64,000 nt of DNA from a virus (lineage: Duplodnaviria; Heunggongvirae; Uroviricota; Caudoviricetes): the IMG/VR virus record IMGVR_UViG_3300031718_000177; one strand, written 5' to 3'. Below are positions 1 to 64,000 of the stretch, piece by piece. How positions within the stretch are numbered: the first letter of the stretch is position 1; the number at the start of each line of letters is the position of its first letter. The position numbers and the translations under genes were made by a program. The notes below the pieces were generated by a model that saw only the letters and a list, made by a program, of their open reading frames with translations, was not told where the DNA came from and did no database searches.

Positions 1-5
1 TACTG

Positions 6-239
6 ATGAATAGAGACCATGTTTTAGCAAGAGCAAACGGAGGAAGAAATCACAAAAATAATTATATTACAACATGCCTTTTGTGTAACAACTTGAAAGC
101 GGATGCCGATATTACCTACAGCCAACTATCAGGACTAAGACAAATATACAACAAACACAAGGGCAAAATGCCTCAAAAGGAATTCACCGCTATGATTAAA
201 GAAACTAGGAGTAAGATGGAAAAGGAAAATAAGTTATGA
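6..239 (+). CDS. HNH endonuclease, probably 5'-truncated by the window edge
   Basis: RDHVLARANGGRNHKNNYITTCLLCNNLK matches the HNH pattern; the frame is open to the window edge (LMNRDH, compare LILMTKDH in paralog 22858..23616). Confidence 0.75.
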   Translation: MNRDHVLARANGGRNHKNNYITTCLLCNNLKADADITYSQLSGLRQIYNKHKGKMPQKEFTAMIKETRSKMEKENKL

Positions 240-949
240 GCGGAATACCAATAAAAGTACTGGGTCTTCAGAGAACGGGAACAAATTATATTAGTAAGTT
301 ATTGACAAAAAACTTTCCTCAAATTGAGATAGATGAAAATCACGGCTGGAAACATGGTCCCTATTGTGGATATTTATTCGACGAACCAAGCGTAATAGTA
401 GTATCTAAGAATATTTATGCATGGCTACCTTCCGTGTGGAAATACTGGAAGTTAAATCAGGGTCTAGGCCCTGATTTATCTAACTTATCCTTTGAGGAGT
501 TTGTATTAAGTAGCCCAGTATATCTAGAAGGAAGTATCGATGTCCCTTACTTGATGAGAGCAACTAACATAGTTCAATTCTACCAAAATGCATATTTTCA
601 TTGGCTATCTATACGATTCAGCAAGTCAGACAGGAAAATATGCCTAGTTCGCTACGAGGATATTCTCACTAACTATGAGCAGACGCTTCAAGATATAGCC
701 ACAACTTTCAAGCTAGAAACGCCAAAGAATGAAAATATCAATCACGAAATATTATGGAACGGAAGTTTAGATTCCGAAAACGAGAAAAGACCCTTCACTA
801 ATCGTGACTACTATCTAAATAAGGATTATATGGAAATGTACAGCGATGCTCTTATCAGGTTTATCCACAAGGAATGGGATGAAAATGTAATGTCGCAGTT
901 GGGGTACAGGTTGGAGAAGAGTAAAATCTTCGAGGAATACATCTTTTAG
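236..949 (+). CDS. Sulfotransferase domain protein
   Basis: 5'-PSB-like loop GLQRTGTNY, WKHG, VSKNIYAWLPS and VRYEDIL motifs. Confidence 0.75.
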   Translation: MSGIPIKVLGLQRTGTNYISKLLTKNFPQIEIDENHGWKHGPYCGYLFDEPSVIVVSKNIYAWLPSVWKYWKLNQGLGPDLSNLSFEEFVLSSPVYLEGSIDVPYLMRATNIVQFYQNAYFHWLSIRFSKSDRKICLVRYEDILTNYEQTLQDIATTFKLETPKNENINHEILWNGSLDSENEKRPFTNRDYYLNKDYMEMYSDALIRFIHKEWDENVMSQLGYRLEKSKIFEEYIF

Positions 950-1683
950 TGCTATTTGAGAAACCGTCTATTTGTCCTTGTTGGATACTAAGTCATCCAC
1001 GCTCCGGTTCTCTTCTTTTGTGTAATCTATTAAATAATACCAATTTATTTAGACCTAAGTTTCAGGAATGGTTTGCAATAGATACAACCCATCCACAAGG
1101 CTATTGGCCGGCTCTTCAGAATATACCATGTGAAGATAGATATTCCCGTGTTATGCAAGAGGAGTTCCCTCCATACTGCAAAATACATAAGTGGCAATAC
1201 GATCAATTTTTTACCAATAGACAGAAACCCAAAATTGAACAAAAACTTCCTGGCATCAAATATATCCAGTTAAAAAGGCGAGACCATATCGCTTGTGCTG
1301 TATCAATGTATTTGGCTCATATCACAGGTATCTGCCATTCAGATAATCTTACTCACTATCAGATGATCGTACCCGAAGTACCAATAGATGATAAAATGTT
1401 GCTTAAATGCTACGAAATAGCTATCAACTATTATAGCCATTGGGACGAATATCTAGGGAACAGTAAGGTATTAGTTATACACTACGAAGAGTTCTGCCAA
1501 AATCCCGCTAGTACACTAGTTGATGTAATCAACTATTTGGATATACCTTGCAATGTAGTTGCCTTGGCAGAAAATAGTGTTAAGCAAAATAAGCTAGTTA
1601 AATTAGCCAACAAACAAACAGAAGAATTGAAAGATAGATTAAGAATATTGATTAGTACATCATCGGATATGTTGGATGCATAG
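949..1683 (+). CDS. Stf0-like sulfotransferase
   Basis: SHPRSGSLLLCNLL PAPS loop, LKRRDHIACAVSMYLA, IHYEEF; GTG start overlaps the upstream stop. Confidence 0.8.
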   Translation: MLFEKPSICPCWILSHPRSGSLLLCNLLNNTNLFRPKFQEWFAIDTTHPQGYWPALQNIPCEDRYSRVMQEEFPPYCKIHKWQYDQFFTNRQKPKIEQKLPGIKYIQLKRRDHIACAVSMYLAHITGICHSDNLTHYQMIVPEVPIDDKMLLKCYEIAINYYSHWDEYLGNSKVLVIHYEEFCQNPASTLVDVINYLDIPCNVVALAENSVKQNKLVKLANKQTEELKDRLRILISTSSDMLDA

Positions 1684-2404
1684 ATTCTCCCAACTCATTA
1701 TAGATGTCTTGTAATTTGGATAAATAAGGGAATACCCAAGAATGTGCCATTTTTTTACACTCATTGTTAAGCAATTTTTGACATTGAGAATATAATAAAT
1801 GTAAAGTACCATCATCACGATGTTCTTTAAGTGTGGTAGTAGAACCAATATTTTTATTCACCGCACTCAAAGTGGCTTGTATCTGCTTTATAGGCAAACG
1901 AGGTATTTTATTTAATTCATAATCATAGTGATAAAACAATACAGATGCCGCACTATGACTAAGTAATGGTATATGTACCGAAAGAGGATGAGCGTGCCTT
2001 GGATTGATGGCATAATTATCCGTAGAGCAATAAATATAATAATTTTTATCACCCCAAGGATGATAACTTTCCCACCTAATCCCGTAGAATTGGTCGATAT
2101 CTTCAATGCTCTCTAACGTGGTTACTAAGTTAGGGCTCAACCAATCATCATCATCAATCGGAATTATTAAACAATTAGTGTTGTAAAGGTCTGATACATT
2201 TTTAATGATACTGGCATTGCTAACATTTTGGAGACTTTCCTGGGCTAATAATTGTAATTTATGCCTGAATATATTATGCGGCATTGTGAAAGTTTTATTC
2301 CAAATGGAAATAACTTTATCGACACCGTTGTTATAGTTTTCGGGACGAAACGTCAGCCAATTTATATCTGTCCTGAGATAAATGTAGTACCTAAACGGCC
2401 CCAT
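1652..2404 (-). CDS. Putative GT-A fold glycosyltransferase-like protein
   Basis: IIPIDDDDWL acidic motif resembles the DxD motif of the GT2 genes in this window. Confidence 0.4.
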   Translation of the reverse strand: MGPFRYYIYLRTDINWLTFRPENYNNGVDKVISIWNKTFTMPHNIFRHKLQLLAQESLQNVSNASIIKNVSDLYNTNCLIIPIDDDDWLSPNLVTTLESIEDIDQFYGIRWESYHPWGDKNYYIYCSTDNYAINPRHAHPLSVHIPLLSHSAASVLFYHYDYELNKIPRLPIKQIQATLSAVNKNIGSTTTLKEHRDDGTLHLLYSQCQKLLNNECKKMAHSWVFPYLSKLQDIYNELGESMHPTYPMMY

Positions 2405-2411
2405 ACTATAT

Positions 2412-2537
2412 TTAGTTAGTTGGAGTTAGCTTCCACTGTTTTTTGGATACAGGTTTCTTACATCTGCAACATAGTTTAGGTTGGAATTGATGTCGGGCGC
2501 CACAGTGAGGACATAAAAATGTCTGGATGGATTTCAT
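2412..2537 (-). CDS. Small zinc-ribbon protein (41 aa, not in ORF track)
   Basis: Hand translation MKSIQTFLCPHCGARHQFQPKLCCRCKKPVSKKQWKLTPTN; ATGA overlap with the rfbA stop. Confidence 0.65.
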   Translation of the reverse strand: MKSIQTFLCPHCGARHQFQPKLCCRCKKPVSKKQWKLTPTN

Positions 2538-3394
2538 AATAACCCCAATAAATACTTTCCGTACTGGTTATTTTTCATTGGTTCGGCTAATTTAGCAACT
2601 TGTTCTTTGCCAATAAAGCCCATTCTAAATGCAACTTCCTCCAGACAACCAATCTTAAGACCTTGCCGGTGTTCAATAGTTTGTATAAAGTTAGACGCTT
2701 CCAACATAGCGGTCGGCGTCCCTGTATCAAACCACGCAGTACCGCGACCTAACGTAGCTACTTGTAGACGACCTTGTTCAAGATATAACTTGTTCAAGTC
2801 AGTTATCTCTATTTCACCCCTGGACGAAGGCCGGAGCGTCTTTACCAACTTAAATACATCTTTATCATACATGTACAATCCAGTAACAGCTAAACTGGAT
2901 TTGGGATTAGCGGGTTTTTCTTCGATAGAGATAATCTTATCTCCACGCACTTCCACCACCCCAAATCGTTCTGGATCGGATACATGATGTACGAAGATAT
3001 AGTTAGAGGTAGTGGTACTTCTATTACGTAATGCTCTCGCCAAGTCATGTCCATAGAAAATATTATCGCCAAGAATTAGACATGATGGATTACCATCTAC
3101 GAACTTTTCAGCTATCAAAAACGCCTGAGCAATACCGAGAGGTTCTGGCTGTTCGGCATAAGATATATTGATACCGAACTTAGAGCCATCTCCAAGTAGC
3201 TTCTCAAACAACGCTCTATTTGATGGATGTACGATAATGATTATATCTTTGATACCCGTCAGCATCAAAATAGACAACGGGTAGTATATCATTGGCTTAT
3301 CGTAGATTGGAAGTAGTTGCTTGCTGATGACGAAACTTGCAGGGTAGAGGCGGCGCGATTCGCCGGCGCTTAATATAATGCCTCTTCTATTCAT
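2534..3394 (-). CDS. rfbA: Glucose-1-phosphate thymidylyltransferase RmlA/RfbA
   Basis: GIILSAGESRRLYP, SKQLLPIYDKPMIYYPLS, EKP, RGEIEITD, LGRGTAWFDTGT. Confidence 0.96.
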   Translation of the reverse strand: MNRRGIILSAGESRRLYPASFVISKQLLPIYDKPMIYYPLSILMLTGIKDIIIIVHPSNRALFEKLLGDGSKFGINISYAEQPEPLGIAQAFLIAEKFVDGNPSCLILGDNIFYGHDLARALRNRSTTTSNYIFVHHVSDPERFGVVEVRGDKIISIEEKPANPKSSLAVTGLYMYDKDVFKLVKTLRPSSRGEIEITDLNKLYLEQGRLQVATLGRGTAWFDTGTPTAMLEASNFIQTIEHRQGLKIGCLEEVAFRMGFIGKEQVAKLAEPMKNNQYGKYLLGLL

Positions 3395-3409
3395 TTAATT
3401 TCTCCTTAA

Positions 3410-3631
3410 TTATGGCGTATAATCATTGATGCGAGCAGGAAAACCAATAGTATGCGACGAAGTAGAATGTATCTTTTTACCATGTAGCCCCCAAATCTTC
3501 ATACCTAACAGGTTGTTCACATCTATGATTGGTTCAACATAGTTCTTAGGGAAATCCAATGGAGTAAATAGTTTACTCTTAAAATATTCAATATCCTTCC
3601 TATCTTGAATTTTATCTTCCCAATAGTTCAT
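3410..3631 (-). CDS. Hypothetical protein
   Basis: ORF in a packed minus-strand run. Confidence 0.55.
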   Translation of the reverse strand: MNYWEDKIQDRKDIEYFKSKLFTPLDFPKNYVEPIIDVNNLLGMKIWGLHGKKIHSTSSHTIGFPARINDYTP

Positions 3632-3831
3632 TTCAATTCTTCCTTTTTATGGTCAAAGTAATATAATACTGCAAACCCTATGGTGGTCAGAACTAATACC
3701 GGCCCACAAATCAATAACATTTCGGCAATTGGTCTATATGTTTTATATGCTAAACAACTAACCCCGGTATTAGTCAAAACGCCGCCAATACAAAGTAGCG
3801 TATAACAATATATTAAATAAATGTATCTCAT
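3628..3831 (-). CDS. Small membrane protein
   Basis: Two hydrophobic segments, 4-nt overlaps with neighbours. Confidence 0.6.
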   Translation of the reverse strand: MRYIYLIYCYTLLCIGGVLTNTGVSCLAYKTYRPIAEMLLICGPVLVLTTIGFAVLYYFDHKKEELK

Positions 3832-4241
3832 TCCTCTATATCTAATCCTTCAATAATTAATTTTGCTCTTCGAGTTGTACCATTCATGGGAGCCGTACCT
3901 TCAATAACTACCTCATTGAACTGTAGACTATTGTTTTGCCACGCTTTCCAACATTGGCCCATCGTACCCAAATAAGTAGGTTCTTGGGACTCATTTATTT
4001 GTTTAATTGCGGTGTTGTAATCACAAAAACACCAAGTATGACTGTGATGGTGGATTTCAGCTACTTTGCAACCCAGATGAACATTCCACTCCAATGGAAC
4101 TAGTTCTTTATTATGTTTGAACTTTGCGATTAGCACATTGGTCAACTCTGCGAGTTTCATATATAAAAAATCGTATCGTGCCCTCAATGTTTGTTTTATT
4201 TGAGGAATATAGTAGCAAGTTGCTTCTAAATCGTATTGCAC
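3828..4241 (-). CDS. Hypothetical protein
   Basis: Operon-packed ORF. Confidence 0.6.
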   Translation of the reverse strand: MQYDLEATCYYIPQIKQTLRARYDFLYMKLAELTNVLIAKFKHNKELVPLEWNVHLGCKVAEIHHHSHTWCFCDYNTAIKQINESQEPTYLGTMGQCWKAWQNNSLQFNEVVIEGTAPMNGTTRRAKLIIEGLDIEE

Positions 4242-4244
4242 GTA

Positions 4245-4619
4245 TTATTCCTCTACTAAAATCGCTTTTATATTATGGATTTCTAGAACATTATATTCGT
4301 GCTTACCGCCGTCCAAGCTAGGAACCAGTGTAGATGTACCCGTAGCTAACAATCTATCGCCGACCTTAATACCCAATTCATCGGCTTTTAGAGACGAACC
4401 AATGGCTACAACCCTCACTTGCCCTTGGTTCATGTTCTGTTTGGCGTCTTCGCCGATGTACAAAGACGTCCCAAGAACCTCGTCTGGATTTAGACGTTGA
4501 ACCAGGATACCTGAGCCAAATGGCTTTACATCCTTGATTTTCTTAAAGTTTTTGTTGCCGTGGCAGCAATGTTCGCTACCGCAATCTTCCATAGTTGATA
4601 CTAGTACTTTCTCTTTCAT
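4245..4619 (-). CDS. groES: Co-chaperonin GroES-like protein with a Cys/His-rich N-terminal extension
   Basis: VKPFGSGILVQR..SLYIGEDAK..VRVVAIG..GIKVGDRLL..YNVLEIHNIKAIL; GAGGAGG RBS before the ATG at 4619. Confidence 0.8.
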   Translation of the reverse strand: MKEKVLVSTMEDCGSEHCCHGNKNFKKIKDVKPFGSGILVQRLNPDEVLGTSLYIGEDAKQNMNQGQVRVVAIGSSLKADELGIKVGDRLLATGTSTLVPSLDGGKHEYNVLEIHNIKAILVEE

Positions 4620-4666
4620 GATATAATTCCTCCTCAATTATTATAGCGAACCATAAATATAATGCA

Positions 4667-5326
4667 ATGCTCAATTTCAAGAAATGGCTAGAAGTCCAGA
4701 TGGCTACAAAAGGCGATGTAGGCATTGGCGGTGGTAATGGCACGGACGATAGCGGAGGCGGCAGCGAAGGTAGTGAAGGCGACAACAAATGGATAGAACT
4801 ACTTTATCAAAAAAAGAAACAAATAGATGAATGGATGCTTCAATCTTCAATATTATCTAAACTGAAAGCTCTATTAGCTGAAAAACTATTAGCAACAAGA
4901 CCAGTCGGTCCTCAAAGTCCTATAATACTACCGCGTTCTGGCTATGTATTGCTATACTGGAGATTAGTAATAAACAAAAATATATTAGATGAAATAGGTT
5001 TATTATTTAAGAAATCTGATTTATGGAAACCGTTAGGTATAACGGCAGGAGAACTTTGGTCGTTTGTAGATACCCCGCGAGTACTTCAATTTCTTCTATA
5101 TCAAACAATAGGTCAAATCTTAGACAAGGATTTAATAGAAAAAAGCGTCAACGCTAGATTGTTCGATTACCATCAAGATAACCAACAGAAGATAGCAGAA
5201 ATGCTACCAAATGCGGTATTATCCGACCCAAGATTTAGTTCAGAAGTGGGATGGGGCGGTGATGAAGGATTTAGTATATACGCAAGAGGTACTATTACTT
5301 ACAGATTAAGAAACTCTAGGAAATAG
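4667..5326 (+). CDS. Hypothetical protein with an MLNFKKWLE N-terminus (possible capsid-targeted internal protein)
   Basis: Isolated plus-strand gene, ATAAATA just upstream, N-terminal F-K-K-W-L-E motif. Confidence 0.6.
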   Translation: MLNFKKWLEVQMATKGDVGIGGGNGTDDSGGGSEGSEGDNKWIELLYQKKKQIDEWMLQSSILSKLKALLAEKLLATRPVGPQSPIILPRSGYVLLYWRLVINKNILDEIGLLFKKSDLWKPLGITAGELWSFVDTPRVLQFLLYQTIGQILDKDLIEKSVNARLFDYHQDNQQKIAEMLPNAVLSDPRFSSEVGWGGDEGFSIYARGTITYRLRNSRK

Positions 5327-6760
5327 CGGAGGTATCTTAGCTGGGACACTTAAAAGTGGTACGCCTATACTATTCCAAGTCAAAGGAAAGCCCATACTTG
5401 TGGCAATTTTAGAACAAGTGTCTGGTAGAAATGGGGAGAGAACAACAGTAAGTTCTTTGATAGAGTTCATCAATTCGTAAAGTATTTTCTTGTCTTTAGT
5501 TTCCCAAGGTTTTGTCTCATTCACGAATTCATTACATTTATCTACAAAATCAAAGATAAGGACAAGAGCTTTATCTAACTCGAAGTTCATTACATTCAGA
5601 TTAATAGTTTGTATATCAAATTGACGGGAAAGTCGGTAGTCGTTAGATGTTTCTAACCCTATTTTCGCAGCAAGCGTAGTTGACCTACTTATCAAATTAC
5701 CTAATTTATTAGCGAGTTCTTTATTCAGATGTTCAACTAGCAAATCTTCCGAATAGGTAGCATCGTGAAAAATAGGACGACGCAATAAAGAATATCGCAC
5801 AGCATCAGTACCATATTTATCGATCAACTCAAATGGGTCAATTATGTTGCCATTACTTTTACTAATCTTTTCTCCGTGCTGATTGAGATAGCCGTGAATG
5901 ACGACACGTTTCGGCAATGGATAATCAGCAGCCAATAGCATCGCTGGCCAAACTGCCGTGTGAAACCAATTTATTCCCTTACCAATTAAATGCGTGCCTG
6001 GAAAATATCCAGCACAAGATTCACAATCACTACCCGTCAAATAGCTCAAAAGGGCATCAAACCAGACATAGATAGTTTGCTCGGGAAGGCCGAAACCATC
6101 TATGCCAATCGGAGAAGATATTCCCCAACCCGAATAAGGTCGAGAAACACAAACATCAATCAGAGGCCCGGATTTAATACGTTCTACAACTTCGTTAGCT
6201 CTAAACTTAGGGAAGACACGATATTCTAGGAAGTGGAGCAATTCGTCTCTATATTTATCTATCTTGAAAAAATAGCATTCTTCACTTAGAGTTTTTGGTG
6301 TTGTCTTATGTTCGGGACAACCACCATTTATCAATTCCTTAGATGTAATAAAACTTTCGCATCCTTCGCAATAGAAACCTTTGTAAGTTCCTTTCGTAAT
6401 TTCGCCCTTGTTGTATAATTTACGGAAGATATCCTGAACTACTTGTTTATGAACTGGGTCGGTTGTTCTTATGAACTTGTCGTAGGAAATATTTAGACAC
6501 TTACATAAAGCGATAAATGCCGAGGCGTTGCGGTCTACCAGTTCGCGTACAGGGCAATGTTCTTGTAGGGCGGTACTATAGTTCTTTTGTGCATTCTCAT
6601 CGGTGCCAGTTAGAAAACGCACATCGTAGCCGCGCAATCTGTGCCATCTAGCAACCACGTCGGCAACAACCTTCTCAAACGCATGTCCTATATGTGGACG
6701 TGCATTCACATAATCCATTGCCGTTGTAATGTAGTACTTGTTGTCGTACTCAGTGTCCAT
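5306..6760 (-). CDS. metG: Methionyl-tRNA synthetase (short form, no C-terminal Trbp domain)
   Basis: YYITTAMDYVNARPHIGH, FLTGTDE, FIRTTD, Zn knuckle CEGC..CPEH, YVWFDAL, IGKGINWFH, KISKS, DAVRYSLL, NKLGNLISR. Confidence 0.95.
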   Translation of the reverse strand: MDTEYDNKYYITTAMDYVNARPHIGHAFEKVVADVVARWHRLRGYDVRFLTGTDENAQKNYSTALQEHCPVRELVDRNASAFIALCKCLNISYDKFIRTTDPVHKQVVQDIFRKLYNKGEITKGTYKGFYCEGCESFITSKELINGGCPEHKTTPKTLSEECYFFKIDKYRDELLHFLEYRVFPKFRANEVVERIKSGPLIDVCVSRPYSGWGISSPIGIDGFGLPEQTIYVWFDALLSYLTGSDCESCAGYFPGTHLIGKGINWFHTAVWPAMLLAADYPLPKRVVIHGYLNQHGEKISKSNGNIIDPFELIDKYGTDAVRYSLLRRPIFHDATYSEDLLVEHLNKELANKLGNLISRSTTLAAKIGLETSNDYRLSRQFDIQTINLNVMNFELDKALVLIFDFVDKCNEFVNETKPWETKDKKILYELMNSIKELTVVLSPFLPDTCSKIATSMGFPLTWNSIGVPLLSVPAKIPPLFPRVS

Positions 6761-6911
6761 GTTGGTCGTCGGTTGGAAGACGCTTGACAATCCTAACGTT
6801 TTGGCCAAACAACAATCCCCGCCAGTTGAAGACGCCTATTATTATAGCCGCAATGATCCAAGAGCCGAAAACAAAGTACCAGCCGGGGTTTTCGTTGAAG
6901 TATTGAATCAT
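6750..6911 (-). CDS. Small membrane protein
   Basis: MIQYFNENPGWYFVFGSWIIAAIIIGVFNW has one TM helix; the start lies downstream of the terminator at 6932-6969. Confidence 0.5.
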   Translation of the reverse strand: MIQYFNENPGWYFVFGSWIIAAIIIGVFNWRGLLFGQNVRIVKRLPTDDQHGH

Positions 6912-6931
6912 TGGCGGTTCTCTTTTTCTCA

Positions 6932-6969
6932 CAAAGAAACAAACCCATCCTAGTTTCCTAAGATGGGCT
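6932..6969 (-). terminator. Rho-independent terminator
   Basis: AGCCCATCTTAG-GAAA-CTAGGATGGGTT hairpin followed by TGTTTCTTT. Confidence 0.75.
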
Positions 6970-6999
6970 TGTTCGCGGGCGTTGCCAACGTGCGAGACA

Positions 7000-7422
7000 T
7001 TAAAGCATATGCTCAACTAAGCTCTCTGACGCAGGTTCTTCCACTAACTTGCATTCAATTTTATTCACGTCATTAAGTTTGGCCCAGAAACGAAGAACCT
7101 TCTTATTTTTCAATGGACTATCTTTAGTAAGAAAGAAGCTAATCGAATCAAAATCCTTTGCCCCCTTACGGACATAAAGACGATCTACGGTAAGCACAGA
7201 ACCTTTAGGTATAGTTATTTCGCGGGGTTTGTATTTATAGCGACGAACCCAAGCTCCCCCAACCCAATCTCCAGCGTATGCATGAGAATAAGTACCTATA
7301 TCCTCATCGTCAGGGAACAAATAGCTCCACAAAGCAGCATTACGTTTTTCGTCATGAAGATGAAAAGTCCACGCCTTCGTTAAACAAATCTTATCGCCAA
7401 TCGCCGGAATGAACAACTTCAT
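7000..7422 (-). CDS. Conserved-looking phage hypothetical protein
   Basis: MKLFIPAIGDKICLTKAWTF..LTVDRLYVRKGAKDFDSISF. Confidence 0.65.
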   Translation of the reverse strand: MKLFIPAIGDKICLTKAWTFHLHDEKRNAALWSYLFPDDEDIGTYSHAYAGDWVGGAWVRRYKYKPREITIPKGSVLTVDRLYVRKGAKDFDSISFFLTKDSPLKNKKVLRFWAKLNDVNKIECKLVEEPASESLVEHML

Positions 7423-7433
7423 CCCAATCTCCC

Positions 7434-7619
7434 TTAAAGAGAGAGGTTCTTAACGATGATGAAATAAGCTAACGGGCCAAGAAACGGAAACACCGTGATA
7501 ATTACTGCCCATATAACCTTGTTAAGAAGTTGCAACCCTTGATTTGTAATACAATCAATGAACATAAATATCCAGAATATAACTGCTAAAACACCAATAA
7601 TACTCATTCCAGTAAACAT
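7434..7619 (-). CDS. PLDc N-terminal domain membrane protein
   Basis: FWIFMFIDC..KVIWAVIITVFPFLGPLAYF pattern. Confidence 0.8.
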   Translation of the reverse strand: MFTGMSIIGVLAVIFWIFMFIDCITNQGLQLLNKVIWAVIITVFPFLGPLAYFIIVKNLSL

Positions 7620-7633
7620 AAATATACCTTTCT

Positions 7634-8125
7634 TTACTTATGTAAAACCATCCTAACCATATCACGTATGCTCTTAGGTATATCTACAGGACGTACCATA
7701 GCACGGATATCTAACTCAAACTTCCCTGTATTGTCGCCGTCCTCTACAAGGTTCAACGCCGATTCAATCGTAACAACCGTTCCGTTATTATGGTCTATAC
7801 AAGACCATCGTAGAGGCTCGTCAAACTTGGTCTTAACTATATCAGCAAGGATATAATCCCACCAACCTAATGCATCTAACTGAAACTTATGTCCACTAAT
7901 CATATCTTGGATAATTATATCCTGTCCGGCACTAACTATTTTAACTTTAGTATGACCAGACTTAGAAACTAATTCAAGTCCGCCCGATGGTAATTGAGGT
8001 AGATTCTTTAATTTCTTTTCTGCCGCTAATTTCTCTTGATTTGCTGTATATGTAACGGCTTCTTTTAAGGCTTCTGCGATAGATTTAATTACTGCTTGGT
8101 CGGCTGGCATGCGTATAAACTCCAA
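7634..8125 (-). CDS. Hypothetical protein
   Basis: Operon-packed ORF. Confidence 0.6.
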   Translation of the reverse strand: MEFIRMPADQAVIKSIAEALKEAVTYTANQEKLAAEKKLKNLPQLPSGGLELVSKSGHTKVKIVSAGQDIIIQDMISGHKFQLDALGWWDYILADIVKTKFDEPLRWSCIDHNNGTVVTIESALNLVEDGDNTGKFELDIRAMVRPVDIPKSIRDMVRMVLHK

Positions 8126-8187
8126 TTTTCACTAAAAACACAAGTATCTAACTTTATTCTGTCATTGTATCAGAAATTAAGGGGAAG

Positions 8188-8613
8188 TCAATTCTTCTTC
8201 TTATGGGAACAGAACCAAGAATCAAGCGACATACCCCCCGACCCCACACACACAAGAAAAATGCAGCAACATAACATCGTGAAGTCGAGTCGGGCCTCAT
8301 GGGCTGCTTTCCAAAATCCTGCTTGCATAAGCATCGGCAACTTAGTCGTCAAAATCGCAACGACCATGTTGATAATCATAGGGATTGCCGCCAGTCGGGT
8401 AAGCAAGCCAAAAATCAATAGTGTTCCACATAAGATTTCGAAAGATCCGTCGAATATCGCAAGAAACTCTGGCATAGGTAAGCCAATTTTTGCGAATCGT
8501 CCTGCACCCAGATTTACAGGGTCTACAAACTTCAATAAACCCTCAAGGAGGAATACACCACCTGTAACTACTCTAACTAACGCCACCCCGCCACATTGTG
8601 AAAACTTCATCAT
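8188..8613 (-). CDS. DoxX family membrane protein
   Basis: LVRVVTGGVFLLEGLLKF..EILCGTLLIFGLLTRLAA..GSGGMSLD. Confidence 0.9.
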   Translation of the reverse strand: MMKFSQCGGVALVRVVTGGVFLLEGLLKFVDPVNLGAGRFAKIGLPMPEFLAIFDGSFEILCGTLLIFGLLTRLAAIPMIINMVVAILTTKLPMLMQAGFWKAAHEARLDFTMLCCCIFLVCVGSGGMSLDSWFCSHKKKN

Positions 8614-8629
8614 TCGGTCTCCCTAGATG

Positions 8630-8908
8630 TCAATCTTTTTCTTCTGAAACTCCAATATTGCCATTGAGATAAGCCCGCAAATAAACGACGCCAAAAGCCG
8701 GTATCCAGCCAAGAAGGAATGGTATAACCACAGCAAGAGTACATGACCACGATGGATACCCACGAATTGTATTCCACTTATACCATTCTTCGGGATCAAT
8801 GAAGAATGTCATCATAAATAACCAAGTAAAATACCACGTTGTTCCCAAGCTGGTAAAAAGTAAAATAAACCACAATATATGGAAGAAAAGTTCTTTAAGT
8901 GGCTTCAT
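8630..8908 (-). CDS. Membrane protein
   Basis: Two TM segments. Confidence 0.6.
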   Translation of the reverse strand: MKPLKELFFHILWFILLFTSLGTTWYFTWLFMMTFFIDPEEWYKWNTIRGYPSWSCTLAVVIPFLLGWIPAFGVVYLRAYLNGNIGVSEEKD

Positions 8909-9114
8909 TTATCATTTCTCAGCTTTCGCAAATAGGCAAGGCATACCTCCGCTTCTGATAAAGTTAAATAAGCACCATCGACAAGAGATAAATGAGGCTC
9001 CATATCGGTATGGTACGACAGAAAAGCAATAAGTTTAGGTCTCTTGTTTGTAGGGATTCGCCGGTATACCAGCATAGAACAAGGAGCGTGTTTATTTTCC
9101 TTAAAGGTTATCAT
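8905..9114 (-). CDS. Hypothetical protein
   Basis: Overlapping operon ORF. Confidence 0.55.
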   Translation of the reverse strand: MITFKENKHAPCSMLVYRRIPTNKRPKLIAFLSYHTDMEPHLSLVDGAYLTLSEAEVCLAYLRKLRNDK

Positions 9115-9115
9115 T

Positions 9116-9490
9116 TTATTGCTTGAAAAAGTGCGTTAGTTGAGCCTTCATCCAGTTATGGTCGGCTACACCAACTCTTACATCTAGCAATTCTGCCCCA
9201 AACCGAACGGCAGATATCTTATCTAAGTAAGCCAATTTCTCGGCGTTGGTCTTTAAGCCGTCTAGTGTACATACAGGGCAACACGGCTCAACACATTTTG
9301 AATGATTAGCCATATATTCATCTTTCAAGTTATCCCAATTTAAACCTATCCACTTATACGGAAGGATCTGTGATTCTCCTTTCATACGACTAACGGATAA
9401 ACCCCTGAGATATTCTATTTTCTTCTCAGTTGTGTCTAGCCCTTCTAATGTACAATCTGGGCAACACGGAGTTTTGCAATTTGGGTGCAT
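9116..9490 (-). CDS. Protein with an internally duplicated H-x2-C-x3-CCP-x-C motif
   Basis: HPNCKTPCCPDCTLEGL and HSKCVEPCCPVCTLDGL repeats. Confidence 0.7.
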   Translation of the reverse strand: MHPNCKTPCCPDCTLEGLDTTEKKIEYLRGLSVSRMKGESQILPYKWIGLNWDNLKDEYMANHSKCVEPCCPVCTLDGLKTNAEKLAYLDKISAVRFGAELLDVRVGVADHNWMKAQLTHFFKQ

Positions 9491-9530
9491 TGGTTTCTTT
9501 CCAAGATGAAAGTTTGTTTCTCTTGAGAAA

Positions 9531-10037
9531 TCAACAATCTGGTGCCTTGTAAGTAATCGGCCCTACAACAGTCACGTCGGGAGCAATATAAATAGTGTCT
9601 GTCGAATCCTGTCCGATTGTCAGACCGTGAGCCCCTCCCATCGCTCCTTGCTTAATGGAGGTATTCGCTACGTTTAATGTATTATGTCCAAGGCAGTCTA
9701 AATCAACGTAACACTTAGCAGGAAGAATCGTCCTTGGATGGTTTTCCTGGCCAATCGTTACTACATCTCCGGTTCCTCTCAGGATGATTCGCTCACTACA
9801 TGTGATACCTTTGGCATTGAAAGGACCAGTACCACCATTGATTGTAACATTCTGCCCAATTACCTGAAGTACTCCGTTGGAATTAGTTTGGAGCAGAAAA
9901 TGGTCATTATTCCCTCTAGCATCAATCCTAAGATATCCACCGCTAACTTCAACTAGCACATTGGAAGCAGATAATAGAGTTCTTTCTTCACAAATTTCCG
10001 CAGCAACAGGCAAACTTCTAATTTTTCTACGTTTCAT
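9531..10037 (-). CDS. Planctomycete-type extracellular protein (LEPRxLL-like leader)
   Basis: MKRRKIRSLPVAAEICEERTLLSA followed by beta-rich repeats; AAGGA RBS before the ATG at 10037. Confidence 0.7.
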   Translation of the reverse strand: MKRRKIRSLPVAAEICEERTLLSASNVLVEVSGGYLRIDARGNNDHFLLQTNSNGVLQVIGQNVTINGGTGPFNAKGITCSERIILRGTGDVVTIGQENHPRTILPAKCYVDLDCLGHNTLNVANTSIKQGAMGGAHGLTIGQDSTDTIYIAPDVTVVGPITYKAPDC

Positions 10038-10086
10038 TTTATTATCCTTACAAAAAATCATCTTTTTTTCATCCGAAACTCCTTCA

Positions 10087-10115
10087 ATCATATCCAAAAA
10101 TTGCCGGAGAATCAA
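10087..10115 (-). promoter_or_regulatory. Sigma70-like promoter
   Basis: TTGATT-17 nt-TATGAT upstream of 9531..10037. Confidence 0.6.
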
Positions 10116-10294
10116 CTCTTTTTCTTTCCACGAACTTGCTTCACTCGTTCCTTCATCAATGCCATCCAAATATCGATTTCATCAATACCTTCCTCGCTGG
10201 CAAATTGTTTTACAGCGTCCCTTGTAGCCGTCTCTATATCTTCCTTGATTTGCTCGGCAGTAGCACCTTCAGGAGGTTTAATTGATTTTGACAT
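10112..10294 (-). CDS. Small helical hypothetical protein
   Basis: GAGG RBS, packed ORF. Confidence 0.6.
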   Translation of the reverse strand: MSKSIKPPEGATAEQIKEDIETATRDAVKQFASEEGIDEIDIWMALMKERVKQVRGKKKS

Positions 10295-10295
10295 A

Positions 10296-10637
10296 CTACC
10301 TCGGTGGCATAATAAATTTCTGTGACACCGAAGCTATTTGACTCTCCTCTTCCATCGGAATACCGCATAGTTTCATTGCCGTTTTATAGAACAAAACCTT
10401 TCCAGTATAATAAGTGAGCGGTACGGGCCAAAACATAAAAGCTAAAAAGGCAATCAAATGGGAATCTGTCGGGTTATTTTGCATAGCCGCATCATAAACA
10501 TGTTTGCCCATATAGCGGCCTACCGTAAAAAGACCAACCACATAAGCGGCAAGCCAATGATAAGGATTGTGTACATCAACCTTAGACATTAAATCGGCAA
10601 TAGAAATCTTGGCATTAAAGAGGTTTTGGAGGTCCAT
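10296..10637 (-). CDS. Membrane protein
   Basis: AAAAGGA RBS before the ATG at 10637; hydrophobic segments. Confidence 0.6.
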   Translation of the reverse strand: MDLQNLFNAKISIADLMSKVDVHNPYHWLAAYVVGLFTVGRYMGKHVYDAAMQNNPTDSHLIAFLAFMFWPVPLTYYTGKVLFYKTAMKLCGIPMEEESQIASVSQKFIMPPR

Positions 10638-10652
10638 TGAATTATTCCTTTT

Positions 10653-10705
10653 TGAAAGAGGTTGGGATAAACGCGGGTCCAAGCAACGCTTATCCCAACC
10701 GTTTC
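10653..10705 (-). other. Long stem-loop in a 5' leader
   Basis: Perfect 11-bp inverted repeat GGTTGGGATAA/TTATCCCAACC, extended by GAAA/TTTC. Confidence 0.7.
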
Positions 10706-10721
10706 AGACTTGTCAAGCCCC

Positions 10722-10755
10722 TCTATCATACGACAGAAACATGTCAATTTCAAGT
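10722..10755 (-). promoter_or_regulatory. Conserved sigma70-like promoter, copy A
   Basis: acTTGAAAttgacatgtttctgtcgTATGATaga; TTGAAA-17-TATGAT; near-identical to 42657..42690. Confidence 0.7.
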
Positions 10756-10761
10756 GAAAAA

Positions 10762-11877
10762 TCATCGGTCGAACAGATTACGCAAAATTATCTTCTTAGA
10801 ATTACGCCATTCTTTCTCCAAGAACTCTTCATTTTGGTTATCACCATACTGGTCTCGGAGAGTAAAAAGTATGCTTGCAAACTTAGTTTTAGATATTACT
10901 GTTTGAGCAAACTCTTTACGAGTGGGCATTTGCCAATATTGACGCCAAGTGTCGCATAATTGCTTGTATGCTTCGACTACTATTTGTTTATTTTTGGCAT
11001 AATCTTCCTTGACCTCTGGAAAAATGGCCAACATTTCTTCGTCTTCTCCAAACATAAAATCAATTTGGTACTTGGGATTGAATAAATTACCAGATTCTCC
11101 TTTCATCGCATGGTAGGTAAGGTAGATAGGATTTTTCACTTTCCATCGTCGGTTTTGTTTGTCCCTAATAACTATACCTTCATACGTAGCGTCTTCATTA
11201 GCAACACTATCAATGTGGTCATGCACTTCGTCTATATTTCGGAAATGATAACTCTTGGGTCGGAGCATCTTATATGCTTTGTTCCTAACGATGTAATCAC
11301 ACTCAAAAGATGTAAGCTCCTCATAGCCCCTAAACGCACTTAGGAGATAAACTGCTGGCTCTTTATATGAACGGACAATTTTGTTATATGGAGATACTAA
11401 CTCAAAAACATAGGTAAGTTGTGGGTCTAGATTTATCGCATCAATTTTACAACCGATAGCAATCTCAAAGATTTCAGCCCAAGTATAAGGAGAGAATTGC
11501 AATTTATCCGTAGCGAATGAGCCACGAGTACTGACCATCCACTTATTATTGAAGTTATATAATAGGAAAAGCGAGCCGTCTTCCTTAGATTGAGCTTCAC
11601 AATGATGCCAGTTGAATAGTTCCATCTCTTCGGGATACTCACCGACGTTGAAAAACCGCTCGAAAGCTCTGGCGACTAATTCTTTTGTCCGCGAATGAAG
11701 TGTTAACGCCCTACATTCCCTTACAATAGGATGATTACGCGGCTTACTCTCAATAGTGTCATAGTTAAGAATAGCGAGAGGCAGTTCAGGATGCATACGT
11801 ATATTAAGAGCGAACTCTTTTTCAAGAGTAGCTAAACTATTGCCAGGAGTGTTTAAGTACTTTTGGACTTCAAACAT
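10762..11877 (-). CDS. T4 Rnl1-like RNA ligase
   Basis: RAFERFFNVGE, KEDGSL motif I, STRGS, TYVFELVSPYNKIV, EGIVI, WKVKNPIY. Confidence 0.9.
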   Translation of the reverse strand: MFEVQKYLNTPGNSLATLEKEFALNIRMHPELPLAILNYDTIESKPRNHPIVRECRALTLHSRTKELVARAFERFFNVGEYPEEMELFNWHHCEAQSKEDGSLFLLYNFNNKWMVSTRGSFATDKLQFSPYTWAEIFEIAIGCKIDAINLDPQLTYVFELVSPYNKIVRSYKEPAVYLLSAFRGYEELTSFECDYIVRNKAYKMLRPKSYHFRNIDEVHDHIDSVANEDATYEGIVIRDKQNRRWKVKNPIYLTYHAMKGESGNLFNPKYQIDFMFGEDEEMLAIFPEVKEDYAKNKQIVVEAYKQLCDTWRQYWQMPTRKEFAQTVISKTKFASILFTLRDQYGDNQNEEFLEKEWRNSKKIILRNLFDR

Positions 11878-11878
11878 T

Positions 11879-12199
11879 TCAGTCCTGCCACTTTGGCTTT
11901 TTGTTCTTTACAGGAAGAGGCAAGTTGTCAATCATTTCTTTTAATTCAGCTTTAGTATGTCCTTCCCACAAAGAACTAACAACCCATTCTTTGGTTTTTG
12001 GATCATAATACACACTCCCTAAATGTTCTTCGCCTTGGTAAATCTCACACGCATTTCCAGATAGTCCATACTCATTACGATAATATTTAGCCCGATACTC
12101 TCCGTAGTGAAAATCTGGCGGAAAAAGTAATTCAAGATATCTATCGTTCTCCGCTTGTTCCTTCTTCGTTAGAACTATTTTTCCCTTGACCCACTTCAT
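11879..12199 (-). CDS. Hypothetical protein
   Basis: Packed ORF. Confidence 0.55.
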   Translation of the reverse strand: MKWVKGKIVLTKKEQAENDRYLELLFPPDFHYGEYRAKYYRNEYGLSGNACEIYQGEEHLGSVYYDPKTKEWVVSSLWEGHTKAELKEMIDNLPLPVKNKKPKWQD

Positions 12200-12638
12200 C
12201 TCTCAAACTCCCTATCTCGCCCTCATCTTCGGACGCAATCAATTTCAATTTACCATCTTTATCCGTAAAGAGCATCCCGTGAAGCAGTACAGTATCACAA
12301 CCGCCGTGAGTAGCTAGATGTTTAAGTATTTCTCCTTTTGCATCTTCATTTCTAACCATACTACACGATTCTACCAACGCTCCATTTTCCGAAACATATC
12401 CGCCACTTAATTCCCCGCATAAACCAATAACAACTTTCGTTGGCTTTGCCTCTTTACTTGCCATTGTAAAGAAAGCATCAAATAAATCATTGAGTCGAAA
12501 AGGATCTTCTTTTTCGTTTGCTTCTATCTCTTTTATCAACTTTTCATCAGCTTCTAAATCTGGAGGATTTTGACTAAACTCGCCTTTTCTAGCTTGTTTT
12601 AATCCACGCTCAACAGATGTTCTCGTTTCTTCGTTCAT
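12141..12638 (-). CDS. Acidic hypothetical protein
   Basis: Packed ORF with GAGAGAG RBS. Confidence 0.6.
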   Translation of the reverse strand: MNEETRTSVERGLKQARKGEFSQNPPDLEADEKLIKEIEANEKEDPFRLNDLFDAFFTMASKEAKPTKVVIGLCGELSGGYVSENGALVESCSMVRNEDAKGEILKHLATHGGCDTVLLHGMLFTDKDGKLKLIASEDEGEIGSLRDEVGQGKNSSNEEGTSGER

Positions 12639-12647
12639 CGCTCTCTC

Positions 12648-12854
12648 CTAACCAAAAGGACTGGCAAAATAGATTGGATCAATACCCAATTGGAACAAAA
12701 TGTTGGTCATAATAACGATGGGCTTGATAAGAAAAAGGAAAATCAATACGCAGAATAGACCGCCGCTCCATTCGCCTTTTACAAAAGCGAAAATGCTGAT
12801 ACCAAGTAATAGGAGTTCGCAAATTACTATTACTATAAAAAGAAAGAAAGCCAT
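12648..12854 (-). CDS. Small membrane protein
   Basis: Two TM segments. Confidence 0.6.
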   Translation of the reverse strand: MAFFLFIVIVICELLLLGISIFAFVKGEWSGGLFCVLIFLFLIKPIVIMTNILFQLGIDPIYFASPFG

Positions 12855-12856
12855 CG

Positions 12857-13117
12857 TTAAGTCACTCTATCGGAAACAAATGTTCTACTCGGAACTATGT
12901 CTCTGCCCCAATAACAATGTTGCTTCACACGAATCTCATACGCTTCATCGCCGAGTGCAGTCAGATTTAATATATCAAGTGTTCTTTTGAGTTTATTTTT
13001 ATCCGTGGAAACTACATCGCTTTTGGCGAAACCACTAGTCGTCGAAACGAACTCCAATGGATACGATTCCATAGAACTAATACGCCAGATTTCGTACAAT
13101 ACGCTTGCTACTTGCAC
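12857..13117 (-). CDS. Hypothetical protein
   Basis: Packed ORF. Confidence 0.55.
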   Translation of the reverse strand: MQVASVLYEIWRISSMESYPLEFVSTTSGFAKSDVVSTDKNKLKRTLDILNLTALGDEAYEIRVKQHCYWGRDIVPSRTFVSDRVT

Positions 13118-13130
13118 TTTTACTAACTTT

Positions 13131-13766
13131 CTAGTAAATCTTCTTTATTTCTTTGATTGCTTCTTTACGCCAGATACAACCGCAAGAAATGTCCCACTCG
13201 TTATACCAGTAAGCCAATTCATCGAACTTTTTACTAAATCTGACATCAATGCCATCAAATATACGGGCTACCTCACGCCAATCTATCAATTGCCGATATT
13301 TAAATCGAGCACACCACTTTTTACATGCCGCTAGTTCTTCTGGTGTTTTGATAGTCCAATGGCAATGATGATACGACCTTTTTTCGCTTGCAGATAATGA
13401 ATCATAGGCAATACCATATGTTCCGGTAAAGGACAATAAATCCTTGAAAGTTCTAAGTCGGAGAATATTGGAATAATCCAATTTCAGACGATAAACATAT
13501 TTAATCGCTTGAACACGTTTTATGGCCCAATCAAACTTAGAATCCTTATCAAGTTCAACTTGATCGACAAGATGTTTCAACCAGATATCACCCCATGAAT
13601 ACCATATTCCATCTGGTTTAATATGAACATCTTGAGTTGTGCGAGGCAATAAGTCAAGTATATCGGCAGTTTCCATGTCCGTATAATGTAACTTCGTCCT
13701 AATCGTTATAGGACGAGTAAACTCTAGCATCTTTTCGACATTAGAATATTTCGTCATAATGACCAA
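13131..13766 (-). CDS. Conserved hypothetical protein (KPxGxWYS / IDWxxVA / WDxxCGCIW)
   Basis: Trp-rich motifs that look conserved; function unknown. Confidence 0.65.
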   Translation of the reverse strand: MVIMTKYSNVEKMLEFTRPITIRTKLHYTDMETADILDLLPRTTQDVHIKPDGIWYSWGDIWLKHLVDQVELDKDSKFDWAIKRVQAIKYVYRLKLDYSNILRLRTFKDLLSFTGTYGIAYDSLSASEKRSYHHCHWTIKTPEELAACKKWCARFKYRQLIDWREVARIFDGIDVRFSKKFDELAYWYNEWDISCGCIWRKEAIKEIKKIY

Positions 13767-14106
13767 TCACCCGAAACTTCATTTCTTCTAGTGTCATCTT
13801 TACATCCTGATACAAGTGACCAATTCGGCGATTTCCTGTTTGACAGCCGCCGCGACTATCCCCATTTGTCCTAACTTCAATGGCATATACATCGCAATCA
13901 TCCATTTTTTCGAGTGGAGCGAAGTTAGGGTCTTGATATGGTGTAATGCTAATCGCATTATAATCCTCTGCTGGGTCAACGCCTTCAAGTGTAGCTCTCA
14001 AACCAAATATATCCCAATCCCCACCAGTACTATCAACATCTGTAATCTCAACATTCTCGCCAGTCGCTTGAAGTGCTGCTTTAACCTTCGCTCGATTCCA
14101 AAACAT
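13741..14106 (-). CDS. Hypothetical protein
   Basis: Packed ORF with AAGGTGA RBS. Confidence 0.6.
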   Translation of the reverse strand: MFWNRAKVKAALQATGENVEITDVDSTGGDWDIFGLRATLEGVDPAEDYNAISITPYQDPNFAPLEKMDDCDVYAIEVRTNGDSRGGCQTGNRRIGHLYQDVKMTLEEMKFRVIGHYDEIF

Positions 14107-14126
14107 TGTGTTTCACCTTAACAAAG

Positions 14127-14744
14127 TCATTGGTGATGGTCAACACCTGAAAAGGACGGCAACTTATCCATCAAATCGCATATCTCATATTCGCCTAGCG
14201 GGGCTTTCCATACATCCCATCCGATATCAAAAGCTTTTCCTTTAACGTAATCTTTGGGCAGATTACCATGAGAGTGTCCTAGAAGGTGATAAGAACCTTT
14301 ATGAACCTTATTCCAGACACCAGCGATATAGTAGTGAAATAATACCGTCAAATGATTTTTACCACGTTTATCTCTGAGATAGATTTCCTTATATTCCTGC
14401 ACACTACTGAAACACTTTTGATACTCTGGGTTTCTTCGGATAGCATCGTCGTGATTGCCGTACACGAGGTGCGTATTACGACATACAATCCTACTTCTCC
14501 AATAAGGTATTTTCTTTTTATCGCCAAAAGTGAAATCACCTAGTATCCATAGTTCATCATCCTGACCGACAACATTGTTGATACTTTTTAGTACGGTCTC
14601 GTTCATCTCAACGAGAGTATCAAAATCTCTACACCTACTTTTATCGTCCCAATGACTTTCGCCACGGCACAAGTTGCGATGCGAGATGTGTAGGTCGGCA
14701 GTGAAATATTTCACTCCGACCTGTTCTCCTGTTCTTGTGTTCAT
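14127..14744 (-). CDS. Calcineurin-like metallophosphoesterase
   Basis: FTADLH, LWILGDF, VYGNHD, LFHY, LLGHSH. Confidence 0.92.
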   Translation of the reverse strand: MNTRTGEQVGVKYFTADLHISHRNLCRGESHWDDKSRCRDFDTLVEMNETVLKSINNVVGQDDELWILGDFTFGDKKKIPYWRSRIVCRNTHLVYGNHDDAIRRNPEYQKCFSSVQEYKEIYLRDKRGKNHLTVLFHYYIAGVWNKVHKGSYHLLGHSHGNLPKDYVKGKAFDIGWDVWKAPLGEYEICDLMDKLPSFSGVDHHQ

Positions 14745-14770
14745 TTTGCTTTCTTTTTATGAACAGCACC

Positions 14771-14881
14771 TTAATAACCACGAATGATTTCGCCTATTGA
14801 CTTAATAATCTCACGGATTGGGCATGGAGGACAGGGTTGCTGCGGCGGAACAGGACGTGGTGGCGGTCCTGATGGTGGCAT
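14771..14881 (-). CDS. Pro-rich small peptide (36 aa, not in ORF track)
   Basis: MPPSGPPPRPVPPQQPCPPCPIREIIKSIGEIIRGY; GAAAGGA RBS 7 nt upstream. Confidence 0.5.
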   Translation of the reverse strand: MPPSGPPPRPVPPQQPCPPCPIREIIKSIGEIIRGY

Positions 14882-14897
14882 GGGACATTCCTTTCAA

Positions 14898-15155
14898 TTA
14901 GTGTTTCTTATGCTTTAGTTTCCTCTCAACGTGTTCTCTTGTAGCCAGTACAGTTTTTACCTGTTTGTACGACTCTTTCCATTCTTTATCTGATTTACAT
15001 AATTCGTTGGGGTACATATCAAGCGTAACGCCACCCCCTAATACTTCCAACAATCTCCCTTCCCAACACTTCAATAATGAATTACGATAAGCCAACAGTC
15101 GCTTCGTAGTTAGCTTTTCAAGTCGCTCTAAGCTTAGGATTGCACGCTTTTTCAT
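14898..15155 (-). CDS. Hypothetical basic protein
   Basis: Packed ORF. Confidence 0.6.
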   Translation of the reverse strand: MKKRAILSLERLEKLTTKRLLAYRNSLLKCWEGRLLEVLGGGVTLDMYPNELCKSDKEWKESYKQVKTVLATREHVERKLKHKKH

Positions 15156-15159
15156 TCAC

Positions 15160-15522
15160 TTAACCTTGTGTTGGGAACAACGAACCACCCTCGGTCCAAC
15201 CACATGCACCGCACTTACCATATCCGTATTTTGGAACAGAATAAAATCCACCACATCTACCGCAAGTGCTGTTTATAACACATTCGGAACACGAATGATA
15301 TAGCCCGTGTTCATCACGATAGCCACCAACAGCATTACATTTACGACAAAAATTAGGCCAAAGCTTAGCGTACATCTTTTGTTTTACATCATCTGAGTTT
15401 AGGTGTTTTAATGTCATTAAGACACCATCGCAGATGTTATCTCTTTCGTCAAGGTCGCCTTCCCAACCTGCTTCATATACTTGTCTAAGTATATCTCTAA
15501 GGGTCTGTGTATTTAATTTCAT
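15160..15522 (-). CDS. Zinc-finger-containing hypothetical protein
   Basis: CRKC, CSEC, CGRC, CGAC pairs. Confidence 0.65.
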   Translation of the reverse strand: MKLNTQTLRDILRQVYEAGWEGDLDERDNICDGVLMTLKHLNSDDVKQKMYAKLWPNFCRKCNAVGGYRDEHGLYHSCSECVINSTCGRCGGFYSVPKYGYGKCGACGWTEGGSLFPTQG

Positions 15523-16520
15523 TCGTCTAATTCCTTAGCTTTTTCCTTGAAATAATCCCATGCTTTTACAAGAGCTTCTTCTGTTTTCTTATCATCTACT
15601 TTAATTCCCCCAGATATATCAATTCCGAAAGTCTTCTTCATTTCATCGATGAAATATGACATTGCGTATGGTGCTTGTGGGTATCCGGCAAGTTTTCCAA
15701 AATCCTTTAATTTATGAGGCAAAGATGTCTTAAAAATTGACTCATTATAGGGTCGTGTATATCCAAAACCTTCTGCCCATGTACCTCCAGATATACGGAA
15801 AGGTTTTTGACCTGCCAACCTACGAGGGTCGGCTATATTAGTTTTTGACGCAAGGATTTCTGCTTTAGGATTCCACTTTTTAAGTGAATATTGTGACTGC
15901 GAAGGATAAGCAAAACCTGCTAACCTCAACAAAGAATAAAACACAGTAGGATCGGTATTCATATTCGTAAGTACGAAATAATTGTCCTCAAAGATTATCG
16001 TATCCCTTGAACCAAAAGCAGACACCCACGGCGATTCTTGCGAGAGGACAAATTCATAATATGGAACATTAAGAAGCTTTTTAACAGCAGCATGACAGAT
16101 AATATAAATAATATCCCCTTCTGGAAACGCCACACTAATATCTCTTGGGAAATACGGATTCATAAAGTATCGTTCGCCATGCGAATCACGGTATTTCACA
16201 AGGCCGCCAAGGCACGGCATGTTGTGCCGCCAATAAGTAAAATACTCATTATCTCGGAAAACAGTAATCGCATATGCTCCCCCATGCGATTTACCCATTA
16301 AGAAATCAATCGCCCCAAGAGCCTCTTCTTTTGTTTTCGTGCGGATAAACTCATCGTCACGATAAACGCTTTTTGATTGGACGGGCTTGGCCCATGACCA
16401 CTTTACGGTCTCAATCTTAAACATCTTAGACCCTCGTATGACTCTTTTTGTCTTAGCATTCTTCTTAGTACTCTTTGCCCTTAAGTTCTTACTCTTGCTC
16501 TTTAACAATCTCTTTAACAT
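15519..16520 (-). CDS. Hypothetical protein (true start may be internal)
   Basis: Long ORF in the operon; no family recognised. Confidence 0.65.
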   Translation of the reverse strand: MLKRLLKSKSKNLRAKSTKKNAKTKRVIRGSKMFKIETVKWSWAKPVQSKSVYRDDEFIRTKTKEEALGAIDFLMGKSHGGAYAITVFRDNEYFTYWRHNMPCLGGLVKYRDSHGERYFMNPYFPRDISVAFPEGDIIYIICHAAVKKLLNVPYYEFVLSQESPWVSAFGSRDTIIFEDNYFVLTNMNTDPTVFYSLLRLAGFAYPSQSQYSLKKWNPKAEILASKTNIADPRRLAGQKPFRISGGTWAEGFGYTRPYNESIFKTSLPHKLKDFGKLAGYPQAPYAMSYFIDEMKKTFGIDISGGIKVDDKKTEEALVKAWDYFKEKAKELDE

Positions 16521-17211
16521 CGCTAGTCCTTAACCTATTAGGTATAATAGGTGCAGTAGCCCAATGTACCTCTCGTATGCTTAAACCAAAATGAGGTGCT
16601 ATGAACTTGGCACAATTCTTATTGAAATCATCATAATGAAATGGTTTAACATTCCTTACAACAAACCCTTCGGGATGTTGCGGACGCACACAAGTTGCAT
16701 TCTCAAATATACCAATATTGGACTCGAAAGGCCAGAGGACTTTCGCCGTTTCTTCGTCCCATTTACCACGATATATGATAGGAACAGTAGTCAATTCCAG
16801 TAAATCGCACCATTCTTCTGTTTCTTTCCACGATAAACACTTGTTTTCATCGTCATAAATGCCATATACGAAAAAGTAAGTAGGTAGATTGGTGTAGAAT
16901 AGAGAGTGAAAAGCGAAACAATTCTCACCAACTACCCTATACCCTTGTGGTAAAAGATAGGCCCATTTGGCAGCAAAGTTTTTTAACCAAGCCCTACTCG
17001 GATGATGACCGCTATCAATAGAACGGGCGTGGACGTAGCCATCGGGGTAGCAGGAACTACACTCCCCGTCCATCTTCATTGAAATAACTACATCTTCTCC
17101 CTCAAAGATAGAGCAATCTTTTAGCCATACATCATCACTGGAATTGCTCTTTGAGAAAGGAAGGTTTTTGGTACGTGGATATTTAAGGCGTTTCATATAT
17201 TTACCAGGCAA
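16489..17211 (-). CDS. RNA ligase family protein (Rnl2/PF09414-like nucleotidyltransferase)
   Basis: KYPRTKNLPFS, KMDGE, HARS, GENCFAFHSLFY, FFVYGI, EGFVVR, AKFI. Confidence 0.85.
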   Translation of the reverse strand: MPGKYMKRLKYPRTKNLPFSKSNSSDDVWLKDCSIFEGEDVVISMKMDGECSSCYPDGYVHARSIDSGHHPSRAWLKNFAAKWAYLLPQGYRVVGENCFAFHSLFYTNLPTYFFVYGIYDDENKCLSWKETEEWCDLLELTTVPIIYRGKWDEETAKVLWPFESNIGIFENATCVRPQHPEGFVVRNVKPFHYDDFNKNCAKFIAPHFGLSIREVHWATAPIIPNRLRTSDVKEIVKEQE

Positions 17212-17461
17212 ATATGGGAAGTTCCACTACATTCGCAGCATAAAGGATTGGATTCTTAGCATAAATATTATTATTACCATTACTAAGTTTAAGCGGCTTT
17301 ACAGCAACTTTGTCTGGTGGCACGTAGAATGCTTTAGATTTAGGGTTATACGGATAAAGTTTCACAACTTTTCCAATAGTATATTCTGTACCACCGCCAC
17401 CGCTAGTACTGAAAATAACTTTGCTCCCGACAACAAGTTTATTGCCAAATGCGTCTTTCAT
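17201..17461 (-). CDS. Small SH3-like hypothetical protein
   Basis: MKDAFGNKLVVGSKVIF pattern. Confidence 0.6.
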   Translation of the reverse strand: MKDAFGNKLVVGSKVIFSTSGGGGTEYTIGKVVKLYPYNPKSKAFYVPPDKVAVKPLKLSNGNNNIYAKNPILYAANVVELPIFAW

Positions 17462-17763
17462 TTCAATTCCCTACGAGCATCATCTATTTTATGCTGCTTC
17501 CACCAATCTACGAGAGATTCTGGTATGGGCCTACCAATAGACTCCAGTTGACCACATATATGACATACCTCCGCAGTAAGCGTACTAAGCGTGTGATTTA
17601 AACACCATTCTCTGTCTCGTTGATGGTCTTTACTTCTACTAGAACAATCCTCTTTGCCGACAGCTATGGCGTCACAAGCCGTAATAAGCCGTAGAACATG
17701 ACCGCTAATTACAAGATTGATTTCGGATGGCATTTCTTCCATGTAATCACTACGGCAGGGCAT
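17458..17763 (-). CDS. Phage hypothetical protein (MPCRSDY type)
   Basis: MPCRSDY N-terminus and WWKQHKIDDARR C-terminus. Confidence 0.65.
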   Translation of the reverse strand: MPCRSDYMEEMPSEINLVISGHVLRLITACDAIAVGKEDCSSRSKDHQRDREWCLNHTLSTLTAEVCHICGQLESIGRPIPESLVDWWKQHKIDDARRELK

Positions 17764-17766
17764 GGC

Positions 17767-18165
17767 CTACTCCCTAGATGTTTTCTCTTTTTCCCTTACT
17801 TTCTTCATCATATCTTGTGGAGCTACCGGCAATGTACGAACCGTCATATTAAACCACTCTGCCTTTGTATAACCCTCATTATCCTTGTCCCTAACTAAAT
17901 ATTTTACCTTATTGACTTCACCCTTCTCATTATGTACTTCGGCTTCGAATAGTATACCGCTCATACTAACAAAGGGAACTGATTGAAACTTTGTGGTTAT
18001 ATTGCCCTTATATCCTCTACCTTGGATTTCTTGACTCGCATTATGATTATCAAGCATATCGTGAGCATTAACGAACAGTATGTCCAATAACTTATTAGAT
18101 AATGGTTTGCCAGAGTTCATTAGGCAGAAAATCTTGAACTTCATATCCAATTCCTCCTCAACCAT
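17767..18165 (-). CDS. Hypothetical protein
   Basis: Packed ORF. Confidence 0.6.
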   Translation of the reverse strand: MVEEELDMKFKIFCLMNSGKPLSNKLLDILFVNAHDMLDNHNASQEIQGRGYKGNITTKFQSVPFVSMSGILFEAEVHNEKGEVNKVKYLVRDKDNEGYTKAEWFNMTVRTLPVAPQDMMKKVREKEKTSRE

Positions 18166-18503
18166 TCCAACACTTCGAAACGCACATGTCCGTCTCCATT
18201 ATCTGTTAGTTCGTCATTGTCATCCAACCCAGCTTTCTCTGCCCATTCTGCTATCTTATCTGGTTTCAATAACATCTTGAAAAGAATATAGTGCATACCG
18301 GCAATCCACGCAAAATGTTGTAACGGCTTTACAAAATCATTGTACGGGCAATCAATTTCAGATATATCTCTGTTCTCCCAATAAGCTTCGAGAGTAGCCT
18401 TCTGCCCTTCCATGTGTGCCTCATAAGTTACTCTATTGAATTCGGGCTCTATGCAATCAAGTATTCTACCTAGCGGTAATTTACAATGCGGGCACCTATC
18501 CAT
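18141..18503 (-). CDS. Hypothetical protein
   Basis: GAGG RBS; CPHC motif. Confidence 0.6.
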   Translation of the reverse strand: MDRCPHCKLPLGRILDCIEPEFNRVTYEAHMEGQKATLEAYWENRDISEIDCPYNDFVKPLQHFAWIAGMHYILFKMLLKPDKIAEWAEKAGLDDNDELTDNGDGHVRFEVLEWLRRNWI

Positions 18504-18565
18504 GTTTCATCTTCCTCAAATGTCAATGTATCTAACAGTTTCTACAGGAAGTTTCTTAACTGATT

Positions 18566-18670
18566 TTAGTTTAGCCCACTCCACGGCGGGCAATCGGGAA
18601 TGAACCATGATACAAGAAACGAAAACAAAATGTATCCCACAACAAAAATAGTGAGCAAGATTTCCATCAT
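18566..18670 (-). CDS. Small single-TM peptide (34 aa, not in ORF track)
   Basis: MMEILLTIFVVGYILFSFLVSWFIPDCPPWSGLN; overlaps the upstream stop; AGGAG RBS. Confidence 0.5.
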   Translation of the reverse strand: MMEILLTIFVVGYILFSFLVSWFIPDCPPWSGLN

Positions 18671-19980
18671 ACTCCTACCTTTCTATCTAAACTCCAATGC
18701 TCGGGCATATGTTTTGGCTCCATAGTTGAGACAAAATGCTTACGCCATCTTTCATAGAAAGCTTGGTAGTCAGTTATCTTGTCTGCAACTAATTGACCAT
18801 AAGGAATATGAATACCACTGGTACTACGGCTAAAAGACCGGGCTTTATCAGTTAAGAGCTTAATATCTTCATCAGATATAATATCTTTCTTAAGATATTC
18901 TCGCAACACATTTATGAACTTATCTTTTCTCTCAGCAGGCAACTTGTCTCCGTGTCTAAATAAAGCAAATGCAGATTTAATGGCTATATTTTCCGCTTCA
19001 TCACGAATAGGGAGAATGCCGTGAACCGGTACACCGAACTCTTCGGATATTTGCTTCTTCAATATATCTGCCTTACGTTCATACTTTAAGTGACAAGTCA
19101 CACACGTCAGCACAATATCGTGAAAGCAATGTTGTTTGATAAACTGCGGGAAATGCCGCCTATAAGCAATCGGTACAATATGGTGCTTACTCAGTTCAAA
19201 TCTTGTACCGCAAATAACACAAATATTCTGTTTAACCGACAGTGCGAACGGATCATCTGCGTTCTTCCGACCTTTTGGCGGGAAAGTTAAACGGATTACT
19301 TTTTCTTCAATTTCAACAGCTAGACCTCTAGACAAATACCATTTCGCTCTATGAGTATCAGTACGAGCCAACGGTTTCCCGTTTGGGTCTTGCATCAAAT
19401 AGTTACCGTAGATATCATCTCGCATTTGTGCTCGCATGCTCTTGTAACTATTAAATTTCTTGGTTCGCAGTATTTCGTAAACGCTAGTATGTTCTCTGGG
19501 GCGAGCATACCAATTTTTATGTTCTTTTATGTATGCTAAAGCTTCATCGATACGACCTTGCTGCCACAAATCCATCACTGTATTTTTATACCTACTAAAG
19601 TTATTTACACGTACTTCTACGCGCGGATCAAATGGCGTTACGAAACCAACATCAAAGTTTATCTCACTATAAAGTGAGTAGGTCATATCTTTGATAAAAT
19701 ATTCATCGTCACGAAGATAATTACGCGAACCAAGGACAATTGCGCAGGTACGACGATGCCCATCGTGTAAGTAAAGCTTGCCATCCTCAAAACGAGTGAT
19801 TCCTATGAGTTTTGGCTTATCGCCAGATAATTTCGGACGCTTACTCTCAAAGAAGTGCGAAGGAAGCACTTCCTCAGTAAAATAACCATTCTGTCTAACG
19901 AACTTAATCATCTGTCGGAAAGTAGCTCCAACAGGTATGGTATCCTGAGTCACAATGAGATTTTCAATCTCGATTGGCAT
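18667..19980 (-). CDS. ParB/Srx-like domain fused to an EXD2-type HNH domain
   Basis: LYLHDGHRR in the N-terminal half; C-terminal half YGNY..DPNGKPL..AKWYL..NICVICG..HHIVPIAYRRHFP..HDIVLTCVTCH..RWRKHF..MEPKHMPEHWSLD. Confidence 0.8.
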   Translation of the reverse strand: MPIEIENLIVTQDTIPVGATFRQMIKFVRQNGYFTEEVLPSHFFESKRPKLSGDKPKLIGITRFEDGKLYLHDGHRRTCAIVLGSRNYLRDDEYFIKDMTYSLYSEINFDVGFVTPFDPRVEVRVNNFSRYKNTVMDLWQQGRIDEALAYIKEHKNWYARPREHTSVYEILRTKKFNSYKSMRAQMRDDIYGNYLMQDPNGKPLARTDTHRAKWYLSRGLAVEIEEKVIRLTFPPKGRKNADDPFALSVKQNICVICGTRFELSKHHIVPIAYRRHFPQFIKQHCFHDIVLTCVTCHLKYERKADILKKQISEEFGVPVHGILPIRDEAENIAIKSAFALFRHGDKLPAERKDKFINVLREYLKKDIISDEDIKLLTDKARSFSRSTSGIHIPYGQLVADKITDYQAFYERWRKHFVSTMEPKHMPEHWSLDRKVGV

Positions 19981-19990
19981 TCAAGGATTC

Positions 19991-21553
19991 CTAAACTGCT
20001 TGCAAACTTTCGGCATCAATGTTAACGTATTTTAGACCAGGTTTATCACTCATAATTGGAAAGTCCTCTACGAATGTCCATATCATTTCTTCCATATCTA
20101 CCATCCATCCATCTATATCCCGTCTCATATCTACGATTCGATAGTTGCTATTACCAAAAACAGGCAATTTATACTTAACCATCTGGCCCAAAGCAAATGG
20201 GCTCACATCTATAGGATCGTCCCCCTTCCGAATAGTACACCTGTCGGAAAGTAGCCCCGTGCGTTTTACCGGAGGAGTCGCTTCAGTCATCATGTCTAAA
20301 TACCACTTATCTCCTCGCATAAAAATGTTGCCTACAATACCGTATTCAAGAGAATCATTTTCCGACGCTCTATAAGATATTCTCTGGCCCCTCTTGAATG
20401 GGGGCGAAAACGGGCCAAATTGAGGTGCTTTACGACACTTTGATTCGTGTACAGCACGTCTCATTTGACCATTTGTATCAAGGATGTCTATGTACCATCC
20501 TTCATTTACATAAGTCAGGTCTTTAACAATTCCTTTCCTGAAAGGAAGTAATGGCGAGCTTTTACAATACCTCTTGAGACCTTCCAAGTATTCAATCGGT
20601 AGATGATAATCATCTTCCTCATAATAAAACTCTATTTCTTCGTCTTTAGCAAAAGGGGCGTCAGAAGTTTCGAATGGTTCACAATCAGTTGCTTTAGCTT
20701 GAAAAATAGAGTTCCCAGAAGAAATAGACAAACCAAGTACTTTTCCTAAGGTATAAATACTTTCAACAGTGCCAACCTCCTGTTCGCCATGACAATTACA
20801 GATTACCTTTTGTCCTGGAAAGAAAGAAGTAGGACGACCTACTGTGCTGGTTGTAATTACATCGTCAAAAGTTATACAATATATGTCAAGTTTATTTCCA
20901 TTATTGTGATGCACATCTAGCGTTCTAATTTCCGGATATACCTTACCTATAACGCCAATAATCTTTTTACCTTCGTGCCAAAAACTGACTTCCTGCCCTT
21001 TTTTCCAAGGGCAATTAGTTTTGTCGTCTCTTATATCTTTCCCAGTGTCCAGTCGTTCTAGCCAATAATCGTAGTCATTAAGGTTGATAATTACCGGCAC
21101 TGGTATCCAACGTTGGGCGGGTTCAATCCACTGGTCGCTCCGTCTTTTGGCCAGTACAGTTGCCACTTTTTCAGTAACTTTGAGGGCTATATAATCTGCC
21201 CCCTCACAGCTATACCACTTCTTAATATCTTCGTCGGTAACTTCAATCCTTACGTCATTGATAAACTGTTCGTCTGTCTTAGACCGCCAACTTAAGTACC
21301 AATGAATACCATTATGTGTATTTTTCCTAGTTGGTTTTTCATCCTGAGATTGCTCAAGAGCAGCGATATATCGTAAGTGCAGAGCGAGAGCATCGCATAA
21401 CATAGCCGCTTCATACGGCGATAATGTCGTTACAACATCCTTGTTCATAAAGAATTCGGGATGTCGCTTTAATGGTTCATCGTTATCTAGGCATATAAGC
21501 CACTTCTGACCAGTTTCAGGATGAACAACCGATTTGTAATATTTGCTACTCAT
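19991..21553 (-). CDS. Protein with about five tandem SH3/KOW/Tudor-like modules
   Basis: Recurrent P-F/W-x-x-G-Q-x-V/I starts: PWKKGQEV, FFPGQKV, PFAKDEEI, PFKRGQRI, PFALGQMV. Confidence 0.6.
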   Translation of the reverse strand: MSSKYYKSVVHPETGQKWLICLDNDEPLKRHPEFFMNKDVVTTLSPYEAAMLCDALALHLRYIAALEQSQDEKPTRKNTHNGIHWYLSWRSKTDEQFINDVRIEVTDEDIKKWYSCEGADYIALKVTEKVATVLAKRRSDQWIEPAQRWIPVPVIINLNDYDYWLERLDTGKDIRDDKTNCPWKKGQEVSFWHEGKKIIGVIGKVYPEIRTLDVHHNNGNKLDIYCITFDDVITTSTVGRPTSFFPGQKVICNCHGEQEVGTVESIYTLGKVLGLSISSGNSIFQAKATDCEPFETSDAPFAKDEEIEFYYEEDDYHLPIEYLEGLKRYCKSSPLLPFRKGIVKDLTYVNEGWYIDILDTNGQMRRAVHESKCRKAPQFGPFSPPFKRGQRISYRASENDSLEYGIVGNIFMRGDKWYLDMMTEATPPVKRTGLLSDRCTIRKGDDPIDVSPFALGQMVKYKLPVFGNSNYRIVDMRRDIDGWMVDMEEMIWTFVEDFPIMSDKPGLKYVNIDAESLQAV

Positions 21554-21562
21554 TTGCTCAAA

Positions 21563-22630
21563 TCATTTCGCTGAAGGTATTATTGGGAATACATTTTCGG
21601 GAACATGATTCTTCGCAGAACCTCTAAGTAATGATTCTAGCTGAGTATGATTATCGTTAAAATAAAGTATTGATTCAATAGGTAAATCCCCATCAGGAGT
21701 CGGCATATGAACATCCACACTCACAAGCCTACCTATGACCGTTACTTCATATCCGTGAGCGTCTTTAATATGAAATCCTCTGTAACCCAGAGGGTTATCT
21801 TCTACTAATTTCAGTATGCCGCTCTTACGTTCAGTATCGGTCGCTAAATTAAGACTGCGAAACGCTGCCACAAAAGAATCGGCCTCGGCCTCCGAAAGAG
21901 CCCAAGTGAGATTCTCTTTGCCACTGAAAGCATCTAGGGTCACTTGAATAGGAATGCCGAGATTAGGTTGCCAACGTCCGGACTTTGCTTTAATTTTTAT
22001 GGGTTCTGGCATTTGTTTATCAAGCCAAGAAGGCTGTTCAACTTTTTCTTCGGTAACTTCTTTATTTACTTCGGCAAGTTTCGGGTTAAGCGGCAATTTC
22101 CCAGACATAAGGGGCGATACATAATTCCCATCACGCCAAGTTGGGTTTAATACTTTTTCGCTAGACTTTTTTCTTTCTTCTTCAATCTGTTGACGAACCT
22201 GCCGAGCTTCCTTATCCCATTTCACATATTTTAGTGGATCATTAACTACGACGGGACTCTTTCTTGATGCGTCTGCTGCCTTCCTGGTTTCAATAACGTG
22301 CGATACAACGTCTTTGCCTAAATGACAAAACTCAATAATCGCTTCACTAAAGTCAAATAGACGCTGACGAATATGAAGGCTTCTAAACCATGCTGGCATA
22401 AGACGTAAAAAGTTTGCTCCACTCTCTAGGAAAGATATAAACTTATCGTTCCTTAATAGGAAACTCAAAGCCCCGCAAACAATAGCAGCAGCTAACAGCC
22501 ATTCCCAAAGACTCTTGAAACCAATAAAATCTTCTATAAGAGAATATCCAAAACGCATCGCAAAGAGGAAGAAAGATATGAGAGCTGCGACATACAGTTT
22601 ATCTGGCAAATCAGAATTACGGAGATTCAT
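21563..22630 (-). CDS. Membrane-anchored hypothetical protein
   Basis: Two N-terminal TM helices, a charged linker and a globular C-terminus. Confidence 0.65.
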   Translation of the reverse strand: MNLRNSDLPDKLYVAALISFFLFAMRFGYSLIEDFIGFKSLWEWLLAAAIVCGALSFLLRNDKFISFLESGANFLRLMPAWFRSLHIRQRLFDFSEAIIEFCHLGKDVVSHVIETRKAADASRKSPVVVNDPLKYVKWDKEARQVRQQIEEERKKSSEKVLNPTWRDGNYVSPLMSGKLPLNPKLAEVNKEVTEEKVEQPSWLDKQMPEPIKIKAKSGRWQPNLGIPIQVTLDAFSGKENLTWALSEAEADSFVAAFRSLNLATDTERKSGILKLVEDNPLGYRGFHIKDAHGYEVTVIGRLVSVDVHMPTPDGDLPIESILYFNDNHTQLESLLRGSAKNHVPENVFPIIPSAK

Positions 22631-22868
22631 ACAACACCTCTAAATTGTTTATCAAACGAAATGTATTACGATGGCCAGTATATTCTTCCAACGCCTGCAA
22701 CACGATAGCCGTCGCCATCTGTTTATGATACCATCTATTGGCCAAACCTGAAAGAGTCAATTCCATCGCATCCAAATTAACAGCGTATTCTATAACAACT
22801 CCATGTAAACGCTGGCTAGCGAGCAACATTATTCGCTTAACAAGGACTTCCGTTTCTTCACCTATCAT
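22617..22868 (-). CDS. BON-like domain protein
   Basis: LTLSGLANRWYHKQMA..INNLEV resembles planctomycete BON proteins. Confidence 0.55.
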   Translation of the reverse strand: MIGEETEVLVKRIMLLASQRLHGVVIEYAVNLDAMELTLSGLANRWYHKQMATAIVLQALEEYTGHRNTFRLINNLEVLYESP

Positions 22869-23616
22869 TTGGAATCATTGCTTTCGTCAAAATTGTGGAA
22901 CTTTCAATTTGTTTTTTAGCGACCATCTCTTTCCTGGCTTCGGAAATTAATTGCCATAATTTTTTCTCTGTAAGATTTGAGTTAGCATCAAATAATGCCC
23001 GTAAATCCCTGAATTGTTCATTGCTTATAGGATAAGCCGATTTTAAGAAATTGTTACAAAAATAGCAACATGTTTGGAGGTTAGAGATATGATTTTTCCC
23101 TTCTTGTGAAATCGGTTTGATATGATCCTTAGTCATAAGAATTAACATACCATCCTTCTCACCGTAGAAATCAAAATGTCCTTTGTGTTGTCCAGATAAA
23201 TGAGCATGTTGTTCTAATAACGCCACAGTAGCCTGTAAATTACAAGCTACGCAGTTAAGACTTCGCTTGAATACTTTATATCTTTTCGAGGTCATACATA
23301 CCGAATAAGATATACCGCCAACCATATAACTACGATAAGATTGCCCGATACCCACGAATGGTAATACATCATTGGGAGTAAATTGCCCTATGACCTTGGA
23401 CAACATCCCGCTTGCGCGACCGTATTTGTCGCAAAAATGTTTCCTGCGTTCTTTGTTCATTTCCTCCTTAAATATTCCCATAAATATTGGTTCCTCATCC
23501 GGCACAACTACTCTAGTTGGCTCTGTCCATACCGTTTCTAATTCTTTTCCGTTTCTATATTTCCATTGATATAGAAGTGGATAATCACATGGAGGGAATG
23601 GACCGAATGTCTTCAT
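22858..23616 (-). CDS. HNH endonuclease
   Basis: CVAC..TKDHIKPISQEGKNHISNLQTCCYFCNN. Confidence 0.85.
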   Translation of the reverse strand: MKTFGPFPPCDYPLLYQWKYRNGKELETVWTEPTRVVVPDEEPIFMGIFKEEMNKERRKHFCDKYGRASGMLSKVIGQFTPNDVLPFVGIGQSYRSYMVGGISYSVCMTSKRYKVFKRSLNCVACNLQATVALLEQHAHLSGQHKGHFDFYGEKDGMLILMTKDHIKPISQEGKNHISNLQTCCYFCNNFLKSAYPISNEQFRDLRALFDANSNLTEKKLWQLISEARKEMVAKKQIESSTILTKAMIPNDR

Positions 23617-23619
23617 CTT

Positions 23620-24420
23620 TCATTCATTTCCGCCTATCTCAAACTTAAACGGATGGTCTGGATTATTGTGGTCAGTTAAATCTTGGTCAATTTCTTCTTC
23701 TTTAGTTTCTTCATTCTTTAATTGTTTAATTGTATCTGGCGTTAAGTCAAAATAACAGCCTTCTTCTGGAACTATGTTCAACGCTACAAACAAACATCCC
23801 TCTCGCTTAAATTGTAGATTGATGTGATAATGTCCGAAAATAAATATTTTCGGCTTATGCATCTCAAACATCGCTTGTAAACCCTGGCTGGTCTTAGTTC
23901 TGATAACCGAATGATCGTAACCGTGGTTATGAGCAACCATAGGGTTGGATACATCGCCCACTACGGATAGCGGGGCTTCATGGGAAATCATAATATCCGG
24001 TTCAACCTGTGAATACAGAATAATAGCTTGATCGATCTCTCTCTTGCCTAATTCCTCCTCCTCGGACCAAGACAAACCTTTCCTTTTATGATTAAGTGAG
24101 AAACCACCTCGCATATAAAAGATAAATGGCATATGAGGAATATCTATTGTGCCATAATCTCCCAAAAAATGTTTCATCTTACGCCAATACCACTCACTAG
24201 ATGTATCGAAAACCTCGTGGTTTCCAGTAAACGCCCTATGTCTACTCGGTTGTAGAGCATGTAAAAATTGATAATCTCTCCCACTTAAATCGCCAACCTG
24301 GATAGAGTATTCTGCTTGTTTGGCAAGTTTGATATAGTCGGGTATCCTATCGCCGCCGTGGACATCTCCCAGGACTCTAACGTAAGCCAGTTTATCTGAT
24401 GCTCTACGTGCAATCATCAT
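23620..24420 (-). CDS. Metallophosphoesterase
   Basis: LGDVHG, IQVGDL, FTGNHE, ISHEAP, IFGHYH. Confidence 0.9.
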   Translation of the reverse strand: MMIARRASDKLAYVRVLGDVHGGDRIPDYIKLAKQAEYSIQVGDLSGRDYQFLHALQPSRHRAFTGNHEVFDTSSEWYWRKMKHFLGDYGTIDIPHMPFIFYMRGGFSLNHKRKGLSWSEEEELGKREIDQAIILYSQVEPDIMISHEAPLSVVGDVSNPMVAHNHGYDHSVIRTKTSQGLQAMFEMHKPKIFIFGHYHINLQFKREGCLFVALNIVPEEGCYFDLTPDTIKQLKNEETKEEEIDQDLTDHNNPDHPFKFEIGGNE

Positions 24421-24749
24421 CCCATTCCCACTAAAACAAAATATTTACTAAGTAAATCTTTTATACCTTTCCATGACTTTTGTTCCGCAATAGCATCACT
24501 AAGAAACACAGGATCAACACCATGCTCTATTTTTATACCACGCATCTTGTAGGAAAAAGTGTTAGCCACTAAATCTCGCTCTATATATAGCGAAGCATCA
24601 TTGATGAAAGTACCAGTGCGGTCAAAAGGACCGGACGCAGGAGCTTTAAGGCGATAATAATGCCAAGACCTTCTATTATCCCCGTAAGTTCCTCGGTCTT
24701 TCCGGTCTAGAATATGCATAAATGCCCTACACGGGATAATCTTCGTCAT
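24417..24749 (-). CDS. Hypothetical protein
   Basis: Overlapping operon ORF. Confidence 0.6.
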   Translation of the reverse strand: MTKIIPCRAFMHILDRKDRGTYGDNRRSWHYYRLKAPASGPFDRTGTFINDASLYIERDLVANTFSYKMRGIKIEHGVDPVFLSDAIAEQKSWKGIKDLLSKYFVLVGMG

Positions 24750-25177
24750 ACGAAAACATTGTCTTCATCGTCTTCATCTTCATCAAGCTCATCGAGGAAC
24801 TTCTCAACAAGTTCTCCCGCACGCTGCATAACATCCACTATTACACCTTGACTGGCTTCATTATAGGCAACTTGATAAGCTTCGTTCTTATCTACAACCC
24901 AAGGATTGTCTTCATAAAACTTGTAAAGGGTAGCCAGTTCCTCTTCGGAATAAACCTTTTTATGGACTTCAACGGATATGGCTTTCAGAGCCTCAATATC
25001 TTGTGGTCTAAAAGCAGACATAGCTACTTCAAGTAGTCCTTCCGGTGGACCTTCTGCCAATACAGGATCATCCTCGGCTGCGACCATATTATCGGTCATA
25101 TTTTGCAGAAGATTACGCAAACCTCGCTCGAACCTGCCATCTGCGAAATGCAATTCAACAAGTTTCTCGGCACTCAT
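24746..25177 (-). CDS. DUF2059-like protein
   Basis: VHKKVYSEEELATLYKFYE motif. Confidence 0.65.
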   Translation of the reverse strand: MSAEKLVELHFADGRFERGLRNLLQNMTDNMVAAEDDPVLAEGPPEGLLEVAMSAFRPQDIEALKAISVEVHKKVYSEEELATLYKFYEDNPWVVDKNEAYQVAYNEASQGVIVDVMQRAGELVEKFLDELDEDEDDEDNVFV

Positions 25178-25197
25178 GGTTTTCCCTTTCAGGGAAA

Positions 25198-25647
25198 TTA
25201 GAAACGGGACTTGATTAAACTATCATCCCAAGTTCCATTTTCAATCTTGGGATGAGCGGCGTCGTCTTCCAGTGTCTCCGGTTTGGTAAATAGGTAGGCA
25301 ACGGCCTTCTTTTCAAGCAACTTAGTATTGCATTCTTCATTCATTGGGGCTTTAACTACGGCAACTGTATCTAGATTAACTTCTACCCTGTTGTAATAGA
25401 CAGGAGCCCCCTCGATATGGTCTAATCGCTCCATTAAAGGTTCATCTACTTCGTACAATTCGCCATGAATCGGGTAGCCCTTATCGGACTTCGCCATCGC
25501 CGGATATTTACCTAAATGGTAAAGGACATACTCTGGTGTCGTTATAGCCGTTCCAACGTAAAACGTATCTTTCAATACGTGATTACGGCAGCAATTTTTG
25601 CGGAGTGTGCCGTAGACGAATAAAAGGACAGGATTTGGTCTACTCAT
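25198..25647 (-). CDS. Gamma-glutamylcyclotransferase (AIG2-like)
   Basis: LFVYGTLRK, YPAM, IHGELYEVD, LDHIEG..YNR. Confidence 0.92.
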   Translation of the reverse strand: MSRPNPVLLFVYGTLRKNCCRNHVLKDTFYVGTAITTPEYVLYHLGKYPAMAKSDKGYPIHGELYEVDEPLMERLDHIEGAPVYYNRVEVNLDTVAVVKAPMNEECNTKLLEKKAVAYLFTKPETLEDDAAHPKIENGTWDDSLIKSRF

Positions 25648-26068
25648 TTGCTTTTTCCTTTACTTGAAGTTCTTCCACAAAGTTGAACCTTGTCCAAAGA
25701 CACCATAAGCCACTTAACACCGTGACGCATATACCGATTTCCAAAAGGCAAACCATCAACACAATAATATACAACGGAACAAAAGATCGCAAAAGTGCTG
25801 TCGCTATACTAAAAAGTATAGTCACAAAAAAAGAACGGTTGAAAAAACGAGTAATTCTATGGTCGCGTATTTTGCTATATGCCAGATATTCCATTAAAGC
25901 AAATAGTGGTACGCCGATCACGACGCCCCACCATACACCTTCGTTATGCTTTATGGCATCGCCAATGGCACCAAAGAATAAAATCGCTCCCATCAGAACG
26001 ACAAATATGTGCTGGAAACGACACATCCCGCAGTCATGGTTAGTACAGGTCATTTCAACCCATTTCAT
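25640..26068 (-). CDS. Membrane protein (about 4 TM)
   Basis: Hydrophobic segments. Confidence 0.6.
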   Translation of the reverse strand: MKWVEMTCTNHDCGMCRFQHIFVVLMGAILFFGAIGDAIKHNEGVWWGVVIGVPLFALMEYLAYSKIRDHRITRFFNRSFFVTILFSIATALLRSFVPLYIIVLMVCLLEIGICVTVLSGLWCLWTRFNFVEELQVKEKANE

Positions 26069-26261
26069 TTCTTATGAAAAACAAACATTGACCGAGATTT
26101 TTATATTCTAGCCGTAAATCATCTGATTTTTCGCTTACTTGATCGCCGTTAGACCAAATAACTTCGTAAGTGAAAGTGTATAAAGAAGAAACTACTCCAA
26201 TTCCCTTAGTATAATCCGATTTATGGGATACTATGTTGCCAATTTTAAGTTCCACAATCAT
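26055..26261 (-). CDS. Small SH3-like protein
   Basis: [20 protein letters not shown]. Confidence 0.55.
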
Positions 26262-27589
26262 GCCGCTTTCGGATTTGATGCTTCGCGTTTTTTAAGTTCT
26301 TGCCAAAGATGCTCTGAGTAAAAACTCTTGTTTCCTTTTACATGCTCAGCAGTAATCTCAAACACTTTTTGTTCAGTATGATCTGGTAGCGAATATTTAA
26401 GGTCAAGCATCAACCTTTCTATAATCTTCCGCAATGCCCTCGCTCCCGTTTCACTCTTTTTGAGACTTTTCTTATCATCTTCGCCACCCTTGGCTTCAAC
26501 GGCTATTGCTTCGATAGCATCATCGGCGAATTTTAAGACATGTCCATATTTAGCAAACATCCTTTGCTGCTGTTTAATGAGTGAATTCTTTGGTTCAGTA
26601 AGTATATGCTTAAGATCTGAAACCGAAAGTTCATCTAAGGTTGCCACCATAGGTAGCCGACCTACGAACTCAGGAATTAAACCATAGTGTATCAAATCCT
26701 CGTCAGTAACTTCGTGTAATAGTTCATTACGTTCTTTATCTTCATCTATAACAGCTACTTGGTTAAACCCCATTCCTCCTTTACCCAATCTTTGTTTTAT
26801 GATATCTTCAATGCCAACGAAAGCACCACCACAGATAAATAAGATATTAGTGGTATCTACCGGTATATAACTTTGTTCAGGATGTTTACGTCCGCCGTGA
26901 GGTGGAACATTACAAATAGTGCCTTCTAGCATCTTAAGTAAACTTTGCTGTACGCCTTCGCCACTTACGTCGCGAGTAATACTGACATTAGCGCTAGTTT
27001 TATGAATCTTATCAATTTCATCAATATAAAGTATGCCCCTCTGTGCTAAATCTATATCGCCTTCTGCTGCCCGAATTAAACGTAAAAGCAAATTTTCCAC
27101 ATCTTCGCCAACATAACCGGCTTCTGTAATTGAAGTAGCATCTCCGATAGCAAAAGGTACGCCCATCATTTTAGCAAGGGTCTTTACAAGCAGTGTCTTG
27201 CCACTACCGCTAGGACCGAGCAATAACACATTGGACTTTTCAATTATCGTATCATCAAGATCATCGCTGGTATCATTGATGCGAATATAGTGGTCATGAA
27301 CGGCAATAGCAAGAATCTTTTTTGACATTTTTTGCCCGATAACATAACGATCCAGATGCTCAACAATTCTTGCTGGCGTCGGAACTTCGATACTGCCTTT
27401 AACTTTTCTATCGATCATCTCCTTCATTACCGCCCTAGCTGATTTATGTGCTAGGTCTAAGCATGGCCAACAAACATAAACTCCATCTTTACCGCCTTGA
27501 GCAAATGGTAGATTTTTCTTTGTTCTAGGTTGTTTACAAAAACTGCAAAATATTGCGTTATCTTCCTTACCATTTTTCTCTCTTGCCAT
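26258..27589 (-). CDS. clpX: ATP-dependent Clp protease ATP-binding subunit ClpX
   Basis: CSFC..CWPC Zn domain, [43 protein letters not shown] loop, TGARALR. Confidence 0.96.
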
Positions 27590-27625
27590 TATGACCTCAT
27601 TGATGCAAAACCTGCCATCGCTATT

Positions 27626-28405
27626 CTACGACAGAAGTTGCTGATTTTCAAGATGTTTCAGAGATTTGCCCCATCTCTGCCTCAGATAAGTATGATTAAG
27701 AGCGAACGTTTCTTCAAGTTTATGGCTTTTTTCTTCGTGAACTGCTTTAATCGTTTTATTGCCATAGTGTTCTACTAAGTCAAGGTGTAGAGCATAAATC
27801 TTATAACCAGCTTCCTTCAACCTTAATGAAAAATCCGCATCCTCAGCGTAAGCAAACTTTAAGTTGATACTGTCAAACAAACCGTATTTCTCATACAAGT
27901 TTCGCTTAAAGCACATGCACCATCCAGGTATAAAATCTATTTGTTCTCCATACGCTATATCGCGACCTTCTAGATTGGCATTAAATAAACTGCCCATATA
28001 TCCTACTTGGGCATATTCAGGATTAGCTTCAATAAAAGCTATCATCGCTCTATCCCATTGCTGATAAACTTTGGTATCTGAGTTAAGTAAAATTATGTAT
28101 TGGCTTTCCCCCATCAAAGCCAGCGTGTTATTAGGTTCTATGAAACCGCGATTGATTTCAGACCTTACAATTTTAGCATCTTTTAATGACCCAATATAAT
28201 CTTGAGTAGCTTCATCAGAAGCATTATCGTAAATTAAAAGTTGATAATTGATGGTATTTTGCTTAATGGATTCTACGCACGCTTTTAAGTAATCAAGTTG
28301 GTTATGTGCAACAATAAGGATATCCTTAGATAGATTATCCTTCATTTCTACGGCTAATTGCCACTCTGCGATAATTTCATCGTGATACTGTTCTAATTTG
28401 TTCAC
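27626..28405 (-). CDS. Glycosyltransferase family 2
   Basis: IVAHNQ, YDNAS, NRGF, ILLNSD, YAEDADFSLR, HYG. Confidence 0.92.
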   Translation of the reverse strand: MNKLEQYHDEIIAEWQLAVEMKDNLSKDILIVAHNQLDYLKACVESIKQNTINYQLLIYDNASDEATQDYIGSLKDAKIVRSEINRGFIEPNNTLALMGESQYIILLNSDTKVYQQWDRAMIAFIEANPEYAQVGYMGSLFNANLEGRDIAYGEQIDFIPGWCMCFKRNLYEKYGLFDSINLKFAYAEDADFSLRLKEAGYKIYALHLDLVEHYGNKTIKAVHEEKSHKLEETFALNHTYLRQRWGKSLKHLENQQLLS

Positions 28406-28608
28406 GCATTAGACGAGTAACTGCGAGCAAGTTTTCTGAGATATTCACCTATTGGATAAGGCCGAATGCCTGGCTTCAATACATTCAATACATAAACATA
28501 CGCCAATCCTTCGTCGTCAGCAATTTGCGTTTCTATTTCGGGTTCTAACCGTTCGCCGGTTGAACGAGCATGCACATAAAGTAATTCTAATTGGCGACGG
28601 GTGAACAT
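28402..28608 (-). CDS. Paralog family member 1 (Q-x-x-L-L-x-x-H-A..R/Q-x-x-E-x-E)
   Basis: MFTRRQLELLYVHARSTGERLEPEIE. Confidence 0.65.
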   Translation of the reverse strand: MFTRRQLELLYVHARSTGERLEPEIETQIADDEGLAYVYVLNVLKPGIRPYPIGEYLRKLARSYSSNA

Positions 28609-28793
28609 TTTATACCTTCGTTTGATTGCGAATAAAAGAATCGGTCGGTCTTAAGAACTGACTTCCTAAGACAATAATAGAAAAACCTAGCTGACCGATT
28701 TTCGACAACCTGTTTCTTTACATCGGGCTCTAATTGTTTGCCAGTGACAACAGCGTGATAACAAAGTAGCTCCAGTTGTTTGGTTGTAAACAT
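28587..28793 (-). CDS. Paralog family member 2
   Basis: MFTTKQLELLCYHAVVTGKQLEPDVK. Confidence 0.65.
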   Translation of the reverse strand: MFTTKQLELLCYHAVVTGKQLEPDVKKQVVENRSARFFYYCLRKSVLKTDRFFYSQSNEGIKCSPVAN

Positions 28794-28794
28794 C

Positions 28795-29997
28795 TTATAC
28801 CTTCGTTAAAGGGAACATCCCTAAATCTAGCATACATTTCCCAAGTATCTCGTGTGTGTAGCGTATCGCATATATAAAAGCCAAACGACCGCCACGGATT
28901 TGTTCAGTATGATATGCGTTGCCCAACATACGGGCTAGATTATGAGCATACGAAGCTACACTCACAGGGTCAAATTGTTCGGTAGCACGATTACGCCAAT
29001 ACGGATAATAGCACGCGTATCCCAAAAGATTGTAATCTATTTCGTGAAAATATCGCTCTGTCAATATGGTATGATGGCGAACATTCTCAACGCCGAAAAA
29101 TGGAACACTTGATAACGCAGACGCAATACGAGCATATGTGTATGTAATGTACAATCCGGCTTGTTCGGGCTTCGTCCATTCTTCTACATTAAAGGAAACA
29201 TTTTGGCTACGAACTACGTGTAAAAAGTTCCAAGCCAGAATGTTCCATGCTAGTTTTTTTGGCTCCGGCGTTTCATCCAAACGATCTATTACCATCCGAA
29301 TAGCATCGGTAGCCAAAAGAGCATTTCCATCGCGACTTTTGATTTTCTTTTTCGTAACAGGGTCTAAAACCAAACCCATGCTTAAATGTTTGTCGCCTAG
29401 ATTTAGTTTCTGAAAATGCTCTTGCTGTTCTGCTCCGGTTAAATAATGTGTGGGAGCGACAATTTGTGCGAAAGCAAGATCGTGGTAAGCGTAGGTAGTT
29501 TTACCATCACTTTTACGTATAACTTCTGGCCCTTTGGGGCCTTTCCAAACTAGACAATCTTTATAATCACCTTCACCTTTTTCACAAATTAGAACTGCTT
29601 TGTCAGACATTTCCAAGTCGGTATAAATCTCTGGCTTATATCCGACAAAATCAAGCCATTCATATAAAGATTTCTCTGCTTCTGGCGAGATACCCAAACT
29701 ATGTCCTAGCATAGATACAAAACGACTATTCTTGAAAAGGACTTGTAAAGATTTCGCCAACGCCAAATTACGCAGGTGTCCTACATGCAGATGTTTATTG
29801 AGATTGGGCGAGAAAGCATCAACTACATATTTTGGGGCATCAGGATAGTCAAGCGGCCATTTCCAGCAATTTTCATTTACATGATAGTTGTGGAATCGTC
29901 CCTCTGCCTTATAGGTATAGTCCGCCATCTGTGGCAATGGCGTCATAGAAACGAAGCCAACGCCGAAATTATCTGGAATCGGGCGAATTGTTGTCAT
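28795..29997 (-). CDS. argS: Minimal arginyl-tRNA synthetase
   Basis: DAFSPNLNKHLHVGHLRN, RKSDGKTTYAYHDLA, GAEQQEHF, KKIKSRDG, GLYITYTYARIAS, DALR-like C-terminus. Confidence 0.85.
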   Translation of the reverse strand: MTTIRPIPDNFGVGFVSMTPLPQMADYTYKAEGRFHNYHVNENCWKWPLDYPDAPKYVVDAFSPNLNKHLHVGHLRNLALAKSLQVLFKNSRFVSMLGHSLGISPEAEKSLYEWLDFVGYKPEIYTDLEMSDKAVLICEKGEGDYKDCLVWKGPKGPEVIRKSDGKTTYAYHDLAFAQIVAPTHYLTGAEQQEHFQKLNLGDKHLSMGLVLDPVTKKKIKSRDGNALLATDAIRMVIDRLDETPEPKKLAWNILAWNFLHVVRSQNVSFNVEEWTKPEQAGLYITYTYARIASALSSVPFFGVENVRHHTILTERYFHEIDYNLLGYACYYPYWRNRATEQFDPVSVASYAHNLARMLGNAYHTEQIRGGRLAFIYAIRYTHEILGKCMLDLGMFPLTKV

Positions 29998-30298
29998 CGA
30001 ACGACACTTTCCCTTCATAGAGTATTACTTTATAGTACAGCGGAGGACCAGTGATGGCTTCATAGAGTTTGTTTTTAGCATCTGCCCAATTCTGATCGAT
30101 ATAAGCGGAGTCACGTTGACACTTTAGACAACAATAAACATATCTTATTAAGTACCACCAACAAAAGCAGTGCGATGAATGTTGTCGAGAACGGAATGCG
30201 CTTGTATATAAGGCAGGTTCAATTTCGGGTACACGTTGTTTCATCTCAATGGCGTGTTTCGCTAATATTCCTACTTGATAGCATGTAAAGTCATTCAT
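29969..30298 (-). CDS. Paralog family member 3
   Basis: FTCYQVGILAKHAIEMKQRVPEIE. Confidence 0.65.
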   Translation of the reverse strand: MNDFTCYQVGILAKHAIEMKQRVPEIEPALYTSAFRSRQHSSHCFCWWYLIRYVYCCLKCQRDSAYIDQNWADAKNKLYEAITGPPLYYKVILYEGKVSFDDNNSPDSR

Positions 30299-30662
30299 TA
30301 ATCATCACAGTGGAGAAAAAACGGTTATTGTGGAATAATGAAGTTCCTACGAATAGCGGCGGTCCCTCCGCTAACTTCCTTAGATATTTGCGAGCATATT
30401 GAAGCATGTAATAATATCCGAGCGAAGGAGGGCGAGGTACTTTCAGAACGTCATAAACATAAAAACTGACTTGATCGTCGTAATTTAGAAGAGCTACTTC
30501 AATATTCGGAGTTCTTTCTTTGATTAAATCTATTAGATATCTACGATATCTACCAATCCTATATGAGAATATTGTATGTTCAATTTCTGGTATACGCTGT
30601 TTTGTTTCGATAGCGTGAGTAACTAGCAGGCATAATTGAGAATGATTAAACTTGCTGTTCAT
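30291..30662 (-). CDS. Paralog family member 4
   Basis: FNHSQLCLLVTHAIETKQRIPEIE..ARKYLRKLAEGP. Confidence 0.65.
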   Translation of the reverse strand: MNSKFNHSQLCLLVTHAIETKQRIPEIEHTIFSYRIGRYRRYLIDLIKERTPNIEVALLNYDDQVSFYVYDVLKVPRPPSLGYYYMLQYARKYLRKLAEGPPLFVGTSLFHNNRFFSTVMINE

Positions 30663-30951
30663 TTGATTCTTCTATCAGCTTTCTAAGATATTCTCTTGCT
30701 TGTTGGTCTAGTAATATTCTTTCGTCCAGACTTATGTACCACCATGTTCCATTACCTTTTGCGATGACAATACTCCCGTCAAAGGCTACTTTTCCTTTAC
30801 CGTCATAAACAAACATTTCATGTCCACAAACCCCCACGACGTATTGGATACAGAAGTTACTCTTAACTACGTAGGATTCAATCTCCAGTATTCGCTTCTT
30901 TGTTGCGAGAGCGTGTTTCAATAGCATCTCTGATTGTGTTTCGTTAAACAT
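30646..30951 (-). CDS. Paralog family member 5
   Basis: MFNETQSEMLLKHALATKKRILEIE..AREYLRKL. Confidence 0.65.
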   Translation of the reverse strand: MFNETQSEMLLKHALATKKRILEIESYVVKSNFCIQYVVGVCGHEMFVYDGKGKVAFDGSIVIAKGNGTWWYISLDERILLDQQAREYLRKLIEESNEQQV

Positions 30952-30954
30952 AAC

Positions 30955-31701
30955 TTAAATCAAACGATTTGTCAAGAACCTGTCATAAGTAGTATCCTTA
31001 CCTACTTCGCGAAAATCCGCAATTGGCCTTAATAAAGGAGACGATAATATTCCGTGCTCCTTATTGCCAACAATATAAACGGGAATATCCATAGGCAAAC
31101 ATCGTTGTCCTTTACTTGCCAACTTGAAAATCGAATTGATTGGAGGGACTAAAAACTTGGCTAAGTTGTCCATTAATTTACCTGGCATCTCTGGTTTAAC
31201 GAGCGTTATCCCCGCATCCTCGTACATGTGGGCAACTGCCTGAGTACAGTAGTATTTGCCCGTGTCCGGTTGAAAATTGAAATTATAGTCAGGGTCTTGA
31301 TCTAAATATTTGGTAATTGACTTATCAAGCCGTGCTATTATATCTTCGTTGATATCCTTTAATCTAACTATAAATAGACGACCACTTAAAGCGAGGTCGA
31401 TATGGTCTACTATCCTTTGTAAACTACAACCAAAACCATTCTGTTCAATAGCCCACATATGTCCGTATTGTTTGATACCAATGGCAGCATGTGAGAACTC
31501 AGATTTGGTTGCTCTAGCAACGAGATGAGAAAAACTTATACCGAGATACTTCTCATTACCTAATCTTAGGAATATATCACCAGTAAGACCAATTTCATCG
31601 ATAATCTTAGATATCTCATGCCGGTTGCCATGAAGCGGACTTAAATCAAATATCTTTCTAGATTCATCCTCCCCATATAACTTCAAGGAAAACTCTTTCA
31701 T
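30955..31701 (-). CDS. Permuted papain-like amidase (YiiX/YebB-like NlpC/P60)
   Basis: GDIFLR, FSHAAI, YNFNF..YYCTQAVAHMY. Confidence 0.85.
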   Translation of the reverse strand: MKEFSLKLYGEDESRKIFDLSPLHGNRHEISKIIDEIGLTGDIFLRLGNEKYLGISFSHLVARATKSEFSHAAIGIKQYGHMWAIEQNGFGCSLQRIVDHIDLALSGRLFIVRLKDINEDIIARLDKSITKYLDQDPDYNFNFQPDTGKYYCTQAVAHMYEDAGITLVKPEMPGKLMDNLAKFLVPPINSIFKLASKGQRCLPMDIPVYIVGNKEHGILSSPLLRPIADFREVGKDTTYDRFLTNRLI

Positions 31702-31713
31702 TACCCATTATAT

Positions 31714-31944
31714 ATGGTAATGCAATTCAAAAGATGGCTACTTGAGGGAGTAAGAGATAGTATCAAAATAGTAAGTCACGACTCGATGGGCAATATCACA
31801 TTGGATGTGAATGGGATAAGGTATAAGTACATTACTTATGACGGCAATTTAGTCAATAACTTAGCAAGAGAAGGAAGATTTAAGCCAGGCACAGTATTAC
31901 AAAAACTTAAACTGGCAAACTTTCCTTTCGTAAAACTACCATGA
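31714..31944 (+). CDS. Small protein with an MQFKRWLLE N-terminus
   Basis: Isolated plus-strand gene; motif shared with 4667..5326. Confidence 0.6.
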   Translation: MVMQFKRWLLEGVRDSIKIVSHDSMGNITLDVNGIRYKYITYDGNLVNNLAREGRFKPGTVLQKLKLANFPFVKLP

Positions 31945-32265
31945 TGCGAATAGAATTGTTAAGCCATCTATTATATCGTTAAAAATAACATCTGCCGGAC
32001 TGACAGGTATATTGTTATCGGCCCGCTCCTCTTCTCCTAATCGTAAGGACTGGTATTCGCAATATCTTGCTTTACGTACTGCCGAATCTTTAACAACTTC
32101 TTCTTTCTTGGTGGCAATGAAATCCACTTGGTCTTTTATAAAACTAGCACGGATACCTTGTACTCCTTCACATGCTTCTTGTAGTAAATCAATGTCGCGT
32201 GCTAATATACTTGCTATTTGTTTATACTGTAAAGCATCATCTTGGGTAATTCGCTTTTTAGGCAT
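31936..32265 (-). CDS. Hypothetical protein
   Basis: Packed ORF. Confidence 0.6.
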   Translation of the reverse strand: MPKKRITQDDALQYKQIASILARDIDLLQEACEGVQGIRASFIKDQVDFIATKKEEVVKDSAVRKARYCEYQSLRLGEEERADNNIPVSPADVIFNDIIDGLTILFASW

Positions 32266-32662
32266 CGTCCTTTTCCCAAACTTCTAATATTGAGTTTTTG
32301 TAAGGTTCTGGCTCGCTTGAAACAGGCAAATCTGATTTTGGCTTCTTTTTACGACGATGTTTAACTTGAATTAAGTCATTGCCGTAATATCGGGCAAAAG
32401 TGGCAACATAGGGATGTGGTTTCTTCTCCCTAAAAGGTGGTGTTAAATAAGTATAAATCCCAACCGCCGTAATAGCAACAGGAATAGTCCAGAGTTCAGA
32501 AAACCCCGTAATTCGGTGAAAAAAGGGAGCAACAAATAACCAAAAAACAAAACATGCCACTGGGCAACGACATAAGGTTATTATGATGAAGGTTATTACT
32601 TGCTGTCGTTGCATATTACTTCTCTCACGGGATTTTACCAACTTTCGCAAAAAACGCAACAT
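32258..32662 (-). CDS. Membrane protein
   Basis: Two TM segments and a basic tail. Confidence 0.55.
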   Translation of the reverse strand: MLRFLRKLVKSRERSNMQRQQVITFIIITLCRCPVACFVFWLFVAPFFHRITGFSELWTIPVAITAVGIYTYLTPPFREKKPHPYVATFARYYGNDLIQVKHRRKKKPKSDLPVSSEPEPYKNSILEVWEKDDA

Positions 32663-32678
32663 CTTACTCTGTTAAGGC

Positions 32679-32867
32679 ATGTTTGGACTTGAAGAATTGA
32701 AAAAACTGGATATCGGTAATCTGCAAAAGGCCGGCGAAAACAGCATGAAGTTAGCAGAAAACAGCAATGCTACGCTGGTTGAGATTTCTGCTCACCTAGC
32801 AAAACTTGTTAAAGTAGCGGAAGAGATAAGAGACACTTTACAATCTGGTAAAACTTTGCTACCGTAG
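32679..32867 (+). CDS. Small coiled-coil protein
   Basis: Amphipathic helix; abuts the next gene. Confidence 0.55.
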   Translation: MFGLEELKKLDIGNLQKAGENSMKLAENSNATLVEISAHLAKLVKVAEEIRDTLQSGKTLLP

Positions 32868-32885
32868 ATGAAAAGGAGAATTATC

Positions 32886-33458
32886 ATGCGATTAGATCAT
32901 ATTGCGTACAGAACGAAGGACCGCAAGAAGACGGCAGAGTTCTTTATCAAGGCGTTCGGATATAAAGTTCAGACAGAGTTTGAGCCAATATTCGGAGACG
33001 GAACAAGCCAAGGCGTAAAGTGTATAGCGTTAGAACCGCCAGAGAAAGTTAGTCTTAATTGCCCTTGGGTTCACACTTATTTTGGCGATGATGAAGGTGT
33101 AGACCGCAAACGCATCGGGCGCGATACCGATTACCATATGCCTCCAGAAATCTTTATTAGCGATGGCCCTCCCGAATCTATTGTAGGCAAGTGGATTGCT
33201 GGTCGTGATGGTATCGGCGGCATTCATCACTTAGCATATCAAGTAGATTCTGTACAGGAAACTATGAATGAGTGGAAAGAAAAAGGATATGCCGAGTTTT
33301 TAAGCGATAAACCTTTGACTTGTCCTGATTTAACTCAGGTTTTCACTTCCCCGCACGCACTCACCGGCGTAATTTTCGAGTTCATCGAGAGAGGCAAGCA
33401 CGGGTTTTGTGCCGAGAATGTAGCAAACTTGATGATGAGTACTGAAAAGTGTAAATAA
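32886..33458 (+). CDS. VOC/glyoxalase superfamily protein
   Basis: LDHIAY, GIHHLAYQVD, LTQVFT, IFEFIER; AAGGAG RBS before the ATG at 32886. Confidence 0.88.
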   Translation: MRLDHIAYRTKDRKKTAEFFIKAFGYKVQTEFEPIFGDGTSQGVKCIALEPPEKVSLNCPWVHTYFGDDEGVDRKRIGRDTDYHMPPEIFISDGPPESIVGKWIAGRDGIGGIHHLAYQVDSVQETMNEWKEKGYAEFLSDKPLTCPDLTQVFTSPHALTGVIFEFIERGKHGFCAENVANLMMSTEKCK

Positions 33459-33476
33459 TCACTTTATGTTGATTAA

Positions 33477-34973
33477 TCACGGCAAAGTGTAATAAACAGT
33501 CATCTTAATATAATCGACATAAGCTTCGCCAGTATTGCTATTGATACTTGGGCTGTATCCAGCTACTCCAACGCCAAAACTAGGACTGTTAATCAAGGTC
33601 GTTGTAAGTGATACTCCCCAATAATTATTGTTCCAAATAATTTGACTGCCAAAGGTTTCAGGTCCACCGTAAAAAGCCGATGTTAATACTCCACCCAAAG
33701 AGGCATTAGGCCAATAGGGACCATTGTTGAAACTCGGTGGCTCCGGAATAATATTAGAACCAATGGGAACGCCATTTAAGAATAATTGAAGGGCAAGGTC
33801 TTCGGCCTGTCCTGGCGGTGCGGTTGAAGAATCATAGTATCTATTTACCTCTATATAGACCCCCAATATAGTCGCGTTGAAAGGAACGTTAAAGTTAAAC
33901 CCAGTTCCTACTAGAAAATCTGAGTATGGAGCGCTGCTACCTTGCAGGTCACATTGTGCGAGGCTGCCGTCCGCCATTTCAATCCTATTAACAAACATCC
34001 ACGGATTGATTCCATCAGTTTCATACGGTGCAGGAAAATAACTAAATGCATTTGTTGGAAGAAACGGACCTTGGGTTATCGGGTTAATAGTAAGCATGAA
34101 AACTTGTGTTGCTGTCTGTGAGCTGTTACTTGCTTGTATAGTAAATGTATAAATGGTATCAACAGTAGTACTGTCGGGCGTACCAGATAATAATCCAGAG
34201 CTACTTAATGTAACTCCGCTTGGCAATGCTCCGCTAACTATTGAAAAACTTGGTGTTGTAAAGAAATTACTAGTTGTTATAGTAAAACTTCCTGACGTAC
34301 CGATACTGAAAGCAGTATTACTTTGACTAGTTATAGCTGGCGGTGGGAGAACAATGAGGGCGAAATGTTGTGTGGCATCTGGAGTAACACCATTAGATGC
34401 CGTGAATGTCAAATCATACGTACCAGTCACAGTCGCAGTGCCGCTTAATAGTCCACTTGAAGCAGCAAAAGTAAATCCAGTCGGCAAAGTGCCACTTACG
34501 CTCAATGTTGATGTCGGAGAACCAGTAGCAGTTACATTGAAAGTTCCGAATACTCCTACGGTAACAGTAAAAGTATTTTGACTAGTTATCGTAGGTGCGG
34601 TTCCGCTACTGCCGCCGCCGCCTCCTCCACCACCACCTCCTCCGCCGCCACTTCCACCGGTTCCAGATCCATTTATTATTACGCTCGTAGCATCGTCGGT
34701 TAGAGCAACATGAATAGATACGGAACCGGCTACTCTGAATTGAGTTGGATCTATTGGAGATGGCGTTTGTGTATAGCCGGCACAAGATACTGTCGCTATC
34801 CCTACACTAACTGGCGTTACCAAACAGGTCATACCGCCCGAAGCTGGCGTTAAAGTCACAATACCTGCTGGAACCGCAAACCAAGTAGGTGTAGTTACTG
34901 AGAAAGTGACATTTCCATCTTCATCTTCGAAGGTGGCCGTTAAAGTCGTAGGATTCCCCATTGTAATTAGCAT
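33477..34973 (-). CDS. Ig-like domain virion protein (Big-like, poly-Gly linker, two putative-Ig repeats, C-terminal jelly-roll)
   Basis: TAPTITS..GTLPTGFTF..GLLSGT..YDLTFTASN repeats; poly-G linker. Confidence 0.8.
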   Translation of the reverse strand: MLITMGNPTTLTATFEDEDGNVTFSVTTPTWFAVPAGIVTLTPASGGMTCLVTPVSVGIATVSCAGYTQTPSPIDPTQFRVAGSVSIHVALTDDATSVIINGSGTGGSGGGGGGGGGGGGGSSGTAPTITSQNTFTVTVGVFGTFNVTATGSPTSTLSVSGTLPTGFTFAASSGLLSGTATVTGTYDLTFTASNGVTPDATQHFALIVLPPPAITSQSNTAFSIGTSGSFTITTSNFFTTPSFSIVSGALPSGVTLSSSGLLSGTPDSTTVDTIYTFTIQASNSSQTATQVFMLTINPITQGPFLPTNAFSYFPAPYETDGINPWMFVNRIEMADGSLAQCDLQGSSAPYSDFLVGTGFNFNVPFNATILGVYIEVNRYYDSSTAPPGQAEDLALQLFLNGVPIGSNIIPEPPSFNNGPYWPNASLGGVLTSAFYGGPETFGSQIIWNNNYWGVSLTTTLINSPSFGVGVAGYSPSINSNTGEAYVDYIKMTVYYTLP

Positions 34974-35023
34974 ACGAAATATTTACTAGTAATACTATAT
35001 ATTTACATTAAGGGGTGTAAAAG

Positions 35024-35353
35024 ATGCACGTAGAAAAACGACATGTATATAGATGGGCTTTTAACGCCGGTGCCAGGACAATCAATATATTGGTTCAATT
35101 TTTCGGCATCAGGTTCATTGAAGCCGAACTTGTAGTTGGCAGTGGTAATCAGGAAATTACCGTTGCTCTGCCTGGAAAACCACTTAGAGTATGGATTTCT
35201 TTCGATCAGAACAGTACAATTCCTGTGTGTCAAGGCAATATCGATAAAGCCGGTCTCACCTTACTAAATGATAGTTTCGTTTTATATACAGAGATTTATT
35301 CCGAAATGCGTTCAATTAATTGGTTAGCCATAGTAGATGTAGTGAACAGATAA
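35024..35353 (+). CDS. Beta-sandwich protein, paralog A
   Basis: GNQEITVALPGKPLRVW..PVCQGNIDKAG shared with the next gene. Confidence 0.7.
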   Translation: MHVEKRHVYRWAFNAGARTINILVQFFGIRFIEAELVVGSGNQEITVALPGKPLRVWISFDQNSTIPVCQGNIDKAGLTLLNDSFVLYTEIYSEMRSINWLAIVDVVNR

Positions 35354-35438
35354 ATATGGAAATAAGCAAGGTTATGAAATGCTGGAGTCAATTATACAAA
35401 ATATTAAATCGGGCAGCTTAAAATTATGGAGATTTATT

Positions 35439-35738
35439 ATGAACACATTAACAGATAACACCCCCTCAAAAACAGGAAAATTACAACTAACGACCTACCA
35501 GGATGAAGTTACAGTTGATACCGGTAATCAAGAAATTACTGTCAATCTTCCTGGGAAACCCCTTAGAGTATGGTTTTCACTTGGCGATGATTGCTGTCCC
35601 CCTGTCTGTCAAGGTAACGTAGATAAGGCGGGCGCCACCTTACTGGATAATGGGTTCGTTATCTACGCAGAAATTACTTCTACGATGCGTATAATCAAAT
35701 GGTTTGCTATCATGGAAGCAGATAATGGATTAATGTAA
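35439..35738 (+). CDS. Beta-sandwich protein, paralog B (start could be 35379)
   Basis: GNQEITVNLPGKPLRVW..PVCQGNVDKAG. Confidence 0.7.
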   Translation: MNTLTDNTPSKTGKLQLTTYQDEVTVDTGNQEITVNLPGKPLRVWFSLGDDCCPPVCQGNVDKAGATLLDNGFVIYAEITSTMRIIKWFAIMEADNGLM

Positions 35739-36641
35739 TTTCTGCTTGAGCATATCTTGAAGCTTCTTCACATCAAAAGACCAATAAGAGATAGCATCTG
35801 TCCCGTTAGGAATAGTTTTAAGGAAATTTATTGATTTAGAATGATGGGTAATATCAATAAAAGGAATGCCAAAAGAATAACTGAAAATAATTGAATGTAA
35901 CCTTGTACTAATTATCACATCCACAGCAGCCAATACATCTATTGTATTTTGGACATCTAGTTTGTCAAAAATTACTAGGTTTTTTGTCCAGAACTTACAT
36001 TTTGCAGCAACCCAAGAATTAGCAATACGATCATCGATTGGGAATTGTTGTCCAAATGGTATAAATATAAAACTAGCCGATGTATCGTCTATGACTCTGG
36101 CAAGTTCATAAGCAAAATTATTAAAGCGAGCGACATCTCGTGCTAATCCATCTTGTCCAGCGTGTAGAAGATATGAATTTATTATTATAGCCACCTTTTT
36201 TTGATACAAATCAAGACCTTCAGTAGCAAACTTACTGATTAACCACTCGCGTCCCTTCTGGGCGTCTGCTTTCAACAAAAAAGCCAAATCAGGCATGAAG
36301 GAAACCTTATGACCTTGCTTGACTAATTGTTCCTTACTCGATAAATCTCTGACATAAATATGTCTAAAAACGTTAGGCACTATCATGCCTTCTTCTACCC
36401 CCACAGAAATCGCAAAAATGGGTTTATCCACCTTCGTAGCTTTCTCCAATTCCTTAAAGAAATACGGCTTTAAGACGTTCCCACCACCAAGTATTACAGC
36501 ATCATATTTCGCGACATCAGTTGGATTGATTTTATCAACAAAAGTCAGTTCGTGTTCAGGGAAAACGATAGGGAAGGATAACCGGTAACTCTCGTCACCA
36601 ATATTAAAGTGCCCATAAAACCCTAGTATGAGTAATTTCAT
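35730..36641 (-). CDS. Polysaccharide pyruvyl transferase family protein
   Basis: GFYGHFNIGD, LGGGNVL, YVRD, PDLAF, STRLHS. Confidence 0.9.
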   Translation of the reverse strand: MKLLILGFYGHFNIGDESYRLSFPIVFPEHELTFVDKINPTDVAKYDAVILGGGNVLKPYFFKELEKATKVDKPIFAISVGVEEGMIVPNVFRHIYVRDLSSKEQLVKQGHKVSFMPDLAFLLKADAQKGREWLISKFATEGLDLYQKKVAIIINSYLLHAGQDGLARDVARFNNFAYELARVIDDTSASFIFIPFGQQFPIDDRIANSWVAAKCKFWTKNLVIFDKLDVQNTIDVLAAVDVIISTRLHSIIFSYSFGIPFIDITHHSKSINFLKTIPNGTDAISYWSFDVKKLQDMLKQKLH

Positions 36642-36701
36642 GTAGAATATATACGAAAAAATAAACACACTTCATTCACTAAATACTCGTAGGAATTCAA
36701 T

Positions 36702-37988
36702 ATGTACCTTTCTGTAAACAATGATGGGGTCATTAAATCTATTTCTGCTCACCCGCTTGCGGTTACATCTGCGCAAACCATTAAAACACCAGAAATAACC
36801 GAGCAAAATAAGAAGGACTTCTTAGGTAAGCGTGTATTACTCGGAGAGCGCAAACCATTAAGTAAAATCGCTTATGTATGTAACTGGGCAGAACATTGTG
36901 GCATTTCGAGTTATAGCCAAGCGTTGATTTCACATATACAGAAAATTGTTCCAAATGTTAAAATCTTCAGCGAAATTGTACCTAATCCGCCCGACGAAGC
37001 GAACGTTGTTTATAGCTGGCAACGTGGCAACAGTATGATTGAAACCATAGAAAACGTTCTGGCTTGGCAACCAGATATTGTACATATACAACATGAATTC
37101 GGCATTTTCCCTAAAGCCACGCATTTCTTGAAAATGCTAGAGATGCTGGATAGCACACCTTATGCTGTTACCACCCATAGTGTGTATGAACATTTAGATA
37201 AAACTATATGCACTTCATGTATCAAAAATATCATCGCACACTCAGACGAATGCAAAAAGCTTCTACTAAGGTTGGGACATTTAAATACAATTCATGTTGT
37301 AAAACACGGATGTTTGGTATATCCCGATACTACTGAACTTTGGAATATATTCCAAACTGAATATGCTATCATACAATTTGGTTTTGGCTTCAATTACAAA
37401 GGAGTTGATATGGCTATCGATGCCATTGCTTACTTGAAAAAGGATGAAAAGTTTAAGAACATTTTTTACTGTTACCTTTGCAGCGAAAACGAATATACTT
37501 ATAGCATTCATTCGGAATACTATTCTTACTTAAAGAAGAAGGTACTAGAAAGTCATCTGCAAGAAAATGTTGTCATTCTTCGTGGATTTCTGTCGGAAAA
37601 AGTAATTAGCAATTTTTTAAGAACAGCAAGATTGGCAATTTTCCCCTATAAAACCGATCCTAATAACTGTGTTTATGGTGCGTCTGGCGCTATCCGACAT
37701 GCGATGGCCAATGGTGTTCCCGTTATCGCAAGTGATTCGCATCTATTCGATGATTTAGAAGGTATTGTACCAAGGACAAATAACTACTTAACGCTGGCGT
37801 TAGAAATTGATAAAATCTTTAGTAACCAAAATTATAAGCAGAAATTAGTGCAAAAGAACCTGAGGTTCGTGCAAGATAACAATTGGGATGTTATCGCACA
37901 AACTCATATTGATGTTTACAATAACATTATCACAGAACATGAAAAAAAATCTGTGCGCATCCAAGATTTTGAGTTGATTCCGAGTTGA
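36702..37988 (+). CDS. Glycosyltransferase family 4 (GT-B)
   Basis: CGISSYS, HIQHEFGIF, FGFGFNYKG, SGAIRHAMANGVPVIAS, NNWDVIA. Confidence 0.9.
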   Translation: MYLSVNNDGVIKSISAHPLAVTSAQTIKTPEITEQNKKDFLGKRVLLGERKPLSKIAYVCNWAEHCGISSYSQALISHIQKIVPNVKIFSEIVPNPPDEANVVYSWQRGNSMIETIENVLAWQPDIVHIQHEFGIFPKATHFLKMLEMLDSTPYAVTTHSVYEHLDKTICTSCIKNIIAHSDECKKLLLRLGHLNTIHVVKHGCLVYPDTTELWNIFQTEYAIIQFGFGFNYKGVDMAIDAIAYLKKDEKFKNIFYCYLCSENEYTYSIHSEYYSYLKKKVLESHLQENVVILRGFLSEKVISNFLRTARLAIFPYKTDPNNCVYGASGAIRHAMANGVPVIASDSHLFDDLEGIVPRTNNYLTLALEIDKIFSNQNYKQKLVQKNLRFVQDNNWDVIAQTHIDVYNNIITEHEKKSVRIQDFELIPS

Positions 37989-38045
37989 CAGCAAGATATT
38001 ATTGATATATATAGTTGAGGTAACTTTCAGAGGAGAAATGTCAAT

Positions 38046-38453
38046 ATGAAAACTTTAGTTTTTGCGTTTGCAACGGTTATTCTTGCTTTTAGTCTTATGA
38101 CTACCGACGCCTTTGCTCGTGGTGGCGGAGGTCGTGGTGGTGGAGGCGGCGGTCGTGGCGGTGGCGGCTTTAGTCGAGGCGGCGGCGGTCGCGGTTTCAG
38201 TAGAGGGGGCGGCTTTAATAGGGGCGGTCGCGGCTTTGATAGAGGCGGTCGGGGATTCAACAGAGGTTGGTACAACAGAGGTTGGTATCCTTGGGGTTGG
38301 TACTATCCTTATTACAATCCTTACTATTATCCTTATTACGGTTACGGCGGATATGGTGGCTATGGTGGCTACGACGATAGCAGCAATTATGGCTATACTT
38401 GCCCTTACGGGTATTACTACTACAACGGATATTGTTACCCTTACCAATACTAG
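38046..38453 (+). CDS. Signal-peptide Gly/Arg-rich, Tyr-rich protein 1
   Basis: GAGGAG RBS; signal peptide ..AFA; GG-F-x-RGG repeats; Y/P/G-rich tail. Confidence 0.75.
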   Translation: MKTLVFAFATVILAFSLMTTDAFARGGGGRGGGGGGRGGGGFSRGGGGRGFSRGGGFNRGGRGFDRGGRGFNRGWYNRGWYPWGWYYPYYNPYYYPYYGYGGYGGYGGYDDSSNYGYTCPYGYYYYNGYCYPYQY

Positions 38454-38469
38454 CATCGACCTTTTCAAC

Positions 38470-38508
38470 AAAACACTCGGTAGAATTCATTTTCTCCGAG
38501 TGTTTTTT
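38470..38508 (+). terminator. Rho-independent terminator
   Basis: AAAACACTCGG..CCGAGTGTTTT inverted repeat with a T tract. Confidence 0.75.
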
Positions 38509-38518
38509 GTTTCATCTC

Positions 38519-38547
38519 TTGACAAGTCGAAACAATCTCGCTACGCT
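38519..38547 (+). promoter_or_regulatory. Sigma70-like promoter
   Basis: TTGACA-17 nt-TACGCT upstream of 38581. Confidence 0.55.
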
Positions 38548-38580
38548 GAGACATCTTGCAACAAGAAAAAAGGAAAATCA

Positions 38581-39042
38581 ATGAAATCTTTAATTTTTAC
38601 GTTTGTGACTGTTATTGCTTTAATTTTTAGTCCTACTGACACTTTTGGTCGCGGTCGAGGAGGTGGCGGCGGTCGAGGCGGCGGCGGTTTTAGTCGTGGT
38701 GGTGGCGGTTTTAGTCGTGGTGGTGGTGGATTTAATAGAGGCGGCGGCTTTAATCGTGGTGGCGGCTTTAATAGAGGCGGCTTTAATCGTGGCGGCGGCT
38801 TTAATAGAGGCGGTAGAGGCAATTGGGGAGCATGGGAAAGGGATGGCGGTAGATGGCGTCGAAGCTTTGGCGGTTACTACTACTGGTATACTCCTTACTA
38901 CTGGCCTTACAATTACACTCCTGATGGCTACTACATTTATCAAGGATGGCTTTATCCTCGCTGTCCAGATGGATACACTTATAACGCTGAAAATGGAACT
39001 TGCGATCCCGTGGTTATAGATGACGGATATCAAGGCTACTAA
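38581..39042 (+). CDS. Signal-peptide Gly/Arg-rich, Tyr-rich protein 2
   Basis: MKSLIFTFVTVIALIFSPTDTFG then GGFNRGG repeats; C-terminal part of track ORF 38113..39042; AAGGA RBS. Confidence 0.75.
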   Translation: MKSLIFTFVTVIALIFSPTDTFGRGRGGGGGRGGGGFSRGGGGFSRGGGGFNRGGGFNRGGGFNRGGFNRGGGFNRGGRGNWGAWERDGGRWRRSFGGYYYWYTPYYWPYNYTPDGYYIYQGWLYPRCPDGYTYNAENGTCDPVVIDDGYQGY

Positions 39043-39045
39043 ACG

Positions 39046-39723
39046 ATGATGCCGTTAGAGAAAAAACGCCTAGTAGAGTTATTACAAGGCTCTACTCGAC
39101 GTGGTGCTTTTGAGTTATCGTCCGGTAAAACATCCGAATACTACTTGGATTGTCGGCAAGTAACTTTGAATCCGGATGGATTGGGCATAATTTGTAACCA
39201 TATCTGGGACGAAATATGTCGTATGAAAGGAAAGTTCAACGTAAATGCAGTAGGCGGCCCGGCGATAGGTTGTATTCCCATAGTATCCGCTCTGGTAAAT
39301 AAAAGCTCATCGGTCACTGGCTACATGTATCTTAAAGGTTTCTTTGTTCGCGATGTAATTAAAAATCATGGACTACAGAAGAAAATAGAGGGATTGGTAA
39401 AATCTGGCGATAGGGTAATCATCATAGATGATGTAATTACAAGTGGTAAAAGTGCTCTGGAAGCCGCAAAAGCAGTTATGGAATTAGGATGCGAAGTAAA
39501 CAGTATAATATGCGTGGTGGATAGGTTGGAAGGAGCAAAAGACTTATTTAATGAAAATATGATACCTTTTCACCCGATGCTTACAATAGAGGATTTAGGG
39601 ATATTTGAGGTAGATAAACAAAGTTCCAAAGAGGATGACAAACAGCAATCTGCGGACGAAGTAATTAATTGCTCTCATTTAGTACATGACGCAGGATGGC
39701 GAAAGAATGTTTTTGACAAATAG
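39046..39723 (+). CDS. pyrE: Orotate phosphoribosyltransferase
   Basis: FELSSGKTSEYYLD, VGGPAIG, KNHG, VIIIDDVITSGKS, VVDR. Confidence 0.93.
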   Translation: MMPLEKKRLVELLQGSTRRGAFELSSGKTSEYYLDCRQVTLNPDGLGIICNHIWDEICRMKGKFNVNAVGGPAIGCIPIVSALVNKSSSVTGYMYLKGFFVRDVIKNHGLQKKIEGLVKSGDRVIIIDDVITSGKSALEAAKAVMELGCEVNSIICVVDRLEGAKDLFNENMIPFHPMLTIEDLGIFEVDKQSSKEDDKQQSADEVINCSHLVHDAGWRKNVFDK

Positions 39724-39737
39724 AAAGAAGTATTATT

Positions 39738-40100
39738 ATGCTTGTATGTCAAAGGCCCGATATTGTGGGCAAGATGTTAGTCAAACGAAAGTTTAGTGAT
39801 TTACAGTGTGGACTTTTTACAAATAATCATACACCAGGACTGATGGATGTACTTGATTATTATGAGATAAGTGATAATCAAATCGTCGCTCTATCTGGAC
39901 CAAAATGGGAAATTGACGTTACGCCACGCGGCTGGTATGCGGAACACCCCGAAGTAACATTTTCTGGGCAATCACAAGCCTTCGGATATGCTATCTTTAG
40001 GGGCAAGACATTATTATGGTCTGAACGATTCACATTTGAGTGTGTGAAAGAGATATTTGGTTGGACGTTAGACCTGACTCCTACAATTAAAATGGATTAG
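39738..40100 (+). CDS. Hypothetical protein
   Basis: Packed ORF. Confidence 0.55.
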   Translation: MLVCQRPDIVGKMLVKRKFSDLQCGLFTNNHTPGLMDVLDYYEISDNQIVALSGPKWEIDVTPRGWYAEHPEVTFSGQSQAFGYAIFRGKTLLWSERFTFECVKEIFGWTLDLTPTIKMD

Positions 40101-40903
40101 CTAGCAATAAAAGCTAGTCCATCGCTTCCCATAACTTTTATTGGTTTCGGCAACTTTTCTAAACATTGCTCAATTGTTCTATATCTGTCGCACATTTCAT
40201 CTTTTGTATAGATATATTTACAATCTAAGATGGCTCTGTGGAATTGGTATCCATAGACATTACTGCCGTGAAATGTGTAAACATAATGAAATGTATCCTT
40301 TATAGTCGATACCCGATATGACTTATTTAATTCTATGGCAAAATCTACATCTTCTGAAAGGTTCTTAGCCGAATAAAATGATGGAGTGTTAAGATATACT
40401 CCATCTTTCTTTTTATAGAACATCACCGAATTAGTTAAAAATGTTCTCCAATATTCATCTGGCTCTACGCTCCAATCAATACCATAAACCTCACCTATGT
40501 CGGCAAAATATTTTAGATGCGATGTATAATAACAGCCGGTTGTATCATTCCTTATGATTGAGTTGTATTGGGTTGAGAGACGGGCTCCTAGTGAAACGTC
40601 ATCATCATCAAATTGGCAAACTAGGTGGTTGGCAGTCCTCCCTCCAATTACCTCCATGCATGCCTGCCTACGTGCTGCTCCCAGCGTAATCGAGGGGTCC
40701 ACGCGGACAAGTGTGATATCTTTTCTACCCAATTCTTGAATATATTTCTCAATTTGTTCGTTAACTAGTTCGTCACTTTGCGAAGCAATTAGTAGGTTTT
40801 TATTAGTATAGGTTTGGGCGATATAGGAAGGTATGCTATATTTTTTGAGCATATCTAGTCTGTTTTTAGTTACCGTGTAGCAACTTATTGGGTAAGTTTC
40901 CAT
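40097..40903 (-). CDS. Glycosyltransferase family 2
   Basis: SCYTVTKNR, TLGAAR, CQFDDDD, SED; paralog of the next gene. Confidence 0.85.
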   Translation of the reverse strand: METYPISCYTVTKNRLDMLKKYSIPSYIAQTYTNKNLLIASQSDELVNEQIEKYIQELGRKDITLVRVDPSITLGAARRQACMEVIGGRTANHLVCQFDDDDVSLGARLSTQYNSIIRNDTTGCYYTSHLKYFADIGEVYGIDWSVEPDEYWRTFLTNSVMFYKKKDGVYLNTPSFYSAKNLSEDVDFAIELNKSYRVSTIKDTFHYVYTFHGSNVYGYQFHRAILDCKYIYTKDEMCDRYRTIEQCLEKLPKPIKVMGSDGLAFIAS

Positions 40904-41712
40904 ATAAACGCAAGCCCTTCTTTGCCCATCACATTGATTTCATCGCCTAATTTTAATTGATTTAACGAACTACATATTAGTTCTTGATGGTCTAAAATAT
41001 CGGCAATTGATAAACTATTATTTATAGATAGCCATCTATGATGTTGCATATCAAATGTATTAGAATGTTTATGTTGCGACCCATGAAAAGTGTAAACCTG
41101 CATATGCCCTAGATTAGAAGCTTTGGCTATCTTTAATCCGTTATACACATAATCATGCCATAATTGGTTTACCAAGATGACATCTTCCCCTGCTTTCGCG
41201 TGAGAACCTGTCTCAGGATATTTGTAAATATCATTTTTATACATCATGATGGTTCCTGGAATCCAATCGTAGCGATCCAATCCTTTGTAATTCCACTTCT
41301 CCCAAAACAACTCTTTTGTATCCCAATAATAATGTAATTGTTCGGATAGGAAACAAGCAAATGAACCAGTTTTTAGTAAAATAGCCAATTGGGCAGCTAA
41401 GCGACTCGCCGTGCTCAAATCATCATCGTCCCATTGAACTACAATATCGCCAGTAGCTTTTTCTATTGAATAATTACGAACTTCCCCTAATGTACATTGT
41501 TTGTCTAGCGGAAAGAACTTTACGTTGTCCATATCCTTAACATATTCAGCAATTTGATGTTTAGCCGGACCTTCGCAAACTATCACCAGTTCTTTGTTAT
41601 TGTAGATTTGGCTTAGAAAGCATTGGATTGAACGGTGACACAATTCGAATCGGTCGTAGGTGCAGAGACAGCAACTTATTTTAGGTAATTTTTCATTTTT
41701 ATTAGGGTACAC
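40885..41712 (-). CDS. Glycosyltransferase family 2
   Basis: ISCCLCTYDR, TLGEVRN, VQWDDDD, AGED. Confidence 0.9.
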   Translation of the reverse strand: MYPNKNEKLPKISCCLCTYDRFELCHRSIQCFLSQIYNNKELVIVCEGPAKHQIAEYVKDMDNVKFFPLDKQCTLGEVRNYSIEKATGDIVVQWDDDDLSTASRLAAQLAILLKTGSFACFLSEQLHYYWDTKELFWEKWNYKGLDRYDWIPGTIMMYKNDIYKYPETGSHAKAGEDVILVNQLWHDYVYNGLKIAKASNLGHMQVYTFHGSQHKHSNTFDMQHHRWLSINNSLSIADILDHQELICSSLNQLKLGDEINVMGKEGLAFIWKLTQ

Positions 41713-41725
41713 GATATATTATAGT

Positions 41726-42064
41726 ATGAAAACAACCTTACTTATAACAGTCCTGATACTAGGAGTATGTAACTTTGCCCAAGCAGAAGTAGTCCATACT
41801 CGTATCGCAGATGTACAAAATGTACACCCCGTAGAGGGCAGAGACGCAATGAATGCTACGATTGAATTCGACAAACGAGTACCTAACCGACATGGAATAA
41901 TGAGAGTTAGGGTACGCGAGAGACTCATCGATCTTGATGTATGGCCCAGGGGATCAAGAAGATTAACTCGCCATATGGATACACAATGGGGACCGAGAAA
42001 TAGAATACGTCCTAATGAATTGCTTGGTAAAAGAGTTAGAATAATTTATCGCGACGATAGATAA
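41726..42064 (+). CDS. Secreted hypothetical protein
   Basis: Signal peptide MKTTLLITVLILGVCNFAQA. Confidence 0.6.
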   Translation: MKTTLLITVLILGVCNFAQAEVVHTRIADVQNVHPVEGRDAMNATIEFDKRVPNRHGIMRVRVRERLIDLDVWPRGSRRLTRHMDTQWGPRNRIRPNELLGKRVRIIYRDDR

Positions 42065-42099
42065 ACAAAAACCCTCCTGCCCTAAAGAGCAAGAGGGTT
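42063..42099 (-). terminator. Rho-independent terminator
   Basis: AACCCTCTTGCTC-TTTA-GGGCAGGAGGGTT (13 bp including GU pairs) followed by TTTGTTT. Confidence 0.8.
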
Positions 42100-42121
42100 C
42101 TGCTTCGGAAAGCGGATTTGA

Positions 42122-42562
42122 CTAGGCCGCAATCGACTTCCAGTGATGGTTATCGTTGATAACCTTGTGTTCCAACGTCAACTTATGAAGGGCTTGATAG
42201 ACAACCATCTTGAACTTCTTCGGGTCCGTTACGTCGGACTTATAGCCGGCTTTCCGAATATGTGTAGCCACCTGATCCAGCGTCATGCCATCAGGAGTAT
42301 TGGCAAGCAATGCCATAGCGGCATCCTTAGCCGATGCCTTACCCTTTGGATGACGACCGGGACCGGTCGTTCCTGGCGTAGTCGGAGCAGTCGGCGTCTT
42401 AACCGTTTTCTTGCTCTTACCCGTTTTCTTAGCGGGCTTAGGCGTCGGCGTCTTCGCCGTACCAAGCAAGGCGTCGAACTTTGACAATTCCACTTGAGCC
42501 GCTTTACCGGCTTCAACCTGAGCAACAAGCTCAGCGTATCGGGCGTCAAAAGAAGTCGTCAT
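42122..42562 (-). CDS. Lys/Pro/Thr-rich nucleoid-like protein with a C-terminal winged helix
   Basis: Coiled coil, histone-like KTPTPKPAKK linker, SAKDAAMALL..GMTLDQVATHIRKAGY..VVYQALHKL; GAAGGA RBS. Confidence 0.7.
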   Translation of the reverse strand: MTTSFDARYAELVAQVEAGKAAQVELSKFDALLGTAKTPTPKPAKKTGKSKKTVKTPTAPTTPGTTGPGRHPKGKASAKDAAMALLANTPDGMTLDQVATHIRKAGYKSDVTDPKKFKMVVYQALHKLTLEHKVINDNHHWKSIAA

Positions 42563-42656
42563 CGGAACATCCTTCAAACCTTCCCAGTGTTTTGTTGCAT
42601 CTCAAAAGAGTGGGAAGAACCTCTTAAAGATGCTTTTCGTTTTTTCTCATCCCACA

Positions 42657-42690
42657 TCTATCTTACGTCAGCTTCAAGTCAATTTCAAGT
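42657..42690 (-). promoter_or_regulatory. Conserved sigma70-like promoter, copy B
   Basis: acTTGAAAttgacttgaagctgacgTAAGATaga; TTGAAA-17-TAAGAT; direct repeat TTGACTTGAA x2. Confidence 0.7.
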
Positions 42691-42808
42691 CAATTTTCCC
42701 AGATTTTATTGATTTCACCTAAGTTACGTTTTTACATCAACTTCCGTCTAAATATTTCGTGGATGCACTCTCTTACAGTACAGCCCAAAAAGGAAAGGAA
42801 GACCCAAA

Positions 42809-42991
42809 ATGCTCGTATTATCACGCAAACCAGATGAAAAGATTTTACTACAGGTAAAGGGAATGAAAGAGGAAATAGAAGTGACCGTCGTGCGCATCGA
42901 TAATAACAAAGTTAGGCTCGGTTTTTCCGCTTCCTCAGAAGTAACTATTTTAAGGTCAGAATTAGCCGAAAAAGTAGTTAAAACGATATAA
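42809..42991 (+). CDS. csrA: Carbon storage regulator CsrA
   Basis: MLVLSRK..E.I..IEVTVVRIDNNKVRLGF.A..V.ILRSEL. Confidence 0.93.
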   Translation: MLVLSRKPDEKILLQVKGMKEEIEVTVVRIDNNKVRLGFSASSEVTILRSELAEKVVKTI

Positions 42992-43471
42992 TCAATCTTC
43001 GGTGATTAATCTTACAGGATAGCTAGTTAAGTAATCAAATAATGCCTTGGGTGTCCAAATCTTTTGATATTCGTCACCTTTATTGGCAATATCCTCAAGC
43101 TCATCTAAATTAAACCATCGCCAAACTTCGCATTTATTGGGTTCAAGCGGGACTATATCTTCGTGTGTAACTTCAATATCGCCGGTAAGAATAGCTAATA
43201 GATAAATAGTTACATAAAATCTATCATCACCAAGTCGGTTGTAAGTAGTGAACAACTCCTGTCTCACGCCATCTGGGCTAACTACTCGACAAAAAAGGCC
43301 AGTCTCTTCCATAACTTCTCGTTCAGCAGCAAAAAACAATGTTTTGTCTGTAGTTTCTACATGCCCTCCTGGTAAGGTCCATAAGCCATTGCCAAAGGTG
43401 CTTTTACGTTTACCCGCAAGTACTCTACCTTTATGAACAATAGCAACGCCAGTGCCGACTTTAACACTCAT
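42992..43471 (-). CDS. NUDIX hydrolase
   Basis: GLWTLPGGHVE..AAEREVMEETGL Nudix box; LEPNKCEVWRWF. Confidence 0.93.
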   Translation of the reverse strand: MSVKVGTGVAIVHKGRVLAGKRKSTFGNGLWTLPGGHVETTDKTLFFAAEREVMEETGLFCRVVSPDGVRQELFTTYNRLGDDRFYVTIYLLAILTGDIEVTHEDIVPLEPNKCEVWRWFNLDELEDIANKGDEYQKIWTPKALFDYLTSYPVRLITED

Positions 43472-43986
43472 CGTCCTGTCCCTACGGGAAGTGTTCTCGC
43501 AAATGACTTTATCAAATCCATTGCTTCTTTTAATGTAGCTTCTAAATCATTATGGTGAGGACGCCAGTTATATTGTTCCTTACTCCACAACCAATCTAAG
43601 TGTCTCGTATGGTCTGCACCATCGGGTCTTCCATAAACTACTTTCATTGGGTCTTTCGCTAACCAATATCCTAGTTCGACATTGGTAGTGAGACCTAACA
43701 TATCTCCTTTAATATCTCTCGGCACCCAGAATGCTATAACAGCACAATTCGTTAAACAGGCACGCTCCCATTCAACTTGCTTCATATATTTATTAGCAAA
43801 TGGTTCTGGGATACAAACAATACCATCAAAGTCCAACTTTCCGAGGATAGTACAGGCTTTGGCACGCCAGGAAGGTTCGTTTTTATCCCACCACTCAAGG
43901 GGCCTTGCTGTCGGTCCCCCTAGGAACAGTGAGTTTCTTGTATATTCTTTTAATGACTCATCATCACAACTAGTGATTGTCTTCAT
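43468..43986 (-). CDS. Nucleoside 2-deoxyribosyltransferase-like protein
   Basis: LFLGGPT, SWR, QVEWE, IAFW.PR, TTNVELG. Confidence 0.85.
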   Translation of the reverse strand: MKTITSCDDESLKEYTRNSLFLGGPTARPLEWWDKNEPSWRAKACTILGKLDFDGIVCIPEPFANKYMKQVEWERACLTNCAVIAFWVPRDIKGDMLGLTTNVELGYWLAKDPMKVVYGRPDGADHTRHLDWLWSKEQYNWRPHHNDLEATLKEAMDLIKSFARTLPVGTGR

Positions 43987-44333
43987 TGTTTGAGCTTTTC
44001 TGCTACAACTTTTCTCAACTCACTAACTTGTTCTTCGCCCATTTCTTCCCGAAGTTTATCTGCTATGTATTTAGTGTTTTCGTATGTTTCCAGATCTCGC
44101 TTACGTTTCTCGGCAAAATATTTATCTCTTTCATCTATCATCTGTCCTAGGTTGATAAAAGCTAGCACCAGCCAAACTATGATAGACAGACCGCTTATGC
44201 CTAGGAGGGGCATCGCAATATAGTTAGCCCACCACAAACCTCTGGGAATTGTATTGACAGCAATTCCACCAAGCATTGTGAACACGACACCTACTATAAT
44301 CAATCTTCTTGACCACCTATCGAACCAATTCAT
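43983..44333 (-). CDS. Membrane protein
   Basis: Two TM segments and a coiled-coil tail. Confidence 0.6.
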   Translation of the reverse strand: MNWFDRWSRRLIIVGVVFTMLGGIAVNTIPRGLWWANYIAMPLLGISGLSIIVWLVLAFINLGQMIDERDKYFAEKRKRDLETYENTKYIADKLREEMGEEQVSELRKVVAEKLKQ

Positions 44334-45307
44334 TTCAACAACTCCGAAATTGAACCAGTACCATTGTGAATACGGCGTATTGCCTCTGCTACCATTTCTG
44401 TAGTATCAAGAACTTGAGTTTTCTTTAAGTTATTTGTATTCAAGCGAAACGGCGGGATTGTGTCGCACACTACAATATTGGTTTCCATATTGTCGAAATA
44501 TTCATTTGCTTTGCCTACAAATAAACCGTGCGTGGCACAAATAGCAACCACTTGACCGCCATGATTCTGAACCGCTTGATACGCTTGCCACATTGTACTT
44601 CCTGTAGAAATCATGTCGTCGTAAATAATTACATTCGTTCCCTTGACGTTGCCTACGATACGACTGCCTTGGACTTTACCTTCTACACGAACTTTATCCA
44701 TAATAACTACGTCTAGTTCTGTTTTGATACGGCGACCAAAAGCATTTCTAAATCGTCTTGAACGAGGTAGTCCACCACTGTCGGGCGAGAGTACAACTAG
44801 GGGTCTATCGGTAGGTAAATTATTTGCACACCAATCGGCAAAGAGATTCTTAGATTCTAAATTGTCCGGACTCACCCTAAAACCATTCTGTATAGCCGAA
44901 AGATTGTGTGCGTCCATAGTGAGTGTTTGATCCGCTCCAATCGCCTCCATTAACCAAGCAATATATTTTGTAGTAATGGGTTCGCGGCTTTGTGTCTTGC
45001 GGTCTTGCCGGAACGAGGTATAAGGTAATACAGCAGTAATCCTCTCGGCACGGGCATCAACAAGAGAACCAATAAACCATAATAACTTAACAAACTTATC
45101 ACTGGCACTTTCGTTCTCGTCGCTGTATAAACTTTGGATAACGAAAACATCACGACCGCGAACATTGACCATCGAACGTAAATACGGCTCACCATCCTCA
45201 AAATATTTTTCATCCTTGTTTGATAACTCTAGCCCCAAATGTTTCGCTACCTTGGCGGCATACTCTTTTGTGGCATCAAGCCCGAATACAAGGAGATTAT
45301 CGGTCAT
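44330..45307 (-). CDS. prs: Ribose-phosphate pyrophosphokinase
   Basis: FEDGE, VRGRDVFVIQS, RQDRK, SPDSGG, IIYDDMISTGST, ATHGLF. Confidence 0.95.
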   Translation of the reverse strand: MTDNLLVFGLDATKEYAAKVAKHLGLELSNKDEKYFEDGEPYLRSMVNVRGRDVFVIQSLYSDENESASDKFVKLLWFIGSLVDARAERITAVLPYTSFRQDRKTQSREPITTKYIAWLMEAIGADQTLTMDAHNLSAIQNGFRVSPDNLESKNLFADWCANNLPTDRPLVVLSPDSGGLPRSRRFRNAFGRRIKTELDVVIMDKVRVEGKVQGSRIVGNVKGTNVIIYDDMISTGSTMWQAYQAVQNHGGQVVAICATHGLFVGKANEYFDNMETNIVVCDTIPPFRLNTNNLKKTQVLDTTEMVAEAIRRIHNGTGSISELLK

Positions 45308-45391
45308 TTCGAGGCTCCTACTTTATTTTGTTGGTTTTGTTCGTGTCATCTGCTCTATAATACCAATCTATTATTTCATGCATATCCGATT

Positions 45392-45847
45392 CTAATTTAT
45401 GGTAGTTTTTTCATTTTTTATTTCCTCATCGAGCCGTCGCTTCATTTCTACCTCTTTAGCCCGGCGTTCTAGGTCCGCTTTTTGTTTCGCTCGTTTCACT
45501 TGATAAGAAGAATAATTGACTCCATCCACAATCCAGCCACGTCCGCGTATAATATCAAGGACTTTCCTTATAGGTCCGTCATACATCAGTTGTGGACCAG
45601 CCCATAATTCGGCGTGAACCGGAGGGGCAAACCAATTCTCTGGACTTCCTTTATTCCAGTGCGTTTCCGAATCAAGAACTCGTATATTCTCAAATCTCAT
45701 AATTGCTCGACTTACATCGTAGAACCGCTCGCATCCCGCACAGCTTACTTTATCTGGATTTATATGAAAACACTCTAGCTCGTTGCCACAAAACTCACAG
45801 GGAATTGCTTCCCTGTAATCGCTATCCATAGGGAAAGCTTTACTCAT
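45392..45847 (-). CDS. Zinc-ribbon hypothetical protein
   Basis: CEFC..CAGC. Confidence 0.6.
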   Translation of the reverse strand: MSKAFPMDSDYREAIPCEFCGNELECFHINPDKVSCAGCERFYDVSRAIMRFENIRVLDSETHWNKGSPENWFAPPVHAELWAGPQLMYDGPIRKVLDIIRGRGWIVDGVNYSSYQVKRAKQKADLERRAKEVEMKRRLDEEIKNEKTTIN

Positions 45848-46455
45848 CTTGGGTGCCGTTTCTGGTACGAGTATTCTTGGGACAGGACAACCGTTTTACC
45901 TTTCTTCAACTCCTCGAAACCAAGTTCTGCAAATCCAGACGAAGTGTGTAAACACAAAATTAAATTAGAGTTTGTGAGATCGTCCTTGAATGTTAATTTC
46001 GCAACTTCTCGTCTATAAATAACGGTTTCGGGGCAAATGCAGAAATCTATTATGTTGTTATTTAATCGGTTTTCTCGACGCCAAGGGAATACTGTGCCGT
46101 GTCGCACAATCCCAGTCGAATATAGATATTGATGCGATCTATTATCGGTCGGAACTTCTATATAAGCGTCAAATATTCTAAAAGGTAAGAGACCGTCATT
46201 CTGAACTAGTATCGTATTATCAGAACCATCCTTACTAACTATGCGTTCAACTCTTAAAATAGTTTTAAGGTTCTTTTTCAACTTATCGAAATCAAAATAC
46301 TGCCATATGAAAAATGGTAAGATGAGTGCTAGCGTGAGAAATACACCAGCAACGAACGAAGCAAGGATCGCACCGTAATAATCCGTAATAGGAACCGTCT
46401 CTACCACATACGTCCTAGCGGGGACGGGAATCAGAGCAAGCACAAGATGGTTCAT
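45844..46455 (-). CDS. Membrane-anchored hypothetical protein
   Basis: One TM followed by a beta-rich domain. Confidence 0.6.
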   Translation of the reverse strand: MNHLVLALIPVPARTYVVETVPITDYYGAILASFVAGVFLTLALILPFFIWQYFDFDKLKKNLKTILRVERIVSKDGSDNTILVQNDGLLPFRIFDAYIEVPTDNRSHQYLYSTGIVRHGTVFPWRRENRLNNNIIDFCICPETVIYRREVAKLTFKDDLTNSNLILCLHTSSGFAELGFEELKKGKTVVLSQEYSYQKRHPR

Positions 46456-46723
46456 TGCCTATGACTTTAACAATCTGGTCAAAACTGTAATCGCCTTCAA
46501 TTACATATTTATTTAAGGATTCCGAGATAGAACCACTAAGATTCAATTCTGTTTGGACGCGTTCCAAATCATAACAACAAAACTTTTTAACATACCTCGC
46601 GGCAGCTAATAACTCATTTTTATCAGATGATTCAACTACGCGACCACAATGGGGACAAAGAATAATTCCATCATTCAAGGTACTCGGTAAAATTGCTCCA
46701 CAATAGGGGCATATAACAATCAT
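46415..46723 (-). CDS. Zinc-ribbon protein
   Basis: CPYCG..CPHCG. Confidence 0.65.
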   Translation of the reverse strand: MIVICPYCGAILPSTLNDGIILCPHCGRVVESSDKNELLAAARYVKKFCCYDLERVQTELNLSGSISESLNKYVIEGDYSFDQIVKVIGNEPSCACSDSRPR

Positions 46724-46756
46724 TGTCTAATTTATATAGTAGCAGAAATGTAATTT

Positions 46757-46954
46757 TTATGCCCTTACCCACTGCCCATCAACTAACTTGATCGGTGGAT
46801 AAACATCGTTATATTTACCATTCAGATAGCCTTGGGGATCAGCAAGTGCTTCTGGTGGAGGTATCGATAATCCATTTCTCATACACCATCCTGGGGGTAA
46901 CGGTACTGGATTCGTCTGTCGGAAGAATGATTTAATCCATCTAATCATTTTCAT
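46757..46954 (-). CDS. Hypothetical protein
   Basis: Packed ORF. Confidence 0.55.
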   Translation of the reverse strand: MKMIRWIKSFFRQTNPVPLPPGWCMRNGLSIPPPEALADPQGYLNGKYNDVYPPIKLVDGQWVRA

Positions 46955-48192
46955 TCACCTTCTCCTTCCGGCAAATGCCATTTGTCTATCTCAACAAGGT
47001 AGTCGCGAATGACCTTGAAAGGATTGGTCTCTTGATTAGCAATCGCCTCGGCAAAAGCAAGACCCAATTCAAGCAATTCTTTTGGATAAGCTATCTTGGC
47101 AACTTCATCTATCTTGGGGTCTTCCTCAAAGGAATCAATCGCAGCCCAGAGAGGTTCGTGATAATACTGTTCAATTTTCTTCTTAGTTAGGGCTTTGGGC
47201 GTTATCGGCTTGGTTTTAGCTTTTTCAGCACCAGCCGCAACAATACTACCTGTCATTACGGGAGGATTCGTTTCAATTTCCTTTAATTCCTCCTGCACCT
47301 CAACAAGTTCCTTTTTAGCCTTTTCTGCCGCTATCTGAGATTCTTCGGCATCACGATTAGCCTTCTTTTGGGTCCGAATGTTAATTTCAGCTAACAGCAA
47401 CGTATCTCGAACTTCCGCCACCTTAGCTTTAAGCTTCTCTTTCTTCTCTTCTATCTTAATACTGTGCAGAGCCTTGGTGTGATTCCACACTTCCGTTCGT
47501 TTATCTTCGGGATATTCCAATAGTCGATCAGCAACAAATCTTGTAATCTCACCATTCAGCAAACAAGAAAATGCTTCCTCGGGCAACTTTGTGCGGAAAT
47601 TGATAGAGTGATTAACCCACGCCGCGTTCTTTTGCAAGATGACTTCAATTTCCTTCGGGCTTTTACCACATGCAACAAGATATTCTACGGTGATAATCTC
47701 GTCAGCAGCAGTAAGGGAAGCGGCATTGATATTCTCATCCCACGCTAGCGCTAAGGCTTCCACTTCATTACAATCATCTTCTAGTTGTACGTTTACACGA
47801 GTATAAACTTCCTTAGCGGGCATCTTCTTTTTATGTTCTATGGAGAACACCATCACATTATCTTTGATAAGTTTAAGAATAGTACGCAAACGCCGTTCAC
47901 CGGCAACTAGTTGAATAAAAGATCGGGGACGAAGAATCACATTGGGATCATCTGTCGGCTCCATAATAGTAATTAACCGGCAAATAAGCGGCATCTTTAG
48001 TCCGCGCTCTACGATAGAATCGTACAATGCGTCCATATCTTTCTTACAAAAGCCACTATTGAACTTCTTTAGACGCGGGTTAAAGAATCGGTATATCGTT
48101 GGCACTTGTGTAAAATCAGGCGGCTCGGTAATTTCAATAGAAAGCGGATCAACCAAAACATATTGTTTGCTGTGTTCGTATGTTGTTGTCAT
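46951..48192 (-). CDS. ParB-like protein with a coiled-coil C-terminus
   Basis: LYDSIVERGLKMPL, LVAGERRLR, AWDEN, HTH-like KNAAWVN.. Confidence 0.85.
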   Translation of the reverse strand: MTTTYEHSKQYVLVDPLSIEITEPPDFTQVPTIYRFFNPRLKKFNSGFCKKDMDALYDSIVERGLKMPLICRLITIMEPTDDPNVILRPRSFIQLVAGERRLRTILKLIKDNVMVFSIEHKKKMPAKEVYTRVNVQLEDDCNEVEALALAWDENINAASLTAADEIITVEYLVACGKSPKEIEVILQKNAAWVNHSINFRTKLPEEAFSCLLNGEITRFVADRLLEYPEDKRTEVWNHTKALHSIKIEEKKEKLKAKVAEVRDTLLLAEINIRTQKKANRDAEESQIAAEKAKKELVEVQEELKEIETNPPVMTGSIVAAGAEKAKTKPITPKALTKKKIEQYYHEPLWAAIDSFEEDPKIDEVAKIAYPKELLELGLAFAEAIANQETNPFKVIRDYLVEIDKWHLPEGEGE

Positions 48193-48203
48193 TCAAAGTC
48201 CTT

Positions 48204-48860
48204 TCAAAAAGCATAATTTTTGTGCGGCTTGCGGCAACGTTTTTGCCATTTAACAGTATCGTCTATCTTAGCACAAGCACAATCCAAGATAGAATCCTTT
48301 TGTCTCAGAACCAATCCCTCACACCAATCCAAGTCAAATGATTCCTCGTAGCGTTTCATAAAATCGCCTACAAATATTTCCGAAAGAATTACGCCTGGAC
48401 ACACTTGATCTCCCAACTCATTCTTTGGATACGATTCACCTACACGCAGATTATTAGCGGCAATAGTCCAGTTAAGCAATTCGATACGCTTCATCTGGTT
48501 CATACCAAATAGAAACTTCCCAGCCCAAAGAATATCGAAAAGAACCAGGGTATCCTTAATATTTTTTGTTTTATAGTGAAGCAATTCGCCATCGAACCAA
48601 TATTCAATTTTCTCTAACCGTAAACTGCTAAGTATTTCTTTTTGTATGTTAGGAGCAAACTGGTAATTATTGACCTCACCATAACGGTCGTATAATACAA
48701 TTCTGTCTTGTTCGGGAGGTATCCACACTAGCGTCCGCGTACCATTATACTTACGCTGGGCAATATAAGTGCCTTGCTTATCGTAATTATCAAGTTCTAG
48801 CAAGGGGTCCATTTTGCCTTTAGGACGGGGAGGAAATAGAACCCTTGTTGGACGAAGCAT
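48204..48860 (-). CDS. Minimal ATP-dependent ligase (adenylation domain only)
   Basis: QRKYNGTR, DRYG, FDGEL, LFDIL, EGLVLR, WQKRCRK. Confidence 0.8.
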   Translation of the reverse strand: MLRPTRVLFPPRPKGKMDPLLELDNYDKQGTYIAQRKYNGTRTLVWIPPEQDRIVLYDRYGEVNNYQFAPNIQKEILSSLRLEKIEYWFDGELLHYKTKNIKDTLVLFDILWAGKFLFGMNQMKRIELLNWTIAANNLRVGESYPKNELGDQVCPGVILSEIFVGDFMKRYEESFDLDWCEGLVLRQKDSILDCACAKIDDTVKWQKRCRKPHKNYAF

Positions 48861-48950
48861 TGTTTATCTCCGAAAAGCACTGGAGAGGTATCCGTAGCTC
48901 TAGAACGTAGTACAGTGAGACGTTCCACGCAAAAATTGTGTAGGTTGTCC

Positions 48951-48979
48951 ATTCTACCAGGATTTCCGTGAAAAATCAA
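48951..48979 (-). promoter_or_regulatory. Sigma70-like promoter
   Basis: TTGATT-17 nt-TAGAAT upstream of the ligase. Confidence 0.6.
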
Positions 48980-49236
48980 TCTCTATCAGACTCCTCATAG
49001 GGTAAGTAATCTTGCTCAAACTTTGCTATCCTCGTGTTATACTGCTGTGCTTTGTTTAACCTACTGATTGCCTCCTTGAGAGCTTTATTTTGCTCCCATA
49101 ATCTCTGAATTAACCAGTATGTATTGGCGTAAATGCTATTAGATTCCCACTGTTCTCTAGAGCAAATAATCGTGCCTTTGCCGTATCTTTTAACAGCATC
49201 ATCATAAGACATAGGTACTAAATCAATTAAGAACAT
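48976..49236 (-). CDS. Hypothetical protein
   Basis: Packed ORF. Confidence 0.55.
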   Translation of the reverse strand: MFLIDLVPMSYDDAVKRYGKGTIICSREQWESNSIYANTYWLIQRLWEQNKALKEAISRLNKAQQYNTRIAKFEQDYLPYEESDRD

Positions 49237-49963
49237 CTGTGTGTCCCATTTTATCTTTAATCGCAGTGATAACTTCTTTTGCTTGGTCTTTATTGCGAGT
49301 GATATATCCGATTCTATTTATGATATAGATTTTGTGTTCACCTGCTTTTATACTAGATAAGTCATTTGCCACGACAAGATCGCATTCGTTTTTAGCTACG
49401 GCGTTCATAGTTCTCCCAATAAAATCATTAAAGGATTCATCGACAAGTAGCTCAAATGTCACTAAAAATGTTCCTGGCCACCATTCTTTCACTTTACTAC
49501 CTAGATCGTCAGCGAATTTGAGTATGATGCCCATATTACCCTGAGTATCTGAATAGAAGTTTTCTACTAGATAATCACTTGCGGCAGCCGCCAAAATAAC
49601 TACATCTGGCTTCTCACTACGAACAAGTTTTTCTAATCGTTCCGCATAATCTTTGTAATCCACAAATTCGTGTTCTGTATATCTGTGACGATATTGCTCG
49701 TACAAATCAAGTCGTTTAAGCCATTCACGAGAAAGTACAGAAGATATCTCTGGATTGTAAGAATGATTCATAATCATACTAAATGGAGTTATTTTAGAGT
49801 GCTTCGCACGTAGGAATATGACATTCCCTAGCGGGAGAGCTTCGGCCGCTATATCAGCCCCGAAAGTTTCTAGATTTATACTACTGATATAATGGATTGT
49901 ATCTATCGAGACTCGGGTATCACCGCCAGTAATGAGGATTTTGGGGAGTTGTTTATCTGTCAT
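49223..49963 (-). CDS. CoaB-like (phosphopantothenate-cysteine ligase family) protein, divergent
   Basis: ILITGGDTRVSID..FG..IA, ILAAAASDY, LVVANDL. Confidence 0.75.
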   Translation of the reverse strand: MTDKQLPKILITGGDTRVSIDTIHYISSINLETFGADIAAEALPLGNVIFLRAKHSKITPFSMIMNHSYNPEISSVLSREWLKRLDLYEQYRHRYTEHEFVDYKDYAERLEKLVRSEKPDVVILAAAASDYLVENFYSDTQGNMGIILKFADDLGSKVKEWWPGTFLVTFELLVDESFNDFIGRTMNAVAKNECDLVVANDLSSIKAGEHKIYIINRIGYITRNKDQAKEVITAIKDKMGHTDVLN

Positions 49964-50247
49964 GGTCGTGTCAAAACACCGATTTTTCCGTCAGACAATT
50001 GGATCAACCGCTGTAATTCGACCTCTTCGGCATCGCTGAATTCATGATTGCGATGCGACAATGGCGATTCCGGTCTCTGAATATTTTGCTTAATGATTTG
50101 TAAATCTATGTCTTGCATAATAGATTCTAAATAATTGTCAGTAATGATTTTAGTAGAATTACCATAGGCGTTCGTAGCCCCAACTTTACCCGCTAGTACA
50201 TCCCTGATATATCGAGCGGCGTTATCACTGAGATTTAGTTTAATCAT
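49960..50247 (-). CDS. Hypothetical protein
   Basis: Packed ORF. Confidence 0.55.
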   Translation of the reverse strand: MIKLNLSDNAARYIRDVLAGKVGATNAYGNSTKIITDNYLESIMQDIDLQIIKQNIQRPESPLSHRNHEFSDAEEVELQRLIQLSDGKIGVLTRP

Positions 50248-51574
50248 GATGTTTCTTCCTTTGTTCTTCCCTCATTCTAGCCGAAGATAAATCAGAAATA
50301 TGAACGTCTGGACTAACAAGTTCGACCATGCCTAATTGAACCAATTTAGAATAACTTGGTACTTGTATATAATTCTCTTTTGTTCCCCTACAAAAACATA
50401 GAAACTTTGTTTTCATCTCTTTCATATACGTCAATTGTCTCATCATATTTTCATAACTGCCGTAGTATTTTTCCTGACATATTCTTATAGCGGTATCCGC
50501 TCCAATAGCAAATGTAACATTAGGCCCAAATATTTTTACTTTATCACCAAAAAGGGGAGTATGAGTTAAGATACAACATCCATTACTCAAATCCTTTTTG
50601 CGGAATATCTCCACTCTGTCTTCTAGCGAATGATAATCAACCGGTGGTTTATCGGCGTTATATAAACATAACTCAAAATAGCATGGCAAACCAGTCATAT
50701 CCTCAGCTACTTTAGCCATGTGTATGTGTGCGTCGTGCAGGGGATTACATGAAGTTGGTAATATCAACTTAGGATGAACGGGGTCGGATATTACCCTTGG
50801 TTTTTTGCCAATGATAGAGGGATAAACAGCAAAATCAACCTTTTTGTGTAAAACTTCAACTACCGTGTAAGGAACGATAATGGATTCTTCTTTCACGAAA
50901 TCACTTAAATCATATCCGCTCCCATTATTCGTAATTAGCGGGCAATAATCGTTTATTTCACAGCCATCTAAAATAGCATTAAGCAACATTCTATCATTAA
51001 TATTCTCTTCTATACTGCGGTCGTGATTTGAGGCAATTTTGGAAATTGGAAACTCCAATTCATATGTATTAGTTTTAGTTTCTGTCTGTAATACAATGTA
51101 AATCTTATGCTGCCTGCCAATTCTTTCGTTACCTATTTTAGCCAAAGATGATGTTCCGCCGATACCGATTACTGGATTATCCGATTTAGTAGCCCATTTC
51201 CAATTACAAGCGTTAATATAAGCACGCATGGCTAATTCGCGGGCTGTTTCGGGATGACAATAACCGTATTCGGGAGGATTATGCAGATACTCATTGGTAA
51301 AATGTTGATCGTAGGGGACGAAGGCGTATAATACAGTGTTGCTGGCACCGCCAGATGCGAGCATTTTGCCGAAAAGCCCTGTGCCGCCACCAGTTATGGC
51401 AGCACAAAGTTTGTGAGGCGTGGCGTTGATCCGCCTGAAGAAAGCGGAAAAATCCGTTTCCATGATGTCCTCTATTCCTAGTTTACGGAAAATCTCCTCA
51501 ATTTCAATTGGAAATCCAAAAATTTGTCGTATAATGAATGATGGAAGGGAGAGTACAGGATGAAGCCACGACAA
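50240..51574 (-). CDS. CinA/PncC-like domain fused to an HxGH-type nucleotidyltransferase (NMN/NaMN adenylyltransferase-like)
   Basis: AITGGG..GGASNTV..VPY..ETARELAMRA; then PTSCNPLHDAH, FELCLYNADKP, LFGDK, IGADT. Confidence 0.75.
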   Translation of the reverse strand: MSWLHPVLSLPSFIIRQIFGFPIEIEEIFRKLGIEDIMETDFSAFFRRINATPHKLCAAITGGGTGLFGKMLASGGASNTVLYAFVPYDQHFTNEYLHNPPEYGYCHPETARELAMRAYINACNWKWATKSDNPVIGIGGTSSLAKIGNERIGRQHKIYIVLQTETKTNTYELEFPISKIASNHDRSIEENINDRMLLNAILDGCEINDYCPLITNNGSGYDLSDFVKEESIIVPYTVVEVLHKKVDFAVYPSIIGKKPRVISDPVHPKLILPTSCNPLHDAHIHMAKVAEDMTGLPCYFELCLYNADKPPVDYHSLEDRVEIFRKKDLSNGCCILTHTPLFGDKVKIFGPNVTFAIGADTAIRICQEKYYGSYENMMRQLTYMKEMKTKFLCFCRGTKENYIQVPSYSKLVQLGMVELVSPDVHISDLSSARMREEQRKKHHD

Positions 51575-51934
51575 TGCCCTAATTGTTCAATAGAGGTAGG
51601 AATTGATAGTGGTTTTTCTTTTGATAAAGACCTGAATATGGTATGCGATAACTGCGGCAGACTTATTTATCCAGTAAATATTATGAGTGAGAATAAGATA
51701 ATGAAATCACAAGAGCAGTTTATTGGCGATAAGTGGGCAACTAAACCGGGTAATTCAAGTCGTTTTTATCCTACATCTCCCAAAGATGTAGTTTTGGGCA
51801 GCAATGGTTCTCGCAAACGGACTATTGGATTTAGATATGAAATGCCAAGAGCACAAAATCCCTATGATTCGCTAGATATATCAAGAAACGATCTATACGC
51901 ATACGGAATCGCAAGATTGCAACCAATTCCATAA
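51560..51934 (+). CDS. Zinc-ribbon hypothetical protein
   Basis: CPNC..CDNCG. Confidence 0.6.
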   Translation: MKPRQCPNCSIEVGIDSGFSFDKDLNMVCDNCGRLIYPVNIMSENKIMKSQEQFIGDKWATKPGNSSRFYPTSPKDVVLGSNGSRKRTIGFRYEMPRAQNPYDSLDISRNDLYAYGIARLQPIP

Positions 51935-51940
51935 GAAAGG

Positions 51941-52870
51941 ATGAAAATCATGAGTAGAATCATCACAACAACAGTTCTAGCATTAAGCATTTGTGGCTCA
52001 CCATATCTCTGCAAAGCTCAAGGGTGGTTCTTTAACACTGGCTCAGATTACCATTACGATGACACATACGAATATTCATATTGGCATGTCAATAATGACC
52101 CGTTAGACAACGCATATTACAACGACGCCTTACATAAGGCTACGATGGCTTCAATGCAAAGTCGTTGGATGATGAAGGATATGAAACAAGCCCGTAAATT
52201 AAAGGAATTGGAACAACGATTTGCCTTTACGCAAAAAATGCACGAACTTAGGCTTCGTGAAGAACAAATGCGTAAAGACGGATTACTACCACAAATCGTA
52301 AAGAGAAGCCCTGGCAGTGGCGAAGGTATTACAATTCGCGGGCAGCACTTTAAGACACCGCAAGAGTTCCGCGATAGTAAGTTACTACAAGAGTTAAGAG
52401 ACGAAAACGACATAAGCGAAATGGCAAACTCAGAAGAAGAAAATACTATTCACAATAATTTCGTTTGGGCGATGAGACGAAGACAACTTGATATAGATTA
52501 TCCTCAATGGAAGGTGAATCCTCCTATTGTCCCCCTTATGCCGCTCACAAGAGAGCAAGCTTTGGCGAGAGTAATAGGCGATCTCAACAATGTAGATATA
52601 GCAAGAGAACACTATGGTTGGGACTATAAAACTTGGTACAATCAACAGAAGGGCTACCACGATAGTAGATTTGGTCCGAAACCTTTACCAAAAGCCAAAA
52701 ACGCTGGGACTAAGCCAATTACTGAGACTACGCCAATCAGAAGGCGTTCCTCCGGCACTGGAAGTAACATCTCTGGCCAAGGCATATCGAACGATCCACA
52801 TAGAAAAAATAGTAATAGAAAACTTCCTCCAACTTTACAATACTGGCCCTACGCCGATCAAAAGCTATAA
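51941..52870 (+). CDS. Secreted hypothetical protein
   Basis: Signal peptide ..LCKA; GAAAGGA RBS. Confidence 0.65.
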   Translation: MKIMSRIITTTVLALSICGSPYLCKAQGWFFNTGSDYHYDDTYEYSYWHVNNDPLDNAYYNDALHKATMASMQSRWMMKDMKQARKLKELEQRFAFTQKMHELRLREEQMRKDGLLPQIVKRSPGSGEGITIRGQHFKTPQEFRDSKLLQELRDENDISEMANSEEENTIHNNFVWAMRRRQLDIDYPQWKVNPPIVPLMPLTREQALARVIGDLNNVDIAREHYGWDYKTWYNQQKGYHDSRFGPKPLPKAKNAGTKPITETTPIRRRSSGTGSNISGQGISNDPHRKNSNRKLPPTLQYWPYADQKL

Positions 52871-52890
52871 ATGGAATAATCATCGGAATT

Positions 52891-53205
52891 ATGAACCGCA
52901 ATCTCGGCTATCCTTACAACCAACAATATTATCCGCCTTCCAACTCTACGACAGTGCCAAAGATTGGGTTCGGTTTATTATGTGCTGCCGTTTTATTTGT
53001 AGGTTGTTTACAAAATATGTCTAGATCACACCGTCGTTATAAACATTATCCTCGTAAGAAACAGAAGAAAAAGCATTCTGTCGTTCATGGTCCGTACAAA
53101 ACTAGTGTAACTACAATTACCGTAAGTGATGAAGATGTATTTGCTAATAGTATGTCCTTAGAAGAAGCGAAGGCTCATTACGAAAAAACTAAAAAGTACG
53201 AATGA
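52891..53205 (+). CDS. Membrane-anchored hypothetical protein
   Basis: One TM, basic tail. Confidence 0.55.
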   Translation: MNRNLGYPYNQQYYPPSNSTTVPKIGFGLLCAAVLFVGCLQNMSRSHRRYKHYPRKKQKKKHSVVHGPYKTSVTTITVSDEDVFANSMSLEEAKAHYEKTKKYE

Positions 53206-53555
53206 GCAGCAAACATTCTCCCGTGGATAAAACTAATTTTAGAGATCGTTTCGGACTAGATGTCAGAGAACTCTACGGGATAAATGTAGAACCAACTCCG
53301 ATGTTATTAAAGAACGGTATCAAAGAGTGGATACGGAAAGATAAAACTAACCGACTTATACCCATTAAACCATCGGCAAAACCGGTTGAACACAAACTAC
53401 GCAGGGTAAAAGAGATTTCCATTACGGTTCTAGGAGAAACTCTGGAATCACAAACGAAGCTAGTGAGTGATTGGACGAAACCAGAACTAACACCAGAAGA
53501 AATAATAGAATGGAACAGGGTGGTCCATGAGGGATACGGTGGATACTGTCTATGA
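53202..53555 (+). CDS. Hypothetical protein
   Basis: Overlapping operon ORF. Confidence 0.55.
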   Translation: MSSKHSPVDKTNFRDRFGLDVRELYGINVEPTPMLLKNGIKEWIRKDKTNRLIPIKPSAKPVEHKLRRVKEISITVLGETLESQTKLVSDWTKPELTPEEIIEWNRVVHEGYGGYCL

Positions 53556-53985
53556 TGAACCAGAGGGGCATCCTCTGGCTTATCTGCAACCTATAAAGAT
53601 ACCTTGGGAATATAAATGCGAATTTATGAACGTACGAACGTTATACGGAGATAAATATATCCCCATTCGACAAACACTCAAGCATTATGAGGAAATAGTT
53701 AAGCCAGAAGAAGCATATCAATGTTTCGTGATGCTCGCTTTTGCAGCAGCGATTCTTAGATTTGTAGCCAAAGATCCAGATCGCAATGAAACAGAACATT
53801 ATCTTTTTGATCCTTACAAAAAGGAATCATATAGGATGCCGGGCTATTCTGGACAATGGCTTTTAGATTTAGCATATGATATCATCATTGAGATTTGGCC
53901 TATGCGACACATGTTAAGTGATATAAGGAAGTTCGAGAGAGAAAAATCTAAGAAGGAAGCGAAAAATGAAACAAAAAACCTTTGA
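53527..53985 (+). CDS. Hypothetical protein
   Basis: Overlapping operon ORF. Confidence 0.55.
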   Translation: MRDTVDTVYDEPEGHPLAYLQPIKIPWEYKCEFMNVRTLYGDKYIPIRQTLKHYEEIVKPEEAYQCFVMLAFAAAILRFVAKDPDRNETEHYLFDPYKKESYRMPGYSGQWLLDLAYDIIIEIWPMRHMLSDIRKFEREKSKKEAKNETKNL

Positions 53986-54241
53986 GCAAATGACCCAATA
54001 TATTTGGGAAAATAGGAAAGAATATATAGAAAACTTTGAGTACGATAACGAATTTGGTATAGCCGTTTTTTTGGATGATACTTTAAGCTCCGAAGCAGTT
54101 GACGCAATGCAAAGTATGTGGAGTAAAGTCATCGGATTAAATATCTACGGCAAACCACATAAATATAAGTTCAAGACCAAAAGAGAGTTTCGTAGTGCTT
54201 ACAAACGAAGATTAAGAGAATTAGGAGAGTTGGTTAGATGA
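53966..54241 (+). CDS. Hypothetical protein
   Basis: AGGAAG RBS, overlapping ORF. Confidence 0.6.
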   Translation: MKQKTFEQMTQYIWENRKEYIENFEYDNEFGIAVFLDDTLSSEAVDAMQSMWSKVIGLNIYGKPHKYKFKTKREFRSAYKRRLRELGELVR

Positions 54242-54561
54242 AAAGAATCAGGAAAACTGAGTTCACAACCCGATTGCCAAAAGGTCAAATTGTTTGGGAA
54301 GATAAGTTTAATCATTCTACATCTGTCAGAGAAATTACCTGTGATTTCGCAGAAGGTATCATAAACGGCAAAGAATGGGTCAAACAGCTTGGATATAGAA
54401 ATAGCCGAGAAGCAGCAAAAAAACTAATTAATGCCTTCGGCGTCCGTAAATCTCGAAGTCTAGCCAAAAGGTGGATGCGCAGCTACGGTTATGAGTTTAT
54501 TCTCGTCGGCAACCGTGAGCACGCTACCAGCGAACGATACTATGTAGGTATCGCACGATAG
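54238..54561 (+). CDS. Hypothetical basic protein
   Basis: AGGAG RBS, 4-nt overlap. Confidence 0.6.
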   Translation: MKRIRKTEFTTRLPKGQIVWEDKFNHSTSVREITCDFAEGIINGKEWVKQLGYRNSREAAKKLINAFGVRKSRSLAKRWMRSYGYEFILVGNREHATSERYYVGIAR

Positions 54562-54572
54562 ACGAATAGGTA

Positions 54573-55658
54573 TCATTCTGGCTTTTGTGCCGGAATGTAT
54601 GGTTGACCGGGGCCAGGAAATTGAATTCGGCCCCCAATAGTCTCTTCGATAACTATTGGTTGCTTTTGTTCTGGCTTCTTCTGCTCTTTTTGCTTTTGTC
54701 CGGCCTCTTTCATAAACAATACAAATGCCGGATAAATATCGTGTGATTCTTTCTTAACATCTTCTCCTTCTGCTACAAAATCATTACCAATTTCAGTTAG
54801 CATAGAAAAAGCCCCGTTACTATGAAACCAGTCAATCTCATATCCATAATACGGCGGGGATGATTCTCCGTGTATTTGTCTAAAATCATACCCAGATAAA
54901 GCGGCCATTCTACCTGCTAAGTCTCTGTATTCAGCATCTCTATCAGTAGGTTCGCTTGTATAACCCCAAGGATAGAAATGATCCCTGCCAAAATTGTGGC
55001 AACTCATGACGGCAACAAACTTGTATTTGTTATAGAACTCTTTCAAGCTTTCTATAGTTGTTAAGGTATGTTTCTCGGACAGATTGGGACCATTGAATTG
55101 TCTATTCGGGTCTAATCCCTCGTCGCCACCCTCAGGACTTACATATCTGCTGTTGTGAGCGTAGCCATCTGGCGAGGCAATAGGAACATAGAATATATCT
55201 CTCGTTCGTAGTAAGTTCGTTATTTCATCATTTGACATATATTCTTTCAATAATTTCTCAAATATAGTCATTGTCACAACAGTACTACTTTTCTCATTTC
55301 CATGTATTGTAGCCATAATCATAATTTTCGGTCCCGTATGTTTGCCTATACGGATATAATGAATATCCCTACCTTCATCTGATTTTCCCACAACGCCAAG
55401 TTCTGTGATAGCCGGTGCTTCCTCGTGCCACCTCTCTAGTTGCTGTTGGACTTCTTCCAAAGACAATGTTCGTAATGGCACCGAACTACTAATAACTGGC
55501 TTTTGTTCGGGCGGCGGAATAGGCTTTTCTACATGTGGCTTCTGAACAATTTGCTGCGGAACACACTGCGGTTGTTCGGCGTATTTGTGATGTATCCGTA
55601 GGGCAATGAACCCAAATAAAATTACTACCGCAGCAATAATATGTTCTCGGCGAATCAT
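54573..55658 (-). CDS. Membrane-anchored M14 zinc carboxypeptidase
   Basis: N-terminal TM; ATIHGNE, SPDG, DPNRQF, SCHNFG, FYPWG, EIG. Confidence 0.9.
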   Translation of the reverse strand: MIRREHIIAAVVILFGFIALRIHHKYAEQPQCVPQQIVQKPHVEKPIPPPEQKPVISSSVPLRTLSLEEVQQQLERWHEEAPAITELGVVGKSDEGRDIHYIRIGKHTGPKIMIMATIHGNEKSSTVVTMTIFEKLLKEYMSNDEITNLLRTRDIFYVPIASPDGYAHNSRYVSPEGGDEGLDPNRQFNGPNLSEKHTLTTIESLKEFYNKYKFVAVMSCHNFGRDHFYPWGYTSEPTDRDAEYRDLAGRMAALSGYDFRQIHGESSPPYYGYEIDWFHSNGAFSMLTEIGNDFVAEGEDVKKESHDIYPAFVLFMKEAGQKQKEQKKPEQKQPIVIEETIGGRIQFPGPGQPYIPAQKPE

Positions 55659-55687
55659 ACTATATATATGATACAAATGGAGGATAC

Positions 55688-56023
55688 ATGAAGAAATTAT
55701 TAGCACTAGGAGTTATATTATTTTTTACAAACACAGCATTAGCTGTCCGTAAGGAGGGCGGCGAGATTTACTCGGCTTCCTGGTGCGGTCCTTGTCAACA
55801 ATTGCATATCGATATAGCGAGAAGTCCAGGATGGACGATAGGTGAAAGCGGGCAGGTACATTTCAGGGTTATTGATGATTCCGATGGTTCGCAACCAGGT
55901 ATAAACAGCCTTCCCACAATCATTTATTACAAAAACAACAAAGAAGTAGCTCGCATCGTGGGATATGATGGAGATATAAAAACTGTCCTAGACACATACA
56001 CAAATAAAGTAAAAGCAAAATGA
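55688..56023 (+). CDS. Secreted thioredoxin-like protein
   Basis: Signal peptide; YSASWCGPC; SLPTII. Confidence 0.85.
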   Translation: MKKLLALGVILFFTNTALAVRKEGGEIYSASWCGPCQQLHIDIARSPGWTIGESGQVHFRVIDDSDGSQPGINSLPTIIYYKNNKEVARIVGYDGDIKTVLDTYTNKVKAK

Positions 56024-56049
56024 TATATAAATCATAGAGGTAGTTTACC

Positions 56050-56670
56050 GTGAATAGAAATTATATTGGTCTAGTTTTGGGTGCAATAGCAATAGTTATT
56101 TTAGCTGGTGCAGTAATTTATCAACTCACACACAAGGACAAGCCAGAGTCCATTTCGCAACAAGAAGAGGAAACGGTTTTACCCGAAGAAAAACATCAAT
56201 GGATACCCGAGATAGTTAAACCCAAAGTTCCAACCCAGATCGAACTGTTGCTGCAAGCACATAATAAGGTTCGCAGCAGCAACTCCCCACTTAAATTAGA
56301 TCCGGACCTCATGGCATTTGCTCAAAAACACGCTGAGGAAATGGCTCGCCGACACAAGATGCGTCATAGTCATTTAGATTTCCCCGGAAGTTGGTCAAAT
56401 GAGGGCGAAAATATTGCTGAGGGGCAACCAACCGTAGATGAAGTTATGAGTGCGTGGATGCATAGTTCCGGACACCGAAGAAATATATTAAATAAACACT
56501 TCACACAAGTTGGCTTTGGTATCTCAACCAACAACGGTACAATTTATTGGTGCGTTGACTTTGGCACTAGAGAAGGAGCAGTAGCAGACAGTCATCCACA
56601 TAGACATCGCCATGTCCGTCATCATCAAGCAGAAGCAACTAGTTCAAGTATTTCCGAGACAACCGAATGA
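56050..56670 (+). CDS. CAP (SCP/Tpx-1) domain protein
   Basis: AHNKVR, AQKHAEEMA, GENIA, WMHSSGHRRNIL, VGFG, YWCVDF. Confidence 0.93.
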   Translation: MNRNYIGLVLGAIAIVILAGAVIYQLTHKDKPESISQQEEETVLPEEKHQWIPEIVKPKVPTQIELLLQAHNKVRSSNSPLKLDPDLMAFAQKHAEEMARRHKMRHSHLDFPGSWSNEGENIAEGQPTVDEVMSAWMHSSGHRRNILNKHFTQVGFGISTNNGTIYWCVDFGTREGAVADSHPHRHRHVRHHQAEATSSSISETTE

Positions 56671-57921
56671 TTAGACGGGTAGAATATATTCCTTTAGTAA
56701 TTCTTTGATGCTTTCACTACTACCGTCCCACTTGTAATCAACTTCAAGCAATGTAATTCCGTGCTTCTTACATAATTCTCGTTTTTCTTGGTCTTTACAC
56801 TGCTGGCTTCGCAATCTATCATCGGCACCCCAATTGCTCTTGGTAATAAAGTGCTGTATCCCTTGATATTCTACTGCCAAGTTTAAATCTGGTATGAAAA
56901 TATCAAGTTGCCCCAACCTATTCGTCTCATATCTGACCAACGGATGCCAATAATTTTGTAGTATCTCATAATTTGGCAAAATCTCCCGTACTACCTTAGC
57001 CAATATTTGTTGTTGTTTGCCTATTACAATAAATTTTTCCTTTTCCCAGCGAAATTCGGGCATACAATCCATAAGCAAACCTGCAATAGTTTTATATGTA
57101 TGTAATAATTGTGTGCCGTGATTACGAACAATAGTTCTATTTTGAAGTCTGTACCAATCTTCGTATCGAGTGAATCCCAATTTATCTCCCAGCCATTTCA
57201 AATACATAGTTTTATTTTGTTTGCTATTCCAGAAATTGGAAGATACCCTCGGAAACAACCAAGGAAGCCACTTATATTCTGGGAACAAATCAATCATTGC
57301 GTTAAACGGACAAAACCGGTAGTATACAAGAAAGCCATGTCCCCGATGCCTGCGGAGAATCTTACCGTCCAATTTATACCAATCATCGATATTACAATAA
57401 CCAAGTTGCTCGCCCAACCAATGAATATAACGTAACCTATTATTTTTGTTATGCCAAAATTGCAACGGAACACTTCTCATTGTCCATTCAACCATCTCGG
57501 GAAAACATACGCCAATTAATTTACGTATGGAACCATCATAATGAGCAAGTAAACCCTTTCCATAATTGGCAATCAACATTTTGTTGGTCAATTGATACCA
57601 ATATTTTATATCCAACTTTTTTTCTAGCCAAAATAGATATTTACGTTGATTATCCATGTTCTCCCAAAATCCAGCCGGAGCCTTACGAAATAACCACGGC
57701 AACCAGTTATAGTCAGGGTAACATTCTTCTAAAAGTGTTATCATGCCTCCTTTAGTAAAAGTCGTTGCACCACGGCCGCCGCGACCATACCTTAAAAAAT
57801 CATCGTATTTAATCTGATACCAGTCTTCCATTTTGGAAAAACCTAATTTTTCATCTAACTCTCTAACAAACTCCTTTTTATTATCTAAATCCTTCCAATA
57901 TCCATTAGGTTTGTTCTTCAT
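56671..57921 (-). CDS. Four roughly 70-aa Trp-rich repeats plus a C-terminal PD-(D/E)XK/Vsr-like endonuclease
   Basis: Repeats F/YW..N..Y/F..WL..KLG....DWY.L; then QLDIFIPDLNLAVEYQGIQHF, DQEKRELC. Confidence 0.8.
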   Translation of the reverse strand: MKNKPNGYWKDLDNKKEFVRELDEKLGFSKMEDWYQIKYDDFLRYGRGGRGATTFTKGGMITLLEECYPDYNWLPWLFRKAPAGFWENMDNQRKYLFWLEKKLDIKYWYQLTNKMLIANYGKGLLAHYDGSIRKLIGVCFPEMVEWTMRSVPLQFWHNKNNRLRYIHWLGEQLGYCNIDDWYKLDGKILRRHRGHGFLVYYRFCPFNAMIDLFPEYKWLPWLFPRVSSNFWNSKQNKTMYLKWLGDKLGFTRYEDWYRLQNRTIVRNHGTQLLHTYKTIAGLLMDCMPEFRWEKEKFIVIGKQQQILAKVVREILPNYEILQNYWHPLVRYETNRLGQLDIFIPDLNLAVEYQGIQHFITKSNWGADDRLRSQQCKDQEKRELCKKHGITLLEVDYKWDGSSESIKELLKEYILPV

Positions 57922-58102
57922 TTTGCTCCTGTATATGTTGCCTCAACAATGCTTTTACAACTTCTGTAATAGTAGTAAACTTTTCGTCTGCCTCAGTTTG
58001 TAGGGCATCAAAAAATATCTGTGGGATGCGAACCGACAAAACCTTCATTTTCTTCTTTGTTTTCATCATATAATTATATAGTATTGTCATATACATTTCC
58101 AC
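57905..58102 (-). CDS. Ribbon-helix-helix DNA-binding protein (start probably near 58069)
   Basis: KVLSVRIPQIFFDALQTEADEKFTTITEVVKALLRQHI. Confidence 0.75.
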   Translation of the reverse strand: MEMYMTILYNYMMKTKKKMKVLSVRIPQIFFDALQTEADEKFTTITEVVKALLRQHIQEQNEEQT

Positions 58103-58143
58103 CTCAATATTTCAAAATATTTTCATAATTACTAAATATTTAT

Positions 58144-58632
58144 ATGTCAATCGGAGACACCCTTGTCGCATTTAAGGCTCTCGATGCTGAGCTTCCAACT
58201 AGTAATTTTGCCACCATCGGTCTAGTGAACAATAGACCAGTCATCAATTTTGTATCTGGGTCATCGACAACGGCTATCTTTACTGGTTTCATGCCACGCA
58301 TATACACTGGGCAAGGTCTCACCATTTACATATACTACGCTAGCACGGTAAACACGGGTTCTACCTCTTGGTCCGCAAGTATAGAAAATACTGGAATACA
58401 GCAGAAGCTAATAACAACGGACGCATTTTCAGTTACCAACAGTTCCAACAATAATACACCAGCAACGACTGTTGGCGAAGTTACTGCTGTCGCTATAAAC
58501 TTCGCTGCCCCAAGTCAGACCGATAATTTAGCCATCGGAGACACATTCAGAATCCGTATAACACGTAACGGAAGTTCAGACACAATGGCCGGAACAGCCG
58601 AAGTTATCAGCGTAGAAATAGAGGAAACCTAG
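58144..58632 (+). CDS. Beta-rich virion-type protein
   Basis: GDTFRIRITRNGSSDTMAGTA; T/S/N-rich; CTAAATA upstream. Confidence 0.65.
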   Translation: MSIGDTLVAFKALDAELPTSNFATIGLVNNRPVINFVSGSSTTAIFTGFMPRIYTGQGLTIYIYYASTVNTGSTSWSASIENTGIQQKLITTDAFSVTNSSNNNTPATTVGEVTAVAINFAAPSQTDNLAIGDTFRIRITRNGSSDTMAGTAEVISVEIEET

Positions 58633-58667
58633 CAGAAAACTAGAACCTTTCATCCCTACATATCTTT

Positions 58668-61600
58668 ATGGCGCTGTTAGTTTCGTCAAGTCAATATTCC
58701 ACTGTATTAAAATCGGTCAATTTTAATATTGGCTCATCTTCTCTCTGGTTTAATCCCAATTTTGCTTCTTCTGACAGCACTAATCGTTACCTAATCTTCA
58801 CGGAAGGAGTCAATTACAATTTATACGTAAACGCCAATGCCGGAACACTAGTAGTCCAAAATGATGGACTTATAACCACATTTGATTACACGCATCTACA
58901 AAACACATGGCAAAATCTGGTGTTCTGCTACAACAAATCTGGTTCAATTCAGATAGTTTATATAAACGGCGTAGCTTTAACTCAAAGTGGTAGCTCTACA
59001 GGATCGTGGGGCTCGACGGCTCTCAACAACTCAGATAGATTATTCATAGGCAACAATAATAGCACAGGTAACAACTTTCTTGGTGCTGTCGCTGAAATAG
59101 CGACGTACAATACTGTTTTAACCTCTGCTCAAGTCACCGAATTAGCTTCTGGCATTTCACCCACAGCTACATCCGGACTAAGTTCCATAATTGGCTACTG
59201 GAACTTCATTAATCCTAGTCAGGGTACATACCCGCCCCAATTCGGACTGCACGAAGCGACGATATTCGGGTCATCAGCTACCGGCGTTCATCCCCCGATA
59301 TTTTATCGTTCTGTTTCTAAATCGTATACCCATTCAGTACCTTTTGCTCCGGCAACAGGTCAACGCATTCCCGAAGCACAGTTCACTCAACAAGGACTAA
59401 ATGATAATTTACTTGGGGTTACTCCGTGGACGAATCCAAACAATGTAAATGCGATTGACCAGCAATATGCCAGTGTTACACTCCCTGTCGGTGGAAGTTC
59501 TCAGATATTACGCGGATATAATTGTGGATTTGATTTGCCGCCTCAAGCCATAATCGATGGCGTCCAAATAGAAGTGTGGTTCAATTTCACCGGTACTTTC
59601 ACCAATATATTCCAAGTATATAACGGTACTGACAATCCGCCGAGTGTGCCAGGATTTATTTTGCGAGCAAGTCCGGGAGATTTATCAAAGTATTCCCCGT
59701 ATTTACAAAACCATCCTCTTATTAAGCACGTCATTATTGAAGCACAGTGGTCAAGTATTGAAACTAGTCAAGGGGTTTACAATACGTCGGCCCTCAATGC
59801 AGCAGTCAATCAATGGAGTAGCTACGGCTATAAGATTATATTAAATATATATCCGTACATTCAAAACCCCTCAACTGTCCAAACCAGCGATGGTTACTTT
59901 CTTGCAAATGGATTTCCGACGTATCTCTATAATGTTCTCGAAACTCTCCCCAATGGTCTCTTGAAGTATACAAAATCGAACGGAAGCAAATTAGCAGTAC
60001 CCGTTGTGTATAGTGATCCGTCAGTGCTCCAAAGGTACACGGCTCTGATGCAATATTTGGCGAATACCTACGATGGAGACACAAGGATTTCCTTTGTCTT
60101 AGTTGCACAAGGAGACATCGGGCATTTAGCGATTGGACCTGCTGAAGCCGCAACCCCTGCTGTAAATATTGGCTTCACGAATCAATTATGGGCAAATTAT
60201 GGTCTCCAATTAGCTGAAACTGTAGCGGACGTTTTTCCACACACACCGCTAGCTGCGATTTCTGAAAAGGGGTATTTCGGTAACACAACTGCGATCAGTT
60301 CAGATCATGGGAGTCCCTGGCTGAACGCACAACTAGCAAGTGGCAACCCCGACGCGATGGGCAACCCGACAGGCCCCTATGTCAGTATTATCGAAAACAA
60401 GATGGAAACCTTGAATGTTACTGATCCAACATTTCCAAATAACACTGATGGAGTAGCATTCTTTGATAATTTGGATGGTGTGAACCCCTATGCGGGAGAA
60501 GGCAAAATCCGAGAAGGTTACGGTGCTGATTATCCGCTCTGGGTACCCGTATGCGCCCAAGGAAACGTTGGAACCACTGGCCATAACTACAGCTTTGCAA
60601 GTACGGTCTTAAATAGCTTATTGGGCTATGTTTCGGGGCACGGACAATATTCTGTTACATTGATCATGATGAACCCACCGGATTCGATGGCGACAAATCC
60701 CAATAACCCAGCAACGACTCCTCCGACAGATTGTTCAACAGGGATTGTGGCGTTTGACCCGACAATCTATGGAATCTATCTCAACGCCTATAATCAATTG
60801 CTTGCAAATGCTGCCATCAGTCCCAATTACGGAACTCCAAATGGTCAAATTATAGTTAGTGGTAGCGGCAGTGCCAATCTTGTTTATGGAACAAATACAG
60901 ACAAGTGGGGACTGACTTTAACCCCAGCAATCGTCAATAGTCCTAATTTTGGTTTTGGATTTCTTGTATCAGATACCGCCAATGTTGGGCCAACAGTAAA
61001 CGTTGATGCTATGAAGATGATAGTGCAATGGCACGGAGCGCCAGTTGCCTATACCCAACCAACTTCAGGTGGCGTCCTAGGCAATAGTTACATCCTAGAT
61101 ACAGATAGATTTGTTGCTGGCGGCGCATTAGCTAGCGGTTCTGCCCTAGTTAATGATTCAGAACATCAAACACCCAGTGGTGGAGCACTAGCAAGTGGGG
61201 CAGCAAAACCCTACACTGAAGTAGGCAGTGGAGGAACATTAGGCAGTGGTTCTACAAACGCAGATATAACCCAAAATGTTTCTGGTGGAGCAATTGCTGG
61301 AGCAGTAACCGTTCCTACTACATCGAGAAATCTGGCAATTATAGGCATTCAGCCGCCTGCATCTGGTGGCGTATTAGGTAGTGGAGCAGCCACAGTAAAT
61401 CCAGAAGTAATGTCTGGCGGCGTGTTAGGTAGCGGAACAAGTGAAACAGGAGTCAGAACCTCAACTGGTGGAGCTAATGCTGGGGGTATCTCGGCGATAT
61501 ACAGTGTAGTTTACAATCCGCCAGTAAGTAGCGGAACACTAGCTAGCGGTTCCTATTTCTCGGATATAGCCGATGAAGTAGGCAGTGGTGGCGTATTGGG

Positions 61601-62615
61601 TAGCGGAGCAATAAAAGAAACTCCTTACTTCGAGACAATGAATGGTGGTGTTCTTACAGGTGGAGACGTACCTGTAATCGCTGGAGATTCGACAGGAGGA
61701 GCAAATGTAAGCGGCCACGATACCGATAATGTAATTGACTATGACATAGGTTCTGGAGGAGCGGTTGATAGTGGCTCTGTAAGAGATACAGCTATTTTGT
61801 TCAACAAGGGTTCTGGCGGGGCATTAGCTGGCGGAACCGTCCTAATAGCGATTACACAAGGAATATCTGGCGGAACTTTAGGAAACGGTCAAACACTAGT
61901 CAATTTGGACGCCAATCCTAGTTCGCACGGCGGCACAATAGCTAGTGGAGCTATAAGATCGAATTATCGCTACACCGGTAGCGGCAGCGTTATAGTAAGT
62001 GGGCGATCGCCATTGATAGTAAAAGTAGGATTAAGATACAATATAACCGGCAATGGCGAAGCTGGGCCGAATCGACCGGCTCCTCTTGCCGGTATAGAAC
62101 TATTCCTCCATGACCCAACAGTAATTGTATTCCATATAAAAGCTGACGGAGCATTTACTGGTTCCCAAATCTTGGTAGATAGCGGCATCAATGGAAACAG
62201 AACTACTTACCGATATACAATTCATGGCAACCAGATAATTGTTGGTGGTCATACACCCGGAAGAACTATCTACAAATATAATGTCGTAATAGGTAGCGGT
62301 ATAGAAATTACCGGCATCGGCCAAGCGTGGTTTTCTTTACCGTTGCATGAAGGCCGTTATAATATTGCTCTAAACTTAATTGGTACTAACATCATTAAAA
62401 CGCAATTCTTAACGGTACAACAGCAGCTAGCCGAACAAACATCAACCAACCCGGCTCTTGTCGGCATAGATTTTAGTGTAACTAATTTCCGGGCTAATTT
62501 AGTTCAAGGAGCGTACCTGCCGGTTGCCACAGTCAACAACCAGAAAGGATATTTGCCAAAACAACCACAGGATAATTCAGTGAATAGAATTGTACAAATA
62601 GCTAGGGAGAGTTAG
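58668..62615 (+). CDS. Large virion-type protein: LamG/ConA-like domain, jelly-roll with an inserted GH-A-like barrel, Gly-rich repeats
   Basis: WQNLVFCY..YING..FLGAVAEIATYNTVLT LamG; QWSSIETSQGVYN..LANTYDGD GH-like; SGGxLxSG repeats. Confidence 0.8.
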   Translation: MALLVSSSQYSTVLKSVNFNIGSSSLWFNPNFASSDSTNRYLIFTEGVNYNLYVNANAGTLVVQNDGLITTFDYTHLQNTWQNLVFCYNKSGSIQIVYINGVALTQSGSSTGSWGSTALNNSDRLFIGNNNSTGNNFLGAVAEIATYNTVLTSAQVTELASGISPTATSGLSSIIGYWNFINPSQGTYPPQFGLHEATIFGSSATGVHPPIFYRSVSKSYTHSVPFAPATGQRIPEAQFTQQGLNDNLLGVTPWTNPNNVNAIDQQYASVTLPVGGSSQILRGYNCGFDLPPQAIIDGVQIEVWFNFTGTFTNIFQVYNGTDNPPSVPGFILRASPGDLSKYSPYLQNHPLIKHVIIEAQWSSIETSQGVYNTSALNAAVNQWSSYGYKIILNIYPYIQNPSTVQTSDGYFLANGFPTYLYNVLETLPNGLLKYTKSNGSKLAVPVVYSDPSVLQRYTALMQYLANTYDGDTRISFVLVAQGDIGHLAIGPAEAATPAVNIGFTNQLWANYGLQLAETVADVFPHTPLAAISEKGYFGNTTAISSDHGSPWLNAQLASGNPDAMGNPTGPYVSIIENKMETLNVTDPTFPNNTDGVAFFDNLDGVNPYAGEGKIREGYGADYPLWVPVCAQGNVGTTGHNYSFASTVLNSLLGYVSGHGQYSVTLIMMNPPDSMATNPNNPATTPPTDCSTGIVAFDPTIYGIYLNAYNQLLANAAISPNYGTPNGQIIVSGSGSANLVYGTNTDKWGLTLTPAIVNSPNFGFGFLVSDTANVGPTVNVDAMKMIVQWHGAPVAYTQPTSGGVLGNSYILDTDRFVAGGALASGSALVNDSEHQTPSGGALASGAAKPYTEVGSGGTLGSGSTNADITQNVSGGAIAGAVTVPTTSRNLAIIGIQPPASGGVLGSGAATVNPEVMSGGVLGSGTSETGVRTSTGGANAGGISAIYSVVYNPPVSSGTLASGSYFSDIADEVGSGGVLGSGAIKETPYFETMNGGVLTGGDVPVIAGDSTGGANVSGHDTDNVIDYDIGSGGAVDSGSVRDTAILFNKGSGGALAGGTVLIAITQGISGGTLGNGQTLVNLDANPSSHGGTIASGAIRSNYRYTGSGSVIVSGRSPLIVKVGLRYNITGNGEAGPNRPAPLAGIELFLHDPTVIVFHIKADGAFTGSQILVDSGINGNRTTYRYTIHGNQIIVGGHTPGRTIYKYNVVIGSGIEITGIGQAWFSLPLHEGRYNIALNLIGTNIIKTQFLTVQQQLAEQTSTNPALVGIDFSVTNFRANLVQGAYLPVATVNNQKGYLPKQPQDNSVNRIVQIARES

Positions 62616-62750
62616 TCTATGGTTGGGACTGGGACGTATTTTACAGTTACGACAATATCTCCGGTAGCAACGAGTGCAAATATAAACTTTACCTACACCA
62701 TAGCGTAAACTATTCTTGAACTTTCCACACATGGGACATCTAGGAGGCAT
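62577..62750 (-). CDS. Cys-rich miniprotein B (57 aa, not in ORF track)
   Basis: MPPRCPMCGKFKNSLRYGVGKVYICTRCYRRYCRNCKIRPSPNHRLTLPSYLYNSIH. Confidence 0.6.
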   Translation of the reverse strand: MPPRCPMCGKFKNSLRYGVGKVYICTRCYRRYCRNCKIRPSPNHRLTLPSYLYNSIH

Positions 62751-62907
62751 TACGTTTTCTCTGCATATTTTTATACCGATATTTCTTGAATTTGCAGCGA
62801 TATTTCCAATAGCAACGAGTACAAACGCAAATACAAGATTCTCCGTCGCATATAGAGCAGTTTAATTTGTTCTTAAACTTCTGACACCAAGGACACCTAG
62901 GGGGCAT
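62740..62907 (-). CDS. Cys-rich miniprotein A (55 aa, not in ORF track)
   Basis: MPPRCPWCQKFKNKLNCSICDGESCICVCTRCYWKYRCKFKKYRYKNMQRKRNAS. Confidence 0.65.
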   Translation of the reverse strand: MPPRCPWCQKFKNKLNCSICDGESCICVCTRCYWKYRCKFKKYRYKNMQRKRNAS

Positions 62908-63610
62908 ATATCTCCTTGAAAAAATCTTCTTTTTCTTTCAATAAATCAATATCTGGGAAATCTTTCTTACGAGCATCCAAAGCGTATTTGTTTTCAATTG
63001 TCAATTGGGTCGCGCTTCCATGCCAATAATGAAAACATATCGGTTTCCCATCTAGTCCATATTCTTCACTTCTTTTCGGCCCATATCTACCGGGAAATAC
63101 ATCCATGAACTTGAAGTTAAATCCTTTTTCTACCATTTGATAGAAAGCTCTTATGGCTACGTCATACCCAGGTATATTTCCACGAACTCCCCTATATCCC
63201 GGCGTACTGCTAAAATCAAATGCTTCTGCATCTTCTTTTCGCATAAATAAACAGGCAGGACGGATAGGTTTCTCTTTAACACCAGGAGCTACGATTACTT
63301 TATGATTTTTTATATATTTGAGAAACAGGTCTTCCCAGCCACTCGTCAGAAGATGGCAATCCACATCTAAGAATAATACAAACTCATTTTTAGCTTGTTG
63401 GACACCGAGATTTAAGCCCTGTCCATGTCCTATGTTTGACCCTTGAATGAACACCTCGGTATCGTGATACATTCGCCAATTACCACCACTATTTTCTATA
63501 ACTACGATTTGGTGTCGTTCTTTACTATGTTTTTGTATAGATTCAACTAGCAACTTTAAGAAATCGTTAGCATTATAGTTGACTGTTATTATAGAAAAAG
63601 GTTCAGTCAT
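62897..63610 (-). CDS. Glycosyltransferase family 2
   Basis: SIITVNYN, VIENS, NIGHGQGLN, VLFLDVD, GYDV, FHYWHG. Confidence 0.88.
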   Translation of the reverse strand: MTEPFSIITVNYNANDFLKLLVESIQKHSKERHQIVVIENSGGNWRMYHDTEVFIQGSNIGHGQGLNLGVQQAKNEFVLFLDVDCHLLTSGWEDLFLKYIKNHKVIVAPGVKEKPIRPACLFMRKEDAEAFDFSSTPGYRGVRGNIPGYDVAIRAFYQMVEKGFNFKFMDVFPGRYGPKRSEEYGLDGKPICFHYWHGSATQLTIENKYALDARKKDFPDIDLLKEKEDFFKEIYAP

Positions 63611-63654
63611 AGTAATTGATTTTATAGCTTATGCCTATCTTGTATTCCTACAAT

Positions 63655-63864
63655 TTAATACCACGCACCACCTTCGTTCCACCACTTAACCACAAATATA
63701 ATAAACCAAACTCCAAGCAACAAACCGGTAAATGCCAACGACATGATAACGCCCTCCCAACCAAAGGGAGTATCGCCAGAAAAAGCCACTACTGAGCCAC
63801 CAAATAAAACGGCTCCTATTACCCACATTACTAGAAACAAAAAACAAATACCTAAGAATGTCAT
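63655..63864 (-). CDS. Small membrane protein
   Basis: Two TM segments. Confidence 0.6.
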   Translation of the reverse strand: MTFLGICFLFLVMWVIGAVLFGGSVVAFSGDTPFGWEGVIMSLAFTGLLLGVWFIIFVVKWWNEGGAWY

Positions 63865-63865
63865 C

Positions 63866-64000
63866 TCAGTTCCTCTTTAATATCTTCCATACTTCATATA
63901 CATCATCGCCGAACATTTTGCTAGGTACTCTTAGTATAGTACGCATCTCGGTGAAAGTGTCATCTTGCCAGTCCATCTGGTTTTCTATTGTTTGGAAAGA
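63866..64000 (-). CDS. 3' end of a gene truncated by the window
   Basis: Open frame ..ENQMDWQDDTFTEMRTILRVPSKMFGDDVYEVWKILKRN*. Confidence 0.5.
   Translation of the reverse strand, partial: SFQTIENQMDWQDDTFTEMRTILRVPSKMFGDDVYEVWKILKRN

Follow-up and report, generated by a model that had tools for sequence, protein, structure and literature searches.

A predicted ParB/Srx-fold module fused to an EXD2-type HNH module in a large soil phage

Introduction

GmrSD, BrxU and SspE, which are encoded in bacterial defence islands, combine an N-terminal ParB/Srx domain with a C-terminal HNH domain. The ParB/Srx and HNH domains of GmrSD are either split between two polypeptides or fused in one (PMC4619093), and in SspE the HNH domain is licensed by GTP hydrolysis (PMC13251355). 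ParB domains also occur in phage conflict proteins, where they are NTP-regulated DNases (PMC5512222). HNH-Rnl2 fusions have been described from jumbo phages (PMC7824862, citing Burroughs and Aravind 2016); for these it has been proposed that the phage attacks DNA while repairing RNA, and TROVE proteins together with RNA ligases are recognised parts of the RNA-repair equipment of these phages (PMC7824862).

A further described relative is eukaryotic EXD2, in which an N-terminal membrane anchor and a DEDDy exonuclease precede an HNH-like region (PMC6648332). Work on EXD2 has dealt with DNA repair, the protection of replication forks, mitochondrial translation and antiviral RNA decay, and the C-terminal HNH-like part of the protein is annotated merely as a 60-residue predicted domain to which no function is assigned (PMC6648332; bioRxiv 10.64898/2026.01.12.699136).

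Here we describe protein P0001 of a large soil phage of about 293 kb, encoded at 18667..19980 on the minus strand of the window, the whole 64,000-nucleotide stretch of DNA that was analysed. Like GmrSD, BrxU and SspE, it has a ParB/Srx module at the N-terminus and an HNH module at the C-terminus, and the pair is found both as two genes and as one fused gene. The likeness is confined to architecture at the level of the fold, however, as the N module is about 170 aa long and lies near sulfiredoxin, Atu1540 and ParBc_2, and the HNH module is of the EXD2 type. The bacterial proteins pair a DUF262 (PF03235) NTPase with a DUF1524 (PF07510) HNH nuclease; Pfam matched neither family in P0001, and none of the PADLOC models matched it. 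Moreover, the proteins from bacterial defence islands contrast with a phage-encoded one whose partners are an alpha-CTD-like protein and a PF09414 RNA ligase. The HNH-Rnl2 fusions of large phages resemble this locus in tying an HNH nuclease to an Rnl2-like ATP-dependent RNA ligase, but here the tie is one of neighbourhood and not of fusion, and the HNH is of the EXD2 type with a ParB/Srx module fused to it or alongside. The original prediction had spoken of a new architecture. Since ParB/Srx plus HNH is known from GmrSD, BrxU and SspE, that description needs qualifying, and what stands is that different subfamilies of both domains are used here (PMC4619093, PMC13251355). A nucleotide-gated nuclease, as also suggested at the time, is a reasonable analogy. 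We favor, at a probability of about one half, a two-module enzyme that is probably an NTP-regulated HNH nuclease working within a phage nucleic-acid conflict or repair cassette, analogous to GmrSD and SspE and not a member of that group.

Results

The open reading frame is exactly as first described. It runs from an ATG through 437 codons to a stop, as read from the ORF list and the translation, in a continuous frame that no stop or frameshift interrupts. Every motif that had been quoted was found in the product: DGHRR (residues 73-77), YGNY, DPNGKPL, AKWYL, NICVICG, KHHIVP, HDIVLTCVTCH, RWRKHF and HMPEHWSLD. An AGGA ribosome-binding site read from the sequence (19989..19992, minus strand) is placed 8 nt ahead of the ATG, where it overlaps with the stop codon that ends the 520-aa gene upstream. 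The gap of 10 nt between the two genes suggests co-transcription, and this gene and a 355-aa gene, the two co-directional upstream genes (19991..22630, minus strand; ORF spacing 10 and 9 nt), probably share the transcription unit of P0001. Neither has a Pfam or PHROG match, and a promoter and terminator scan of positions 16000-24500 returned nothing above shuffles that would define the ends of an operon. The whole P0001 sequence had no relevant match among PDB sequences.

The two modules meet in a linker of low pLDDT (residues about 176-189; 19414..19455, minus strand) that contains internal Met codons, MRAQM. One explanation of the locus is that two adjacent genes, the second starting at MRAQM, were joined by a sequencing or assembly error. 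The modules are indeed normally separate genes, and stand-alone C-module proteins start at the position that aligns to the P0001 junction, which is where the internal Met sits. The reading frame is nevertheless unbroken, and no Shine-Dalgarno sequence or other ribosome-binding site precedes the internal ATG. Furthermore, a protein from a different metagenome, P0002, has the same architecture in 436 aa and is collinear with P0001 at 37% identity over 98% of its length (E 1.3e-83). Since this independent homologue is built in the same way, the fusion is not a sequencing error, and we regard a joining artefact as extremely improbable. The predicted union of a ParB/Srx-fold module with a complete HNH module in a single polypeptide is thus genuine.

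Residues 1-175 (19456..19980, minus strand) are predicted to form a ParB/Srx-fold domain on the strength of a structural model (pLDDT 89.7, pTM 0.84) and of searches with Foldseek and VIA. The best Foldseek matches were sulfiredoxin, Atu1540, Noc, ParB and KorB (best E 8.6e-3, E-values about 1e-2), and nearly all of the top 45 were ParB/Srx proteins. All of the top six VIA matches belonged to this group as well, with a Z of 7.7 for Srx and of 7.7 for Atu1540. These scores are moderate and the matches are uniform in family, and the modeled fold places the N module in the ParB/Srx superfamily. The kinases SerK and SbnI, as well as PadC, were also among its structural matches. ParBc_2 (PF08857), represented by Atu1540 (PDB 2hwj), and sulfiredoxin gave the best structural matches (Foldseek probability 0.97-1.0), and ParBc_2 is also the sole Pfam family matched by relatives of the N module, 3 of 10 of which hit it below the gathering score (best E 1.9e-4). 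P0001 itself has no Pfam match for its N-terminal half (ParB_N, ParBc_2, DUF262 and others), and the N-module profile found chance matches only among PDB sequences. The original assignment of this half to ParB/Srx is therefore upheld by the fold, and the sequence points weakly in the same direction. P0001 is not a canonical partition ParB, since Pfam finds in it neither the DNA-binding HTH_ParB nor the C-terminal dimerisation domain ParB_C, the remainder of the protein being the HNH module. Compared with Atu1540 and sulfiredoxin, to which its identity is 12-16%, the N module has invariant T-P-F-D-P-R and V-R motifs of its own and a helical C-terminal extension. It usually occurs as a stand-alone gene of about 170 aa, and the stand-alone homologues P0021 and P0025 are 35-45% identical to it and have the invariant residues in common with P0001.

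The model places the DGHRR motif (residues 73-77; 19750..19764, minus strand) between a strand (69-71) and a helix (75-83). It is present as originally reported, but DGHRR is not the form typical of the family: the consensus is DGHHR, and among 78 copies P0001 alone has R as the fourth residue. From its position, we infer that DGH(H/R)R, a motif of the Gly-x-x-Arg type, is the equivalent of ParB box II (GERR) and of the sulfiredoxin GCHR motif. The catalytic Cys of sulfiredoxin FGGCHR is, we presume, missing from the N module, with DGH(H/R)R occupying the corresponding arginine-motif stretch. Seven residues (D73, G74, R77, E93, T115, P116 and R124) are invariant in the 78 N-module sequences, P0001 included. 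P0001 departs from the family at R16, which is replaced by P (R in 76/78), and at H76, which is replaced by R (H in 77/78), and because both are replaced its nucleotide chemistry may be altered or lost.

The loss of these two near-invariant residues, together with the long branch (1.07) on which the P0001 N module sits, would fit a ParB-like module that was a passive tether, one that only bound nucleic acid or a partner protein and so placed a constitutively active HNH domain, with no gating by nucleotide. The seven invariant residues resemble an enzymatic or ligand pocket, however, and P0002 retains the full N-module consensus, and we think it unlikely that the module is a mere tether. A complex prediction of the N module with the C module scored 0.00, which is neither support for an interaction nor counter-evidence.

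Residues 190-437 (18670..19413, minus strand) make up the C module, which from Foldseek matches to EXD2 and from a family profile is predicted to consist of a beta-hairpin subdomain, a zinc-HNH core and a helical bundle, modeled with a pLDDT mostly above 90. Residues 184-433 align with residues 348-603 of human EXD2 (Q9NVH0) at a Foldseek E of 1.1e-21 and 31% identity over 261 columns. Matches to mouse EXD2 (E 1.3e-21), Drosophila EXD2 (E 8.5e-19) and Arabidopsis RRP6L3 (E 2.3e-18) were of the same order, after which the ranking drops to E 0.2; among AFDB clusters, many eukaryotic '3'-5' exonuclease' entries were matched too. The modeled structure thus agrees with the original prediction that EXD2 is matched along the whole module. 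EXD2 and RRP6L3 have in common with the phage module the beta-hairpin, the zinc-HNH core, the C-terminal helical bundle and the W-R-x-H-F and P-x-x-W motifs. The HNH-like domain published for EXD2 spans residues 408-470, and the homologous unit is four times longer. P0001 is not EXD2 proper, in that it has a ParB/Srx domain where EXD2 has its exonuclease, and no exonuclease domain (PF01612 or other) was found in it by Pfam.

The beta-beta-alpha-metal core of the HNH (residues 254-301; 19078..19221, minus strand) carries C254-x2-C257, H266-H267, D288 and C293-x2-C296-H297. It aligns to positions 1-45 of 47 of the Pfam HNH model at a sub-threshold 15.9-17 bits against a cut-off of 21.4, and it superposes on the IscB HNH over 48 residues with an rmsd of 1.6. 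When the whole model was compared with the PDB by Foldseek, this 48-residue IscB core was the only match, and no entry covered the full C module. Across 176 sequences, C254, C257, H266, H267, D288, C293, H297, W412, R413, F416 and W429 are 97-100% conserved, and C254, H266, H267, D288, H297 and Y300 are 100% conserved. The active site is intact in P0001, and by its sequence and its modeled core the C module is a member of the HNH / His-Me finger group in which the predicted catalytic residues are all kept.

A profile of the EXD2-C-type family covers residues 183-435 of P0001 (E 1.7e-92). By profile search the family comprises at least 3218 clusters at 50% identity, and it has neither a name nor a Pfam model. 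Most of its members are stand-alone 250-aa proteins of huge phages; P0007, P0009 and those of the LR7565xx huge phages are 35-45% identical to the P0001 module and have the invariant residues in common with it. Given a family of this size and that every context examined was a large-phage contig, the description of the module as eukaryote-like did not hold as it was put.

HNH homing endonucleases are common in phages; one is encoded in the window at 56671-57921. It is conceivable that P0001 is likewise a selfish homing endonuclease, one that acquired a ParB-like domain for binding DNA and does nothing for the phage, and the rare, patchy occurrence of the fusion would agree with such an origin. 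It accords poorly with the fact that more than 3000 clusters, as well as housekeeping proteins of eukaryotes, conserve the 250-aa module from end to end, and with the recurrent, co-oriented partners described below. There is also no intron, intein or disruption of a target gene around the P0001 gene, and none of the PHROG homing-endonuclease families scored above noise. We therefore consider a homing origin very improbable.

A PF09414 RNA ligase gene (16489..17211, minus strand; Pfam 93.8 bits) lies 1.5 kb downstream of the P0001 gene on the same strand; its product had no match among PDB sequences. Homologues of this ligase (E 1e-49 to 1e-59) are found within 2 kb downstream of the C module at loci L055, L080, L096 and L016/L017, and all four of the evaluable loci that link N and C modules have a PF09414 ligase at that distance. 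The split modules are also arranged in a repeated manner: an N-module gene, an alpha-CTD-like gene and a C-module gene follow one another on one strand in L055, L068, L080 and L085, and in L096 an M50-peptidase-like gene stands between the two modules. A conserved gene of 238-240 aa between the C module and the ligase (L055, L068 and L080) has no match among PDB sequences. Within 4 kb, neither an N module nor a PF09414 ligase was found at seven of the 12 C-module loci; in L018, a weak match to PF09414 lies about 7 kb off.

The second recurrent association of the N module is with nucleases of the HNH_5 type. One such gene (22858..23616, minus strand; Pfam HNH and HNH_5) lies 3 kb upstream of the P0001 gene on the same strand, and its product is 40% identical (E 1e-37) to P0029 and P0030, which are neighbours of stand-alone N-module genes. 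For 46 N-module loci, 1.5 kb or more of sequence was available on each flank. A close neighbour on the same strand is an HNH_5-type nuclease at 13 of them and an EXD2-type module at four, and in the N-module tree these loci fall into several clades. As no HNH partner is visible at most N-module loci, the link is facultative. A Ro60/Rsr gene comes no more than about 30 nt after the stand-alone N-module gene in L007, L013, L012, L084, L079 and L078, and its product matches Rsr 2nvo (E 7e-108).

Part of this gene linkage could be synteny inherited among related huge phages. The neighbourhood points to a repair or conflict cassette centred on an RNA ligase, and the original suggestion of an anti-defence effector found no specific support. 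The surrounding region of the window also encodes MetRS, an Rnl1-type ligase, phosphoesterases and an ArgRS-like protein.

Discussion

By what mechanism might the two modules work? We propose that the two modules function together and that phages encode them split or fused, as with GmrS and GmrD. In the N module, the conserved arginine-bearing ParB/Srx motif would form a nucleotide pocket, and the C module, which belongs to one family with the C-terminal HNH-like region of eukaryotic EXD2, would act as a zinc-stabilised HNH (beta-beta-alpha-metal) nuclease. The N module may bind and perhaps hydrolyse NTP, and in this way license or target the nuclease, as in GmrSD, BrxU and SspE. Cleavage of nucleic acid by the nuclease would then yield ends with a 5'-phosphate and a 3'-OH. 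Within a cassette that includes the PF09414 (Rnl2-like) ligase, it may attack host or rival nucleic acid, or it may process damaged RNA while the ligase carries out the repair.

N-module genes pair with Ro60/Rsr, and in eukaryotes the HNH module is fused to RNA/DNA exonucleases, so that RNA and not DNA may be the substrate. An alternative to the reading above is a role in RNA repair or processing, in which the HNH module trims the ends of RNA (damaged tRNA or other) to 5'-phosphate and 3'-OH for the PF09414 ligase, and the ParB/Srx module is an NTP-using healing or sensing enzyme like the phosphotransferases Srx, SerK and SbnI rather than a DNA clamp. The ligase downstream of the C module in the window and in L055, L080, L096 and L016, the Ro60/Rsr genes directly after six stand-alone N-module genes, the wealth of RNA and tRNA functions around P0001 and the kinases SerK and SbnI among the structural matches all speak for this role. 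So do the recognised place of TROVE proteins and RNA ligases in jumbo-phage RNA repair, and the fusion of the eukaryotic module to 3'-5' exonucleases of the EXD2 and RRP6L3 types, EXD2 having been discussed as a ribonuclease (PMC6648332). On the other side, the nearest solved architectural analogues work on DNA, and the N module also partners an ordinary HNH_5 nuclease. HNH enzymes are overwhelmingly DNA nucleases, and the alpha-CTD-like HhH domain encoded by the middle gene of the split cassette is typically DNA-binding. The linkage to the ligase is also explained by the idea that the phage attacks DNA while repairing RNA (PMC7824862). We hold this alternative role to be possible, if somewhat doubtful.

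The phage module also bears on EXD2. The unit homologous to the EXD2 tail is about 250 residues long and forms a large family in huge phages, with the predicted catalytic residues intact. It has repeatable partners there, namely a small ParB/Srx protein (fused to it in P0001), an alpha-CTD-like protein and an Rnl2-like RNA ligase, and the split phage pairs and the RNA ligase provide testable clues to the role of the tail. The phage family would moreover supply simple, soluble proteins with which to address clear hypotheses on substrate, on the chemistry of the cut ends and on regulation by NTP. More speculatively, the ParB/Srx-like module, the EXD2-type HNH and the PF09414 ligase, joined in some lineages by Ro60/Rsr or the alpha-CTD-like protein, might constitute a previously unrecognised phage pathway of nucleic-acid repair or processing, in which the small ParB/Srx domain would depend on NTP and serve as an enzyme or a switch, with RNA ends or the nuclease as its target, and of which the C-terminal region of EXD2 and RRP6L3 would be a descendant or sibling. 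We think this rather unlikely; if it were true, a domain of EXD2 that so far lacks any assigned biochemical role would gain a concrete one.

P0001 and its relatives would represent a second, independent ParB/Srx-plus-HNH design beside those of GmrSD and SspE, this one on the side of the phage. As a single polypeptide the design is rare. P0001 and P0002 were the only proteins found in which the two modules are joined. By the original prediction, a fusion already common in bacteria would have counted against it; it is not common there, as a survey of 185,579 species genomes found seven N-module loci, none of which carried it. A word-indexed search with region 1-185 in full-length context returned the query alone, and hence gave no count of fusions. 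A FastTree topology hinted at two separate origins of the fusion, and we dropped this hint because the AU test keeps one clade: a single clade was not rejected (p 0.62), and the constrained tree was better by 10.3 lnL units.

Results

The 437-codon ORF at 18667-19980 (minus strand) begins with ATG and has AGGA 8 nt 5' of this codon. The encoded protein joins an N-terminal module (residues 1-175) to a C-terminal module (residues 190-437), and the original prediction had left room for a sequencing error that joined two genes at an internal MRAQM start. The reading frame is continuous across the junction, no ribosome-binding site was found upstream of MRAQM, and a 436-aa homologue from an unrelated JGI sample (P0002; 37% identity over 98% of its length) has both modules in identical order. 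The fusion is real for these reasons, and an artefactual joining is extremely unlikely. P0002 is the sole fusion among 95 N-module ORFs from viral contigs, metagenomes and other look-ups, and among the best 150 of 3218 C-module representatives the N module is present only in P0002 and the studied protein. A pattern scan of one genome per species (185,579 prokaryotic species) recovered only seven N-module loci, two on phage-like MAG contigs and four on Lentzea or Streptomyces chromosomes; none of the seven holds the fusion, which answers the concern that it might already be common in bacteria. By the AU test, the hypothesis that both fusions arose only once is not rejected (p 0.62).

A search with residues 1-185 brought up eight proteins that consist of this module alone (159-193 aa; E 1e-29 to 6e-17); the contigs encoding two of these are 622 and 673 kb long. 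The N module was modelled from an alignment of stand-alone relatives (pLDDT 89.7, pTM 0.84), and nearly all of its first 45 Foldseek matches in the PDB are ParB/Srx proteins, with sulfiredoxin (best E 8.6e-3, probability 1.0), Atu1540, Noc, ParB, KorB, SbnI and SerK among the matches. A second ranking of 48,161 chains by an aligner independent of Foldseek gave the top Z-scores to sulfiredoxin and Atu1540 (7.7 each) and human sulfiredoxin (6.4), followed by KorB (5.5), SerK (5.4) and PadC (5.1), and Pfam ParBc_2, the family of Atu1540, was matched by 3 of 10 relatives (best E 1.9e-4). No single score is strong; since these individually modest scores all agree, we accept the ParB/Srx fold that had been predicted for this half as its modelled fold. 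D73, G74, R77, E93, T115, P116 and R124 are invariant in 78 non-identical relatives, among which the window copy alone has R at position 76 (DGHRR versus the consensus DGHHR) and P in place of R at position 16. Given these two substitutions and its long branch in the N-module tree, the N module encoded in the window may not function as its relatives do. Clearly cellular homologues came only from Lentzea and Streptomyces chromosomes (L104-L107); these have an N-terminal extension of ~90 aa and adjoin a C39-peptidase ABC exporter, and no HNH or C-module neighbours were found at these loci.

For the C module, an AlphaFold2 model on an alignment of 20 homologues has pLDDT mostly >90 over residues 190-437. 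On comparison with Swiss-Prot models, residues 184-433 aligned with human EXD2 348-603 (E 1.1e-21, 31% identity, 261 columns), bearing out the predicted full-length resemblance to EXD2. Mouse EXD2 (E 1.3e-21), Drosophila EXD2 (E 8.5e-19) and Arabidopsis RRP6L3 488-875 (E 2.3e-18) also matched, and the fifth-ranked match reached only E 0.2. The conserved EXD2-C-type unit is ~250 residues long; in EXD2, residues 408-470 alone are annotated as 'predicted HNH-like domain' (PMC6648332). Pfam HNH at residues 254-301 was sub-threshold (15.9-17 bits versus 21.4), as was DUF968 in some relatives, and the module's core superposed on the IscB HNH domain over 48 residues (rmsd 1.6). C254, H266, H267, D288, H297 and Y300 are 100% conserved in 176 C-module sequences, and C257 and C293 are 97-98% conserved. 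The invariant C254, H266, H267, D288 and H297 and near-invariant C257 and C293 mark the family as predicted zinc-HNH proteins with a complete catalytic set.

In AFDB fold clusters and the ESM Atlas, the module lies C-terminal to DnaQ-type exonuclease domains in many eukaryotes and occurs as stand-alone 250-340-aa forms in eukaryotes, Uroviricota and Planctomycetota. An exhaustive profile search returned 3218 clusters (50% identity) at E <=1e-3 and 1346 at E <=1e-30, and the best 150 are mostly stand-alone proteins of ~250 aa. The original prediction had called the module eukaryote-like, but it is not foreign to phages, since 9 of 9 stand-alone contexts examined are large-phage contigs; huge phages are a main home of the C module. 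One C-module protein, P0032 (346 aa; L016 5001-6041), is extended at its N terminus by a further, incomplete copy of the first beta-hairpin subdomain of the module (two profile matches); nearby genes encode, among others, an HD_4 protein, a sigma-70-like factor, a PF09414 ligase and a WGR-PARP protein.

The two modules are also linked as separate genes. Three co-oriented genes stand in a row in L055, L068, L080 and L085: the N module comes first, a small gene second and a stand-alone EXD2-type module third, and the outer two are 260-290 nt apart. The product of the middle gene has a helix-hairpin-helix domain like the alpha-CTD of RNA polymerase (PF03118; at best 29.4 bits versus a cut-off of 23.8), and the same domain is fused to the C terminus of the N module in a large soil-metagenome clade (L024-L058 group, e.g., L027 3989-4774). 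L096 branches separately in the N-module tree, and its N-module and C-module genes have an M50-peptidase-like gene between them. An HNH_5-type gene (P0029, P0030 family) is a close same-strand neighbour of the N module in 13 of the 46 loci that have 1.5 kb or more of flank on each side (gap mostly -49 to +490 nt), the cases being spread over four clades. The window has a 252-aa HNH_5-type nuclease gene 3 kb upstream of the studied ORF (22858-23616, minus strand; 40% identity, E 1e-37 to N-module-adjoining HNH genes), and similar genes directly adjoin stand-alone N-module genes in other huge phages (L001, L002, L010, L083, L091, L098). The small ParB/Srx protein thus has partners in two unrelated HNH nuclease subfamilies, EXD2-type and HNH_5-type, and is fused to the first of these in two proteins, the same pattern, split or fused, as GmrS/GmrD (PMC4619093). 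Part of this linkage may be inherited synteny, since three genes of the window recur in the L002 phage neighbourhood; contrary to plain inherited synteny, intervening genes and gene order differ between linked loci. An ORF at the window start (6-239, plus strand) resembles the N-terminal part of the HNH_5 family (37% over 73 aa; E 1.5e-17 to the L002 gene) and may be a second or partial copy.

Discussion

HNH enzymes cleave phosphodiester bonds by a one-metal-ion mechanism that leaves 5'-phosphate and 3'-OH ends. ParB/Srx domains are nucleoside-triphosphate binders, with CTP as the ligand in ParB, Noc and KorB and ATP in sulfiredoxin and SerK. Where such a domain is joined to an HNH nuclease in GmrSD and SspE, its use of NTP is coupled to that nuclease (PMC4619093, PMC13251355, PMC5512222). 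The analysis establishes that both halves have the stated homology, that the HNH catalytic set is intact, that the modules are fused and that their linkage recurs. Beyond this, we propose by analogy, with a probability of roughly 0.5, that the protein is a two-part nuclease. The ParB/Srx module would bind nucleotide and so regulate or target the HNH module, the latter would cleave phosphodiester bonds to give 5'-phosphate and 3'-OH ends, and the fused nuclease would act in one cassette with an RNA ligase. That the ParB/Srx half is instead a passive tether without nucleotide gating seems improbable, and we give very little credence to a homing endonuclease.

The window's PF09414 RNA ligase (16489-17211, minus strand; 93.8 bits) lies 1.5 kb downstream of the studied ORF on the same strand. 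Close homologues of this ligase (E 1e-49 to 1e-59) follow the C module at a distance of 0.3-2 kb in L055, L080, L096 and L016/L017, that is, in every N/C-linked locus with enough flank and in one locus without the N module; the other seven C-module loci have no PF09414 ligase within 4 kb. A conserved 238-240-aa gene without a PDB sequence match lies between the EXD2-type module and the ligase (L055 5598-6314; L068 4913-5629; L080 5942-6664). In six further phage loci, which fall in at least two clades, a Ro60/Rsr (TROVE) orthologue (E 7e-108 to Deinococcus Rsr, PDB 2nvo) is directly 3' of a stand-alone N-module gene (L007 4567-6264; also L013, L012, L084, L079 and L078). RNA-repair sets comprising Rnl1, Rnl2, RtcB and TROVE proteins are on record for jumbo phages, and so are HNH-Rnl2 fusions (PMC7824862). 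In the main competing explanation, RNA is the substrate and the cassette serves RNA repair or processing. The links to the ligase and to Ro60 argue for it, as do the eukaryotic fusions of the C module to RNA/DNA exonucleases and the ends left by HNH cuts, which an ATP-dependent ligase requires; we consider it somewhat unlikely.

The protein belongs to the EXD2-C-type HNH family and, by its modelled fold, to the ParB/Srx superfamily. It is not an EXD2 orthologue, since it lacks the exonuclease domain present in EXD2. Membership in GmrSD, BrxU or SspE was rejected because there was no DUF262, DUF1524 or PADLOC match; the ParB/Srx-plus-HNH design is common to these systems and the studied protein, but the subfamilies differ. 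The design itself is already known, and what is new is its assembly from different subfamilies, on the phage side and with new partners. A full-text search for EXD2 together with HNH found nothing on prokaryotes and no literature linking the HNH-like region of EXD2 to phage or bacterial homologues. The main value of the finding is that the function of the EXD2 C-terminal region becomes testable.

The gene was found in a single sequencing run, a soil metagenome, on a record of 292,671 bp; the window has ~40% GC. Its assignment to a phage is indirect and rests on gene content typical of huge phages and on homologues of the studied gene on IMG/VR viral contigs and 600-kb 'uncultured phage' records. 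Besides two RNA ligases, the PF09414 enzyme and an Rnl1-type enzyme (10762-11877), the RNA/tRNA cluster includes genes for methionyl-tRNA synthetase (5306-6808), a phosphoesterase (14127-14744), a metallophosphoesterase (23620-24420) and an arginyl-tRNA-synthetase-like protein (28795-30018), all on the minus strand; no tRNA genes were found within the 64-kb window. A ClpX-like ATPase, PRPP synthetase and a homing-type HNH endonuclease are further huge-phage-typical genes. The co-directional gene directly upstream of the studied ORF (19991-21553, minus strand), whose stop codon is 10 nt from the ATG, encodes a 520-aa protein with no family match and several repeats resembling small barrels of the SH3, Tudor or KOW type (weak structural leads from the Atlas, TM <0.3). 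The homing-type endonuclease, a 416-aa protein (56671-57921, minus strand) whose C-terminal part matches HNH or homing endonucleases (phrog_559, E 2e-19), is unrelated to the ParB/Srx-HNH fusion.

Follow-up and report, generated by a model that had tools for sequence, protein, structure and literature searches.

Arginyl-tRNA synthetases (ArgRS) are unusual in that the tRNA is required for amino acid activation and in that its D loop, with A20, is read by a dedicated domain. The E. coli enzyme consists of an Add1 domain (residues 1–112), a catalytic domain (113–382) carrying the insertions Ins1 (164–221) and Ins2 (258–311), and an Add2 domain (383–577) (PMC3956977). The replacements D118A and D317A abolish measurable arginine binding of this enzyme and Y313A weakens it, and an aromatic-x-Asn motif has a role at the A20 pocket (PMC3956977); the motif is printed in that paper as 'Y84-N82', and the E. 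coli sequence reads F82 and N84. On the side of the tRNA, A20, C35 and A/G73 form the canonical arginine identity set (PMC9976931). Huge phages, with genomes >200 kb, carry many tRNAs and up to 15 synthetases, which are proposed to charge phage tRNAs (PMC7162821). Al-Shayeb et al. 2020 (PMC7162821) describe these synthetases as host-related, and a domain-reduced, phage-specific ArgRS lineage is not described there. Our full-text literature search likewise returned no description of a phage-specific ArgRS lineage that is devoid of Ins1 and most of Add1. Hence, while synthetases of huge phages are already known (PMC7162821), a phage-specific lineage of reduced ArgRS appears to be undescribed.

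We analyzed a 64-kb stretch of phage DNA (hereafter the window), which is part of a 292,671-bp contig and for which an initial annotation had proposed a 400-aa ArgRS encoded at 28795–29997. The underlying minus-strand ORF extends over 28795..30018 and would yield 407 aa from an ATG at 30018, and a second Met at 29997 results in a protein of 400 aa (MTTIRP...). We prefer the start at 29997 since a database copy of the protein (P0002) has the same start Met, the starts of relatives fall within a few residues of a conserved IRPxP, and an AAGGGA is located ~12 nt upstream. Translation from 30018 would add seven residues that are not present in relatives, and no AAGGGA-like site precedes this ATG. 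The proposed protein is thus real and its start the better one, and the motifs named for it (SPNLNKHLHVGH, YAYHD, EQQEHF, KIKSRDG, YTYARI and the C-terminal LGMFPLTKV) were all found in the ORF. Because the downstream neighbour begins 1 base past the stop codon and an upstream ORF overlaps the start, the gene resides within a tightly packed same-strand gene array. Five small ORFs of 68–123 aa flank it (window 28402–28793 and 29969–30951, minus strand); they have no family assignment and a common N-terminal pattern, M-F/N-x-x-x-Q-L-E-L-L-x-x-H-A...P-E-I/V-E. The coordinates of the gene, of its domains and motifs and of selected tRNA genes of related phages are compiled in Table 1.

Table 1. Coordinates of the mini-ArgRS gene, its domains and motifs (positions in the window) and of tRNA genes in related phages (positions in the sequence named)
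Feature	Position	Strand	Remarks
mini-ArgRS CDS (400 aa)	28795..29997	minus	stop codon 28795-28797
Four-stranded beta domain, residues 1-52, proposed vestigial Add1	29842..29997	minus	AF2 strands 4-6, 14-17, 28-32, 35-39
F35-H36-N37, aromatic-x-Asn motif	29887..29895	minus	aligned to E. coli F82-I83-N84 (A20 pocket)
Rossmann-fold catalytic domain, residues 53-225	29323..29841	minus	Ins1 deleted, Ins2 trimmed
SPNLNKHLHVGH: Asn65 (Arg-binding), Lys68 upstream of HIGH, HIGH H71-H74	29776..29811	minus	
Y169-A-Y-H-D173	29479..29493	minus	aligned to E. coli Y313 and D317 (arginine side-chain binding)
K218-I-K-S-R222, KMSKS-equivalent loop	29332..29346	minus	aligned to E. coli K378...R383
DALR/Add2 anticodon-binding helical domain, residues 226-400	28798..29322	minus	ends LGMFPLTKV
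Short tRNA-Arg	L090:6975-7045, L099:9357-9427, L100:828-896		
Stop-codon / four-base-anticodon tRNAs	L091:7390-7460, L097:6736-6826, L093:1778-1874, L094:13184-13278, L100:16875-16949		

Searches with sequence profiles relate the protein to ArgRS. Pfam tRNA-synt_1d (PF00750) matched with 27.3 bits against a cut-off of 23.3, only over residues 62–95 around the HIGH motif, and DALR_1 (PF05746) reached 21.5 bits, slightly below its cut-off of 22.3; a DALR_1 match is present in the precomputed Pfam column for many relatives. The same search gave no match to PF03485 (Add1) in the 400-aa protein. NCBIfam argS (TIGR00456) was matched with E 5.5e-20 and 71.2 bits, which is under the curated equivalog cut-off of 261.65; four related phage genomes also fall below this cut-off, and 14 of 14 control genomes pass it. 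We then turned to the fold, for which the initial annotation had proposed a comparison with ArgRS structures. An AlphaFold model calculated from 32 family members (pLDDT 93, pTM 0.92) found ArgRS 1f7u as its best Foldseek match (E 8e-17), and VIA-align placed 380–391 of its 400 residues on ArgRS structures with Z 24–29, among them yeast ArgRS 1bs2 with Z 28.9 and an rmsd of 3.2 over 384 residues. The fold scores for CysRS (Z 21–23) and MetRS were clearly lower. Given the Pfam, TIGR00456 and 1bs2 fold scores, this is not a chance match, and the best matches by both sequence and fold are ArgRS of 560–630 aa. Judged by alignment and predicted model, the protein is an ArgRS homologue, nearly every residue of which has a counterpart in these larger enzymes. 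Some family members are already labelled arginyl-tRNA synthetase in their source databases. With 400 aa, the protein is ~30% below the size of the cellular ArgRS found here and ~177 residues short of the E. coli enzyme (577 aa).

For conservation, 34 cluster representatives of the subclade of the window's protein were compared with 12 cellular ArgRS, with the E. coli sequence (from NC_000913) as reference and alignment both by profile (hhalign) and globally. As in E. coli ArgS (PDB 4oby, 5b63), we find a HIGH core, a Lys upstream of it, the Arg-binding residues, the K..SR loop and a DALR/Add2 domain, as well as an aromatic-x-Asn motif N-terminal to the core, and the folds align over 385 residues (Z 28). 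Residues 157–399 align to E. coli 301–576 (hhalign probability 100) and residues 28–90 to E. coli 74–148 (hhalign probability 97.8). The HIGH signature reads HVGH (residues 71–74), and the compensating Lys upstream of it, K68, aligns to E. coli K126. D60, N65, K68, H71, G73, H74, R76, Y169, D/E173, Q191, H194, H204, K218, S221, R222, Y283 and R290 are invariant or nearly so in the subclade, and these positions align to residues invariant in all 12 cellular ArgRS; at the position of the canonical Glu (E. coli E258), 33 of the 34 representatives have Asp or Glu. Arginine binding is assigned by the alignment to D60, N65, Y169, D173 and Q191, which correspond to E. coli D118, N123, Y313, D317 and Q341, so that D60, D173 and Y169 are the counterparts of the residues tied by mutation to arginine binding (D118, D317 and Y313). 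The initial claim that the arginine-binding residues are retained therefore holds, these counterparts being invariant or nearly so in the family. The anticodon-binding domain is nearly complete (175 residues vs 195 in E. coli). Since the canonical catalytic and arginine-binding residues are kept, the active site looks intact at the level of sequence.

The losses are equally distinct. Ins1 (E. coli 164–221) has no counterpart in the global alignment, in line with the large insertion after HIGH having been noted as absent; Ins2 is cut down to a hairpin, and several loops are missing, along with ~14 residues from the beginning of Add2. About 55 residues precede the catalytic domain, compared with 112 in E. 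coli, which bears out the short N-terminus initially described. The NxGDWG segment had also been regarded as absent, and indeed hydrophobic residues replace the Trp and the otherwise invariant Asp of GDWG, but the strand itself (NHVGDWG in E. coli) is present as SMLGHSLG and the last Gly of GDWG is kept (G163 = G98). Across the family, GDWG becomes (S/A)(M/L)LG, with D161 replaced by Met/Leu and W162 by Leu. E. coli R324 is not kept in the phage form either. The C-terminal residue is Val400, and Val or Ile is found at this place in the family at an unchanged distance from the LG motif; in cellular ArgRS it is Met in 9 and Ile in 3 of 12 sequences.

The E. coli Add1 domain (1–112) is represented in the phage form by ~52 residues without helices. 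Residues 1–52 are predicted to form four short strands without any helix, whether modelled within the full protein or as an isolated segment (pLDDT ~90). Profile alignment in the context of the whole protein places G33-R-F35-H-N37-Y on E. coli G79-P-G-F82-I-N84-I, i.e. on Add1 strands beta3/beta4, and no Add1 residue other than N84 is invariant in the canonical ArgRS sets used. Asn37 is found in 31 of 34 members of the window's subclade, with an aromatic residue at position 35 in 29 of 34; the second subclade of the family has the Asn in 21 and the aromatic residue in 23 of 25. In a MAFFT alignment, G14-F15 of the family are located in columns that are mostly Gly and Phe in cellular enzymes, near the Gly-Asp-aromatic motif of Add1. 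When residues 1–52 alone were aligned to canonical Add1, the register was unchanged at a non-significant hhalign E of 0.048 (probability 1%). Wide Foldseek and VIA searches with the AF2 model of residues 1–52 returned no significant match (best Z 2.8); T. thermophilus ArgRS 1iq0 was found at Z 2.6, and 4q2t had the highest TMq (0.52; E 6.8). On the basis of context and motif, we consider it quite probable that Add1 has lost its helices but retained the sheet that carries the A20 motif, which is the weakest link of our argument. The initial view that Add1, and with it D-loop reading, has gone is probably wrong, given a sheet with F35-H-N37 in the register of N84 and relatives whose tRNA-Arg keep A20. 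The additional idea of a non-canonical or non-tRNA acceptor is argued against by the intact anticodon-binding domain. An altered specificity, e.g. a preference for phage tRNA-Arg, is possible.

The initial annotation had also suggested inspecting tRNA-Arg genes. There is no tRNA gene in the 64-kb window, and the identity elements were read in relatives. Four related huge-phage genomes have 33–62 matches to the tRNA model each; every one of them carries a single argS-like gene, always the mini form, and no full-length argS, and a large terminase was found in two or three of the four. ARAGORN, run on the tRNA clusters read in these genomes, called 14 tRNA-Arg genes, 1 to 6 per genome, which cover all six anticodons. 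All 14 have an A directly after G18-G19 (12 by script and two with GGCGGAC loops by eye), which applies to 27 of 170 other tRNAs in the script count. Position 73 is A or G in each of the 14, and C35 is given by their anticodons. The combination of A20, C35 and A/G73 agrees with an enzyme that has kept the reading of A20 and of the anticodon. Three of the four genomes each contribute one short tRNA-Arg to the 14, of 69–71 nt and with a 3-bp D stem, in which the GGA of the D loop is kept. Relatives further have tRNAs with stop-codon anticodons (tca, cta) and ARAGORN-called four-base anticodons (taac, cttg, ggaa), which are possible suppressor or frameshift tRNAs.

A word-index search with the protein returned 246 matches, the best 120 of which are all 381–470 aa long and located on contigs of up to 693 kb. 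An exhaustive profile-free search gave 437 matches; the full-length-like ones have ~380–490 aa, and cellular ArgRS (557–657 aa) enter only from ~E 1e-11. The family comprises ~100 clusters at 50% identity with a mean column identity of 44%, and its contigs measure 340–693 kb (340–533 kb for the IMG/VR copies). Distant copies are present in two 635-kb uncultured phages of the phage collection, and the nearest ESM Atlas clusters (390–430 aa) are 96–100% Viruses, most commonly Uroviricota. In a tree calculated from 59 short forms together with 12 canonical enzymes, a branch with 99% SH-aLRT lies between both groups, and the short forms fall into two deep subclades. Going by its sequences, this is an old family of considerable size that is kept under constraint. 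Members of the second subclade (e.g. P0183-P0258; LR745206.1, LR756504.1) have ~380–490 aa and a more divergent C-terminal domain; they carry Ala at the conserved Glu/Asp position and Ser in place of R76 and may differ in activity. Two proteins are extended at the N-terminus: P0134 (1077 aa) contains a family member behind ~680 residues without Pfam match, and P0154 (573 aa) has an extension of ~120 residues.

One genome per prokaryote species (GTDB) yielded one full-length match among the matches listed. The contig concerned, 10 kb long and assigned to a Neisseriaceae MAG by binning, further carries unassigned ORFs and an intein-bearing UvrD helicase. The MAG also contains a fragment of canonical argS, and 400 other genomes sampled from its phylum gave no match at E 1e-12. 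A cellular home for the family was therefore rejected, based on the lone MAG contig, the lack of a match in the 400 sampled genomes of the phylum and the canonical argS fragment in the same MAG. The intein-interrupted UvrD-type helicase (L001:3652-6855), which adjoins the only family member in a 'cellular' MAG, supports that this contig is misbinned phage DNA. A Woesearchaeota match (L002) was likewise rejected as a short form, as it is an ordinary 557-aa ArgRS. Hence, the same-size homologues, which could have been normal cellular ArgRS, are not; the family is found almost only in huge phages and, unlike E. coli ArgS, is viral rather than cellular.

Among cellular enzymes, the HIGH region (SPN.NK.LHVGHLRN) is closest to that of the Thermus/archaeal-type ArgRS (1iq0; Woesearchaeota L002, 557 aa), which also has a Tyr-x-Asn A20 motif. 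Unlike the phage form, enzymes of this type are full length, with a complete Add1, the insertions and a C-terminal Met. Some cellular lineages tolerate a reduced or atypical N-terminal domain, as in the short ArgRS of C. jejuni (3fnr); the phage form aligns to that enzyme only from residue 40 on, to chain residues 77–528, and the C. jejuni enzyme is clearly longer. Short ArgRS clusters of 448–518 aa in the ESM Atlas belong to Campylobacterota, candidate-phyla bacteria and Elusimicrobiota, and the Campylobacterota representative (448 aa, possibly incomplete) is inside the 380–470-aa range of the phage family.

No near-identical record turned up in the phage collection when 20 kb of the window were compared with it by megablast. 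The window shares ClpX (49% identity), PRPP synthetase (52%), MetRS (36%) and other genes with a 436-kb IMG/VR contig that also encodes a mini-ArgRS (L045), and so derives from a huge phage of that lineage. Its MetRS (500 aa; window 5306–6808, minus strand) matches PF09334 with E 1.8e-87. MetRS homologues are encoded <10 kb from the mini-ArgRS in three relatives (L045, L048 and L051), which indicates a tendency of both synthetase genes to be passed on together. The ClpX-like AAA+ unfoldase of the window (26258–27589, minus strand) has an N-terminal Cys-rich segment, and its 49% identical homologue is a gene ~5 kb from the mini-ArgRS in L045. The window further encodes an RNA ligase of the T4 Rnl1 type (10762–11877, minus strand; PF09511, phrog_562), the kind used for repair of tRNAs cut by host anticodon nucleases.

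We consider it probable that the protein works as a minimal ArgRS on the tRNA-Arg of the phage and perhaps also on that of the host, its activity being predicted from the conserved residues. The Rossmann core would bind ATP and arginine through the canonical residues, the DALR domain would read C35 and its neighbour in the anticodon, and the vestigial Add1 sheet may still supply the aromatic-x-Asn pocket for A20. The most plausible substrate for making Arg-tRNA-Arg would be the tRNA-Arg set encoded by the phage, perhaps along with that of the host, and arginine decoding would thereby be sustained during infection. Speaking against a functional enzyme are the 71 bits compared with the required 261.65 and the missing Ins1, Add1 helices, GDWG Asp and Trp and C-terminal Met. 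We nevertheless give almost no credence to the reading that a cellular argS was captured and is now decaying without function: the deficit of ~177 residues relative to E. coli ArgRS would agree with it, but the same deletions are common to ~100 diverged clusters, the ORFs are intact at 380–470 aa, there is no variation in the catalytic residues, and the AF2 model reaches a pLDDT of 93. There are known examples of truncated synthetase paralogues that have acquired new roles; those of the GluQRS/YadB type have lost the anticodon-binding domain, kept the catalytic core and taken non-translational roles. The phage protein differs from them in that its anticodon-binding domain is retained almost fully. 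That it has been derived from ArgRS for another job, be it a tRNA-Arg shield or decoy against anticodon nucleases, a synthetase for another acceptor or an ArgRS-inhibitor resistance copy, is quite improbable, even though it fails the curated argS cut-off and a tRNA-repair-type RNA ligase is encoded in the same window. The ATP, arginine and KMSKS-type residues, all of which are invariant, would be superfluous in a pure binder, as would the anticodon-binding domain in an enzyme for another acceptor, and the four phage genomes have tRNA-Arg genes but no other ArgRS.

A closer alternative is an active ArgRS with shifted specificity, which would charge only or preferably phage tRNA-Arg, including the forms with a short D arm, as a private pair insulated from host control or attack. 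The reduction of Add1 to a bare sheet, the change of the C-terminal Met to Val/Ile and the loss of Ins1 would suit such an enzyme, three of the four related phages carry one tRNA-Arg of 69–71 nt with a 3-bp D stem, and phage synthetases have been suggested to charge the phage's own tRNA variants (Al-Shayeb et al., PMC7162821). However, A20, C35 and A/G73, the identity set usual in bacteria, are all present in the phage tRNA-Arg, and we saw no feature that would exclude host tRNA-Arg, which leaves this alternative unlikely, if worth bearing in mind. Most likely, the protein is a working minimal enzyme, in which the catalytic core and probably both tRNA-reading sites are kept, rather than one of loosened specificity. 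Carried further, and here we are tentative and rather doubtful, it may be the smallest natural ArgRS described, in which Ins1, the Add1 helices, GDW and the C-terminal Met are dispensable, and maybe one half of a phage-private pair that works under shutdown of, or attack on, arginine charging in the host.

A widespread natural enzyme of 380–400 residues would define the minimal parts for tRNA-dependent activation and A20 reading, and its compactness would make it a useful scaffold in structural studies and in the engineering of orthogonal synthetase/tRNA pairs. The family also shows that huge phages are not mere borrowers of host synthetases: they have kept a lineage of their own that is old and diversified, a point relevant to the independence of their translation toolkits.

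The window also encodes a sugar-1-phosphate nucleotidyltransferase, several glycosyltransferases, a polysaccharide pyruvyl transferase and the PRPP synthetase (2534–3394, 27626–28405, 35730–41712 and 44330–45307). These auxiliary metabolism genes represent a sugar-modification and nucleotide-precursor toolkit in the phage. The long ORFs of the window end in TGA in 22 cases and in TAG and TAA in 14 cases each.
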